Origin: Lytechinus pictus
Lineage: Eukaryota
Length of the DNA stretch: 64,000 nucleotides
Direction of reading: 5' to 3'
Assembly: GCF_037042905.1 (NCBI RefSeq)
Contig: NC_087245.1
Coordinates: 32,552,001 to 32,616,000, forward strand
Positions 1 through 64,000 of the stretch are shown piece after piece. The first letter of the stretch is position 1, and the number at the start of each line of letters is the position of its first letter. The position numbers and the translations under genes were made by a program. Under the pieces are notes generated by a model. That model was not told the DNA's origin and ran no database searches. It saw only the letters and a list, made by a program, of their open reading frames with translations.

Positions 1-410
1 CTGATGATATTGAAGTACTTTTTATAGAACTCAAAGGATCCCTTACAAACTCTGTAATAGGTTGTGTGTATAGACCCCCTAATACCAATTTATCATCCTT
101 TAATGACAAACTTAATTTATGTTTAGAATCATTGGGTAAGGAAAAGAAAAACATTTATATGATGGGTGATTATAATGTTGACTTATTACCATAAACACTC
201 CAAAACAAATGATTTTTTAGAAACAATGTTCTCTCATAACTTGTTTCCTGTCATAAGTAAACATACACGAGTTACATCAAGTTCGTGTACACTTATTGAT
301 AATATTTTTATTAATACTTTTCATGAAAATGTTGAAACTGGTTTGCTATACACAGATATTTCTGATCATTTTCCTATATATTGTCTAATTAATGTAAAAA
401 ATAAAAGTAA
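1..410 (+). pseudogene. Degenerate APE-endonuclease fragment of a CR1/L2-group LINE ORF2
   Basis: Motifs VYRPP, MGDYN, HTRVT...LIDNIF and ISDHFPIY are spread over frameshifted frames. They are homologous to the EN domain of the intact ORF2 at 23535. Confidence 0.85.
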
Positions 411-734
411 ATTTCTGGTTTTTATACCTGTTAGTAGGGTAGATGTGTGATACAATTTATGTTTTTGGTTTTAAAGTATAGATGAAAAGTAAAATTTGAC
501 AGTTCTGATCAATGTTGCATGGATCTACTAAAACTGTGTCTTTTTTCTAATTTACAAATAGTTCAGTTTCAGTTTAGAAGCTGGAGTTTATTTTTTGTTG
601 ACAGATAAAAAAAAATTAAAAAGAGAATGATTAAACAAATTATGAAGAAAATTGAAATCCGACATATATGAACAGGCATTGCTTGCAGTGACCAGAATAT
701 TGCTTGCAGTGACCAGAATATAAATCAATAAAAC

Positions 735-896
735 TGCATGGCTGCATGAGACCGGTAGGAAGTAATTCCTTAAAAAGCTGTGTGCGCTATGAACGCCTAG
801 CTTAGCCGGGTAATATAGGAGCGCCTTGAGCACCTAACAAGGTGGATATGTGCGCAATATAAATACCCTATATTATATTATTATATTATTATTATT
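735..896 (+). mobile_element. 3' part of a SINE or L2-type tail ending in a (TATTA)n microsatellite
   Basis: gagcgccttgagcac...ggatatgtgcgcaatataaata followed by tattattatt. It resembles the L2 3' end at 11750-11816. Confidence 0.55.
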
Positions 897-1247
897 CGGG
901 GAGGGGTAGCCTAGGGCAGGTGACCCTTATTCATTTTGCCTTTTTTGAGGGGAGGGGGAGGTTGAAGAAGGAAAAGGTTTAAAAGTCAATATAAAACTGA
1001 TATGTAAATGGTGCATAGTCAGAAAATTCCATGTGTACAGTCAGTGCAATATTAAATTACTATAGGAATACATGTAGCTGCTATGACCCCACCCCCTCCC
1101 CGAGTAAGTAAAACATATATTTTTTTATCTTTTAATAATTCAAAATGTGAAGTATTATGAAACTTTTATGACTTAAAAAAATCTTACATATAAGTACCAA
1201 GAAATCTATGCCTTTGGAAATTATATAGCACTGGTAAATGTTAATCT

Positions 1248-1863
1248 GTAATGTCAGTTACCGACAAACAATAATAAAATGTTCAAATCAAAGAAAAGGA
1301 ATTAAGAAATAGAAAAAGTTTTTTCATTGAAATGTTCTTAGTAACTCAGGTATACTTCCACATCAAGCTCACTTTCATATGAAGCCCTGCACAGAAGATA
1401 CAATACAATGATTCCACACATTTGACTTCCATGTGTTATCTCTATGGGAAATTAAGTGTAACGTCAGTTACCGTAATGTCAGTTACCGAGCATGGTCGTG
1501 GAAAAATTATCATACCCCCCAAAAGACAAAAACAAATTATTTAATATTTTGACACATCTTAACCTAGTAACGAAGGTATATTTACATATTCAAATTATTA
1601 CTCCAGCTACTCAGGGACATGAGATACTTCAGTTTTACTGAACACCCTGAAATTGCATGTCCTTTTTGCGTAATGTCAGTTACCGACACATTTTTGCTTG
1701 CTAATGCGTAATAAATGTGGTTACATTGAAAAACTTAGTTTCAGAGTATACAGCAAGGTTCACTTTATTAACTCTATCAAAAGCAAACTCCCATCATTTG
1801 TTGTTTTAGAGATACACACAATGAAAGGTGTGTAAGATTGTGTCGTGTAATGTCAGTTACCGT
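1248..1863. repeat. Five direct copies of GTAAYGTCAGTTACC, probably subterminal motifs of a non-autonomous DNA transposon
   Basis: Copies at about 1248, 1458, 1473, 1670 and 1847. Element ends were not identified. Confidence 0.55.
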
Positions 1864-2489
1864 GAAAATGCCAAAATGTATTTCGTTTTTCTCTCTTTGC
1901 TGACGATACAGTTGTCATATTATCTCACAAAAATATTCACACACTTATATCATCAGCCAACTTTGAATTACGTAAACTGACATCCAGGTTTCAGAGCAAT
2001 AAATTACTTCTCAACTATGAAAAAACTACGACATAGATGGGAAACCAGTTACAGTAATAACACTTTTACTAACCCAACTTAGGGGCAAAACTCATTTACA
2101 GTCCGCGGCCATCGTAAGGGCCGATAAGACATCATCCCTCGCAGAGGGCGACATTTCTCAATACACATCAAACATAATAACATATTGGCGCAACCACTTT
2201 TCTCTATCTTTCCATTGGAATTAAGTCGACCTCTAACCAATTGGCTTGGGGGACAATTACTTTCTAAACAACAAAATTAATTCACTCTTTAGAAAGGTAA
2301 AACAAAACTATATCTGTAGTTATCTCGTCAAACCATGGATTCCGGAGAACACACCGGTAGACCTGCAAGGAAGGTATCACATATTAATCAAAGTAAGTTG
2401 ACAGATCAGTATCAATACAAAGTATTGGCCATTACCATGGTTACTACATAAAACTAATTAAAAGGCATAATGTACCTTTAAGATCGTAA

Positions 2490-2878
2490 CATACGCCTCA
2501 CTGTACCCTAACCCACTGTGAATGTTTCCCCCTAATACTACTCTCTGATATCTATTCTGTAAAAAGGATGAGATCCACTGATTAATCTTCCCATTGATAC
2601 CATATTGCTTGAGTTTGAGGAGAAGTCGTTGATGGGGTACAGTGTCGAAAGCCTTAGAAAAGTCGGTTATTATTATGTCAGTCTGAGACCGTTTGTCAAA
2701 AGAAAGAGAGAGGTCGTGCATGGTTTGTATAAGCTGTGTTTCGCAGGAATGTGATTATCTGAAACCATGCTGACATTTTTAAAGAATATTGTATGATTCA
2801 AGATGATTCATTACATGGGTATGTACCACATGTTCTAATATCTTGCAACAAACAGAAGTGAGAGATACAGGCCTATAG
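2490..2878 (-). pseudogene. LINE reverse-transcriptase fragment (3' part), split by the 2879-6375 insertion
   Basis: YRPVSLTSVCCKILEH, QHGFR, SCETQL, DFSKAFDTVPHQRLLLKLKQYGING. Confidence 0.9.
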
Positions 2879-5800
2879 TAGTATCCCGTAATTAGTAACC
2901 AACTGGAATAAAATTATTGGAAATGGTTTTTTGACTGATTTGAGTAGGTATGAGTGTCAACATTTACCAAAAAAAAGTTAGGAGGAATACGGGTTGGGGA
3001 AAGTGCTTTTTTTCAAGGTCAAAGGTCAATGACCTTTTTAAATATACTGTATCATGGTATCTCCCAGATAAAATATTACAGGTTGGTGATCATGGTGTCA
3101 AAATGCACAGATTCTTACAAGAAGATCAAATAAAATCAAATCAAGTACCTACAATGCTCATTCACCCATGAAATTCAAGTTCAAAGCCTTTCAAAGTTCA
3201 ATGACCTTTATTACATTATATACCATATACGGTATAATGGTATCTCTGAGATGAAAAGGTGCAGGTTGGTGATCTAGGCGTCAAAATGCAGAGGTTCTTA
3301 CAGGAAGATCAAATAAAATCAAATTAAGTACCCAGAATGCACATTAAACAATAAAGTTCAAGGTCAAAGCCTTTCAAAGGTCGATGACCTTTTTCCTACA
3401 TTATATACCATATACGGTATAATGCTATCTCTCAGATGAAAAGGCGCAGGTTGGTGATCTTGGTGTCAAAATGCAGAGGCTCTTACAGGAAGATCAAATA
3501 AAATAGAATCAAGTACCCGGCCAGAATGCACATTAAAGTATAAAATTCAAGGTAAAAGCCTTTCAAAGGTCAATGACCTTTTTTACATTATGTATCATAC
3601 TGTATAATAGTATCTCTGAGATGAAACGGCACAGGTTGGTGATCGTTGTATCAAAATTCCCAGATTCTTACAGGAAGGTCAAATAAGATAAAGTTAATCA
3701 CCTAGAATGCATACTAACCCATAAAGTTCAAGGTCAAAGGTCAGTGACCTTTTTACATAGGCTATATATCGTATAAAGGTATCTCTGAGATAAAACGCTG
3801 CATGTTGGTGATTTTGATGTCAAAAAACAATTTTTGCAAGAAGATAAAAAAGACTCTAAATAATCATACAGAATAATCCAATATCCAAAGTCAAAAGTCA
3901 AAAGTTGATTAATATTTATATATCCATGCATGATTCCCCCAAAAAAGAAATTAATCCATTATATTCACATTTTATTTGTGAATAATAGAAAGAAAGATAA
4001 CTATTTGTAATGAACACTTGGAAGTCTAATAATTTCACTCTGAAAGAAATAAGGATAAAAAATGGCCATGGAAAATATATTTAGGAGTTAAAGGTCAATC
4101 AACTATGTCAATAGCGTCAGGGAATTTAAATAAATAGGTCGATATAACGTGATTGTGGCATGTAGGTATAGTGATTCTGATGGGAAAAAGACTGACCTGC
4201 GTGGAAAAAGAACACAAATTTAATAGTTGAATCCTTGACCAATGATGATGTCAAAATACAAGTTCGAGGTAAAATTGGATCAAATAGCACTTTTTCTTAT
4301 AATATACTGTAATGCATTGACAAAAGTGTAAAAAGAAAATCATGTGTGATATAATTTGAAATGGTGACAATGGTGAAGTTACCTAAAGTAGCAGAATTTA
4401 GATATGCATTTTATAAATCTAAATCAAGGTACTAATTTCTCTGTAGCAATAGGTCACTAACCTCAAATGCTACAATCAATACTATAACACTATAACTTAA
4501 TCTGTAAATGGAAAGGATAGGCCTAAGTCTTATGGCAAGCATCATCCGAGAACATTTTCATATAGCCAGGGACAATGACGAAGAATTAAAATAAGGCAAT
4601 CATTAGAGCTGCAGCTTTTTTGTCATAGATGAAGTTAAGTGTCTCAACTTCAACAAAGAGTAATTGAACTCTTGAAAACCTTCTGACATTTTCAAGACTT
4701 TGATCTGGCCCATTCAATGAAAGCCTAACGTTCTGTCAAGGGATATCAGACCAGGATCTATATTATTACTGATAATTGCACAGCTTGATTCTCAAGAACT
4801 GGAAGTGGTGCTGTATGAGTTTTGTTAGGTCGATGGATGTGTACTTGTAAGCTATTATCTCCTTTTGAATTTCATTGTTATATGCCTAATTTGTGCATGA
4901 TAACAATCAGTTGTTCTGGACCAAAAACATGATCCTTGTACAAACTGATACCTAGTAGAAATAGCATCATGGGTGACGTACGGCAGAGAGCAGATATGAA
5001 GTTTTGTCTTGCAGCATTAGCATCACAAGAGATTCTGGCAGCTCGCAATGAACTGATGAAATGTACTAATAATACGGGAATTCACTTTTGTTGAAGTTGA
5101 TATATATATAATTTACTACATGTATATGACAGAAGCTGCAGCTCTAATGATGGCCTTCATTTCATCATCATCATCATCAAAAGACACGACAACCTTGATT
5201 TAGATATAATGATGCATTAAATGCTGCTACTTAAGATAAAATTAATTCAAATTATATACTTGATTTCATTTATTTTTTCAGTGCTTTTGGCAATGCATCG
5301 TATATGAAAAAGTGTTATTTGGTTATCAACTTTTTTAACTTAATTTCCACTGATATTTTGGAAAGGGCTCATTGACCTCTGACCCCTAAATACATTCTCC
5401 ATGGCCTTCATTATTTCAGACCGAAATTATGAAACCTCCATGTTTTCATTACAAATTAGCCATGGTTTTTTACATTATTCAGATATAAAATATGAACACA
5501 AAAGATATTGTTTTTGGTTATTTTTATATCATATAGATTATATATTTCCTCTGATCTAGGATTTCAAGGGTGAGTATTCTTTATACTTATTTTAGTGTTG
5601 TTTAATCTTCTTGTACAAGTCTTTGGATTTTGGCACCAAGATCACCAACCTGCGGTGTTTTATCTCAGAGATACCATTATTATTATCTAATGTTAAAAAG
5701 GACATTGACCTTTGTCCTTGAATTTTATGGGTGAATGTGCATTCTCGATGCTTAATTTTATTTTATCTTCCTGTAAGAATATGCGTGTTTTGACACAATG

Positions 5801-6375
5801 AACACTAACCTGCACCGTTTTATCTTAGAGATACAATTATATAATATGGTATATGTAGTATAAAAGGTCATTGACCTTTGGCCTTGAATTTTATTGGTGA
5901 ATGTGCATTCTAGGTACTTAAGTTTATTTTATTTGATCTTCTTGTAAGAATCTGTACATTTTGACACCATGATCACCAGCATGTACCTTATCATCTCAGA
6001 GATACCATTATACGGTATGGTATATAAAGTAAAAAAGGTCATTGACCTTTTGAAAGGCTTTGACCTTGAATTTTATAGGTGAATGTGCATTCTAGGTCAT
6101 TAATTTTATTCTATTTGATATTCTGGTAAGAATTTGTGCATTTTGACACCATTATCACCAACCTGCGCCTTTCCATCTCAGAGATACCATTATACAGTAT
6201 GTACGAAAAGGTCATCGACCTTTGACCTTGAAAAAAAGCACTTTCCCCAACCCGTATTCCTCCTAACTTTTTTTTGGTAAATGTTGACACCCATACCAAC
6301 TCAAATCAGTCAAAAAACCATTTCCAATAATTTTATTCCAGATTGGCTCTTTTGGGGTCTAATTTAGGGATACTA
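2879..6375. mobile_element. Non-autonomous foldback DNA transposon, Academ-like
   Basis: Termini tagtatccc...gggatacta with tag on both flanks. Long imperfect TIRs are built from ~180-bp tandem units containing aaaggtcaatgacc. Inner inverted pair at about 4600 and 5140. It interrupts the RT motif ENY|RPVSL. Confidence 0.85.
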
Positions 6376-6770
6376 TAGGCTAGTTTTCTGGTTTTGTACG
6401 ATCTGTGAATGGGAGTGACATTACGCCAGTCTTCAGCTATATGTCCTGTGTTAACAGAAGCTTGAAATATTTTGGCAAGAATCGGCGCGACTTCATGGAA
6501 AAATTCCTTAAGAATACGAGGAGGTATTTCATCCAATCCCAGTTGCTTTCTTAGGGTCTAGATTCCTCAAGAGTTTTTCAATGCCGGGGGTGTGAATGGT
6601 TATGTTACTTATACCAGGAATATTACGTGGAGGGAAGTTTGGTAAAGTCTGCAAGTTTTCTGTCGTGAAAACTGATCATTAAGAATATCAGCTTTCCGGC
6701 TGTTCTCTGAAAAGAGAATGCCTTTTTCCTTATCTTTTAGTGCTAGAATACCCGAAGAGTCTTCTTGGAG
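6376..6770 (-). pseudogene. LINE RT fragment (5' part), continuous with 2490-2878
   Basis: KADILNDQF, DEIPPRILKE...VAPILAKIFQAS...WRNVTPIH...KPEN. Confidence 0.85.
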
Positions 6771-7225
6771 TGGACCTAACCCCTTTTGCAACCAAACTCT
6801 TCTGAAGAGCTCATTTGTCAAAAGGGGTTAGGTCCATTTTGTTTAATAAATTTTATTGTTTTCTGTCTCAAAACCTATATAGATTTTTAGTCGCTCTAAT
6901 GATACCAAAGAAAATTTGAAATTCATATTAAAACGTGAATGAAAGGGGCAAAGAAAAATAACTTTTTTATTCAAAAGAGATTGGATTCATTTCAGTTTGC
7001 TTGCAAAAGGGGTTAGGTCCACAATGATAATTTTTGGAAAAAATATGTAGAAAAAAAAGTGAAGACAGGTAAATTTATTTTATACCCAATTTTATGTTCA
7101 CATGATAGGGTAATACATCATGACAAGTTTCTCATTAGAATATTGCAATAAGTGAGAATTAAAAAACATGATTTTTCTCGGAATGGTCCAAAGTAGACCT
7201 AACCCCTTTTGCAACCAAACTCTTC
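6770..7225. mobile_element. MITE-like element with GAAGAG...CTCTTC ends and a repeated ggacctaacccctttt motif
   Basis: The motif occurs in both orientations at about 6772, 6820, 7005 and 7195. Confidence 0.6.
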
Positions 7226-7660
7226 ACTTTATGATAACCAGAAGAAGGCGGGGATGGGAGGGAATAATTGTGGCTTTTACCTTCTTTTTTCTAAGAGATT
7301 TTGGACAGGAAGTACCCCCAAATAAGTGTATTTTTCCGTATGATTTTTATTGTTAGAAGTTTTGGACGGAACTGTAGGCCTCCTGCAGAAACTATTGATT
7401 AACTTTTGTCATTGTCCCAAATACTTGTGGTGCAGAAGTGCATTGCCCCACATAACGAGGCCTGCCCGGTACGCCATGGATTGGTGATAAATGTATTGTT
7501 GCTAGATATTTCGCATTCATAAAATCATGACATTTGCATTGTTCGAAAGTCCACCGGCCTTCACTTTATTTTTCTGAAACTTCTAACGTGACCAACGAAA
7601 TGAATCCATTCATTGCGTGCACGACAATTTAATCATATGACGCAAATTAAAATGTGCGTA

Positions 7661-7904
7661 CACAGCAAAAAAATGTGGTGTTAACCGGTGTACATAGAGG
7701 ACCACACCACCAGTTATTTTACACCGGTGTTAAATTAAACAGTGTTAGTTTAACACCTTTAGGTGTTATTACAACACCTTCGGTTGTTACATTTACACTC
7801 TTTAGTGTTATGTTCAATCTCTAGTGTGTAATTTTAACACCTCAGGGTGTGGTCCTCTATTAACACCAACTGATGTCAGTTTTAACGCCACAATTTTTAC
7901 AGTG
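7661..7904. mobile_element. Palindromic MITE with CACWG...CAGTG termini and TA flanks (CMC/EnSpm-like)
   Basis: ta|cacagcaaaaaaatgtggtgttaa ... ttaacgccacaatttttacagtg|ta. Confidence 0.75.
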
Positions 7905-8664
7905 TATGTTACTGATTCGTTACAAGATTCAGAATTAAGTCTAGTTATCAATACAATGATAAGAGCTGGGGAAGAAAGATAAAACTTTGAATAAAAGAGA
8001 CAGAAGAGTATTATGATTTGAAATTAGTTTAACATTAACATAGAAATTAGAATCATGAAACATAACAACACTGTCTATGCAGAATACCTGTTGAAAGATA
8101 CAATTAAAAGCAAAAAACAAAAAAAACAAAAAAATGATTTATCACATTGTAGAATTAAATACATTTATTTCTTTACAATCAAATTAAACACACATATTTA
8201 AAGACTTTTCTCATTTCCGATAGAAATGACAGTATACATTTTCTACAAGAACAGGATTAATAAAATTGTGAGTTTATATATAATACCAAGCATGTAGGAA
8301 CTCTATATAGGTCATCTAATTATTTACCTGAAGCTATGAAAAATGAAGAATGAAAAACCACAAAAAGATTAACAATTTGAAAACTATAACGTCCATCTAG
8401 TGAAACAAGTTTATAAAACCTAGAGAAGTTTTATTTTTAAAATAAGCAACTGGTTTAACATTTTGAGCAATAGTTGTAAGAATGACAGACTTAAATAACG
8501 TGCTTATTTTAAACAGCGTTTTTTTACAGTGTGTGTTTATATACATTTGAGGCCAGAAGTTTACATACACCCAGGAAATTCAAACAAAAGTTGACACTTG
8601 CCAAACACCATATAAATTTACTGTATCTTATGAAATATTTGTGCTATCATGACGAATTTGATAT

Positions 8665-8696
8665 CAAACAGATGATTATGTCATGCCCCTTCATCA

Positions 8697-8733
<37 letters not shown>

Positions 8734-8764
8734 GATGAAGGGGCATGACATAATCATCTGTTTG
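8665..8764. repeat. Perfect ~31-bp inverted repeat flanking a (TA)n tract
   Basis: caaacagatgattatgtcatgccccttcatc-(TA)n-gatgaaggggcatgacataatcatctgtttg. Confidence 0.9.
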
Positions 8765-9284
8765 CCTGTATAAATTATAATTAGTCTTTATAATGTAACC
8801 TCTCGAATTCACCGGCGTGATAACAATGTAGTGTTTAATGTCCCATACCTTTACCGTTTCACTTGAATGAACTTAAGTCACACAAATTCCATATCACACC
8901 AGAAACCGAACGCACGACACTGCACACCTCCGAGTCAGCCCGAAAGACCCCAAAGACCCAGGTAAAATTTATTTGTATATATTCGTCATGTTTGTACATC
9001 ATATGTGTATGTATGTGTATATGTACATATGTATGTATATATATATATGTAGATGTTCATGTGCATGTATTTTGTATATGTTTGTATTTGCATATATTGT
9101 ATACGTACGACGTCATTGTTACATATGTTATAATATCAGTATTATATGTCCATATGTCCATCTGTTCCTCCCTCTGTACTATTGATTATGTTACATATGT
9201 TATTATATCAGTATTATATGTTCATATGTCTATCTGTTCCTCCCTTTGTACTATTGATTATGTTTCGTTCGTTTTTGTTTATAG

Positions 9285-9320
9285 AACCCATGAAGAAGGC
9301 CTTAGGCCGAAAGCTCGATT
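9285..9320 (+). ncRNA. Degenerate minimal hammerhead ribozyme motif of the Penelope-like type
   Basis: aaccc-aTGAAGA-a-ggcc(tta)ggcc-GAAA-gctc-gatt. The core has A where CUGANGA has C. It lies between (TA)n tracts. Confidence 0.5.
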
Positions 9321-9368
9321 AAATTGTGGTCTTCCAGCAACGTCAAATCGTCTTGTAATTTTTTCGCC

Positions 9369-9408
<40 letters not shown>

Positions 9409-9979
9409 CTTACACATGTGTGCGTATGAGGGTGCGTTCGTTCGTTTGTCATGTTTGTGTGTGTGTGTGTGGTGTCTGACTAATCAGAGTGCAGTATTGT
9501 TTTCAAGCTGCTAAATATAATCGGCCTCTGAATAGTGTCTCCCGCACAGTCTCCGTGACACGAACAAACCACATCTTCTTTTGAACTATAGCATTTTAAA
9601 GCATGGGCCTTCAGCTTTTTATGATCTAAAAAAGTATATAAAAATCGCGCGGAAACAAGAAAAGAAGGTGTCAAAAAGAAGTATTGTTAGGTGGAAATAA
9701 CTATGTTTAGGCATGTTTTAGATTAGAAGTTTAACCTGTACTGGAAAGGTTTTCTAGATTATGACCTGAGATAAAGACACTTTTTTACAAAATTATAAAA
9801 ACATGAAATTTGATAGAGCAGCAATGACCGAATTAAAATGTATATTTTGATCCGCACCCAGCTCATTAATAAATGTGCAGAATTTTCTAGTCAAGAATTC
9901 ACTGGGATGAAAGGAGCTCATTTTTGGCGACCTGTCTAAAGAATGCCGAACCAGTGCATGATTTCAGTCTCAAAAGTTA

Positions 9980-12900
9980 TAGTCCAGTCAATATAAGGTT
10001 TGACCCACCACCAATTGCAAAACAAGATATTCCACTGCAATGCTTTCAAGAAATGTCCCCTAAACAACATACTAAAAGTCCCAAGAAATCCAAGCAGTGG
10101 AAATTTATGAAATTTGCATATTATGCAAATTAGCCATCAAAAGTTAGAAAAATAAGGTAAATAGCCCAAAGATTACAGATTGAGTGTCCAAAACAATTTA
10201 ATTTGAGCGAAAATTCATGGTAAATAACTGTATTCAATGTTTTTTGTCAAAAGTGAAAAAAAATCTACCTCATTTGCATAATATGCAAATAAGATTCCTT
10301 ATATGGGAAAATGTCAAGGTATTGTGATTTTTCTCTCATTAACTGCTTGAAAATTAAAATTTACATGCTGCTATCACTAAGGACGTTGAATACATTTGTA
10401 TCGAGCTTAGTGTCTGTAGTATAATTTGCATATTATGCAAATAAAAGTATCTAACATGTTATGAATATTCAAGAAAACACACTGGTGATACATCCCTCAA
10501 AAATTGCAAGTAGATTATCTATTGAAATTGTAATTTGGCAATACCTTACAGGAAGGTTTCCTAAACACCATATTAAAAATCTTTAAATATACAAGCATAT
10601 AGGAAAATCACAAAATATGCTTTTTATGCAAATTAGCCATAATAAATTACAAATAAGGAAAATAATCCAAATATTGGAAATCAAGTGCAGAAAACAATAC
10701 AAACTGAACTGAAGCCCATGATAAGTTTTACAAATTTATTATTTTTTTCAAATAAAAAAAAAATTGTAAATAAATCTGCCTCATTTGCATATGTATGAGC
10801 ATCTTTGTATGGGAAAAAATCAAGAAATTTTGATTTTTCCCCCAAAACAGTTATGAAAACATTTCAGTCTAGATCAATATGATGTGATCACTACAAATGG
10901 CAAATACATTAATAATCAGCTTAATATCTGAAGTGTAATTTACATATTATGCAAATAAGCATCCAACATGTTTTAAATATTCAAGGGAACACATACGTGA
11001 TACTTTCCTCGAAAATTCCATGTAGATTATGTGTATTAACCATGATGACCTTCCCTACACTTCTTGCTTGGTTGATATTGACATTTGTCACGAGCAGTTA
11101 CCCCAATCATATTGTACAATGATGAGTCCATTCTACATGGATCCCACTGCTGGAATGCTTCATTATTTCCATCCAAGTCTTGCTCTCTTCTTGACTTTGC
11201 AGAGACTTTGCGTTTCTTGCGAGTATAGTCCACGCTAGCAAGCTCCTGGATTGCTAAGTGATCAGTACAAGATGTCACACCCGTACAAATAAAAGCCCAT
11301 TAGCTTAGAATATTTGGTCCTTGTAGCACACCACTTAGCTTATAAACTTGGGGTCCTTGTATTCAAAGCGCTTAACGATAAATCTCCACCCTAAATCATA
11401 TACATATACATCAGAGCTCATATCTCGGCATAGACCAACACGCAGTCTCAGATCAGCAGATCAAGCATTGCAGAGGGAATCTCTCAGCCACACAACCTGG
11501 GATGACAGAGCCTTCAACATCTCTGGGCCAAAGATGTGGAATAGCCTTCCCCCAATTTATCAGGAGAGCAGAGACCCAATCAACTTCTCAGTCTTACCTG
11601 AAGACCTTCCTGTTCCCCACTCCAACATTATCACAAGAATAACTCCATTGTAGCATTACTAGGACAGTACTTGAACTGAATGATGATCCTAAACACTGTT
11701 TGAAGACCATGAAGACACTGAAATTTGTGAGGTATTTCCTATTTTTGAGCAAGCGCCATGAGCGCCCAGCTGAGGCGGATACCGGCGCTTTATAAGAAAC
11801 CATCATCATCATCATCACTTGTCTTGGTGGTGAATATGAGTACTTGCTTGGATCACAAGATCTCTGGGCATGCTTAATAAGAGTAACAATGGGTATTTGC
11901 CGATACGAGCAACATGACAGCCATTCATAAATTCATGATGAAGGCTTAAAGTGCATTATAGGAATATTTCTCAGATACAGGAATCGAGATTAGACGTTCT
12001 TGCTGAATCCAGTTGCTGCTTCATGATGAAGCATCCAATTACTGTTATTTCCTCTTTGATAAATTTCCTATGGCAAACATCTCCAAATATCAAAGCTATA
12101 GTTTCTAAGTAAGTCGTATGCAAATAATAATATTAATTTCCTGATATTTATGGTAAACAGAAATTCCTCAGTGATACAATGAACAAACCAGATGGAGGAC
12201 TTAGCCAGTGTGGCGTGTGATACGTCGAAACAAACCCAATAATCAGACCGAGTCTAGACTATAGTGTTGATGAGACTGACTGGTTCAATCTGCAATTTAA
12301 TACAGAATAAACAATACTTGTGTAAGCTGAAATGACTACATATCATGACGCATATAACTATAAGACAAAAATGGCTACAGATTTCCAAACAACAACCAAG
12401 AATGACCTTGACAAGTTTCAAGGTCACATATCAAGTATAAGCATATTGTAAACGTCATGTATTGATTTATTTACCCTAAATTCATCATTTTTGTAAAACA
12501 GTTTTCATAATAAAATCTGTTTACTTATTTATGTTTACATGGGTTATGACAATGCAGACATCACGTGCCCAAAGGCGCCAAATTCAAGTTACATACACAA
12601 CTACGTATACCGCCGCGTTTCTATTACATAATGCATGCATATACACGTATACGGCGTTTTCATTAGAACAAATTCACTGAGCCTACATAACTTTGCCATA
12701 GTAATTCGTAATAACTTAAACCATATTTCAGCATGCCACTTGGCTTATCTGAGAATTTTAATAACTAATAAACTTCAAAATAAACAAAATAGAACTTACG
12801 TCATTGGGCTCGTATCACGAAATTAGAGAAATTAACAACTAAACTGACAAGCGACACGCTTTCCATGACTGTACAAAAAACAATGCGCCCTCAGGCGGTG

Positions 12901-14673
12901 AATTCAAATCTAAATAAAAATCGATTTACAAGATAAAACAAAACAGTATCAAAGCAAATTAGAAATTTCTAAAAACTTAATCCTGTACACGACAGCCAGA
13001 TTATTGCCTTTCCAAAAAGAGGACACAACATAATGGAACACCCTTAACATCACCATCAAATACTATCCAACATTGATTAGACAGTGTGTACCAATTGCAG
13101 GATTTATTTGCCACAATGTGTTACTCATTGGTATACTGTGAGGTTATCCACAGGAATAAACCTTTTAGTAATTATGGTATGACTAAGGATGTTCTTCTGG
13201 AGGAATGCTGACTTTAATAGTGTCATGCAGATGTACTTTGGACAATCATACAACTCTCTGTACTGTTATCGAGCATAGGAGACTAACTGCCAATTAAGAG
13301 GACTTTAACAAGAACATACCGTTAACCATGTCTTCTTCCGACACAAGTTGCCTCAATGAGCTAATGAGACAATGGACATAAGTTGTGTCGGAATATGTCA
13401 AGAGTTTTAGAGAAAGGCTAGGAAGGCTTGCACATTCTAGAGCTCCAAAAGCATCAGTAAGGTAAAGCTCAGAATTGCTACAATGCATTAGAGATGACCA
13501 TAAGAGGGTTTGTAGACAAGCCTATAATACATTATTTGTTGACCGGATTGACAATCCAGGCTGTAACAATTAGCATGTTGGGAGCCCTTAATATCAATAG
13601 CTATGACTACATTGGAATAACATTATTAAAGGAAGGCAAAGATTTATAGTCTTAGTATTCACCACTGATCATGATGATGGTGACGCTGATCTACAAGTCC
13701 TGGGACCCAGTCCTGACCCAGATATGGCCAGAAAACATATTGTTTAGTCAAGCAGGTGTAGCCAGACTACTGAAGAAATTGTTAAAGAAAAAACCTGCAT
13801 GAAGCTACTACGCCAGACGGAATCTCTGCTACACATCATTCTTAGTGAGACTACTCATCAGATCTTACCTGCCATAAGTTTGCTTTTCCTGGCCTCCCTT
13901 TATCATGTTTATCCGGTAAAATTTCAAGAAAGTTGTCAAATCTAACAAACTACACACCATTTCAAATTATGTGCTTTGTATTTGCCAATCCCATCATCTT
14001 GTCAGACTAACAACGCGGCTTAGGAAGCGAATAACATATTTCTAGTATTTTTCCGTGAATGTAAATCATATTAGGATTTGAATGCTTAGTGATAGCAGCA
14101 TATTAATTTGAAAAACTGGAATGTTTTCACTGCAGTCAATGTGATAAAAATCAAAATTTCTTGACATTTTCCATATAAGGATACTTATTTGCATAATATG
14201 CAAATGAGGCAGATTTGCTAGCATTTTAAAATAAAGACATTTAACTGATAGTGATATAGTAGCATGTTAATGCCAACATTAATGAAATGTTTCCAAGCAG
14301 TCTGTATGAGAAAAATCACAATATCTTGACATTTTTCCATATAAGGATGCTTATTTGCATAATATGCAAATGAGGTAGAAATGTTTGCACTTTTGATTAA
14401 AAACATTGAATTCAGTTATTTATCATGAATTTCCATTCAAATTAAATTGTTTCAGACATTTAATTTGTAATCTTTGGATTATTTCCCTTCTTTTTCAATT
14501 TTTTCATGGCTAATTTGCTTAATATGCAAATTTCATAAATTTCCACTGCTTGGATTTCTTGGGAATTTTAGTATGTTGTTTAGGGGACCTTCCTGGATAG
14601 CATTTCAGTGGAATATCTCGTGTTGCAATTAGTGGTGGGTTACTCCCCTATTCTGGCTAGATTGACCGGACTA
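9980..14673. mobile_element. Academ-like DNA transposon with decayed transposase remnants
   Basis: tta|tagtccagtcaat ... attgaccggacta|tta (3-bp TSD), with TIRs of about 0.5 kb. Minus-strand remnants: HEFMNGCHVAR (~11900-11950) and SLYNMIGVTA..VNINQARSVGKVIM (~11040-11130). Plus-strand remnant: DGDADL (~13680). Confidence 0.85.
11340..11816 (+). mobile_element. 3' end of an L2-clade LINE nested in the Academ-like element
   Basis: RPTRSLRS...RAFNISGPKMWNSLP C-terminal motif, short 3' UTR and (CAT)n tail. Confidence 0.85.
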
Positions 14674-15978
14674 TTAGGCCTACCCTACACATTCGTATTG
14701 TAACTCTATAGAATTCAGTCATGAGTTTAGATTGCATACAACAGCTCCTTCCATTGGACTCATTACATATCAAAGCTTCGAAAATGTATATTTAAGTATT
14801 TGGGGTGATTTGTCATAAATCACATTTCCGTAACACCTAAGTTTTAACAAAATTTCCCCAAAAACTTCAATTTTTTACATTAAACAATAAATCATTTATA
14901 TATATTACAAAATCTGTTATTACGGAGCAGTGCGTGATACTGCTACCAAAAATCCATAATTCATCTAGCACAATAGCCTAATATCGGTTATAAATAGCAA
15001 TTTAAAACTAAATTCATCCTAAATTCGAAGTTGAAGTTTACATAACATACGTCACAGGAAATCGTACGATTCTGCTGATCTATCGTATTTTCTTTTCTTT
15101 CTTTTTTTCACATGAAAATGCATACCAGTTTGATATGGACCACGTTAATTAAGTGACCTTTTAAATGTTGTTAGTACGAATTACTACAAATTCTGCAGTG
15201 TGAGTATTCACGTTCATGCTTTACGGCCCTCTAAACATTTTCCTTGGAGGGCCTATGCCTGTGTTACGTGTTTCCTGTGTTTCGGGAGAAGTTGGAGCGG
15301 GGCGCCGCAACGCGTTGAGGGGTAAGAATCCCTCGAGACCACAACATGAATGACCGATTTATGAAAGTATCGGTATATCATTGATAAATACCTGGTTCAC
15401 TTTTGACGATTCGTATCACGATTAAAGCCGTGGTGTTAATCGCAGTGATCGTATCAGTTCGTATCAGATCAGTCGTGACAATCGCATCGATCGTAGCAAA
15501 ATTTGAAAGGTTCATTTTTTCGCGATCAGCTACGAAAAGCCAAATGTAGCGTTTGTAACAGATAACACGACAGTGAGGACGAGGGATAAGGCCCGGCGCA
15601 AAGTATACGATTCGTTGCGATCCGAATTTCAAAGAAATTGTAATAACATGCATTTGATATTGACATTCCAACCAATAAAATCATAGCGTTCAAAGTTCAG
15701 AATAGTGGTAGGACTACTGAAATCGAAATTCAGTCTCTAGTTCGAGCCTCCCGGTACGCAAATCCGAATCGTAATAACGTCATCATTTGGACTTTACTCC
15801 GACCACAAGGGCTTGCTGCAAATCAAAAGTATGATTTTATTATTTCTAACATGATGTAGAACTTAAAAGGAACTAATCTTTCTTCCTAGAACTTTCACAT
15901 TTTGATGCGAAATGCGATTTATAAAAAAAATTGCATCTAACCGCATAGTGAGCGCTGGGCTATTACCTCCCAAAGGAC

Positions 15979-16743
15979 CTATTTGGTAACAGTGTTGATA
16001 ACCTGTTTACCTGATATATCAGCATCTTCATGGTCATGTACAAAACTTCCCTGTTTTGGTATAGAACCATCATCGTCGTTCACTGCACTAGATTCACTGT
16101 GAGAACGCGTATTGCGAGAGAAAAGGTCACTAAGACATTTCCGAAATTCGGTTAACCGAGTCCAGTATATGACTGGATTTAATATGCCATTTAATCCCAT
16201 CAAGGTAAATGATAGGGATAGATAAATCGTATACCAACGGTATACCTCGAAAGTTGTTGCGTTTCGAACCCAGTCTGTCTTCAAAAAGGGAATAAAGTAA
16301 TTAAAGATAATCGGAAATAAGCAAACGACATTCGAGACTGAGACGAGTGCAAATGTAGCCAGGACACTCTTGTTTTGTTTAACGCGCTTTTCTAGCGCAC
16401 GCCCCGACAGACCGGCCTTGCGCCCAGCGCTTGCGATAGCCCAGTACACGATAACGTAACAAGCCACACAAAGACATTGTGCTACAACGCTAATGATGAA
16501 TAGAAGATAATTTTGAATTCCCGAATAACGATGACGCTCAATTAGTTTGGCGATGATGAAGAAGGCCCCGATAGGGATAATCCAAATGAAGATACAGGCC
16601 AATATGCAGCGAGGCGCCGTTACCAGGTTCCGCTTGTTGAATGGGTCGAAACGGAGGGTGATGAGTCGAAACATAGCTACAGATAAGGTGCTACCTGCTT
16701 CGATGATCAGTGATGCACGCATTACCAATATAACATTGTTATC
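15979..16743 (-). CDS. Class A (rhodopsin-like) orphan GPCR, coding exon 2 (TM3-TM7 and C-tail)
   Basis: Acceptor ttgttgtcgtttcag|GAT, phase 0, open for 254 aa. Five hydrophobic helices with AMFRL (DRY site), FIWIIP, CLFP and NPVIY. Confidence 0.9.
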   Translation of the reverse strand, partial: DNNVILVMRASLIIEAGSTLSVAMFRLITLRFDPFNKRNLVTAPRCILACIFIWIIPIGAFFIIAKLIERHRYSGIQNYLLFIISVVAQCLCVACYVIVYWAIASAGRKAGLSGRALEKRVKQNKSVLATFALVSVSNVVCLFPIIFNYFIPFLKTDWVRNATTFEVYRWYTIYLSLSFTLMGLNGILNPVIYWTRLTEFRKCLSDLFSRNTRSHSESSAVNDDDGSIPKQGSFVHDHEDADISGKQVINTVTK

Positions 16744-16956
16744 CTGAAACGACAACAAAAAGAGGATTTCTTTAATATATATTTATCCCATTCCTGTAAT
16801 GCGTTCTAAGGCAAGTTTCTAAAATATTTCGATCAAAAATGCATCAAATTTACACGCATTATTGGCAGTGAGTCCAAACTTCGCGTACGTACTTCGCGGA
16901 CTGTCTTTATCTAAAAAAACTAGCCAATATCCTTAGAAATCTGACATCATTTTTAA

Positions 16957-17351
16957 AGAGAAATTCCAGTAGTTGCAGTAAACACTGATTTCATGAGAAA
17001 GTCTGTAAAACCAGGCTTAATTGTCAGTATATCATCGAGGATCTAGATCTGGTACAGTTACATAAACTGAACTTTGTGAAATCTTGAAATCTACTCTGAA
17101 AAATGTTCAGACTGAACTTCCCCAACACAGATAAGCGCACGTGGGACAGTGTATAATTATTGCTTTGAGCGTCGGGCCCGACGCTCTACCCGAATCCTGT
17201 GCTTATTTGCTGATTTATCAGCAATTACACAATTTCTTCCAGAATCCTTTGGCACATGCGTTTTATTTATACAAACAGACACTTTGGTGGTCATTTCATT
17301 GGATTCTGTATGAACTCATTTTGATATCGTTACCAAAACTAGCATTTACCT
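16957..17351. mobile_element. TTAA-flanked MITE (Kolobok-like)
   Basis: ttaa|agagaaattccag ... ctagcatttacct|ttaa. Same family as 44160-44561. Confidence 0.85.
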
Positions 17352-18250
17352 TTAAGCATTTTGTCATCAATCTTATATAAATAACTTACCTTCTGAGCTT
17401 GAGTTTTTTTTAAATCTCCACAAAAAGTTTGGTCCGCGAGGTCACACTTTTTCAGAACAGTTTTCCAGCACAGCGCGCATTCGTCGATCGGAATAGAATT
17501 TTGAGATCGCGATACCGGCGGCGAAACCCCTTGACCTACTTCACATTTTCGTAAATGATTTTATAGTTTACGATCTGGCCGTCAGACACCCCATCATACT
17601 TGTAAACTTGTCGGTAATACAAAATGGATTAGTCAAAATAATATCCCTTGGTAAGTAATGTGTTCGACCGATAAAATTTGCCAAAATCAACCAAATTAAA
17701 ACAGTGGGTGATTTCAAGTTCAGTGTTGACCTTTTGGTTTTTGTGTTGGGTCAATTTTTACATAACATAGTATAACACCAAATATAAAAGGAAGATCGTC
17801 CTTAAAAGTCACTCACTAGTTGTTGGTTGTAGAGAAAGGTATACTAAAGGGGTGTGAACATTAAAATTCGGGGGTTCATGTGCTTGTTTTTAAACGATCC
17901 ATCAGCACCTTTGTTGGAGCAAAATAATGTGCTTTTAAAAAACACAAAAACGCATCGAAATGCTTGTCTCTACATAAACATAAATTCTACACCACTGTCC
18001 CATTAAATCAAACTTGAGGTCACATTTGACTTCGCAGCACTGCAAAGTAAAGTATTCTAAAGGGGTCGAGGCGTTTGAAAAGATTATTTTCAGCTAATAG
18101 CTTCGTAAAATAACACACACAGATGCTGATAGAGTGCCGATCACTGGAAAAAAAATCAGCCGATGCCTGTAGCTGATTACTCACCTGTTCTTGTGACGTC
18201 AACGCGCATGGCGTAAAGTATGCGCAGATAGGGATGCGCACAAACATAAA

Positions 18251-18674
18251 GGCCCGAATTCACAAAGGTTTTGAAAACCCACGGTTGAGTCCATGGTTTA
18301 TGCAGATTTCCTGTATAAATTACGCTTACTTTACCGCGTATCGGGCGCGTGTATAAAAAATGTCCAATGCTGATGCGCGCTTTTGTCACAGTGCGCCAAA
18401 TTGACGCCTATTACCATGGTTAGATACGCTATTTTATGCATGAGTCCACCGTTTTTATTCATGAGTCCACTCTTCAAACAGTGGACTCATGAATAAAATA
18501 GCCATGGTAACAGGCGTCAATTTGGCGAACTGTGACAAAAGCGCGCATCAGCATTGGACATTTTTTTATACACGCGCCCGATACGCGGTAAAGTAAGCGT
18601 AATTTATACAGGAAATCTGCATAAACCATGGACTCAACCGTGGGTTTTCAAAACCACCTTTGTGAATTCGGGCG
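18251..18674. mobile_element. Near-perfect ~420-bp palindromic MITE (PIF/Harbinger-like GGCCC ends)
   Basis: gcccgaattcacaaagg ... cctttgtgaattcgggc, with arms of about 190 bp that are nearly identical. Confidence 0.85.
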
Positions 18675-19425
18675 AAAGGGAACGTCCTTAGAAGCAAAAA
18701 TGAAATATTTTAAAGATAAAATAACCTCAGAATACCACCTCGGAATACCGCCACTCGTCTTTCCACAGAGCCTTTCGAAATTGTCATTGAAAATACGGTT
18801 GTATTGTTAGACCAATTCCGAAGATTGCAGATAAACATTCTATTACAAAATTAGATCTTTAGGATCACTGTTACAATTGCCAAGAATTCAATTATATCAT
18901 CCTTCTAAAACCACCTAAAGGTGCATAGTTGCGTCCTTTTAGGTGTCACATTGACATTACCTAAAAAAAAGAAATTATAGCTTTGCTTTTTTTTATTATA
19001 ATGAATGTAATTTTTGCACCTTCGTTTCTAATGGTGCAGTGTGACCGTAGGGTGATCGTATCATGCTAATCCCACGAACTCACTTGGGTGACGTTCGGCA
19101 ATCGTACAAGTTTCGAGAAAGATTCGTGATCGTCGATAGGTCTACGATTTTCTTCTACGCGGAGGTATAAACTTTTTTGCAAAAAAAATCTTAAGTTCAT
19201 AGCCTTTAACGCATCGCTGGGTCATCACGGTCATCGTAAGATCATTTTTTTTTTTTTTTTTTTGTAATAGTATTTATTAATCATGTGATGGCGCTCTCGT
19301 AACAAGAACAGCAAATTATCCGTCTCTCCTGATTTTCACATTGTTTTGAGGTCTAAATTGCAGTTATATGCAGGATTACCAACCAAGGACAACTACATAA
19401 CGTTCCTAATCTTATATTGGATAAG

Positions 19426-20421
19426 ATGTCTTACGACCTAAGAAAATCTCAGAAGGGAAAGCCTACAAAAACCACTGGATCTGTACCAACGAAAAGGCCA
19501 AACCCATTCTCGCACAACATGTACAAAGCTCTACCGGATCAGCTTACCCCCAGCCAGAGACCTGGGGAGCCAAGCCAGGTAAGCAGCCCTGCCAACACAT
19601 CCGTGATTACACCTGTTAACGGAACTAACACCTCTACGCCTGACCGCACATTCCAAGATCAAGACTTCGAACAATCTAAATTGGATTTATTCCTAACAAA
19701 GAAATTCGAAGCTATGCTTGAAAGGGCTGTTGATCGGCTTGCTAAGAAGATTGAAGCTGTTGAGTCACTTCTAGGGGATTCCCTGGAATTCGAGCGACAA
19801 AGGGTCAATGACCTTCAGGTCAAACAAAATCATCTAGAGACCAGGATCAAGAACTTGGAAGAAGAAGTGGCAAAGAACGGAGCCGCTACTAACAAATCGG
19901 AACGATTCTCCAGGAGAAATAACATTCGTCTGGTTGGGATCGACGAGTATCAGCAACCAACATCTCTTCCCGCCGATAGCGCATCTTCATCCGATAGTTC
20001 ATCAGCTTCTGAACCTCACCAGGAAGATTGCATCACGCTAGCCGAAGACAAACTACGATCTTTCTTTGGTATTACGTCGAAAGTTGAACGAGCTCATCGT
20101 GACGGTAGGAAAACCAACGGAAGACCTCGTCACATTCTTGTGAAGCTTCTGTCATATCGCGATAAAGTTGATGTAATGAAAAGAGCTCGCTCCGTTCTGA
20201 AAAACCAGAGTTTCTTCATCATCGATGACCTTACCAGCGCTGACCTCCAGGAAAAACGTAAATGGTCCAAACAGGTCCAGGCCCTTTACGCCCAAGGAAC
20301 CAAATTGCGTTTTTATGCAGGAAAATGGCGACTCCGTGGAGGTGACCCTTTCAATTTTGAGTCTTCATCCGACGACACCTCTCGCATCACAACCATTGGT
20401 CACGCTGGAGTAGTGTTCTAA
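19426..20421 (+). CDS. LINE ORF1 protein (L1-ORF1/Transposase_22-like: coiled coil, RRM, CTD), 331 aa from the first ATG
   Basis: Heptad region followed by SRRNNIRLVGI, VERAHR, PRHILVKLLSY.DK and FIIDDL. The ORF is uninterrupted. Confidence 0.88.
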   Translation: MSYDLRKSQKGKPTKTTGSVPTKRPNPFSHNMYKALPDQLTPSQRPGEPSQVSSPANTSVITPVNGTNTSTPDRTFQDQDFEQSKLDLFLTKKFEAMLERAVDRLAKKIEAVESLLGDSLEFERQRVNDLQVKQNHLETRIKNLEEEVAKNGAATNKSERFSRRNNIRLVGIDEYQQPTSLPADSASSSDSSSASEPHQEDCITLAEDKLRSFFGITSKVERAHRDGRKTNGRPRHILVKLLSYRDKVDVMKRARSVLKNQSFFIIDDLTSADLQEKRKWSKQVQALYAQGTKLRFYAGKWRLRGGDPFNFESSSDDTSRITTIGHAGVVF

Positions 20422-22555
20422 TTTTCTCAACCCGCTGTATGAACCAAGGTTAGTTTCAATCTCCCTGTGACGGCAACGTTCCTTCTTCTTTTTTGCAAAT
20501 ATACATAAAGAGATTAACGTTTTCACCTTTGTTTTTTTCCTTTTTTTATCGCTATTCATTTCGATAATGAGATATCATCCTTCTCAAGTGATTAATTTTA
20601 GTCTCCGAATCATCTGAAGACCCGTGGTTTTGATTTTTCGTGGGATGTTTACAACTTGGTCACTGAGATCTCGGACTATTATCACGATTATACAATTATT
20701 ATCAATAACTTCCTCGATCGTTCTTAAGACGGCATGATTGAATTTTATCTTTTCGCATGATTCATGTGTTTTCGCATTCATGATTTTCCTCCAGGTCAAT
20801 TAAGCCTCAAGTACTTTTTTTTGCAACAATGATGTCGACTCCTTGAGAGAAAATTTGATGTTCTTTTTGATTTTGATTCAACTATAATTATGTCGAGAAG
20901 AAATAACTCGATGTTCGTTATAATTTTGCTATGACAATATGCATATCCTCGATCTGGATATCAATGTTATTATTCGTATAAATGGTAAAAAGGGGAAACT
21001 GCTTTTTTATATTTCACTCTCTATAACATCTAAGTGCTGTTAGTGGATATTTCAATTAAAGAAGGCCTACCATGTACTAAATCATTCTTATCTCGCCTAT
21101 ATACGATCTATTTAATTGGCACCCTTTCACCAATAGGCTCTACTTTTATATTTCCCAACATTGATCCGTTTTTTATGCATCTAGATACCTTATTCGTTTG
21201 CATGTTGTGTGTTCACCTAGCTTTAGGTTCAAGCCTGAGGCAAACCATAAATTTATAAATCGAAATCATAACTGAATCGCACAAAAAATCTCGTTCATCA
21301 AAAGTAGTTTATGTTGCTTATTAATATAATTCATGTATAAATCACTTACACGGATGTTTGTGTGAGTGTGCTTTTAAGTCCTAGTATGCACCAATTCTAA
21401 ACAATCTAGCTACACTACTTTAGTCTTATTAAGCAGTTAAGGGTGGATGCAGGATCTTACACACTCTGATTTACCGGCCATCAATCATTTGTATTCATTT
21501 AATGTAGAATCGTTATTCCACATGATGTTGGCATCTGTTTTTTGTTTGTTCTTTTTGTAATATGTGCAATCTAATCACTTATATACACTGGTTTTATTGT
21601 TTTCCTTTCTCGTACGTTCATGATTTTCTTAAAATGAGTCGATTAGAAACCACATGCGCTTTAGCACCGTGTTTACAAAAGACATTGACACGATAGAGGC
21701 ATTTACTTCATAATTTCTCACAACTTGAAAAGTCTTCCTACCAAATTTGAGAAATCACAATGTTGAAGCTTACAGGGTATGATTGTCTCTTTTTCATGTT
21801 CATCCAATCAAAGTGTCAACGAGATCCAATATATAAAAAGTGTTTACTTTCTGATTGATATCAATTGCCATCTATTTTGAACAGAATCACGCATCTCCTT
21901 TTCACGTTGGTCATCAGTATTTGTTTTATGTTCTATTGGTACAGTTTTCCCCACTTCGAACATGCTGCTTTGTAATTTCTCTTCCCCGTTATAATATATC
22001 TGAATTGATCAGTAGCAAATAGCTATTTGCTATATACTACGTTTTATTTTCCTAAAATCATACTCAATTTCAGTAAAATCAAACTCATGGCTACGCGCCT
22101 CTTGTTACTTCTATCAAGACACCTATACTGTTTTATCGCCCAAGGTGTGCTTGACGTTAAGCTTGATGTTCATCCAATTTTAAGTTTTATCAGGAACCAA
22201 ATTTGCAAATTTGTTATATAAGGTTAATACGACTAATTGAAGTACACTTCATTGCTAATTTGCTTACTACTCCTTGATACGGATAACACATTTTGCAGAT
22301 GTCTCCTTTTGTATTCATTACGCACCAGCAAACTTGACAATATAGGCTACATCAGAAATTGAACTTTACTGAATTAATCGTGCTTGGAGCGCGAAGCCTT
22401 ATCATTGGCTTGCCAATGACCTCCTTGTCTCTTTTGTTTGGAAATGACTCATTAAAGGGTTAAATGCAGTGAATTGTTATTTTATTTGTCAATTCAATAT
22501 CAGTGACGAAGGGAAACTCCCTGGTCATATATATTTTGGACTTATCGAATTTACC

Positions 22556-22828
22556 GCGTAGAGGCTCCCTGCATCGCGCCGGTTCCTTGGGGTGCAGTTC
22601 GGGTCGCGGTGGGGAGCTGTGAGGCTTTTGCCGGGGGTTGGTGGACCGGGACAGCACCGGAATCTCCAATTCTGGGTGGCGACATGTTTGCGTCTGTTCG
22701 TGTGGTGCAAATATTCGAATTTTCTGCTGTCCCGGTCCGCCGGCTTTCGGCGGGAGCCTCGGGGCTCTCCGCTGCGACTCTGGCTGCATTTGCAGAAGAA
22801 TCGGTGCGTTAATGAGCTTCGCCTGCGT
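22556..22828 (+). ncRNA. Long G-U-rich RNA stem-loop in the LINE inter-ORF spacer
   Basis: 22591-22656 pairs without gaps with 22725-22790 (45 WC, 19 G-U, 2 mismatches, counted by hand). There are further outer helices and two apical hairpins. Confidence 0.8.
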
Positions 22829-23534
22829 CCCTGCAGTGAATTTGAGAACTACCTAGATCTTGCATCGTTAACACAATCTTTAATCATTGCAATGTTTTGG
22901 TTCTTTTTAATATTTTGCCTCTTGTTTTTTCCCTGAGAACCACTTACCACTGACGTATATTTACGCAATGATTTTTTGTATGTATATTCATATGATCGAT
23001 CTTTCTTATTCTACATATCATACAGGCTTAAATCCTGCTTCCTGCTTTGTTTTTTTTTTTTTTACTATTTAGCTTTCTCCATTTGATATGACCTCGTTTG
23101 TTATTTTTGATAGATTTCATCACGCTTCAGGAGAGACGGACACAGTATGATTATTATTTTTTTTCTGTCCTTGCCTTAGTTTGCTTACTTACGTTCTTGT
23201 TGATATTTGTTGCTTGTTTGTTTACATTTGGCCTATTTTAAGTTATTCACTAAGGATCAGTCAAGTTTGCTTTGTTTTCATTTTTGTCCTGTTTTTCATC
23301 ACCTTTATTTCCAACCCCCCCTCCAAACTTTGCACTGCACAAGGTCATTATATATCTCACACTAGTGTTCAATTCCCCTGCTTTATTTTTGTTCTTTCTT
23401 CTTTTACTCCTCTTTTATTGCCTTTTCACTGACACACATTTTTTTTTCTCCTCTTCTACACATACTCGGGAACAGGCACGTAGCACAGTGTATTGCTTCC
23501 TTTAGGTTTCGTTTACCCACCATCTCCCCTGCTA

Positions 23535-26500
23535 ATGACGGATTTTTCTAGGTTTCCATTTAGCTCTCTAAATAACGATGACTTGTTGTCTCTCTCGGCG
23601 CAACATGGCGTTACTCGCACACTAGATAACCATGATAACTCCAACTATGATGCACACATACAGAATTTTATGGACAATAATACATCCGATCTTAATTACA
23701 ATTTGGATGCAAATGATCACTTCGGACAGCTCACTACATCACATTATTTCACAGAACAACATTTCAAATCATACATTACATCAGATAACACTGGCGAAAG
23801 TTTTTTTCTTCTCCATTTTAATATCAGAAGTGCCAGTAAAAACTTTGATAAACTTAGACTATTTCTAGATAAAAACCGGTTTCCGAAATCTTCATTTATT
23901 GGTTTAACCGAAACATGGTTCTCTGATTATCCATGTTCCCTCTTCACACTCCCTGATTTTGATTTGATTGTTAACAATAGAACGCTAAGACCTGGGGGTG
24001 GTGTAGCTCTTTACATACCGCAACAATACGACCATACTCTTATAGCTAACATGACCATATCTAACGACGTTCTAGAAACCTTATTTGTTGAAGTCACAAA
24101 CCCCAAAGGTAAAAACTTAGTACTTGGTGTTTTTTATAGACCCCCTCAATCTAATGTTAATACTTTTTTAGAATCTCTTAATGAAATTTTATCAAATCCT
24201 GTTTTGAAAAATAAAGATTGCTTTTTTATGGGTGACTTTAATATTAACTTAGTAGATTGTAATTCAAACAGCACCTCACATGAGTTTCTTGAAATGTTTC
24301 TTTCATATTCTTTTTTACCGCTTATCACTAAACCGACAAGAGTGACAGATAACTCGGCCACTTTAATTGATAACATTTTTAGTAATATAACTCAACAAAT
24401 TCCCAAAGCCGGTATTATCCTTAGTGACATTACTGATCACTTTCCAATTTTTGCTAAATTATCTACAAATAAAATTATCATGAAAGAAGCATTCAATACT
24501 CCATTTCGAAAGATAACTGATGACAACATAAACAATCTAGTTAATAATTTAAATACAACAGACTGGTCAACTGTTTTTGAATCCACAGACGTTGATGACG
24601 CATATAACTTTTTCATTTCCAAATTAAACTCTTCTCTAGATACTCACGTTCCTTTTACCACTAACAGAAAATCAAATTATAAAAAGGTTCCACTCCACCC
24701 TTGGATTACTAAATCACTTTTGAGATCAATCAACCGAAAGAACAACCTTTACTATAAATACATAACTAAACAAAGTAACGAATCTCGCTTTAAATATACT
24801 TCATACAAAAACACACTCACTACTTTATTACGCATTGCAAAAAGAGAATATTATACCTCCCAACTCAATTTGTTCAAAAACGATATGAGGAACACATGGA
24901 AAATCATTAATGGAGCATTAAACAAAAACAAAAAAAGTACTTCTATAACAAAAATAAAAGTAAACAATACAACTACCGACGACAACATCTCAATAGCACA
25001 AGAATTTAATTCATATTTTTCAAACATTGGCAACAATCTGGCAAGCAAAGTCCCTCAAACTCATAAATCTTTCAACAGTTTTCTTGACAACCCAAATCCA
25101 AACTCTATATTTTTTAATCCTACGAACACAAGAGAAATTATTAATATTGTTAATAATCTACAGACCAAGAAGAGCCCAGGTTTCGATGGTATTCCTAATT
25201 TCCTACTTAAGAAAATTATTTTAACTATCGTCGATCCTCTGGTCCACATATTTAATGTTTCTATGAACACAGGGAAGGTACCTAACCTAATGAAAATAGC
25301 CAAAGTCATCCCCCTTTACAAAAAAGGTGATAATCAACTTGTTTCTAATTACCGTCCTATTTCATTGCTCACTTCGTTATCTAAAATTCTCGAAAAACTT
25401 ATACATACTCGTACAATTACGTTCTTTAATAAATTCAATACTTTTTCGAACTCGCAATTTGGTTTCCGCGAAAATCATAGCACCTCGCATGCAATTTTGA
25501 CTTTTATTAATAAAATTACTTCTTCCATAGATATAGGTTGTCATACTGTTGGTATTTTCCTGGACTTCTCCAAGGCCTTCGATACCATTAACCACGATAT
25601 ACTTCTTCATAAACTTTCTTTTTATGGTATCAGGGGGAAGGCCTTGGAGTGGTTCAAGAGCTACCTAACAGACAGGTCTCAATTTGTGTCAGTCAACAAC
25701 GTTGTTTCTTCTACTCTTCCTATTACATGTGGAGTACCACAGGGTAGTTTACTTGGTCCTCTTCTTTTTATTACATATATTAATGACATTAAAAAAAGTT
25801 CAAATTTACTAACATTTGTATTGTTTGCTGACGATTCGAACATTTTCTTTTCTCATGATAACGTAAACCAACTTGTAAGAATTGTAAACTCAGAACTTAT
25901 ACATGTCACTGACTGGATTAAGGCGAATAAACTATCACTTAACTTACAAAAGACGAATTTTATGCTTTTTAGTAACAGAATAAATACAATACCTGACAAC
26001 ATAATTTTTGATAATACTGTTCTTGAAAATGTTTCAGAGACAAGATTTTTGGGGGTTACTATTGATAATAAGCTATCATGGAAACCACACATCAATAATA
26101 CATGCAAAACAATTTCAAGAAACATCGGAATTATCAACAAACTCAAATATTTTCTCCCATCTCACACTTTACTTACACTGTATCATACATTAATATTACC
26201 ATACATTAATTATGGCATTTTGGCATGGGGTTGTGCGATCCAAACACAATTACAAAGAATACTGTTGCTGCAGAAGAAGGCTCTTAGAATAATTTTTCAA
26301 ACCCAATTCAGATCACACACAGATATACTATTCTTCCAAAATAATATTCTTAAAGTGAGTGATTTATATCTTTTCCAACTCGCCCAATTTATGTATAAAC
26401 TAAACAAAGATGATCTCCCAACAATTTTTTCAAATATGTTCTGTAAAAACTCCTCTATACACGATTACCCAACGAGACAACGTAATTGTTATCACCTACC

Positions 26501-26672
26501 CCCTACCCGTACTATATTAGCGAAAAACTCTTTTATCTTTTTTGGACCTGTGTATTGGAATTCCCTGCCCAACGACTTTAAAGAATCTACAAACCTTAAT
26601 ATTTTTAAACGCAAACTTAAAAAGATGCTCATTTGTCAATACTCCACACCAACAAGTCAAGCTAACACATAA
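23535..26672 (+). CDS. LINE ORF2: APE endonuclease and reverse transcriptase, 1045 aa from the first ATG
   Basis: EN motifs NIRS, LTETW, GGGV, YRPP, GDFN, IDNIF, TDHFP. RT motifs NYRPISLL, QFGFR, DFSKAFDTINH, GVPQGSLLGP, LFADD. No stops or frameshifts. Confidence 0.97.
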   Translation: MTDFSRFPFSSLNNDDLLSLSAQHGVTRTLDNHDNSNYDAHIQNFMDNNTSDLNYNLDANDHFGQLTTSHYFTEQHFKSYITSDNTGESFFLLHFNIRSASKNFDKLRLFLDKNRFPKSSFIGLTETWFSDYPCSLFTLPDFDLIVNNRTLRPGGGVALYIPQQYDHTLIANMTISNDVLETLFVEVTNPKGKNLVLGVFYRPPQSNVNTFLESLNEILSNPVLKNKDCFFMGDFNINLVDCNSNSTSHEFLEMFLSYSFLPLITKPTRVTDNSATLIDNIFSNITQQIPKAGIILSDITDHFPIFAKLSTNKIIMKEAFNTPFRKITDDNINNLVNNLNTTDWSTVFESTDVDDAYNFFISKLNSSLDTHVPFTTNRKSNYKKVPLHPWITKSLLRSINRKNNLYYKYITKQSNESRFKYTSYKNTLTTLLRIAKREYYTSQLNLFKNDMRNTWKIINGALNKNKKSTSITKIKVNNTTTDDNISIAQEFNSYFSNIGNNLASKVPQTHKSFNSFLDNPNPNSIFFNPTNTREIINIVNNLQTKKSPGFDGIPNFLLKKIILTIVDPLVHIFNVSMNTGKVPNLMKIAKVIPLYKKGDNQLVSNYRPISLLTSLSKILEKLIHTRTITFFNKFNTFSNSQFGFRENHSTSHAILTFINKITSSIDIGCHTVGIFLDFSKAFDTINHDILLHKLSFYGIRGKALEWFKSYLTDRSQFVSVNNVVSSTLPITCGVPQGSLLGPLLFITYINDIKKSSNLLTFVLFADDSNIFFSHDNVNQLVRIVNSELIHVTDWIKANKLSLNLQKTNFMLFSNRINTIPDNIIFDNTVLENVSETRFLGVTIDNKLSWKPHINNTCKTISRNIGIINKLKYFLPSHTLLTLYHTLILPYINYGILAWGCAIQTQLQRILLLQKKALRIIFQTQFRSHTDILFFQNNILKVSDLYLFQLAQFMYKLNKDDLPTIFSNMFCKNSSIHDYPTRQRNCYHLPPTRTILAKNSFIFFGPVYWNSLPNDFKESTNLNIFKRKLKKMLICQYSTPTSQANT

Positions 26673-27079
26673 CCTAAACTAAAACTACATAATAACTTAA
26701 CCTTTAACTGCCAATACATTTGTCAAACTTTACTTATAAAAAAAAACAACAACACTGCAACATGATACAATACATTACGACCTGTGCACCTGCCATGTTC
26801 CTCCTTTCATTTGCACTTTTTATTTGCACCTCCCTTATCTCCCTCTTTCTTTCCTTTGCCACTTTTCCCTCCCTATTATGATTTTGTAAGTACTTTTCTT
26901 TGGTGTTACCACTGTAATTATTATTATTTGAATTACTTTCTCTTATTTTTGTTGTCGCTTATTCGTTTTATTTTGATATTTGTGGATTACTTGTTTTAAG
27001 TTTGTCTTCTGTGTCCGTCTCGATTTTTGTATAGAGTTGTATTTATAGTTTGTTTATAATTAGTATTGAAACTAAGTTT

Positions 27080-27126
27080 AGGGGCTTGCCTTCTCTACAA
27101 GCTTTTGCTTTTCTTGGCAAGTCCCT
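27080..27126 (+). other. 3' UTR stem-loop of the LINE (putative RT recognition signal)
   Basis: aggggcttgcc ... ggcaagtccct pairing, about 190 nt upstream of the tail. Confidence 0.6.
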
Positions 27127-27408
27127 CCGTTCTTTTCTTGTTTCTTTTCATTGATAATATTACTGAAACAAATTGTAGTTTTGTTTAATTTATATTCAAC
27201 ATTTGTTACGAAATTTCATTGATTTGTCTGTATTATCGATTATATTGAATATGTATTGTTACTTTGATTATATTTTGAAAAAATTGTTGAACGGAAATAA
27301 AATCTAAATCTAAATCTAATTAAAATCATTCAATTCAAATTCATACAAGTAATATAATATCAACAAAACACTGTTCACAAAGTCAAATAAATAAATAATT
27401 GTTCATAA

Positions 27409-28124
27409 TGCCTAGTTGACACTTTCACGATTTTTGGTCCCGCACTGCCCCGCAATGAATGCGTGCCAGTGCGTGACACTTTATGGCACGACTTGGCTAT
27501 ATCAGTTCACGCAATGTCCCGACACGTTCACGACATGTTTGCGCATTGTTTGCGCATAGTTCGCGCATAGTTCACGCAGTGTTCACGCACTGTCCCGACG
27601 TGCTTTCAGCAAATATTCTCGACACCCTATTTCTGTGACGTATCTAGCGCAAATTTAAATATTCAACGTTCTGGTGTTGACACCCTCTACGTTCGTTGAT
27701 TAGAACGACTCACATTGATCACGTGGTCTGCACTCACAATTTTGCGCATGTCATGCGCGAACTATGCGTGAAGTATGCTTGACCTATGCGCAAAGTATGC
27801 GCGACCCTGTCGTGAACTAGTCGCGAACTGCGTGCCACTACCCCGGGGGTGGGGTACCCACTGTTTTTACGCCACGCACTGGCACGCATTGGCACGACTT
27901 GTTTGCGCATAGTTTGCGCACAGTTCACGCACTGCTGCAATGCGGGAAGTGCGTGGCAAAATTTTCAACATGTTGAAAATTTTTTTTCGCTCTTCACGCA
28001 TTGCTGCGCATTGCCGCTCATCGTCCCGCCCCTTCCCGCAAGTGTCGACGCATTGGCACGCATGACGCAATATCAGTGCGTGAACTATGCGGGAACCGAA
28101 AATCGTGAAAGTGTCAACTAGGCA
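27409..28124. mobile_element. PIF/Harbinger-type MITE with TAA TSD
   Basis: taa|tgcctagttgacactttcacgatttt ... aaaatcgtgaaagtgtcaactaggca|taa. Confidence 0.92.
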
Positions 28125-28447
28125 TAATACAAAAAATTATACATACAAAAAATACAGAATATAACATTCGAGTCATCTACAACAAAGTAAATACTTAGTC
28201 TGTAGAAAAAAAAAATACAGACAACAACAACAAAAATTTTATAGCAACGCAATTAAATTGAATGAGTAAAATGAATGAGTAACCCCCCCCCCCCCTCCAT
28301 ATCCCATCTAAGCCCAGCCCAGGAAGCGCGGCCTGCTTCCCTCCCCTCAACCTAGCTACCCTCCATTTCAATCTGCATTCTGTGCCGCAATCATGATCTA
28401 ACTTGTGCACCTAAATGTATGCTTGAATTTTCTTAGCCCCAGCATCT

Positions 28448-29673
28448 CTAGAAAATAAACTTGTCCCATTTTTTGAAATGGTTTGTTAATAGACCTCTCT
28501 GTTCAGCTAGTTTTCTTTCTTCTAGTCTATCTTCTTGTATTTTTTCCTTAATATGGTTAAGGGTCGGTGGATCTTTTGTGTTTCTACTATTCTTTAAAAT
28601 CATATACTTTATCAGGATTATTATGTGATTTAATAATTGAGCCTCTCCTTTAGTTGAACATTCCACGCCTACGTGTACACCTTTTTTATCTATATTTGTA
28701 ATGATAGGGAGTTGAAGCATGTTCCCACATTCTTTCCATATAGTTTTTATCTTATCACATGAAAAGAATATATGATCATATGTTTCTTCTTCTTTACTAC
28801 AGAATGAACATAAATCATCTGTTGTCATTTTAAATAAATATAAATATTTTTTTGTGTATAGTATATTGTGTAATATTTTATATTGAAATTCTCTGAGTCT
28901 ACTATTCAGAGTCGATTTTCGTGGTCTTAGAAAAATCTCAGAGATATCCTTTTTTGTTATATTATATTTTTCCTCAAGCTTTTTAAATGCTTGGGGTATA
29001 TCCGATTTCATACTTATAAGAGTATCGTATATTCTTTTTGATGTGATGTCTTGCAAATCAAAAATCCTGCCCTTTAATTGAAAATCCAAAACTAACTCAC
29101 TATCTATGGAACTTTGACCATTTTTTTTCAGCGAGTCCTTCCAAAAGTATGGAATATTATTAAAAATTTCGAGTATATTTTCTATTTCAAAACGATCCAA
29201 CCCCATTTTTTGAAAGGTCGAAATAGACTTCATTTTCCCATCTTTATCTACAATATGATGGAGTTTATAAATTTTCTTCAAAAACAGCTTTTCATTATAA
29301 TATGTTTGTCCTTTCAAACGGATGAACCTATTATTAAAAATGATCTCATTTCTTTTATTCTTCTCTTCTTTAAGTAAAAACAATTTCTTATTAAACCATA
29401 CATCTAACATTTCTGTATAAAATTCCGGCAGTTCAAATCCTATCAAATCCATTGTGAGGTTACTAAAAAAAATTAGCAATCCTCCCATACCGTGTGCTAA
29501 GTATCTGAAATATTGTTTCCATTTCATTTTTGGCTCTCCCATTATAAGTCTTTTAATCCACATAATTCTTTGTGTCTTAATGAATAACTGAAAATCTGTC
29601 ATTTTTAGACCAGCATGATCATAATCTAAATAAACAATGTCTCTTTTAATTTTATCTCTACCACCCCATAAAA
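28448..29673 (-). mobile_element. 5'-truncated Tx1/L1-clade LINE, open ORF2 C-terminus with zinc knuckle; its 3' UTR continues to a poly(A) at about 19247
   Basis: FLWGGRDKIKR...GLKMTDF, LREFQYKILH and CSFC...EETYDHIFFSC. atcatt is duplicated at 19241-19246 and 29674-29679. Confidence 0.9.
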
Positions 29674-30199
29674 ATCATTGCTCGGGTATCAACGATCTCC
29701 ATACGACCTCTGTATGATGTGGTGTCAACCATTCACGGACATTGAAAAATATTCACCAGGCTAAATTTCGTTCACAAACATTCACATTTGATACCAAACC
29801 AGTTCAATTAATAGCTTCCAAATCGACGGCAAGATCGCAAACTGCAAAAATATTGACGAAAAGTATGAAGTAGGTCGAGGGGGTTCGCCGGTATCGCGAT
29901 CTCAAAATTCTATTCCGATCGACGAACGTGCGCTGTGCTGGAAAATCGTTCTGAAAAAATGTGATCTATCTTCGCGGACCAAAGATTTTTAGAGATCTAC
30001 ACAAAACCTCAAAATCAAAAGATGGGATATCTATATCAGATGGACGGCAAAATGTAGAATCGGTCAGCACCTCATTTTACTCACATTTTTTTTTTATATT
30101 ATCTGCTTGCAAAATGATGATATCGTGATGCTTGCTGAGAAGTTACGATTTTTTTCGGAACTATAAATTATTGACGAAAAATATTTTCATGAATACTGC

Positions 30200-30450
30200 C
30201 AGTGGCGTACCTAGGATTTTCCACAGGGGGGGGGGGGCAAAAACGTCCGCCCAAAAATGTGACAAGCAAAAAAAAAAGGTCTTCAAGCTCGTCAGGAGGG
30301 GGGCAATATAGGTCTTCAAGCTCGTCAAGGGGGAAAAGGTCTTTCACTTTCGTCAGGGAGGGGGGGGGCAGGTATACGTCCTTAGCATGGGTTATGGCTC
30401 ATCAGGTGGGGGGGGGGGGGGCAGAGTGCCCCCCCGTAGGTACGCTAGTG
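30200..30450. mobile_element. hAT-type MITE with an 8-bp TSD
   Basis: aatactgc|cagtggcgtacct ... aggtacgctagtg|aatactgc, with a G-tract-rich interior. Confidence 0.92.
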
Positions 30451-30795
30451 AATACTGCACTCATCCTAAAGAAACTTACGGTATCAATTTTAGGTCGCTT
30501 CTCATACTAATGATGTAAATTTTTAAAGATATCGAATAGTTTTTGAGACCGTCCCCGAAGTACTAACAAACGCAAACTTGGACTCACTGCCATGTACAGT
30601 TTTCATGTTTGTCTATTGTTTTTGTTTGTTTGCGCCATTTTTTCTTTTTGAAGGGGAATCCACCCATTACGATGTCCAACACGCGAAATCGTAAGGGAAT
30701 TTTAACTCATACCTCTCTCATATTCTCCCCCAAGCCCATGGCAAAAATTACAGGGTTCTTCTGCAAAGCCCGTGCTCATGTATTTACAAACTTAC

Positions 30796-31002
30796 CAGTC
30801 TGAGTCCGAAATAAAGCATCAGCCAAAGAACAAAAGGTAGGGCCGAAGCAAAACAATCTACCAAGGCGATGTTGCAGATGAAGATGTTCTGTTTCTTCCT
30901 CAGCCTCCTGCTTCCAATGATGACAAATATCGTCATGGTATTGAGAATGACACTTATTAAATTTGTAATTAAGTGATAGATGTTTTCTTCAATCCAACCC
31001 AT
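30796..31002 (-). CDS. Class A orphan GPCR, coding exon 1 (TM1-TM2)
   Basis: ATG with an in-frame stop four codons upstream. VILNTMTIFVIIGSRRLRKKQNIFICNIALVD. Donor CTG|gtaagt, phase 0, matches exon 2. Confidence 0.88.
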
Positions 31003-31991
31003 GATAGAAGAAATTTAATACGATAGTACGTTAATTGGTTAGATTGCCCCTTTATTCTTGCAAAGGGATTTCTCTGGGGATATCTGGTTATTGAAAATGC
31101 AATTCAGCTGCTGAGAGACTGGAAAACGTAGTAGCAGTTTCCATTTATATATCAATTTTTTTTGGTGAAATCAGTGTCGATGTTTCGAAGACAAGTCGAT
31201 TTCCATTATTGTAAAAAAAAATCCCAAGGATTCATACTTGGTCTGTCGGAATTGTTGCCAGTAATAATTATGCCGAGAGTTATAACGTGATTAATAAAGA
31301 AAAAAACATTTTCTTCAAACGTCAAATGCTCATGCTTAATCTTCGTAAAAGACAGAAATTTGATACTGGGTTGTATGCTGAATTGAATAGGCTATGAGAG
31401 AAGGTTGTTCTTTTTTTATACCGCAATACCTTCAAGAAGACCTTTTATCCGTTGGCAATTCCTCTGCATTTCTCTCAGCATGCTGACTTAAATCATTGTA
31501 ATGCATACGATACCATTTATGCCAAGTAAAAGAAATATGAAAAGATGACCATCTCCATCTTCTCTTTGTTATTCTTCTTTTCTTCAATTTAGCATTGTAT
31601 GAAAGTCAGTTGGAGATAGTTTCATGGAAGACCAAAAGATAGATACTGATGGACGCTTTGTCATTGAACAACGGTATTGTGCGTCACGCAAACCCTTGTG
31701 AGTTTGTAGTGAAGTCCCTGTTTTCATCTTAAGCAATATCTGGAATCAATACTGGCAAGCCTTTTTTCTCTCCTGTATAGCAATAATTCACCTATCTGAC
31801 CTTAAGACTGGATGATCGAGTCAGAGAGAGAAAACGAAAACATGCGACTTAATAGAGTAATGTTGTTCACTCTAAATCCAAACTCTTTTTATTGTCGATC
31901 GTATTTCTCTTTGAAACTTTATATAAAATCAAACGTATGGGAATTCGATTATTTCTTTAAAAATGGGGGGGGGGGGAATGTTGGTCCGTCA

Positions 31992-32447
31992 TAATAATAA
32001 TAATAATAATAACAATAATAATTGGCATTTATATAGCGCTTTATAAATCTATGACTGTTCAAAGCGCTTCACAATTATTATTAACCGGTCACTGGATTCA
32101 TAGCATTTCAAGCAGCCTGTTAGGCGCACACTTGCTAAACCAACATGACGGTTGTTTCCTACCGGTACCCAATTAGCACGTGGGTGAGAATGGCAAAGTG
32201 TGGATTGACGCCTTGCCAAAGGACGCTAGGCCATGGTGGGATTCAAACACACGACCCTCTGATTACAAGGCGAGAGTCAGAACCGCTACACGGTTGTTTC
32301 CTACCGGTACCCAATTAGCACCTGGGTGAGAGTGGCAAAGTTTGGATTGACGCCTTGCCAAAGGACGCTAGGCCATGGTGGGATTCGAACACACGACACC
32401 CTGACTACAAGGCGAGAGTCAGAACCGCTACACAACGGCGCTTCCAC
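31992..32447 (-). mobile_element. tRNA-derived SINE with a tandemly duplicated head/core and (ATT)n tail
   Basis: On the minus strand: A box tgtagcgg, B box gttcgaatccc, core cctttggcaaggc...cacccaggtg...tgggtacc. A ~143-bp unit is present twice. Confidence 0.85.
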
Positions 32448-32502
32448 CATCATAGTCATCTATGACAGATCAATCATTTTTTAAAATGTAGATTATATCA
32501 TA

Positions 32503-35500
32503 TAGTCTGGTCTGTTAGCGAAATTATGTGGACACGGTGGACAAAAGCGTGATTTTTTCTCCAGACCTTTGTTTATGTATAAGAATTAAGAATGGGGTAT
32601 GCTCCAAAAAATCTGGCTGCAGGAACAGTGAAAAAATGGGTGAAAATGTCCGAATTTATGAGTCTAGATTTGGCTGATATATAGACTAGCGCTAGTGCAA
32701 AACTCAATAGCAGTGCATTATTTTGCATTGGATTAGTTCTTGAATTCAGACCCTTTTTGAACAGATCTTCTGTTTGTCCTCACATCTCAATGCACCAAAT
32801 ATCTGAAAGCAGATGCTTAACAAGACGAAGGGTGACGGTGGAGGGGGTTGAATGTTGGTGTGTATGTACATATTTTGGTCTCGGGGTAAAGATGTGCGAT
32901 ACATATTTTTTGCATGTGTTGGAAATTGTGTTGCCATGGTAACAGTGTATCATTGCAAAAATAAGGTAAAAATCTTGCTGTTAGAACTACTTCCTCTGTT
33001 TTCATCCGATTCTCATGAAATTTGGCACACACATTGGTCTTGAGGTGAAGATGTCTAAGACACATTTTCAGAAATCTTGTTGCCATGGTAACAACATATT
33101 ATATGGTGAAAATTGGGAAAAAAACTTACAATTCCAACTGCTTCATCAGTTTTCAATCAATTGTCATGAAATTTGGCACACACATTGGTATTGAAGTAAA
33201 GATGTACAAGGCACTTTTTGTGTGTGTTTCAGAAATTTTGTTGCCATGGTAACAACATATCATATGGCAAAATTTAGGTTTTGAACCAATTTTCGTGAAA
33301 TTTGGCTCACACATTGGCCTTGGGGAATAGATGAGCAAGAACCTTTTTTTTGCATTTGTCAGAGAGTGCATTGCCAGGGTAGCCACATATGATAGCCAGA
33401 AATGCAGGAAAACTCATTGTGGATCAAACTACTTCCCCTGTTTTTAGTCAGTGCTCATAAAAGTTGGAAGAAATATTCATCTTGGGGTTAAGATTTATAT
33501 TAAATTCTAAATGTCTTCTGTGCATTAAAATGTTCACGCCAGAGTGTGGGGGTATTAATCAGTATCACCTTCATTAATATTTCTAGGTTTTGGGGGGAGG
33601 GGCGGGATTGGTCCTTAAAATCTGACATCAAAATAAAGAAGGTCAAAGGCGGTGGCCATTATAAACATAAAAATGATAAACACTCTTAAAAAACGCATCC
33701 CCTCAATGCATAGGCTGGAGGTACACTGGGTGAATGTGAAACCTTCCGCTGAGGCAGAGGAGTTCCAACACTGGCGAGCAAAACGAAATGTGCACCCCTT
33801 CTACTTTCAACAGCTGATTTTCCAAACCTTAGTTCCACCTCCCTAAGATGTTCACCCCTCCCCATACCACTTGTAGTTCTACCTCCCCATGCTCAAACCA
33901 GTCTACACCTTTGCCCCTCAGGGATCTTTGCATTTTTAAAGCTAGACATGACTCTTTTTTTTTTGTGTGTGTGGGGGGGGGGGGTCTTTAGAAAATGACC
34001 TCAAAGGATTATGACTGGGAACTTAATCCCCCCCCGAAAAAATAGGGGGCTGATTATTTTTTTAGCAGAAAATGCCCCCCCCCCCCTAAAAGGTAAGTAG
34101 AGTCCTTTGCACTTCAGACCATTCATTTGAAGTTTAATGCATTCTGATTTGATAAAAAATTGTTTACAGTACCCAATTAACCATTGTTTATTTATATTCT
34201 CCTACTCAGTCTTTTATTCATATTCATATTCCGTTCCTACTCTTTTTTTAAACTTTCAAATCCCTCTTGATTTTGAGCTTCACCATACCATCTCCTTCTG
34301 TTTCCTCTCTCTCTCCAAGTATATTTTTCTGACATATTTTAAAGTGTACCTTTTAATCATGCAACTAATTATAGAAATATAAATATATACAAAAATCTCT
34401 GCACTTGTTTTAGAAATTCACTTGCAAATCCATGACTCAATAACATACCATATCAAAAATATACATATGTGCACAATAGATTTTAGCCTTATATTTTCTT
34501 TCACTTCATTTTTCCAGTTTATTTCTGTCACAGCCCCTGCTTTATACATCCTACATCTCCCATTGTCAAAAAAAAATATTATGTTTCAGTAGCAAGATTG
34601 TTGGATGCAAACTCTGACTGTCATAAAAACAAGTGCAAATAATTTTCCATTGGAGTAAAGACAAACTTATAAGGGATATGACTACAATATAATTATATGT
34701 AGATAAACTTTTATTTCTCTACATATAATTATATTCTAGTCATATCCCTTTCAGATGGTGGTAACTGCAGGAATGGGAAAACTCAGTGATAAAACTAAAA
34801 TTTTCACAGAGGATTTTCGGAAAATAACTACATCCATTTTGGTCAAGCAACAGTTATTCCATTCTGAATGCTGCAACCTTGTTAATATGAATTTGAATTT
34901 GATGTAATTTACCAAAATATAATATCATGACAGTCATTTCTTCAAAACTAGACATTGAATATTGTTAATAGTATCGACAGAGTGTAGCCAAAAATGATTA
35001 TGAAGAAAAAAAAAATGTCATGGTATTATATTTCGGTGTAGGTGTAAGCATTCAGAATGGAATAATTGTTGCTAGATAATAATGAATTAAAATAGCAAAG
35101 AAATATGTACTGAGAAAGGGAGGCAAAGAAGGGGGGGGGGAGAGGAAACAAAACAAGAAGGTATGGTGAAGCTCAATAGTGCAAAAGGTGATGAAAGACA
35201 GTCAGAGTAGGAACTGAAATGAACAAAGACTGAGTAGAAGAAGATAAATAAACCATTGATTAATTGGACACCGGAAACATTTTTTTTTTCAAAGTAGAAT
35301 GTTTTAGGCTTTAAATTGATATGCTGAAGTGTAAAGGATTTTTCACCCCCCCCTTTTTTTTTGGGGGGGGGTTAAGTTCCTAGTCGTAATAATTTCCTTT
35401 TACTCTTTTATGTGGCAATTTTCTAAAGCCGCCCCCCCCAAAAAAAAAAAAATGGAAGGGGTGTTTTTTAAAAGAGTGTTTAAGTTCCTAATAGTCATGG

Positions 35501-37229
35501 ACTTTAACCTTCTATATTTTTTATGTTGTCAGTTTTTAAGGACCTTCTCCGCCCCCCCCTCCCCCCCCCCCCCCCCTATTGAAGGTGATTAATACCCTGC
35601 GCTATTATTTGACGTTATAAAGGGGAATCCAACCCAAATAAACACTTGTTTTTAGAGGAAACCATAAGAAAGTTGTGAATATAAAAGTTGTAAACATTGG
35701 TAATCAGTAATCACTATACCCATGAAGACTTCAAATTGACCGCATATGTGATGTCATAGTGATGTAAGGCAAGGACCACTCTTCCATGTACTGGAATAAT
35801 TAATTGGCTAAAATTTCTTTTTTCAAAAGTTTTACTTCAAATTATATCTTTCTTTCATGAGGACATAAAACATTATACTACCGGGTTTATACTACGGCCC
35901 CAATGGAATAGGAATTTAGGAGAAAATTAAAAATCCTAATAATTAAGTACAAGTCTTATGGGAAAGTTTTCCTTGCGGCATCATCCCTTGTCATAATTTA
36001 CTTACCCAGTTGCCAATTTGAATTCTACATACTAGTAGCCTTAAGGATCTTAATTTTAAAGCAGCCATAACTTCATTTTGCTTGTCCGATTTCTTTCAAA
36101 CTTTCACCATTCTTATTTTTCTCCTTTTCCATGCACATAACATTCTGACCAAGGCTGGATTCCCTTTTAACACTGAATATGAATCTTTACCCAAAATAAA
36201 TATTTGTGTCAACTTTTATGAGCACAGGCTGAAAACTGAGAAGTAGATTGATCCACAATGAGTTTTCCCCATATTTCTGGCTATATATGTGATTACCAAG
36301 GCAATGTACTCTCTGACAAATGCAAAAAAAAAATTCTTGCACATCTTTACCTCAAGGCCAATGTGTAAGCCATAATTATTTCATGAGAATTGGTTCAAAA
36401 CTGATGAAGCAGTTCAAATTGCAAGGTTTTTACCTAAATTTTGCCATATAATATGTTGTTTCCATGGCAACACAATTTCTTAAAAACACACAAAAAGTGC
36501 CTTGTACATCTTTACTTCAATACCAATGTGTGTGCCAAATTTCATGACAATTGATTGAAAACTGATGAAGCAGTTGGAATTGTAAGTTTTTTTCCCAATT
36601 TTCACCATATGATATGTTGTTACCATGGCAACAAGATTTCTGAACGACACACAAATATGTGTCTGAGACATCTTCACCTCAAGACCAATGTGTGTGCCAA
36701 ATTTCATGAGAATCGGATTAAAACAGAGGAAGTAGTTCTAACAGCAAGATTTTTACCTTATTTTTGCAATGATACACTGTTACCATGGCAACACAATTTC
36801 CAACACATGTAAAAAATATGTATCGCACATCTTTACCCCGAGACCAAAATATGTACATACACACCAACATTCAACCCCCTCCACCGTCACCCTTCGTCTT
36901 GTTAAGCATCTGCTTTCAGATATTTGGTGCATTGAGATGTGAGGACAAACAGAAGATCTGTTCAAAAAGGGTCTGAATTCAAGAACTAATCCAATGCAAA
37001 ATAATGCACTGCTATTGAGTTTTGCACTAGCGCTAGTCTATATATCAGCCAAATCTAGACTCATAAATTCGGACATTTTCACCCATTTTTTCACTGTTCC
37101 TGCAGCCAGATTTTTTGGAGCATACCCCATTCTTAATTCTTATACATAAACAAAGGTCTGGAGAAAAAATCACGCTTTTGTCCACCGTGTCCACAAGTAG
37201 GGCATTTTTGACGCTAACAGACCGGACTA
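32503..37229. mobile_element. Non-autonomous foldback DNA transposon, Academ-like, with TIRs of about 1 kb
   Basis: ata|tagtctggtctgttagcg ... cgctaacagaccggacta|ata. 32527-33500 is a near-identical reverse complement of 36190-37196. Inner inverted pairs at 34100-34330/35100-35340 and 34670-34750. Confidence 0.9.
35620..36166. mobile_element. Kolobok-like MITE nested in the foldback element
   Basis: taaaggggaatcca ... tggattcccttttaa. Confidence 0.65.
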
Positions 37230-37809
37230 ATATTACATAATGTAAGGAAGCCATTAGCGGGTACACTGTAAAATATATTGGGTAAAACTTTAAGCAGCAC
37301 GAGGGTAATCCAACCAATTCTGGGCAGTATTTTTACCCAATGCAGGAAGCATATTATCCGTTAAGGTTAAAAAATAAGGGGTCGGTGGCCAGGGGGGGGG
37401 GGGGGGGGGGGTAGCAAGAGCCAAAAATTTCCCGGTCATATCATGGCATGAACAGGCGTAATGGTGTTATGAGGCGACGATTTTGAGAAAGCCAGACATT
37501 GCGTATCAGGCAAAATTTGTCTTTAAAAAAAAAAAGTGCGAGCGAGCAAAAATTTTGACATTTTTAATACAAAACTCAAATTTTGTGATAGATTTTGACA
37601 TATTATCCAAAGAATAATATATTGTACTCTTCTCTCTTTCCATTCCCTTTTTAGGGTCTGCATGCCACTGTGAACATGACTCTTTGCGGCAGTAGCGTGA
37701 AGAGTAAAAAAAACGAGAGGCGCAGTATGGCGCATGTGCTAAAAAGCTGCTTAATATGAGTCCCGAGCACAAAGAATGCACAGGTCTGTACGAGAATTTT
37801 TATATTCAA

Positions 37810-39260
37810 CTAATTTAGTTCTTCATAAAATGTTCTTGGAGAATAAACTTATATATTTAATAGGAGATTTTGATATCAATTTATTAAAGGACAAGTCCAC
37901 CCCAACAATAAGTTGATTTGAATAAAAAGAGAAAAATCCAACAAGCATAACGCTGAAAATTTCATCAAAATCGGATGTAAAATAAGACAGTTATGGCATT
38001 TTAAAGTTTCGCTTAATTTCACAAACAGTTATATGCACATCCTGGCTGGTATGCAAATGAGGAGACTATGACATCATCCACTCACTATTTCTTTTGTATT
38101 TTATTATATGAAATATGAAATATTCTAATTTTCTCCTCATTGTCAAGTGATACAACAATTAATTCCTCCCTGAACATGTGGAATTAGCATTGTTTAATAC
38201 TATATGGTTCAGTCAAGTTGGTCCTTATTGTCAAATCTATAAGAAAATGAAATATTGTATAATTCAAACAATGAGAAACAAAAGAAATAGTGAGTGATGG
38301 ACATCATCGACTGAGTCACCTAGTTGTGCATATCACTGTTTTGTGAAAAATAAGCGAAACTTTTAACATGTCATAACTTTCTTATTTTACATCCGATTTT
38401 GATGAAATCTTCAGCACTATGCTAGTTTGATTTTTCTCTCTTTATTCAAGTCAGCATTTTCCTGGGGTGGACTTGACCTTTAAATGCCACGTCTTGCCAT
38501 AAAGCCAATGACTTTTTGAATATGCTGGTATCCTTTTCTATGTACCCATTAATTCATCACCCTACCAGGGTGACTGATCATTGTGTTTCTTTATTAGATA
38601 ACATTATTACAAATGATGTTACTAATAAACTAAATGGTGTTATTTTAATAGATATTACTGATCATTTTCTTGTATCTACTGTTCGTCATCATAAAATTAA
38701 ACAAGAAAAATATTTCATAAACAAAAGAATCTACAAGGAAAGTATTATAATGGAATTCAGCAAACGATTGCAAAATGTCAGATGGAATTTGAAATCAAAT
38801 GACCCTAATGTAAGTTACGGTTGTTTTTTTGTCTAAATTTATTCGTATTTATGATGAATGCTTTCCTTTTCAATAAGTAGATAGTAATACACGCAAACAT
38901 AAACCATGGATTGATAAAAATTTTATGAATGAAATAAATAAGAAATGAAAGTTGTATAAAAAGTCATTTAGAATACAAGTGAGTATAGGATAAGTGTCTA
39001 CAAACAGTACAGAAACAGGATTACAAAGGAAATTAAGAAAGCTAAATATGAATATTATAAAAATAACTTTTATAGTCAAAATAAGTGTAATCATGGTAAT
39101 AGCAAGTTGATTTGGAAGACCATTAATGCTGAACTTGATATGAAATCTGTTAAACAATCTGTTGATAAAATACACCATAATCACAAATAAAGAAGATATT
39201 TCTAATCATTTTAATGAATACTTTGTCAATATTGGTATGAATTTAACAAACAGTGTGCAA
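37810..39260 (+). pseudogene. Degenerate CR1/L2-group LINE EN and linker fragment, interrupted by a MITE
   Basis: YLIGDFDINLL|NAT..ANDFLNML...HPTRVT..LDNIIT..ITDHF, KPWI and FNEYFVNIG. Confidence 0.85.
37888..38479. mobile_element. TTAA-flanked MITE (Kolobok-like), family B
   Basis: ttaa|aggacaagtccacccca ... tggggtggacttgacct|ttaa. Confidence 0.9.
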
Positions 39261-42200
39261 TATACTACTACTAGTAAAGGTTGTGCTTACTTAGGGTTAA
39301 AATGCTAATTTGGGTGGCAAAGTTGTTACAAAATGTTTAAATATACCTCTTTTTTATTTCAATTGCCTTAAAATGCAAGAAAATGTATGAGAAATGTTCC
39401 GCACGGTTGGTTTGATTTCGCCCTTTTTCCTTGAAACAGCGTAAAAATTGGCATTTCTGCGAATGAAACCGATTCTGCGAGCTTTACAAAAATTGAGAGG
39501 GCTCACTCAAGTGTAAGATTCTGTCAAAACGTTTACTTTCATTTGATAGCTGAGACCCAATCCTATGTGAAAAAATTATCCCCATGTTGTATATTTATCA
39601 ATTCCCATGACATTTTCAAAGCGTAATATTTTTATTGATACGCACTGCATAAACATGATAAACAAGGTGTTCTTAGCCAATCAAAATTTGGGAAGGTTCT
39701 TAGATCTGACAATTTGTCAGACGACAAAATTTATGTTGATACAACGCTCTCCGGGATTCTGCACTGTTGTTAAGGTGGTTTATCAGAGTTAATATTATCC
39801 TGATTATTGTGCAATTATTATGAAGGAAATATATCGAAATGCATTTATCACTAATTATTTCTTTTAATATAAAAATTTCTTTAGGATTAATTGAATAAAA
39901 CAACATTGATTTATTATTTCCAACCGCGTATTCTAAACTGACAATTTTTTTTTCAAATAAATGTTTGCCTTAACAAAAACTTATAGGGGGGGAGCGACAG
40001 TAGCAATAATTGTAGGGAAAGGCAAGAAGGGGGCGAAATGGGGGAGATGGGGTAGGACCAAGAAGCAGACCGAAAGATGGCTGCAGGCATTTTTTATGGA
40101 AAAAAAGATGAGGGCGAAAGAGAGAGGGGGGGGGACCAAACCAAAATATATTTTGGTTATTCTTGTGGTTTATGTGAAAAAAAAATGAATGGATGAATTG
40201 AATTGAATATCTTTGAAAAATCTGTCCCGGAGATATGCTTCATATCCACAATTACGGAATGTGCTGAACAATATAACCGGTTTTCAGGTCAATATAAACA
40301 AAAATGAGCTCGTGCTTTGCTCTCATATTATTTCAGTGAGAAAAGTGTAATGTTCTGTTTTCAATTATACCTCCTCATTCCCCCTTTTCAGGTCAATATA
40401 TTACTGAAATTCACCTTGCGCTCACATTATTTGTTCAATGAGACATGTTCTGGATATATTTTTCAGGTCCATGATTACTTAATGTCCCGTTTTCTGGTCA
40501 ATGCCTCCAAAATATCAGCTCGCGTCGCGCCCATATTATTAATTTACTGAGGTAGGTATCATGTTCATAATTTCTGCAAATACTTCTAAAAAATATCAAT
40601 TTTAAAGGGGTATATCCAAAATTTTCAGGTCTCGCTTCGCGCTCGCATTATTTCTTTTACGAGATACAGTCCTGAAAATAAGATTTATGTTTCCGGTTTT
40701 CAGGTCAATATATATATATATTTATATATATATATGTATATGCTTCCGCATCACGCTCGTATTATTGAAATACGTATCATTTCATCAATATCCGCAAAAG
40801 CGTCATAAAAACAAACTGATCAATGGAAATGTGTTACATGTATCTAAGACAAGGTATATTGTAACTGTAACATAAATGGTATGCTTTGGATATGTTACAG
40901 TGTTGTTTAAATGTTGATTTATTTGTTACCTGGCAGTGTGTCACTATATGGTATGCCATATCCCTAAATTGTGGATTTTGGTACTGTTATTTGTTTTTTT
41001 TAAAGGGAGGGAAGGAACAAGGAGAAGGTTCAAAATTTATTAACATTTATCATGTAACTTTTTTTCTGTTTTGTGGTTAAGGTCCATTAATTCATCACTT
41101 TTACACCAATTTAATATCTATTTATTTTAATTCATGTTTCAAACTGTAGGAAAACAAATGGTTCACTGTTCATTAACATTTTGGTGTGAATTTTGGCTTG
41201 TTTCATGGTTTGCGTTTGTTTTTTGCACTTTTGGCTTGGGCTGTTTTTTTTTTGTATTTGAAGCCCTGAGCTGTGATATCTTGTGCGCCAGCGTGCTCTT
41301 GTTTGTTAGCTTTGCAATTTTTGTTTTTCTCTTTTTGCTTGTTTTTTTTCTTCTAATTATGTCAATTTTTCTTTCTATCACAGTTTACGATCTCATGCAG
41401 CTTCAAAATGATATTATACCCCAAAGAAACGTTTATTTGTATGTTGACAGTCATCTTGTTTCATGCAATCCTGTTATCCCCATATTCTGTAAGATCTTGT
41501 TTAATGGTAATAATATTTCACTATTATGCCCCACCCTAAAATTTTGGATCTAAAATTATGTACTTTTAATTGTCGAGGGATTCAAGATTATGTGAAAAGA
41601 CGTAAAGTGTTTCTTTATTTAAGATCCATCCAAAGTGACATTATTTTTCTTCAAGAAACCCACTCGTTAAAATCTGATGAAATATTTTGGAAACAGCAAT
41701 GGGGTGAAAAAGCATGGTTCTCTAGCTATGCATCAAATAGTCGAGGGGTAGCCATTTTGATCCGGAACCATGTATCCATGGAAATAATATCACTTTACTC
41801 TGATCCTAATGGGAGATACCTGATAACATCTGCAAAAAGTAAATGGGGTGCCCCTTATTTTAGTCAATTTATATGGTCCGAATAATGATGACCCTGACTT
41901 GTTTCTTCAAGTTTTTAGTAAGATAGAACAATTTAATTACACTTCAATGATTTGTGCTGGCGATTTTAATGCGGTTTTAGGGCCTCTGGACTATCAAGGG
42001 GGTAAGGTCACCCATTCAAACAACAAAGCAAGTGAAATGTTATTATTATTGATAGAATAGTTTAATCTTTGTGATATTTGGCGTAATTTTCACCCAAACC
42101 TTAAGCAGTATACGAGGCATCAAAAATCCCCTAAAGTTTTATTAAGACTTGATTTCATTCTTGTTTCAGATAATTTTGTCACTAATTGTGTGCAGTCTAA

Positions 42201-42940
42201 AATAGTTCCAGGAATTCAATCTGATCATTCTCTTGTTATTCTAAAATTTAAAGACGCTCAACCAGTAAGGGGTCCAAGCTTCTGGAAACTGAATTGCAAG
42301 TACTTGCACAATGATGTAAATTTTATCGAAAGTGTTAAAGAGAAAATTGAAGAGTTTAAATTAATTCATTCTGCAAGTGATTGTAACCCCAATATTTTAT
42401 GGGACTCTCTTAAATGTACAATTACCGGTACATGTATAGAATACTGTGCACGCAAAAAGAAAGAAAATAATTTAGCGAAAAGACATCTTTTGAAAGAAAT
42501 AGAAGATATAGATAATAAATTAAGTATTGATTTAGACAATGATGAGCTTTTTAAAGAAAAAGAGTTTTTACTGCAAGCATTAAATGACATCTTAGATGAA
42601 GAAACTCAAGGTTTATTTATTCGTTCTCGAATCCGATAGGCTGAAGAAGGAGAAAAGAGTTTCAAATATTTTTGTAATCTTGAAAAACGAATGGGAGAGA
42701 AGAAAAGAATTTTTAAATTAAAAAACAAAAACAATGATATTATTGTCAATCAACCCACAATATTGAAAGAAATTCATTCATTTTACGACACATTGTATAT
42801 GAAGCCATGCAATGCTGATAATTCAGATGAATCAAGTAATGTAATTAATCATTTTTTTGCAATCTATTGTAATTCCACAGATAAGTGATGTCGATAAGGA
42901 TTTTCTTGAAAAGCCTATTTCTAAAAAGGAACTATATGAT

Positions 42941-43128
42941 AATAATAATAATAATAATACACAGTTCTTGTATAGCGCATATCACAATTATGAATAATGT
43001 CTCTATGCGCTTCCAAAGGACTTGGATATTATTACCCCAGCTGTAGCTTGGCAGCCGTAATTACTAAGATTACAGCGCACACGCATTTCAAGGAATAAAT
43101 TCCTGCCAGGTACCCATTCACCTCACCT
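42941..43128 (-). mobile_element. 5'-truncated SINE with (ATT)n tail inserted in the Tx1 ORF2
   Basis: (aat)n tail, core aatgggtacctggcaggaa on the minus strand, tatgata on both flanks. Confidence 0.8.
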
Positions 43129-44159
43129 TACAAAATGGGTTAATGTCGATCTCTCAAAGAAATTATGATACACTGACATCAATGAAGCACAATAAATCAC
43201 CAGGTCTTGACGGCTTACCGGCAGAATTTTATATTGTATTTTGGAAGGATCTGTCTGATATGCTATTAGACTCATACAATTTTTCCTTACAAAATGGGTT
43301 AATGTCGATCTCTCAAAGAAATTGTGTTATTACTTTGATCCCCAAGAAGGATAAGGACACTTCCTATTTGAAAAATTTTAGACCTATATCTTTGCTCACA
43401 GTAGATTATGAAATCTTAGCCAAAACTCTTGCAAATCGTTTGAAAAAATGTCTCACATATTTGATTCACCCTGACCAATCCGGATTCCTAAAGGGCAGGA
43501 ATATTGGGGACAATACAGGTTAATTAATGATATAATAGAAAATACATAATTTAACCAAACTGCAGGTACAATTCTCCTTTTGGATATTCAAAAAGCTTTT
43601 GATAGTGTTTCCCATTATTTTCTTTTTCATGTATTAAAAAAGTTTAATTTTAGCGACAAATTCATTAAATGGATGAAAGTATTCTACTCTTCCAGGAGAA
43701 GCAATGTTACTAATTATGGACATTTGACTAACCCGATAAACATGGAAAGAGAATTTTTCAATGGTGTCCCATTTCCCCTTACTTGTTTTTATTAGTGATC
43801 GAAACAATGGCTCTTGCCATCAGACAAAATAAAAATATCAGTGGAATTCCAATTGAAAGTACATCTGCTGAACTGAAAATTTCTTTGCTAGCTGGTGATT
43901 CTACATGTTTTATTGATGGCTCTGAAAAATCCTTCAAATCATTATTTAACACAATTGATAATTTTTCTGAAAGTTCTGGTTGTAAACTCAATATTTCCAA
44001 ATCAGAAGCAATATGGATCGGATCTAAAAAGGGTTCACATTTAGCTCCATTTTCTGAGAATGGTTTGAAATGGAATAAATTTTCTTTTAAAACTTTGGGT
44101 ATACATTTTTCATTGAACACAAAACAATCATATGATCTTAATCACAAGGTGAAACTTAA

Positions 44160-44561
44160 AGCTAAATGATATAGTTGCAGTAAAACACTAATTTCGTGAG
44201 AAAGTCTGTAAAACCAAGTTTAAGTATGACTATATCATCGTGGATCTAGATCTGGTACAGTTAAATAAACTGAACTTTGTGAAATCATAAAATCTAAGCT
44301 GAAATACGATCACACTGAAGATCGCCAACAGCCCAACACAGATAGGCACACGTGGGACAGTGTATTATTATTGCTGGAATAAAGACCCTACGGAAGTGAC
44401 CGAATCCGCGCTTATTTTGCTTATTTCTCAGCAATTACACATTTTCTTCCAGAATCCTTTGGCACATATTTTTTATTCATACAAACAGACACTTGGGTGG
44501 TCATTATATTAGATTCTGTAAAAAGTCATTTTGAGATCGTTACCAGAACTGGAATTTACCT
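44160..44561. mobile_element. TTAA-flanked MITE (same family as 16957-17351) inserted in the Tx1 ORF2
   Basis: Removing it plus one TTAA restores KVKLK-SIESTLNCWRAR. Confidence 0.92.
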
Positions 44562-47533
44562 TTAAATCCATTGAAAGTACTTTAAACTGTTGGCGCGCTA
44601 GAAATTTATCTCTAGTTGGGAAGATCTGTGTCATATATAAAGACCCTATTGCTGACACAACTTCTTTATTTTTTTTCCGTTTTGTGTATCAAAGTACCCA
44701 AGAATTTGTAAGACAATTGAATACAATTTTGTTTAAATTTATATGGGGTGGTGGCAGTGATAGGGTCAGAAAATAATTTATATGCAATGAATTTATTGGA
44801 GGTAGCTTAAAAATGATTGATCCATATGCTTTCTCTGTGGCACAGAAAATGTCATGGGTCAAAAAGCACCTGGATGATAACTATGAAAGCTTGTGGAAAT
44901 CAATTGAAATGTCTACTTTAAGTAATTTTAATGATAAAAGTGATATTTTATGGAAATCCTATGCTCCTTTCAGTATTTTGAATAAATTTACATCCTGTCA
45001 ATTGGCTGAATCACTTCATACATGGTATATATTCAGAGAATATTTTGTTAAAACTGAATTCAATGTAACGTTTTCTTCAATAGGTTTTTGCCAGTGCATT
45101 TGGTTCAATAAGAATATCTGTTCAAAATCAAAGCATTATTTTTTGTACCAAGACTGGCTTGACAAAGGAATAGTTTATATTAGTGATTTGCTTAACCCTC
45201 CCCATCCTGGCCATAAACTCTTTATAGAACTTGTATTAGATTATGATATCAGTAAACAGGATAGGAGGAAATACAATTTTCTATTGAAAAATAAACCATC
45301 TGATTGGTTGGTCACATCCGACCTGTCCACAGATATGATATTTGACAAAATAAGAAACCAACTATTGAAAACTCACAAGGTCCCCAAATTTGCATATAGA
45401 GTTATATTAGAACCATGTCTTTCAGAAAAACAAATGACTTTTTGGAAAGACCTTGATGATACTGGTCAGGTCGGTTGGGAAAAAAATAATCTAAATAATT
45501 TCAAATGTACTATTAGAGTGCGCATTCGTTCTTTTTATTTTAAGTTATTTCACAGAGCAATAGGTTTAAATGATTTTTTGTATAAATTTAAAAGAAAAGA
45601 CTCCCCTAACAGTTCTCTTTGTAAAGCTGCCCCTGAAACGTATGTCCATCTGTTTATAGAGTGCCCTGTTGTTAAACCCATTTGGGTTGAAGCTATTAAG
45701 GCTATTGCTAAGAAAATTGATAAACTACAAACTGTCTCTATATTTGAAAAAATGTTTCGGGTTTTGAGTCTGACGAATTCCTAACTTTTTTGTTTCTCTT
45801 ACTTAAATATTATATTTATATATGCAAATTTCAAAATAAGCCACTAAGTTTTGAAGGTTATAAAGCCTTTATTGCTGTTAATAATAAACTTGAATATGGT
45901 ATTGTATTGCCCCCCAAAAAAAAAAACTTACCATGCATTTTAAGAAATGGAGATTTAACATATAAACACTGATATTGCTATTTAGCACATGAAATTTATA
46001 CATGTATCATGTGTACATTTCCATCTTCATATAAATTTACTTTATCATGTTTATGGGAGTGTTTATGTCTTTTTTTTTTTTAATGATTGTCTTTTCTTTG
46101 GGTTTTGCTTTTTAAGTGTAATGCTAATTTGGTATCTTATGCTGCAGTATCTATATTTTGGTGTTTAATACCCCTTTCATACTGCCCTCTTCATTTTTCA
46201 CCTGCGAACTTCGCCGGCGAACTTCTCCGCCTCGCATTCCTTACTTCCCCGGCGAAGAAAAAAATGTACCCTTTCGCACTGACATTTCTTCCCCGGCGAA
46301 AGTCAACGGGCGATTGCAGAACAAACGAAAGAAAATTGTAAACATTACTTCTTCCCTATTACAAAAAGGTATAAAAAAAAATAATTACAACACATTTTGG
46401 AAGTATTACGATAAAAACAAACAATATCACCTTGTTTTTATATTTTAGCGCATTTTATACATGTAAAAAAAATTATGTTCGAGGGTATCTACTTGGCCAT
46501 AGCATTCAGCTGAGCTTGCAACTATCGCGCGCGGAATCTCGGTACAGGGGACTTCGGGAGAGAAAAAAAAATGACCTCTGACGTCACCCTTTTTAGATCC
46601 GATCCATATTGCTTCTGATTTGGAAAATCAATAAAACATTTAAAAAAATGTATATATCCGCAAAAGCCCTTAAAATGTTTTGTTTTCAGTTCGATATATC
46701 AATACAAAAAATTAAGCTTTCGCTTCATGATCTCATTATTTATTTAATGAGAAAGGCCTACGTATACATCATGTTCATGATTTTGAAATAATACCATAAC
46801 AATTTCGAAATCCTTCTGATGGGTTTGGTATTAAACATTTTTTTCTGTTACAAAAAATGAAAAACAACTCTTATTCAATTCCATAACGTAAACAAGCAAA
46901 AAAAGTGTGTATATCATATCAATTGGTACAAAAATGAATAGCGGATTTCCAGATTTACACATATTGCAGCATCAATGAAAATATTGTTTAATCAAAACAA
47001 TTTTGAAGAAGTAACAAAACACATCGCAGATACCACACACACCCTACCCCCCCCCCTCACACACACACACACACACACACGCCAACGCACACAACCTGTC
47101 ATCAGTCGTCTGCTAGACGATGGTGGTAAAAAAGCATCAACTCCGTAAAAAAATAAAGAATTAAAAAATTATTCCCATTTTCTAAATAAAAATTCACTTT
47201 TAAAATTGAAACTTGATGAATAAAACTATTTTCATCATAGTAGGGGTAATGTATTTCATGATATAATCACCCGCACAAATAAAATTACTTTATGATTCTT
47301 GAGAAAATGTCATTTTTGTTCTTCTGCAATTTACTTTTACATTAACGCGACAAACTTGAAGAAGCTGCTTGTCTGGAACGTCATGAAGTAAAAAAATGAT
47401 AATAAAAACAGTCACCGATATCTTTTCTTCCATTGTTCTGCTTTTATAAAGACCAACTTATCGCCAGGGTGATCTTTCCCTTTAACTTCATTTTCATGAG
47501 ATCCCACAATTTCAGCCAACTCTTGATGATCTG

Positions 47534-47681
47534 GGATCCATTTCATAAAAACTCATTACAATTTTTTTTTTTACAATAACAGTTAAAAGCTACTGAAATC
47601 CATTTATCTGATTGGCTGATGGTAAATTTGTTATAGAAATTGTGCATTTGTTATCATAACAAGTCTTTGTGAAACGGGACC
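47534..47681. mobile_element. Small Harbinger-like MITE with CTG flanks
   Basis: ctg|ggatccatttcataaa ... tttgtgaaacgggacc|ctg. Confidence 0.65.
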
Positions 47682-50600
47682 CTGATCTCTCGAAACGCCC
47701 TCTATTTCGCAAATTTGGTTTTTACACAGCCTTCAAATTCTTTCTCATGACGAAGACTGCTTTTAAATTTCCATTATGATTTCCCCGTACACGAAATTAC
47801 CTACTTCATTTGATCATGCTCTCCTCGTGTAGAACAAGGGCGCCCTCCCTTTATGTTATAATTACTTGTAAAGAATAACAAAATCCACAATCAAAGACCC
47901 TAATGGAAGTGAAAGGGTTTGTTTATTCATTACATAAACTTCAATAGAAAGCTAAAAGGCTACAAAGTACAACACTAAAAGTGTCATGCGGTTTTTTTTT
48001 TTAAAGCTTACAACTTATGTTTTTAGAAAACAAAAATCGTAATCGCAAGCATTTAAATGGATTGCATTTTCCTCTCAACATATACATATAGGCACTTTGA
48101 ACACTTTACAGATGTATTTAGAAATTGTATTAAAAAAAGCTTTCCACTCTAAACTTCATAGATGTAAATCCCGATCTAATGTGAAAATTAAACAAGTCTT
48201 TCTTTCGATCTTGATTCTAATAGCAAATATTTTTTTTTTCAACATGTTAATTCTAAAATGATTTAAATCAAAAGATAAAAACCTAAATTCAGCAGGTCAT
48301 TATTCACAGCCCATCGATATTAATTTTTGAATCCATGAAATGTAGAATGTATTGAAATTGAAGTAATTTTAGCGTGAAAATATTTGGAAGACTACGTGTT
48401 CGAGAGAACAAAATGATGCATTATAGGATATCCAAAGGTGACGGAATCGATGAGTTTGGGGCGCTAGATGAAGCTATACTGAAATTTCATGCAAGGGCAG
48501 TAACTCAGTTATTCTTTAAGATTATCCTTAATTATCTAATCTCCATGCTTGATTTCTTTACACCCAACAAGACTACTTAAGTTGTTTGAGACCCCAATAT
48601 TTCTTTTATTCATATTGCAAACTTTTAACCTGTATATTGGATCTTGAAAGATCGCATCACACAAACAACTTGCAATTTAAGATCTAATTTCAACTTTAAA
48701 AAAATAAGTCAAAACTGAATACAGGGTTATAATAGATGAGGTACTATCAAAACGTAGCTTGTGTACAACAAATCCATACACTGTAATAAATGGTGTTAAA
48801 CCTGACACCACTCTGTGTCCCTAGGTGACCACACTATGAGGACTGTGTTAAATACACCCTAGAGTTTGAACATATCACCAAAGAGTAATAAAGTAACAAC
48901 AAAAGGTGCTGTAATAACACCAAAAGGTAATAAACTATAAACTTATTACCGGAGTATGCACACCAGTCAACACCACATTTAAAAAAAAATGTTGCAGCCC
49001 CCCAGAGGCACCTACTGGCGTTTCTATATCTATATCTATGTGATATGTTGATTATTGTATTATATTCTAAGATTTTTTTTCTCATTCTGTATAGTGAATT
49101 TTATTGCCCTGCATTTTCTCATTATAGGGAAGTGTCCTGGGCGTATATTGTATTCTTTGATGTGCAGATTTGCAAATAAAGTGATATATAACAACATATA
49201 TTATGTCGGGACTATTTCAAAAATTTATTTCAGGAAATCATAATACGATAAGCGTTCAAATTTAGTCGTCAATTATTTACCTCCATAAAATCTTCAACTG
49301 CGATCCATCCTCTAAGGCATTTTTTACTTTCCATTTCTGGTTAAGATTCTCGATAACCTTTGCTATTATTATTTTACCTTTTGAATTCGGCATAAGAAGA
49401 TAAATTCGTATGACCATTATCATTCGGAAATGATCTCTATCGCTCTACATAGATCGTTATTTTTTTTTTATCTGAAAAATGTCTTGTAACATCGATTTTA
49501 TTCCATGATGTCATCTTCGCCAATAGGGGGAGTCACATCTCTGGTCGGTCAAGAATCTAGTTTTACTTTTACAGTGTTTCCAGATCCTTAAGAATCCTGA
49601 CCTACTTTCTTATCCATCCATCTCACACAATATGACGTACACGGTCATGCAGACGACTTCCCTGGATGAGCTCTGTATCGATCGCTTGATATCGATACAT
49701 CAATTTTAGGCACAGATTTTTGATTGGCATTACATAGAGCCGCCAGGAATACGATCTTGGCTTGTCACGTCATGTACCAGTCAACGTTCGCCTTCGGACA
49801 CCGTTCTCTTTCCAAGTTTCTATTTTCAAACCCTATGCGATCGGCTGAGCTCACAGTAATCCAAATGTTTCAGCTCGAAGGAGGTCGAATTCATTAATTT
49901 GCCGCATTGACTTTTATTTTTAAATAAAAATTCAGTTTCTTCGTTTAATCGTTCTTTTTAATCTCGATGGAAGACTTGGATTTGAAACTAGATGATCGCG
50001 AATTTATCCACCAGTTCATCATCCTGCAGCTCCGCTTTTCTGTTCAGCATCTATTAGTCCTCAAAGAACTTCGAAAAGCTCAACTTTCATTCAGAATCTC
50101 GCCATCAGACTTTAATGGCAATGTCGTAGCTGAGCGAAATACAAAATAAAGCCAGAGTGAGGATAACAAAAGCGAATGTTTAAAACTTTAAGTCATTTTT
50201 TTAAATGAGAGATCTAACGTATGGGTGACTCACTGCATGGATGGATGGACCATTCAGTATTGAATAGATAGATAACGAGGTGATTTTGCGAATTTTGAAT
50301 CGAACAAAATAAATAAATAAATAACCAAGGACCTTATTCCTAGTTGGTTTGTTGTTAATCGAATCAACGCATCTCAACCCTCACTTCTCACTCGTGCAAG
50401 CTGACCGCCAGTTGAATCTATGACTCAAACCACATGGACACGATGGAGGGAAATTCAGGATCTCCGGATAAAATGGCAATGAAGTGAAAAGGAATATCTG
50501 CGTTAACCAACATCGACTTAATATTGGTAAAAACTATATAATTATATATTTCTTTGGCTATGAAGTTGTTCCATTCTTTCCCTTCTTATGCCAGTCTGTA

Positions 50601-51649
50601 TACCAACCCATCTCCTCTCTGTATCCACTCTCCTTCTTATCCACCCCTCCCCATCAAGTCCCCTCTCTTTATCTCCACCCCCCTCATCATCATCATCTAC
50701 CCACTCTCTCTTGGTTTCTCTTGCTCTCTTCTCTACTTTCGTGTTCATACAAGAATCTATCATTCCTTTGCATACCGGCAGATTCAACATGTTCAAATTC
50801 TACTTTGTATAGACACGGCTTATGCCGTATTTTCTATCCGTATCGAAGTAGAGCGTGCAAATGATAATTATATCGTAACTCGAATTAACCAGCATTAACG
50901 CGACATATATTTCACACTCAGGCATTTTTATTGATGTCTAATTCCTTGCCCCCTCATTTAAAAACCCTATCCACCCTCACTAGTTTTAAAAAGGAACTAA
51001 AATCATATGTCTAGCAAATGTTAAAATGTCAATGGTTCCTGTGTTACAAATATATTTTCATGACTCCGACTTTGCTTGCCTTTCTGTATTCTAATATGTA
51101 TGATTTATATAATGTTTTTACTTTGTATATTTTTATCACTTGTATATACGTGTTTTATTTTTATGTTTTTTTGGCCCCTTTTGATACCAGTTTTTGCTGA
51201 AAGGACACCCTATTGAAATATTGTTTAAATAAAAATGAATAAAAAAAAATAATAAAATTTCTTCTTGAAATAAACCGAAATGAAAAACATTGCATATCAA
51301 ATACATTAGCGAAGTGTAAACGATGTACTACTTGTACTGGAGAAAAAACATGGGAAATGGGCTATTCTCGTGTTGCTGTTTTGAATGAGTAAATATTGGT
51401 TTAATTAGAGAACGTTCTAATTTTCTCTCTTTCTCTCTCTACATATGGCCAGATAATACCTGTGGGACATTGCATTACTTTGATTTAAGTATTTAACTCT
51501 CTTCTCCATAATTCGTTCAGAAATTACTTGGAAGACCATCAACAGACCGGGAAAGGGGGGGGGGGGACCAGTGAATGAGAGCGAGAGGAGAGGGGAGGAA
51601 GGGGGTCTGCAGTGTTTGTATCGGGACATTTTGAACATGCAGGAAAAAC

Positions 51650-51880
51650 GGGTCGTGTGGTCCAGTGGTTAGAGCATTGGACCCAAAATCGCAAGGTTGT
51701 GAATCCCCACTCTGCATTGTCTCCACTTTGATAAAAAGGCCCAAGAGTAATATCTTTCATCTAAAAGGTCAGCCACTATTTAACCTTGACGTAAAATATT
51801 TCTTAGGTAAATGGTTACATACCAACTTGGCGTTATACCAGCAAAACGCTGCAGCGCGCTGTCCTTTCGAGTTCCTACAA
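51650..51880 (+). mobile_element. Degenerate tRNA-derived SINE head
   Basis: gggtcgtgtggtccagtggttagagcattggac...ggttgtgaatcccc (A box and a damaged B box). Confidence 0.6.
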
Positions 51881-51914
51881 GAGTTACCATAAACAGAAAC
51901 AGAATAAGTAAACT

Positions 51915-52140
51915 TGAAATAAACTTAAAATTCAATATCATGTTCAAATTCAAATATAGGTTTAAATTGAAATCGAAATACAAATACGAATTCGAATCGA
52001 AATTGAAATTAGAATTCAAATTTAAATTCAAATTGAAATACAAATCCATATTCAAATTCAAATACAGATTAAATTTGATTTAAATTTCAATTGCAAATTT
52101 CAATTTAAATTTTGATTCAAATTTCATATTGATTTAAATA
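51915..52140. repeat. Degenerate (AAATTY)n hexamer repeat
   Basis: Periodic aaattc/aaattt/aaattg pattern. Confidence 0.8.
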
Positions 52141-52294
52141 CTTATTAATTTCCAACGAAAAGCAATGATAACCGAGATCAGTTGATAAAAAAGAAACAGG
52201 GAGGGGTGGAGCTGAGAGAGGTAGGCTTATATAAATGAGAGGTTACATTTCAAATAGAAAAATACTACATATACACAATAAAAAAAAATATACC

Positions 52295-52481
52295 ACGCTG
52301 TTTAAGCCCGTCACTCTAGCAACAAGTTGTTAAAACTTTTACACAATTGTTTTAAGAAAAATGAAATTCTTTAAACTTTTTTTAACATCTCGTTAAAAAA
52401 GTTAAACAACTTGTTTCAAACTTTAAACAATTGATGTTGGAGTGACGGGCTTAAACAACCCGCTTGAAATTCAAACAGTGT
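52295..52481. mobile_element. Small palindromic MITE
   Basis: tgtttaagcccgtcactc ... gagtgacgggcttaaaca. Confidence 0.7.
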
Positions 52482-52832
52482 AGCTTAAATGGAGATGTTT
52501 TCATAAAAAGGTTGTGTACGTATCATTGCTCACTGGCATATTGTCAAACCAAATTAACCAATGTCTGCCCAATTTGGCATCTATCTGTGATGTTTCAAAT
52601 GAATGAAATCGTGGATTAAAAGTGTAGTATTCGCACGAAGAGGAAAAGCGTGATATTTCCCAAAATGTTTTTCGAACCGTGATTGAAATCGCCTTAATTT
52701 CTTAGTAGGATTTAGGCTAAAATTTTGTCTTCGAAATATGGTATGCCTCTCCCTCGTCAAATTTTGGTGGGTATTGTGTTTCCTTCTCCTTATCAAAATT
52801 ATAATCTATTACGGTTACGAAACAAAAATATT

Positions 52833-53070
52833 TAATAATAATAATAATAATAATTGAATTTACATAGCGCTTTTTCCAGAGGATACAAAGCGCTGTTGAT
52901 TGCATAAGACAAGTTAAGGTTTATGGTTATATAAGTGTGTGTTGAGATGTTTTTTGAAGAGGTCAAGAGAAGAGAGGTTTCGAAGAGATGGAGGGAGTTT
53001 GTTCCAAAGACGGGGGGCAAGAGATTGAAAGGAGTTGAAACCGGCCTGTTTTCTGGATTTGAGGGACTAC
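52833..53070 (-). mobile_element. 3' end of an L2-clade LINE with (ATT)n tail
   Basis: The minus strand reads AGFNSFQSLAPRLWNKLPPSLRNLSSLDLFKKHLNTHL*. Confidence 0.85.
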
Positions 53071-53812
53071 ATATACACTGTTATGTCAAAAAATTTTAAC
53101 TTCGCCATTTCCAAAATTAGATCGGAATTTTCAACATCATATGGATTGGTTCCCAATGATAATCTATAAAATTTAAAGAGCTAAAAGCACAAAGCAGTAA
53201 AAACAATTGTCGGAGGACAAAGTTGCCATAAAATATTATAAGTTCACCCCAAAATAGTATTGAATTATTCAAATTTATAACTAGACATTTTAAAGATTGC
53301 CTGGTAAGAAGTGTGGGTAAATTTGAAGACTCTTCATTTTAAATGTTTGAATTCATTGACAGATAAAATGAAAGAGGATTAAAGAAAACATGTTGAGTGA
53401 TATTTCATGATATCTATAATGTTGGTTTTACAGGAAAGGGTTAAAATAAAAACAAAATCTCGACAAAATTGGGGGGAAAGTCCCCTAAAATGCATATCGT
53501 TTCTACAGAAATGGGACCAAATAAAATGTTCAGGATAAAGTAGCTTACTGATATCATGGATGTGCAATCAAGTAATGAGCTAAGCTAGAAAATAATAAAA
53601 ACAAAATACCGGAAAGGGCGCTAATTCTAATCATCGGAATTTCAAATATGTATAAATAATTCTTTAATAAAAAAAATGTGATAATAGAATGATGGTACAA
53701 TATATTTCACAAGCATCCTTTAAAATCTTTACTTATGATTTAGACTGGTTTGTATTTAAAAAAAGGACAAAAAAGATAGGGCGTTAAGCAATTTAAAAAA
53801 GTGCACCTGGCC

Positions 53813-53905
53813 TAATGATGATGGTGATTATGATGATGATGGTGATTATGATGATGATTATTATCATTATCATTCATTATTATTATTATTATTATTATCA
53901 TTATT
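53813..53905. repeat. (GAT)n/(ATT)n microsatellite
   Basis: Direct inspection. Confidence 0.9.
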
Positions 53906-54003
53906 GGCTGTATCAATTTTATCATAAATGTTAGAGTGTATAAAATCTTACTTAGAAGAAGTGAAACTTGAAAACTAACAGAAAACCCCGAACTTAACTT
54001 TAT

Positions 54004-54569
54004 AGGGCAAGGCCACTCCAACAATAAAAATGTATTGAGTAAAAAGAGAATTTCATCAAAATCGGATGTAATATAAACAAAAGTTATGACATTTTAAAGT
54101 TCCGCTTAATTTCACAAAACAGTTATATGCGCATCCTGCTTGGTATGCAAATGAGGAGACTTATGATATCATCCACTCACTGTTTTTTTGTATTTCATTA
54201 TGAAATATTTACATTTTCTCCTCATTGTCGTGTGAAACGAAGATTTATTTCTCCCTGAACATGTGGAGCTACCATTATTTTAACATGTTTTGCTTAGCCA
54301 AGTTGGCTTTGATCATTCTTGTCGAATCTGTAAAAACTGAAATACTGTATACTTCAAACAATCAAAAACAGCAGAAATAGTGAGTGAGGGACATCATGGA
54401 CTCTCTCATTTGCATATCACTGAGTTGTGCATATAACTGTTTTGTGAAAAAATAAGCGAAACTTTTAAATGTCATTTCTTTCTTATCTTACATCCGATTT
54501 TGACGGAATTTTCAGTGTTATGCTTGTTAAAATTTTCTCTATTGATTAAAATCAACATGGACTTGACCT
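54004..54569. mobile_element. Kolobok-like MITE family B, diverged copy
   Basis: Colinear with 37888-38479 and ends tggacttgaccttaa. Confidence 0.85.
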
Positions 54570-56049
54570 TAAAAAATAGCCATCAAAAGGGCACTTATCA
54601 AAAATTGAAGGGGTACTTCTGCTCTTGTAGAAAGGAGAAGCCACTGTCAAATGGAGTAAGATCTCAACCTGAAAGAACTGCTCCCCACGACAAGGAAATA
54701 ATATGTTTATCGTAATGATGACGTTTGAAAAACATACCACCAGAACAGGAAATGTAAGTTCAGAAAGACGCCCATTGATAAACTGAATTTGACACTGCGA
54801 GATAGAGAGGGAGAGAGAGAGTGACTGAGAGAATATAGGGAGGGGGAAGTATTTGTTTCAAAGAAAGGTGTGGTGAAACCCTTTTTTTTGTTTACAGTAA
54901 ACATGGTAGGGTCCATTTAATTCTTGATAGTTTTTTTTTTTTTTACACATAATTGAATATGATACGTCATCACATCCTCGATGTCATTAGAAAGCAAGCC
55001 AGACTGAATCGACATCAAATCCTTTCTCTAAGGATGCCCTCCCAACCTTACCAAAGCTATTAATTTCCTCCATCCATCGCCCCCGTAGGATAAAAGTAGT
55101 CAAGTGTGAACGACTGCCTGTACTCAAACTTGAATTGTTTTAAAAACCTGACAGGGGGAACGTGACTTGTTGTGGCCCCAGGGCGTGACGTCACCAGCAC
55201 GTCCATAGAGGAAGGTTCCCCATCTTCGGTTACGCCGATGACATTGATGACGTGACGTCATAATAAGATTCGCATCGGTATATTATCGGGACCAGTCTGT
55301 GTATACAGGGGTTGGATGTGATAGCTCTATCAGGAACAGTCACACCAACGAAACCGTTTCCAAACCGATAAACGATATGTAATTGGTAATAACATAAAGG
55401 CTTTTGTCGGTCTGGAGTCGGTTTAGCAGGTGTTACTGTAGCGTGAAACTTTTAACAGAAATGAATGGAAGAATTTGAATAACAACCGAGCCTCAAAATA
55501 GTCCACTTCAAGTTTTGATCGAAGATGTCTGTCGAACGTAAACGAAACGATTTATATTACGTTTAATGTTCCCCTTGATAGTTAATTAATCACTTTTACA
55601 ATCTCATTGACATTTAGAGTAGATATTCAATTTGACGCTTCAAATCATATTTTGTCAGTATACTCATGGTAATCAAATTTGTATAATGATTAATAAGGTA
55701 TACATTCGGGAATAAATAGAAACCTTGCATAACGTGCGGATAACTTGCGATTATATTTAAGTTTAACCACCATGACCACGTTAACCAAGAGGTCGTAAGT
55801 TCAAAACCAATAAGTCAGCGCAAGGTTGTGCCATTTCGAAAGTCGACATGTATAGTCATCATTCCTCAGTCAATCAAAACTAGGAGTTAACTGTTAACTC
55901 CCTAATCAGAGAGGACATTGGGCTTAACCAATATGATACAGTCGAGTTAAGTGGTCTGAATATGCGGCCTAAGGGCCATGCCAATAACTTGTATACACAT
56001 GGAGCTTTGTGTTAATAGCTCCATGCATGGTATACAGAAGGTCCCTTAA

Positions 56050-56612
56050 AGGACAAGTCCAATATTTAAAGGACAAGTCCATCCCCGAAAAATAGTTGAT
56101 ATGAATAATAAGAGAAAAATCCAGCTAGCATAACACTGAAAATTTCATCAAAAACGGATGTAAAATAAGAAAGTTATGACATTTTAAAGTTTCGCTTAAT
56201 TTCACAAAACAGTTATATGCACATCCTGGTCAGTATGCAAATGAGGAGACTGATGACGTCATCCACTCACTATTTCTTTTGTATCTTATTATATGAAATA
56301 TGAAATATTCTAATTTTCTCCTCATTGTCAGGTGAAACAACGATTAGTTCCTCCCTGAAAATGTGGAATTAGCGTTGTTTAATACTATATGGTTGAGTCA
56401 AGTTGGTCCTTGTTGCCAAATCTGTAAAAAACGAAATATTGTATAATTCAAACAATAAAAAAAAAAAAAATAGTGAGCGATGGACACCATCGACTGACTC
56501 ATTTGCATGACACTGAGTTGTGCATACCACTGTTTTGTAAAAAATAAGCAAAACTTTAAACTGCCATAACTTTCTTATTTTATATCCGATTTTGATGAAA
56601 TTTTCAGCGTTA
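56050..56612. mobile_element. Kolobok-like MITE family B with a duplicated left terminus
   Basis: ttaaaggacaagtcca occurs twice in tandem. Right end tagacttgacct|ttaa. Confidence 0.88.
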
Positions 56613-56884
56613 TGCTAGTTTGATTTCTCTCTATTTATTCATATCAACATTTTTCTGGGGTAGACTTGACCTTTAAATCGTAAAAGCAAGTTTTATTTGT
56701 GCTAGTCTTCTGTGAAGACCCATAAAAGCTTCAATCAGGGTCTGTGCCTGCAGACTAATGATACGCAGGCCGAAATCATCTTCAGATCCCAGCCTTATTC
56801 TATACATTAACAGACACTAATTGGAATTTTAACGACCAAGTGTGTGAATTTTGTGAAAAATGTTTTTAAAATGTTAGCTTTCAA

Positions 56885-56987
56885 TCTTTCTTTTTTTCTT
56901 TCTTCATTCATTCATTCATTCATTCATTCATTCATTCATTCATTCATTCATTCATTCATTCATTCATTCATTCATTCATTCATTCAT

Positions 56988-57038
<51 letters not shown>

Positions 57039-57120
57039 TTCATTTATCTATTTATTTATTTATTTATCTATTTAATCTTCTTTAATATTTATTTATACAT
57101 TAATTTGTTGATTTATTTAT
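56885..57120. repeat. Compound (TTCA)n(TTTA)n microsatellite
   Basis: Direct inspection. Confidence 0.95.
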
Positions 57121-58659
57121 CCCTCAAAGACACCGCGTGCTTCGTGTGCTCACAAACATCATATTAAATTAAGCTATTTATTCAAGTCGAAAAGATATCT
57201 TTTCATCAATTATTTTATAAGCTTCTGTACGCCCATCTCATATTATTTTGCCTTACGGTAGTTTATCTGTCGTTTTCAGCTGGGAAGTGATATAATACGA
57301 GTTTGGGGGGTTTATTGTTAGTAAGAATTATCCGGTCCTTCACCGTTTCCGTCCGTATATCAACTATCTCCCATGTATGTCAACACGTCCCACTTATTGT
57401 TCGCATTATTTTACTTATTCTTGGGTTTGAGATTTTTTTAATCTGCTGTTATGCTCCTCCCAATTTCGCCTGTTGAAATGTGATATCATATGACAAATAG
57501 ACCCAAGTACTCCAATGTTCTTATAACGAGCCTTCTCTTTAAAAATTCTTAAAAAGCTTGATATAAGTTTAATGATAATTTATGATGTTGCAGTATGTTT
57601 TATACGAACACGATGACCCCCTTCATCATTATTTTTTAAAGGGCGTTGGTCGTATGTTTGCAAGACGTAAACAACAAAACTTCCCGGATAAATATGATGA
57701 AAAGTTTATAAACTCGATGAAAGATCAGGGGTATTTGAACTTCGATAATGATTTTTTTTATTCAGTCCTCTGCCTTTTTGCCAATAAAGGTTGACGATGA
57801 AATGCTTCTATTAATTATTTTATTATGTATATATAGGCATACTGACACAGCCTCTATGATTAAGCACACCCTACAGAACAATTATTCGAGGGGCCGCTGA
57901 ACGGGGATGGGGGATTCAGCCCCCCCCCCCCTCCCACCACATTTTTCTATAAAATTGTACAAAAACGTAAAATTGACATCTGATTGTGATTTTCAAAAGT
58001 CAGCCCCTTCCCCCGCCTTCAAAATCATTCCACAGCCCCAGTATCCATGAGTGTGTATAAAGACAATTATATATGTGTATTCTGTCCAATAATCGTGACG
58101 TATGAACAGAATATTTATGCACTCCGTGAAAATGCTTTGATTGAACACAGTCGTTATGCAATTTAGAGTATTTTTACGTAGTAACTACGGCCAGTATTCT
58201 GAAGTCTACTTTGGCCATGTTCTAACTCTGTGCTGAAATTATATTGAAAGCCGAAATGTATTTTTTTCGGTTATATTCTCCCCCCCCCCAACTAAATATT
58301 GGTTTAAGCTGTTTTTTTTAGAGTGTAACGCCCGAGACTAGCATTTTATTTGTTTTAATCTGTGCCATCAAGGTCTGTTTGACGTGCGATATAATTAGTA
58401 ACAGAGAACGGGTGCATCTTGTATTATGAGGAGGGATGCACTGAGAGAAATTTCCGCAGAAGATTCTTTCGATTATCATCCCAAAGTCACGTGGGATTGT
58501 TATGCTTGCAGTCGGACAGTCACATCAACGATACCGACCACAAATCGATCGAGTGCATGCCATGCAGAATATCGTAATAGCTTTGATAGGTTTGGAGTCG
58601 ATTCGTTGTAGTGACAGTAGTATAAGCTTTTCTCTTAAGGTAGCCAAGAGGTCATTAAC

Positions 58660-58915
58660 CAAGAAGATTGAGAGGGAAAAGAGAGGGAAAGAGTTAAGGA
58701 AGGGGTAAATAAAGAGGTGTGACATGTATGAAAGAGAGGAATTGACATGGGGGAGAGAGACAGGGAGAGAGGGGGAGGGGTGAGAAAGAGGAAAGAAATT
58801 GACAAAGAGATGAGGAGGGGAGGGGAGGATGAGAGGAAATAGAGAGACAAAGAGATACATAAAGAGTGACAGGGAGAGAGAGAGAGAGATACAGTGAGGG
58901 GGGGGGGAGAGGAGG
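58660..58915. repeat. Polypurine (GA-rich) low-complexity tract
   Basis: Almost only G and A on the plus strand. Confidence 0.85.
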
Positions 58916-59834
58916 CTACATTGGGGCTGCATTATGTAAAGAAAAAAACAACAACAAATATTTGGTATATTATGATCATACTACCTCGATCCACAAGCAA
59001 ATATTTCATTCATGCAAACGACAAGGTAAACGAGACTGAACTTAATTCAGATAAAGATTGAAATACAAGTGCATGTCTTTTTTTTCTATTCTACACGAGT
59101 TAGTCTTTATACATGTATATTGCTTCCCTTTTTTTCTCCGATATCAAACTTGGTTTTGTAGCCATCTGCCTCCCCATGTCCCCTTTCAACCTCTTCCCCC
59201 TTCATTCTTTTCTCCTCATCAATATTACTCATGGATGACCAACATCGAACCACTTTATACTTAAGTTATGATTACTATTTTCTTACTACGAAGGTTCGCG
59301 AAAGGTCAAGGGATGTTGGATCTCCCTCGGAGACCACTTAACCTTCCCCTTCAGCTTCTCTTATCTCAATCTTATCCACCACGACAATCTCAATTTTCGT
59401 TTCTCTTCAATTTCCGATTCATCCACATCACAATGACCGTTAAGATGACGCTATAAAGATAACGTCCATCTTCGCGAAGAAGTTTGGTGAGAGCGGGAAG
59501 GGGGTTTTAGCCCAAGAAGTCCCCAGGAGAAGTCCCAACATACGTTTGTATCATTATCAACCCATAATTTTGTCTTTTCTCTTTGTGGACTTCATGTTAC
59601 TACTCACTTGACTTCCAGCTCTGCTTTTCGATGGATCATGAATCGGTCCGATTGCTTATAAAATATTTCATTTCTTGATTTAAACTTAATTCTCGTTTCA
59701 TATATATTAGTGTATTTTGAATTATTTACTTTGTGTTAAGAACTGGATGTTAATGACATAATTGTTCTTATTGCTATCAATATTATTATCAATATTATCG
59801 TCATTATACATGTACTTATTATCATTATCAATGG

Positions 59835-59920
59835 TAGTAGAGTAGCAGCAGCAGCAACAGCAGCAGTAGAAGTAGTAGTAACAGTAGTAGAAGTAGTAGT
59901 AGCAGCAGCAGCAGTAGTAA
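59835..59920. repeat. (GTA)n/(GCA)n microsatellite
   Basis: Direct inspection. Confidence 0.9.
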
Positions 59921-60080
59921 TAGAGTATCGTTATTCATACAACATTTAAATTAATATGCAACACTTTATTAATAAACAAGATGATTTTTTTATCACTTTG
60001 CATCGTCGTCGATAATGTGCGCTATCGCACCAGGAGGACCTAAACACCTGGTGGAATCACAAAACGTTTTATTAATTATA

Positions 60081-60245
60081 CACTAAAAAAATGAAGTGCT
60101 AATTTAGCACTCACAGTGCTTGTATAGTGACTGCACTACGAGTGCTGATTTTTTTGTTCAAATTTAAACTAGAAAATCAGCACTCGTTGTGCAGTCACTA
60201 AACAAGCACTTTAAGTGCTAAAATAGCACTTCATTTTTTACAGTG
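60081..60245. mobile_element. Palindromic CACT...AGTG MITE with TA flanks
   Basis: ta|cactaaaaaaatgaagtgcta ... tagcacttcattttttacagtg|ta. Confidence 0.85.
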
Positions 60246-60779
60246 TAATATTTTTTAGTCATATGGTTGTACATTGTAACATAGTTTTCATCAATTTTCT
60301 TCTGATATCTGGTCGAAGTTAGCTACGTCCATGTCAAATCAACATGGTCAAAGTCAAGATATATAGTTAAACTTGTAGAATTTATGCACGCTCTCTTCGC
60401 TCGCTTGAAAGTTTCACTAAATAGTTCATCTTATCCCTCCACATCCCCTTCAGGCGATTAATATTCCCTGACATTTTGCAAGAAGTAGGTTAAATTAATC
60501 TAGACTGTATAGAAAATGATACTCTTAAAATGATCACGTTGCCTTTTCTTTAATCACGAAGTCGGACCATTCCTGTGATAACCTAGTTCCTAAGAGTGGA
60601 TATTAATCTGCTTTCCGCTCTCTCAGTTATCACCTTCACTTCAGTTTATAAACTGATCGTTTAGTATGGAGCGCTTGGGTACTTTTAAATTTCTTGTGTC
60701 ACCCCTCCTCCCTATTAAAGGGTGATCACTCTTTAAAGTTCCTGTGTCACGGTCCCTTGGTAAAATGAAGGATTAAGTA

Positions 60780-61060
60780 AGAAATGATTGATCGAGTGTA
60801 TGAATGAATTGGTAAATAATAGATAAATGAATGAATAGTTAGATATATAAATGGATAAATGAATGTATAGTAAATAGATAAATGGATAAATGAATGAATA
60901 TATAAATAGATAAATAAATAAATGAATAGATGAATAAATAAATAAATGAATGATTGAAATAATAAATGAATAAACGAAGGAATAAAAAAAATGAATGAAT
61001 GAATAAATAAATAAATAGATGAGTAAATAAATACATGAATAGACGAATAAATGAATAATG
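60780..61060. repeat. Degenerate (AATG/AATA)n tetranucleotide repeat
   Basis: Direct inspection. Confidence 0.85.
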
Positions 61061-61914
61061 TATAATTTAATTAACGTGGGAGATCAAAATTAGTGGGTTA
61101 AACGAAATATTGAAAGATTATTCCGGTACCCCCCGACATTAAAGACCATCGATCTTTATACTGAACAAAATCGACCTTGATGCCGGCCAACTCTTTATAG
61201 TTTCACCTTTTCTCTTTTTTTCATCAGTGTTTCTCAATCCGTCTTTCGCGACTCGTAAAAAGATCATTCTATCAATCCATTGTGCCTCTGAATATGAAGT
61301 ATATATATTATTTTCAATAAATAAAATAAGTTTGAAAGAAATATGAAAACAGAGCGAATCCACGTGATTCCGGATACTCTCAGCATCGGGATTGATTGAG
61401 ATGAAATTCGCATCCTTCCTCACACTGTATGTCAAGGTAATATTGTTTGCTCCAATCTGGGGAGGAGAGGAGGGGGGGGGGGGGGGTAACGGTGGGGTCA
61501 TTGGTAATTTCAGGATAGACAGGGGTAAATCAACAGGACATTGTCAGAAAAGGAGGGAATAGTCCCGATGTATATATTTATTTGAAAAGGAGGCCTTTGT
61601 ATGAATGCCAGACGAAATGTTTTAGCATGATAAAAGTGACAATTTCCATTACAAGGTTACATCAATTTTTTTGTGAATGATTGTTCAATAGTTCTGTTCA
61701 GTCATCACTGCTGTATGAGGCGCCGAATGTACCAATATTATATAGAACAATTATTTGTTATATAATCATTATTTATTAAATAATAACTATTATTTATATA
61801 TAATTTACATTTTATTTGTAAATAACTACTATTATATAAAATATCATTTCTAATTATTTATATATAATTCCAAGTAATACTTCATTATTTGTAAATAATA
61901 ATAGTTCGACATTC

Positions 61915-62620
61915 CATTATTTATAAATAATGATTATTTGTTTTTCATTATTTATAAATAATGATTATTTGTTTTTCATTATTTATAAATAATGATTATT
62001 TGTTTTTCATTATTTACAAATAATGATTATTTGTTTTTCATTATTTATAAATAATGATTATTTGTTTTTCATTATTTATAAATAATGATTATTTGTTTTT
62101 CATTATTTATAAATAATGATTATTTGTTTTTCATTATTTATAAATAAGTATTATTTGTTTTTCATTATTTATAAATAATGATTATTTGTTTTTCATTATT
62201 TACAAATAATGATTATTAGTTTTTCATTATTTATAAATAATGATTATTTGTTTTTCATTATTTATAAATAATTTGTTGAGTTTTCCATTATTTATAAATA
62301 ATGATTATTTGTTAAATAATGAAAACGTCTACTTCATTATTTATAAATAATTTTTTCTAGTGCACAATTATTCTCATTATTTATAAATAATCATTATTTA
62401 ATGTTCGAGTTTTCCATTATTTATAAATAAAGATTATTTGTTAAATAATGAAATATCTACTTCATTATTTATAAATAATAATTTTGTTTCAATATCCCAT
62501 TATTTATAAATAATCATTATTTATAAACAATTTTTACAGTTTGCCATTATATACAAATAATCATTATTTATATACAAATAACCATTATTTATTAAATAAT
62601 GCCATTATTTATTAAATAAT
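61915..62620. repeat. 31-bp AT-rich minisatellite with an 18-bp palindrome per unit
   Basis: Unit cattatttataaataatgattatttgttttt, about 11-12 regular copies to ~62270, then degenerate copies. Confidence 0.92.
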
Positions 62621-63229
62621 GGAAAACTCGCTATAACATGCAAATGTGGGACCGCCCATGATATGAATATTCATGATGCGATTTCCTTTTTCGTGATTTT
62701 TCTTCACGAATTTTTGTCCATTTCCTCTTCATAATGACATTTCTTGAAGCAATTTTCTAGGGATATGGTCTGATTGTAATATTCTTCATTTTCTATATAA
62801 CTTCGTCTTCGTAGAAATATCAAAAAGTGTAATTTTATACGATTTTTCCTACAGTTCACAATCCCCATAGGCGCGCGTGTACGGTAGGGACAACCGGTGA
62901 ATCGACGGAGTGCTCTTCATCGAAATACTACGTTGGTTGGTCCCCGGAAGTGGCGGGCGGAATTTAGCCCGAATCCTCGATGGAAGTCGATCAAGTGCAT
63001 ATGAGCTGAGAGAGTGAAATATCAGTGTACTTGTACAGGCCCTTCTACTTTTTATAAATATTTCTTGTTGCTTTTTTTGTTAAGTTAATTTTTCCTGGTG
63101 TAGAGATAAGTTTCAGTTCTAATAATGCACTTCAAATACATTTTGGAGTGTCTGTTTGGGGCGATTTCACCCTGGCCCCAAAATGCTCGCAACGACAATA
63201 CGGCCGGGGGCATGATGACCCCTAAATTT

Positions 63230-64000
63230 TTAAAAACTTATTTTTCTATTGAAAATTATCACAAAATTCACCAAAAGTGTGCACGAAAGCCTTCGTATTT
63301 CACTTTTAAAACTCCAAAAAGTGCCCAAATGACAAGCTTGGTCGCTTCGCTGTCGCTTTCAACTTGAGAATTAACGTTTACGCGTCTGCTTTGATATATC
63401 CCCCCCCCCCCCTCCTCCGAAAGAAATTCTGTATACGGCCATGCTCTAAAGAGCCTGGCACATTGATTTATGTATACTTTCATTTTCATTATTTTTTATC
63501 TCATTATCAACATGGCCTTACGCATAATTTTTTCCAGGGGGGGCGGGAGCAGCTAGGACGCGCGTAAACTTTCTCAAAAAAATCTTGAAAGCGAGACAGC
63601 GACGCGACCAAGCTCAAATGACAAGCTTGGTCGCTTCGCTTTTTCAAGATTTTTATGAGAAAGTTTACGCGTGTCCTGCTCCCCCCACCCCCCCCCCCCC
63701 CCCGGAAAAAATTCTGCGTAAGGCCATGATGATAATGAGATAAAAATAATGAAAATGAAGTATACATAAATCAATGTGCCAGGCTCTTTAGAGCATGGCC
63801 GTATACAGAATTTCTTTCGGAGGAGGGGGGGGGGGGGGAAGCAGACGCGTAAACGTTCTCAAGTTGAAAGCGTCGACACAGCGAAGCGACCAAGCTTGTC
63901 ATTTTGGCACTTTTTGGAGTTTTAAAAGTGAAATACGAAGGCTTTCGTGCACACTTTTGGTGAATTTTGTGATAATTTTCAATAGAAAAATAAGTTTTTA
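63230..64000. repeat. Long near-perfect palindrome centred at about 63617, running off the window
   Basis: 63230-63610 is the reverse complement of 63623-64000, with differences mainly in poly-G/C tracts. Confidence 0.9.

Follow-up and report, generated by a model that had tools for sequence, protein, structure and literature searches.

How the second open reading frame (ORF2) of LINE elements is translated is treated as an open question in the available text of two earlier reports (PMC3894237, PMC5381506). In the L1 elements from fish, from frog and from lizard clade 2, the inter-genic region measures 257–1,032 bp; the report describing these vertebrate spacers (PMC5381506) found no common structure among them, and an IRES was proposed and left untested. 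L1-type ORF1 proteins are already known from CR1/L2 elements, and the Daphne and Crack elements of the CR1 group are not monophyletic (PMC4120745 and PMC13343379, respectively, both in part). Further precedents, again in the accessible parts of the sources, are the spliced integrated L1 copies known as SpIREs, which are mostly dead ends and are located in the 5' UTR or ORF1 (PMC5860796), and, in avian retroviruses, the hyperediting of RNA from A to G by ADAR (Felder 1994; Hajjar and Linial 1995, cited in PMC8586724).

In this article, we describe an intact LINE from Lytechinus pictus, found in a stretch of 64,000 nt that was analysed as a whole and is referred to as the window. Its 3.1-kb spacer and very stable stem make scanning from ORF1 to ORF2 implausible, and the embryos are accessible. 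Since spacer and stem set scanning aside, an IRES, splicing and an internal promoter should be cleanly distinguishable in this system.

Architecture and affiliation of the element

Both ORFs are uninterrupted on the same strand and 3,113 nt apart (Table 1), and the intervening sequence is non-coding, as the preliminary description had claimed: the gap contains 50 ATGs, the longest plus-strand ATG-initiated frame in it has only 44 codons, Pfam searches of the three longer stop-to-stop frames gave zero matches, and a Pfam search for a protein hidden in the spacer or the stem was likewise without a match. The aatcat duplication proposed to bracket both ORFs is present on either side; by chance, a given 6-mer recurs within 10 offsets in 0.5% of trials. 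A contig end resembling the empty site joins the two flanks directly. At the 3' end, AATAAA (27296–27301) is followed by (AAATCT)3 at 27300–27317. The CpG o/e ratio is 0.8–0.9 across both ORFs.

Table 1. Features of the locus, with positions counted from the first letter of the window
Feature	Position	Strand	Basis
Older host LINE: AATAAA and poly-A end, interrupted by the element	19245..19284	-	sequence
5' target-site duplication, aatcat	19279..19284	+	sequence
5' UTR, short, 141 nt	19285..19425	+	dataset X7 piece begins at 19300
ORF1, L1-type (Type II), 331 aa; contains coiled coil, RRM and CTD	19426..20421	+	homologue profile
Non-coding inter-ORF spacer, 3,113 nt, T-rich, inherited with the family	20422..23534	+	contigs, depth
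115-nt piece absent from the X7 family contig	20449..20563	+	contig comparison, splice scores
Long GC-rich RNA stem, 120 pairs including 30 G.U	22545..22845	+	folding
Gapless stem core	22587-22656 / 22725-22794	+	folding
ORF2 leader, 684 nt, U-rich (45% T), weakly structured, 6 short uORFs	22851..23534	+	sequence, folding
ORF2, 1045 aa, APE endonuclease and RT; lacks a C-terminal zinc knuckle and a 2A motif	23535..26672	+	Pfam
3' UTR: stem-loop ~27080-27126, AATAAA, (AAATCT)3 tail	26673..27323	+	sequence, folding
3' target-site duplication, aatcat	27324..27329	+	sequence
Older host LINE, remainder: 5'-truncated L1/Tx1-like ORF2 piece and 3' UTR	27324..29674	-	Pfam, sequence

The element interrupts an older LINE on the minus strand within its 3' UTR; the ORF2 piece of this host LINE (29674–28448, minus strand) carries a zf-RVT domain, and its own duplication, atcatt, is found at 19241–19246 and 29674–29679. 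This nesting, like the long stem, goes beyond the preliminary description.

A Pfam search with ORF1 alone gave nothing above the cut-off; a profile built from 48 homologues matches human LINE-1 ORF1p (2YKO/2YKP, E 5e-9; 2LDY, 4e-5), and the protein combines a coiled coil, an RRM and a CTD homologous to L1 ORF1p, which defines Type II (L1-like) ORF1s. ORF2 contains RVT_1 (E 7e-38) and Exo_endo_phos (E 5e-5, 0.8 bit below the cut-off), and most of its close homologues have the same two domains, endonuclease and RT; no zf-RVT was found in it by Pfam. At least 90% of 34 aligned proteins share its first methionine. A 2A signal, D(V/I)ExNPGP close to the start of ORF2, was looked for, and NPG is absent from every plus-strand frame of the element and the motif from all 240 homologous proteins. 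Elements of the CR1 group are defined by the lack of a C-terminal zinc knuckle and by a tail of short tandem repeats instead of poly-A. The present element has an APE endonuclease and RT, no zinc knuckle and a tandem-repeat tail, and its 5'-truncated copies outnumber the full-length ones; membership in the L1 clade was rejected, as both the ORF2 zinc knuckle and the poly-A tail are missing. In a comparison made by eye, the RT motifs match those of Daphne/Crack; the RTclass1 references compared were CR1-21_SP, CR1-14_NV, CR1-23_BF and Crack-1_NV (PMC3708506, in part). The element is a LINE of the CR1 group, probably Daphne-like, carrying an L1-type ORF1, and the earlier assignment of such an ORF1 to a CR1/L2-group LINE is borne out by the profile match and the two ORF2 domains. 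In viral contigs, ORF1 had zero matches and ORF2 only two distant bacterial-type RTs, and a metagenome scan returned four loci, which belong to another clade or are fragments.

The spacer in other copies of the family

A contig from dataset X7, which derives from another organism, spans 19631–22977 and joins ORF1 to the spacer, and a contig from a second dataset, X1, spans 22379–24758 and joins the spacer to ORF2; no one record covers the whole element, whose unity rests on overlapping contigs. Contig depth in X7, which reflects copy number only roughly, is log-linear over seven pieces across 8 kb (r2 0.998) and climbs from 74 to 1927 toward the 3' end; fitting a step where ORF2 begins gives only x0.79. 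Compared with an independent dataset, ORF1 has 4 differing letters in 940. In X12, depth in the middle of the spacer (~18–21) is about tenfold lower than over ORF1 (184–289), so that ORF1 may be associated there with several diverged spacers.

We are confident that this is a single young, multi-copy LINE family in which the 3.1-kb spacer is copied as part of the element. The youth of the family, proposed earlier, agrees with the copy number, the near-identical ORF1 and the smooth 5'-truncation gradient, and the co-occurrence of ORF1, spacer and ORF2 in other copies follows from the bridging contigs of two organism labels and their common gradient. The possibility raised in the preliminary description that the spacer would resolve into secondary insertions holds insofar as it contains a probable captured repeat, but that insertion predates the family and is inherited along with it.

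Gaps of 1,946–5,818 nt also separate the ORFs in four other, distant CR1-group LINEs with L1-type ORF1, which means that the layout recurs; it is present in a second CR1-group lineage. Repeat libraries that join only adjacent ORF1 and ORF2 may consequently split such families. Searches of the open-access literature yielded neither a paper on multi-kb spacers in the CR1 group nor one on captured repeats that ADAR has edited within LINE copies.

Routes to ORF2 and origin of the stem

Reinitiation by scanning from ORF1 to ORF2 would have to pass 50 AUGs and a stem of -185 kcal/mol, which is implausible. Because scanning is barred in this manner, an internal start of ORF2 on the unspliced RNA appears to be the likeliest route; reached by exclusion, it is a tentative choice to which we give a little less than an even chance, with 22851–23534 as the candidate region. 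The preliminary description had argued that the family needs another way of expressing ORF2, by an IRES, splicing or an internal promoter: the need stands, but none of the three is singled out. None of the six uORFs in the leader reaches the ORF2 AUG, acceptor-like sites are also present, the leader folds no better than shuffled sequences, and it has no meaningful Rfam match, to an IRES or otherwise. The following candidates were discarded: two sub-threshold Rfam miRNA matches, taken as chance; a uORF relay onto the ORF2 AUG, where no uORF ends; long-range pairing between the end of ORF1 and the beginning of ORF2, which is at background level (14 of 34 windows are equally good); and a SART1-type coupling, given how far the ORF1 stop lies from the ORF2 start.

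A doubtful though still sizeable possibility is that the spacer is mostly an intron, removed from a donor at 20449 to an acceptor at 23506, such that ORF2 is reached by ordinary reinitiation and the unspliced RNA is packaged and copied. Retroviruses similarly use a spliced pol or env message and package unspliced RNA, with a parallel in the foamy viruses. The predicted splice would leave 56 nt between the ORF1 stop and the ORF2 AUG, and an AUG at 20439 is in frame with ORF2; by generic splice-site frequencies, the donor ranks first among 166 GT sites of the spacer but the acceptor only 14th of 109, and X1 contigs cross the latter unbroken. Acceptor-like sites of rank 1–5 lie within 300 nt of ORF2 in seven of eight other elements scored. 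A spliced RNA with the same 3' end should nevertheless be copied, and yet no ORF1-to-ORF2 joint is among the 15 joints listed, with 26 more beyond that listing; moreover, depth just upstream of ORF2 in X7 is only about 20% under the trend. The 115-nt deletion in X7 starts exactly at the donor, but the deleted piece terminates in CG rather than AG, and the X7 lineage is still abundant without this donor. The piece is possibly a mini-intron lost via spliced RNA, and a pyrimidine tract precedes its end. The raw RNA run, with 139 reads of which 11 are at least 99% identical, is too shallow for splicing, editing and RNA ends, of which no pile-up was reported.

The stem of about 300 nt has a z-score of -11.5 (none of 100 shuffled sequences reaches its stability) and a folding energy of -185.5 kcal/mol on the plus strand versus -113.2 on the minus strand. 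Its 70-position core has 46 Watson-Crick pairs, 20 G.U and 0 A.C, and a strand-neutral stem finder gives 17:0 here, as against 74:73 for the 33 inverted repeats in the rest of the window. Compared with related reads, this copy shows A>G at 17 of 22 sites, all with A in the reads and G here, T>C at 5/18 and G>A at 1/9 (A>G against T>C, p 0.004), a direction that rests on 60 read-consensus letters with agreement of 0.71 and 0.81. Such an excess of A>G on the sense strand of a duplex is characteristic of ADAR hyperediting; however, at seven of the 12 sites that changed the partner is C and not U, which editing alone leaves without explanation. As to the preference of ADAR for certain 5' neighbours, among which G is avoided, 13 of the 15 As that remain in the stem follow G or C, and UA occurs 0 times versus 3.3 expected, which equals the general TA depletion. 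Depth in X12 reaches 3208 at the stem arm (22631) versus 18–83 in the flanking bins; X1 has this peak as well, X7 lacks it, and X21 reads cover both strands. The arms are inverted; MITE ends and a TSD could not be delimited, and there is no second copy within the 64-kb window. We consider that the stem is probably a captured inverted repeat, presumably a small DNA transposon, that would have been edited by ADAR and fixed by reverse transcription. Non-coding RNA cargo had been suggested previously, and the stem is the one structured cargo found, but it looks like a captured and edited repeat.

In an unrelated LINE (L077), a captured MITE differs from its 17 sister copies by A>G at 19/59 and T>C at 1/61, the sisters having 0–5 A>G. 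Stems elsewhere are a tandem array (L049) or a microsatellite (L057), and three spacers (L036, L017, L058) have none. After one of 11 spacer stems (L057, 5602–5725, 22 G.U) was dropped as a TG/TA microsatellite, the remaining ten gave 71:17; four of them lie in the L049 array and are therefore non-independent, and the best stem of L034 is unbiased (8:6).

It is unlikely that the stem is instead a selected RNA element common to related LINE families, serving as a scanning barrier or an export or packaging signal, with G.U pairs as compensatory intermediates. Other repeats match its core at 22614–22666 to at least 85%, in contrast to the flanks, both in-stem variants listed (22622 A>G, 22631 C>T) preserve pairing, and the C partners at seven of 12 sites fit this reading; but relatives of the stem are absent from the loci examined, the stem pattern has 0 matches in viral contigs, other long-spacer LINEs carry unrelated stems or none, and the sole polarisable case, the L077 MITE, has a pure A>G bias.

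A more far-reaching reading, which we regard as quite unlikely, is that marine-invertebrate LINEs with L1-type ORF1 repeatedly uncoupled ORF2 by an undescribed route, their multi-kilobase spacers being heritable recorders of RNA editing in which ADAR and reverse transcription together drive captured inverted repeats stepwise from A-U through G.U to G-C, the resulting stems being retained for the function of shutting off scanning into ORF2. The route would be either a novel element for internal initiation or an ORF2 mRNA spliced in retroviral fashion, only unspliced RNA being copied.

It is improbable that a separate capped ORF2 mRNA arises from an internal promoter located within the GC- and CpG-rich stem or behind it, with ORF2p mobilising the full-length RNA in trans via the 3' stem-loop. 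The stem region has 59% GC and a CpG o/e of 1.06, but the ratio is 0.8–0.9 in the ORFs too; the depth deficit upstream of ORF2 is in the right direction, but ORF2-only RNA predicts a shared 5' end and a large depth step, and neither is seen. Recurrent loss of ORF1 in the CR1 group (PMC13343379, in part) would be compatible with this route. Finally, a chimera of ORF1 and ORF2 from different elements, with unrelated DNA or later insertions between them, could account for the X12 dip and the lack of a single spanning record but is very improbable and already largely refuted by the overlapping contigs, the smooth gradient, the shared TSD and the empty-site-like contig end.

Proposed mechanism and relation to known systems

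Our combined explanation, i.e., one family with a captured, edited repeat and internal initiation of ORF2, has in our judgement slightly better than even prospects. The spacer would have captured a GC-rich inverted repeat ahead of the spread of the family, and this repeat would fold into a long duplex within the LINE RNA, where ADAR would turn A into I; the element's reverse transcriptase would write these edits back as G, so that genomic A-U pairs became G.U pairs. ORF1 would be translated from the 5' end and ORF2 from the conserved AUG that follows its U-rich leader, on unspliced RNA that would also be the template copied. Because initiation of ORF2 would be independent of the ORF1 stop, spacer length would be free and repeats could accumulate. 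The stem indicates that a LINE can probably carry RNA edits into the germ line and have them fixed family-wide, an inherited mutation route described mainly for viruses in the literature examined.

The following comparisons refer to the available parts of the sources. SART1 has a UAAUG stop-start (PMC3708506, PMC3894237), and TAATG is also found at the ORF2 start (23533–23537); unlike in SART1, the upstream frame has no AUG and runs into a stop at 23503, and the end of ORF1 is 3.1 kb distant. As in SpIREs (PMC5860796), the precise 115-nt deletion of X7 starts at a splice donor, but it affects the spacer and is carried by the dominant contig of the family. Clustered sense-strand A>G changes in the RNA of a reverse-transcribing element are shared with the hyperedited avian retroviruses, whereas the present element is non-LTR and its changes are fixed in a germ-line family across organism labels. 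The vertebrate long-gap L1 elements (PMC5381506) likewise combine an L1-type ORF1, a short 5' UTR and a T-rich spacer but belong to another RT clade, and our spacer is three times the longest reported. Within the CR1 group, the Daphne/Crack elements that carry a Type II (L1-like, Tnp22) ORF1 (PMC4120745, PMC13343379) have the same ORF2 type, with APE and RT but no zinc knuckle, L1-type ORF1 and tandem-repeat tail; we found no mention of a spacer in the available text of PMC13343379 and PMC7140322, whereas the element described here has an inherited 3.1-kb spacer with a long G.U-rich stem.

Element structure and inheritance of the spacer

Both reading frames of the CR1-group LINE at 19285-27323 are uninterrupted on the forward strand, as the preliminary description had it, and the 3,113 nt between them hold no credible ORF: the longest forward-strand ATG frame has 44 codons, and ATG occurs 50 times. 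The candidate aatcat duplication proposed there does bracket the element, with copies at 19279-19284 and 27324-27329, and the L1 type assigned to ORF1 holds up, as human LINE-1 ORF1p is recognised (E 5e-9) by a profile built from 48 homologous proteins. A record labelled Lytechinus pictus holds an identical ORF1 protein, and those relatives that are named are echinoderm. ORF2 contains RT and endonuclease domains (a domain search found no zinc knuckle), and at least 90% of 34 proteins in an alignment share its starting Met. The RT resembles Daphne-labelled entries in part 5/51 of the RTclass1 file of PMC3708506, a likeness judged by eye, the RT tree holding no named reference sequences.

Features of the window and ORF1-ORF2 gaps at four other loci
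Feature	Position	Strand	Description
ORF1	19426-20421	+	open frame, 331 aa
Spacer stem	22545-22845		GC-rich hairpin
ORF2	23535-26672	+	open frame, 1045 aa
Stem in RT domain	25550-25665	+	GC-rich, in AT-rich ORF2; z about -8, -44 kcal/mol
3' UTR		+	stem-loop, AATAAA, (AAATCT)3 tail
MITE-like element	27405-28128		in host LINE 3' UTR; 37-nt terminal inverted repeats, internal 11-nt repeats
Second L1/Tx1-like ORF2	42061-45784	+	broken into several frames
Palindromic element	18252-18673		near-perfect, best arms 94/94 pairs; control
Palindromic element	63231-64000		near-perfect, best arms 122/123 pairs; control
L034			gap to ORF2 frame 5,247 nt
L049			gap to ORF2 frame 5,818 nt
L057			gap to ORF2 frame 5,509 nt
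L036			gap to ORF2 frame 1,946 nt

The element lies in a minus-strand L1/Tx1-like LINE that is itself 5'-truncated (zf-RVT frame 29674-28448); the insertion site falls in the 3' UTR of this host LINE, just before its AATAAA and poly-A at 19245-19278. One contig end in sequencing run X1 joins the left-flank match straight to the right flank, an arrangement that resembles an unoccupied target in a sister copy of this LINE. The stem in the RT domain has nucleotide-level matches from related families far above those elsewhere and a depth peak in runs X7 and X12; it is possibly a conserved RNA structure within coding sequence.

Four of the 23 listed runs were compared with the element. In X7 (probably DNA, organism B) a single 3,211-nt contig reaches from ORF1 across the spacer as far as 22977; its ORF1 part shows 19 differences, its spacer part 100 as well as 78 gap letters. 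A single contig of X1, a run from organism A that is possibly RNA, covers 22379-24758 with 19 differences. The two overlap, and no single record spans the whole element. The spacer is part of the element. Contig depth, a coarse measure, is log-linear in X7 over seven listed pieces, declining from 1927 (3' end) to 74 (5' end; r2 0.998), and a fit that permits a step at the ORF2 border yields only x0.79. The copy is young, as had been proposed for the family, because its ORF1 differs from X1 at only 4/940 letters. In X12 (organism C) the middle of the spacer has about 1/10 the depth of ORF1, so ORF1 may there be common to several diverged spacers.

The spacer stem and its G.U bias

The spacer stem, absent from the preliminary sequence-only reading, has 120 pairs at -185.5 kcal/mol (z -11.5; 0/100 shuffles equally stable), compared with -113.2 kcal/mol for the region folded as the opposite strand. 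Its gapless core (22587-22656 / 22725-22794) comprises 46 Watson-Crick, 20 G.U and 0 A.C pairs plus 4 other positions, unlike a decaying DNA palindrome, where decay should yield G.T and A.C equally. A strand-neutral finder gave 17:0 for the stem against 74:73 in 33 other inverted repeats of the window, and therefore the bias originated in, or was selected in, sense RNA.

In run X21, reads from related sequences match 22614-22666 only; the ends that hang loose are homologous to the stem arms but carry A where the window shows G. Polarised on 60 letters only, the stem differs from these reads by A>G at 17/22, T>C at 5/18 and G>A at 1/9; C is the pairing partner at seven of the 12 changed sites. 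Stem-arm depth in X12, 3208 at 22631 from 12 contigs, is far above that of the flanks, as a high-copy repeat would give; X7 has no depth peak at the stem, and terminal repeats or a TSD of the stem could not be delimited.

Ten stems in the spacers of other LINEs, not all of them independent, total 71 G.U to 17 A.C after removal of one microsatellite. The one that can be polarised, at locus L077, is an inverted-repeat element of ~270 nt lying 5' of ORF2; numerous sister copies are present in G001. On the LINE sense strand it differs from 17 sister copies by A>G at 19/59 and T>C at 1/61 (p 3e-6); the sister copies carry 0-5 A>G each. ADAR editing that reverse transcription then fixes predicts such an excess; clusters of A>G within duplexes are described as an ADAR hallmark in the available text of PMC2873906.

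Routes to ORF2

ORF1 and ORF2 do not overlap, and no uORF reaching the ORF2 AUG, no pairing bridge between the ORF1 end and the ORF2 start, and no 2A motif in ORF2 were found. Fifty AUGs and a stem this strong would block scanning. Three routes are left, namely internal initiation, splicing and an internal promoter; the earlier claim that ORF2 needs another route stands to this extent.

We tentatively propose internal initiation on unspliced RNA, at somewhat below an even chance; it fits because there is no depth step and no listed ORF1-ORF2 joint. The U-rich leader 5' of ORF2 is unstructured by folding, and an Rfam search returned nothing meaningful. A raw RNA run contributed 139 reads, too few to decide between routes, with no joints; its ORF1 reads all lie in the orientation that sense RNA should give.

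Splicing of the ORF1 region to ORF2, removing most of the spacer, is rather unlikely, although the top spacer donor (rank 1/166) lies at 20449, exactly where a 115-nt deletion in X7 begins (a coincidence noticed after the fact, with a chance of about 2 in 3,350 positions), and a 20449-to-23506 joint would leave a 56-nt gap and place the AUG at 20439 in the ORF2 frame. However, the deleted piece has CG at its end, the donor is gone from the X7 lineage, which is still abundant, the acceptor at 23506 ranks 14/109 by generic matrices, and spliced copies should accumulate. An internal promoter making an ORF2 RNA is improbable, as it predicts a large depth step and none is seen.

Other LINEs and known systems

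Eighty loci (L005-L084) were taken from a scan of prokaryote assemblies, whose animal-type LINE contigs we infer to be contamination. An ORF1 matching the same L1-type profile occurs in four of the 80 (L034, L049, L057, L036), with RTs 35-38% identical to that of the element. Because these four RTs group in a separate 10-row clade (support 100/100), long spacers are present in at least two lineages of the CR1 group. Adjacent ORFs are seen in seven other loci, three with an esterase ORF1; the gap in L017 is 896 nt, and in L001 and L002 an L1-type ORF1 abuts an ORF2 of another clade.

Several observations stand apart. Animal-type LINE ORF2s are encoded on dozens of contigs (L005-L084) in metagenome-assembled genomes of bacteria and archaea, probably as host contamination. 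In the distant LINEs L001 (1575/1576) and L002 (1329/1330), ORF2 continues in frame after a TAG stop with no nearby AUG and a common post-stop motif, a possible case of stop-codon readthrough; in-frame stop junctions are also found in L026, L027, L030, L055 and L075. The spacers of L049 (about 3300-6800) and L034 (about 4500-6300) contain long arrays of direct repeats that have diverged from one another; those of L049 are self-complementary. In L034, L049 and L057 conservation begins at a pyrimidine tract plus AG just 5' of the ORF2 frame, with unalignable DNA upstream, an edge that could be a splice acceptor or the border of a translation element. L013 (3722-5179) is a LINE with a NADAR domain in its first frame (Pfam E 1e-23).

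Nothing is unusual about the family, its ORF1 type, its 5' truncation or the nesting; Type II ORF1 was known before in CR1 and L2 lineages, according to the accessible part of PMC4120745. The available portions of the open-access literature (including PMC13343379, PMC7140322 and PMC5860796) yielded no precedent for an inherited 3.1-kb spacer, nor for an editing-like signature shared by a whole family in a probably captured stem; Repbase and subscription papers may already hold such consensus sequences. A>G clusters are also reported for avian retroviruses, as cited in the available text of PMC8586724. For vertebrate L1 with spacers of 257-1,032 bp, internal initiation is proposed in excerpts of PMC5381506 and PMC3894237; the spacer described here, at 3,113 nt, is three times the longest found in the accessible part of that literature.

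Follow-up and report, generated by a model that had tools for sequence, protein, structure and literature searches.

Within the window, by which we mean the whole 64,000-nt stretch of Lytechinus pictus DNA analysed here, an intact LINE carries a hairpin that pairs far better on the element's sense strand than on the opposite strand. The question raised by this locus is how such a one-sided duplex came about and whether it does anything for the element that bears it. The first-pass annotation had described an ungapped 66-bp duplex with A-poor arms in a GC-rich island of otherwise AT-rich DNA. Our recount of the 5' arm (22591..22656, plus strand) against the 3' arm (22725..22790, plus strand) returned the same 45 Watson-Crick pairs, 19 G-U pairs and 2 mismatches and counted 7 A in the first arm and 3 in the second, and the GC-rich island was borne out. 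The host was likewise correctly called an intact LINE, both of its ORF frames being open and an RVT_1 domain present, and the distance of about 700 nt from the duplex downstream to the ORF2 ATG was confirmed by the ATG at 23535. When both strands of 22556-22828 were folded, the plus strand reached -176.7 kcal/mol (z -13.1; 0 of 200 shuffles as good) and the minus strand -105.3 kcal/mol (z -5.2), and the fold is thus strand-specific rather than equal on the two strands. Short open frames run across the island, as expected from stop-poor, A-poor sequence.

A palindromic DNA element inserted late between ORF1 and ORF2 of one LINE lineage

The full-length LINE (19286..27319, plus strand) is an element of probable APE-RT type with two ORFs and a short AAATCT-type repeat tail, and its limits were taken from full-length copies, which align from about 19286 to about 27319. 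It is a putative member of the CR1 group (L2/Daphne/Crack), a label that follows the first-pass annotation. ORF1 (19426..20421, plus strand; open frame 19357-20421) was assigned the first in-frame ATG of the sequence as its start. This frame is intact at 99-100% in six other copies of the LINE; it had no match in Pfam and a weak match to human L1 ORF1p (2ykp/2yko, E 0.03), and judging by its sequence it is probably L1-type, or Tnp22-like. A type II ORF1 is known from the L1, CR1 and L2 lineages, according to excerpts of PMC4120745. ORF2 (23535..26672, plus strand; open frame 23484-26672), with an in-frame ATG at 23535, encodes a reverse transcriptase and probably an APE endonuclease; Pfam returned RVT_1 at E 7e-38 and a weak Exo_endo_phos match at E 5e-5, slightly below its cut-off. 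Between the two ORF frames lies a non-coding spacer of 3.1 kb (20422..23534, plus strand). Non-coding ORF1-ORF2 spacers of 2-3.6 kb were also seen elsewhere in the LINE clade and in some other families (L061-L065, L075, L080, L130).

Near the start of ORF2, T-rich AG sites at 23504-05 and 23550-51 resemble splice acceptors. Splicing of the spacer was rejected: five copies that start at 23478-23595 (L141-L145) have unrelated DNA upstream and are therefore plain 5' truncations, not spliced retrocopies. No splice joints were listed in the thinly covered RNA runs. The 5' ends of these five copies fall within 120 nt around the ORF2 start, several of the copies keep long open ORF2 frames, and the cluster may be due to an internal start of the RNA or to a second site of stalling. 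Around the LINE, the window also holds a near-perfect palindromic DNA element upstream (18262-18675), which is symmetric on both strands and drew a chance MIR6426 match in Rfam, and a GC-richer, apparently inverted-repeat element directly 3' of the LINE end (27400-28125). Three further frames, 28448-29674 (minus strand), 44777-45784 (plus strand) and 15979-16782 (minus strand), comprise two zf-RVT frames, which are fragments of other LINEs, and one weak 7tm_1 match.

The genome was searched with the hairpin, and the best 40 of 308 candidates were scored. Seventeen matches at 92-100% represented 16 copies of the LINE, in which the hairpin was whole in 12, split by an insertion in 1 and cut inside in 3; the LINE family is young, its copies being mostly 92-100% alike. 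The other 23 loci among these 40 matched over the hairpin only, at 70-76%, and the 13 of them that were inspected had flanks unrelated to the LINE. The hairpin-only loci belong to one free-standing palindromic family of about 310 bp, whose members are 82-90% alike. A first look at the size of this free family gave 2086 candidates, 40 of which were scored, and its 18-nt end motif had 560 matches in the genome versus 0 for the control. A consensus was built from 39 free copies after four duplicate loci had been dropped, with the near-identical neighbours L040 and L046 both kept. The resulting MITE-like consensus is 316 bp long and non-coding, with arms of about 120 bp, and its two strands fold with nearly the same energy (-220.7 and -232.6 kcal/mol); the 39 free copies also fold symmetrically on the two strands. 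At two loci, L019 (1410-1892) and L032, the same MITE is centred in a longer palindromic element, as nested foldbacks.

Aligned end to end with this consensus, the hairpin of the LINE is a captured copy of the palindromic MITE-like element, hyper-mutated from A to G on the LINE sense strand and spanning 22534..22853 (320 nt, plus strand). The apex of the hairpin (22657..22724, plus strand) corresponds to the MITE's non-palindromic centre. The age of the insertion relative to the LINE could be read from copies of sister families, five with an ORF2 81-87% alike and one, L160, about 85% alike in DNA. The hairpin was absent from 6/6 of these copies, which have spacers about equally long and, in several cases, an intact ORF2. 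An empty site was found in L061, L062 and L160, where alignment of the left flank stops at 22525 and that of the right flank resumes at 22872; the flank-to-flank distance is 347 nt here versus 28 nt in these three copies, a difference of 319 nt. The sister copies thus have an unoccupied site of matching size, which shows that a MITE-like DNA element inserted late between ORF1 and ORF2 of one LINE lineage.

The captured element has TA on both sides (22532-33 and 22854-55), and the free copies have a right flank with T in 9/10 and A in 8/10 and a weaker left flank with T in 5/10 and A in 7/10. The flanking letters suggest a TA target-site duplication (TSD), the sister empty site being highly diverged. 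The first-pass annotation had set against its own reading the possibility that the island is an independent DNA MITE with its own TSD. Much of this proved correct, as a free palindromic family with hundreds of copies and TA flanks exists, with the TSD itself suggested, not proven. Just left of the insertion, a short hairpin motif, GGGA-AAC-TCCC (22509-22525), is conserved in those three sister copies; the remainder of their spacer is about 61% alike. In the sister LINEs L061 and L062, a long AT-type simple repeat (about 5270-5410) lies in the spacer before ORF2.

The substitution signature and RNA from free copies

The substitution spectrum was scored over 22545-22835 against the 39-copy consensus, which stands in for the actual donor copy. 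The captured element differed from the consensus by A>G at 41/77 sites, T>C at 14/80 sites and 25 changes of all other types, and A>G significantly exceeded T>C on the LINE sense strand (Fisher p=2.6e-6); the mean for free MITE copies is 2.9 A>G and 2.2 T>C changes. The A>G changes were concentrated in the duplex, affecting 25/36 A of the core arms (21 A in the MITE and now 7 in the 5' arm, 15 and now 3 in the 3' arm), as against 3/10 paired A in the apex, which is the least edited part and has partly refolded after the substitutions. In ORF2, changes on the LINE lineage, polarised with two sister families, comprised A>G at 21/956 and T>C at 40/814 sites. ORF2 thus lacks an A>G excess, which indicates a local and not a general bias, although coding constraint applies in ORF2. 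From the MITE to the LINE-borne element, A fell from 85 to 46, G rose from 66 to 106 and CpG rose from 16 to 28.

The same 66 pairs comprise 63 Watson-Crick pairs, 0 G-U pairs and 3 mismatches in the MITE. In 18/19 of the present G-U pairs the G stands where the MITE has A, which identifies these pairs as products of A>G changes in A-U pairs and not as selected wobbles. The replacement of A-U by G-U, which keeps pairing on the sense strand only, accounts for the polarity, the A-poverty and the GC-rich island together. All the features named in the first-pass annotation can be traced to this editing. Free-energy comparison of the two strands gave a sense-minus-antisense MFE of -72 kcal/mol for the LINE-borne element, compared with +4.5 +/- 10.2 kcal/mol (range -15.9 to +23.5) in the 39 free copies. 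The earlier claim that this polarity is unlike that of decaying DNA palindromes therefore held, and the RNA-level origin that had been proposed for it is strongly supported by the strand-specific A>G changes.

The neighbours of the changed sites were also compared. ADAR favours G as the 3' neighbour of the edited A; no such preference was seen at the fixed sites, where 5/11 A before G, 18/26 before A and 10/14 before C had changed, all of them small numbers. On the 5' side, A after G had changed at 6/18 sites versus 35/49 for other A (p=0.0096), with no such trend in the free copies. This 5'-G avoidance agrees with the ADAR 5'-neighbour rule set out in excerpts of PMC8586724, by which A after G is disfavoured. 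T>C changes were also about 3 times above expectation (14 versus about 4.4; Poisson p=2e-4), an excess that ADAR acting on the sense RNA does not explain. Private spacer changes among the LINE copies showed the same direction (T>C 38 versus A>G 14), and this general sense-strand T>C excess is possibly an RT error bias, with G placed opposite U. None of the best 40 of 308 candidates was a partly edited intermediate. Later change is hinted at only by 22794-95, where AA varies among LINE copies as AG, GG and GA. G>A changes at edited sites in L006 and L012 were set aside as evidence, their CpG context making them uninformative.

The genome contains four A_deamin (PF02137) loci, a domain that also covers the tRNA-editing ADAT1. 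The first-pass annotation had proposed a search for A-to-G mismatches in RNA-seq. We aligned three stranded runs (about 6% of each) and one contig set to 21900-23700 at 85% likeness, a filter that favours edited sense reads; strand was assigned by the usual library convention, matched DNA from the same animal was not included, and the differences reported are the 40 listed of 73. RNA coverage was almost confined to the 5' arm, with the LINE flanks mostly uncovered and the LINE's own RNA barely sampled, and at this depth the LINE transcript gave no sign of editing. The reads on the 5' arm were of the free-MITE type, with T at 22631 in 49/51 and loose ends that continue as MITE. Among the differences listed, plus-strand-RNA reads carried a non-A letter (reference G) at 22634, 22635 and 22636 in 5, 17 and 34 of 51, versus 0/25 opposite-strand reads at each position (p=6e-9 for 22636). 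The least changed of these three A, at 22634, follows G, and the most changed, at 22636, precedes G. Again among the differences listed, G was present at 22620, where the MITE has A and the LINE has T, in 23/33 reads versus 0/23 on the opposite strand (p=3e-8). Since the LINE has T at this position, G brings no mapping gain there. Only 0-1 of 39 genomic MITE copies have G at the 22620 and 22634-36 columns. The search thus brought out strand-dependent G in free-MITE reads at 22620, 22635 and 22636; in living tissue, the parent duplex seems to undergo A-to-G editing at positions that are fixed in the LINE. In contigs of a second species label (run X4), which are single contigs of depth 4-5, the edited LINE hairpin was found at about 94% likeness with G at 22613 and 22634-36, so the editing event may predate that split.

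We therefore consider it very probable that the hairpin records A-to-I hyper-editing by ADAR, which the LINE's reverse transcriptase made permanent and which has passed to all 16 copies examined. A fossil of this kind had been listed last among the alternatives of the first-pass annotation, and it is strongly supported by A>G changes at more than half of the sites, by their restriction to one strand and by the avoidance of a 5' G. As the empty sister site shows, the history began when a palindromic, non-autonomous DNA transposon of roughly 316 bp entered an active LINE copy, in whose non-coding spacer insertions are tolerated. Within the LINE transcript the transposon would then fold into a near-perfect duplex of about 120 bp, as computed for the consensus. 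Long near-perfect duplexes are typical ADAR substrates. Over half of the A would have been deaminated, with A after G spared; the signature is present in the sequence, and ADAR is the enzyme to which it points. During target-primed reverse transcription the LINE RT would have read inosine as G and so made the edits part of the DNA, either all at once or in the course of several cycles. Finally, the edited copy founded the present family, all copies of which show the edited form. Most likely the edited hairpin is now a passenger that the LINE tolerates, with few good ADAR sites left. Human L1 RNA was unedited by ADAR1 in culture according to PMC5224506, the excerpts of which describe no comparable duplex.

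Possible roles of the hairpin and other origins of the A>G excess

A wider claim would make ADAR and the element's RT a recurring heritable mutator in LINE lineages, and a beneficial one here. On this proposal the family could be founded only once editing had left the duplex rich in G-U, short of ADAR sites and able to escape dsRNA sensing, and repair of G-U to G-C together with the gain in CpG would then have built a new GC-rich structured module. We regard this as a tentative and rather doubtful extension. A search of the region between the two ORFs in 70 further LINE-related loci (L061-63, L065, L075-L140), many of them not full-length, brought up no convincing second G-U-polar duplex, and the long helices present were strand-balanced DNA palindromes or simple repeats.

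It is less likely still, and in our judgement improbable, that the edited hairpin was co-opted and is kept by selection as a translation element or IRES for ORF2, as a packaging or localisation signal, or as a duplex hidden from dsRNA sensors, all of which would be compatible with an editing origin. Each of the 12 copies in which the site is covered completely has the hairpin, the edited state recurs in the second-species contigs, and ordinary re-initiation at ORF2 would be unlikely past a 3.1-kb spacer. In the aligned stem, moreover, 6/6 T>C changes face an edited A, turning G-U into G-C, and none faces an unedited A. Yet this compensation pattern reached only p=0.07 in a lineage with a general sense-strand T>C excess, and compensatory evolution of the stem was not accepted. 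All six long-spacer sister-family copies do without the hairpin, several of them with an intact ORF2, and editing weakened the sense fold from -220.7 to -186.8 kcal/mol. The stem was no less variable than the spacer among 8 copies (shared variants 1/132 versus 40/2769, p=1; all variants p=0.38), a comparison of low power. The hairpin had no Rfam match, in that no covariance model matched over 22534-22853 at E<=5; over 17000-28500, Rfam gave 6 chance-level matches, none in the hairpin, and comparison with phage records gave no match. The IRES-like, packaging or localisation, siRNA-precursor and evolved-disguise roles offered in the first-pass annotation thus found no support, given sister copies without the hairpin, a weakened stem and no visible constraint.

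Breakpoints in the spacer point in another direction. Three of 12 fell at 22727-22744 within the 66-nt 3' arm (p=0.002, a post hoc value that assumes uniform breakage); they are the ends of two 5' truncations and of one internal deletion, and they lie where the arm is richest in GC. This cluster suggests that RT pays a mild cost here rather than gaining anything, and the hairpin may slightly hinder the enzyme. Another copy has an insertion of about 550 bp at 22731-22751 (breakpoint and insertion loci: L146, L147, L074 and L152).

The same breakpoints hint at RT difficulty in the stem and would fit an A>G excess produced without a deaminase, by the LINE's RT or by a transcription-linked strand bias, for example through misincorporation while a strong stem is unwound; such a bias would likewise be strand-specific. 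Elsewhere, however, the lineage favours T>C over A>G, in ORF2 as in the private spacer changes, and the 5'-G avoidance and the editing-like signal in free-copy RNA at the same sites do not need RT. This explanation is already largely refuted, and we give it very little credence.

Slightly less credible again is an origin in DNA, through decay or GC-biased repair of the palindrome (cruciform mismatch repair, CpG effects or a GC-rich donor copy), which could supply the T>C part if G:T were repaired to G:C and accords with other substitution types at about twice the level of a free copy (25 versus about 13), a sign that the captured sequence has also aged, but whose A>G part is refuted by the asymmetry of 41 versus 14 (p=2.6e-6). 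DNA processes hit both strands, yet the 39 free copies fold symmetrically and long palindromes near 66 other LINE loci have balanced G-U and A-C counts; runs such as AAAA changed to GGGG stand outside CpG context, and no G-rich free copy occurred among the best 40 of 308 candidates.

Probable heritable RNA editing and its relation to known systems

A-to-I edits usually vanish along with the RNA that carries them. With fixation of ADAR edits by the LINE's RT as the preferred reading, an animal retrotransposon family appears to hold such edits permanently in DNA, and one species supplies the parent in its unedited form, the insertion site without the insert and RNA of the parent with edits. This would imply that, in cells contributing to the germ line, ADAR encountered full-length LINE RNA before it was reverse-transcribed. 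Hairpins with G-U pairs on one strand inside retroelements offer a simple genome-wide screen, and also carry a warning, because their wobbles and apparent compensatory changes mimic selected RNA structures without selection. The contribution of ADAR editing to the evolution of Alu and other retrotransposon subfamilies is called assumed but undetermined in excerpts of a 2016 review (PMC4982230), and the present family is a direct natural test case for it. The titles and abstract openings surveyed on ADAR, DNA editing and retroprocessing, with subscription papers mostly outside the scope, describe no LINE family in which ADAR edits have become fixed, and the words spacer, intergenic, hairpin and stem-loop do not occur in PMC13343379.

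In avian retroviruses, ADAR-type A-to-G hypermutation was described for RAV-1 (Felder 1994) and ALV (Hajjar and Linial 1995), both cited in excerpts of PMC8586724, and like the LINE case it consists of clustered A>G changes in the RNA of a reverse-transcribing element. The present case differs in its non-LTR host, its passage through the germ line and its founding of a family of at least 16 copies, and in that the duplex is a captured DNA transposon with a surviving unedited parent. The ALV case of Hajjar and Linial, from 1995, reportedly involved an inverted repeat, with the edits fixed in proviral DNA.

Inverted Alu pairs resemble the LINE hairpin in forming long intramolecular transposon duplexes with heavy A-to-I editing and 5'-G avoidance; their edits, the subject of PMC4982230 and PMC4365171, are described at the RNA level, whereas those of the LINE are in DNA. 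APOBEC 'DNA editing' of retrotransposons also leaves a clustered, strand-specific signature of a host deaminase in genomic copies, but, according to excerpts of PMC2873906, it consists of G>A changes from C-to-U on cDNA with no tie to a duplex, whereas the A>G changes here are confined to an RNA duplex. In the retroprocessing of C-to-U sites in plant mitochondria, RNA edits are likewise reverse-transcribed into the genome; that process, as presented in excerpts of PMC4987113, concerns site-specific C-to-U changes in organelle genes and involves recombination, in contrast to ADAR hyper-editing of a nuclear mobile element. The parent element itself is like MITE and foldback transposons in being short and non-coding, with inverted-repeat arms, a high copy number and TA flanks. 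Unlike typical MITEs, it has slightly asymmetric ends, and its LINE-borne copy now moves by retrotransposition.
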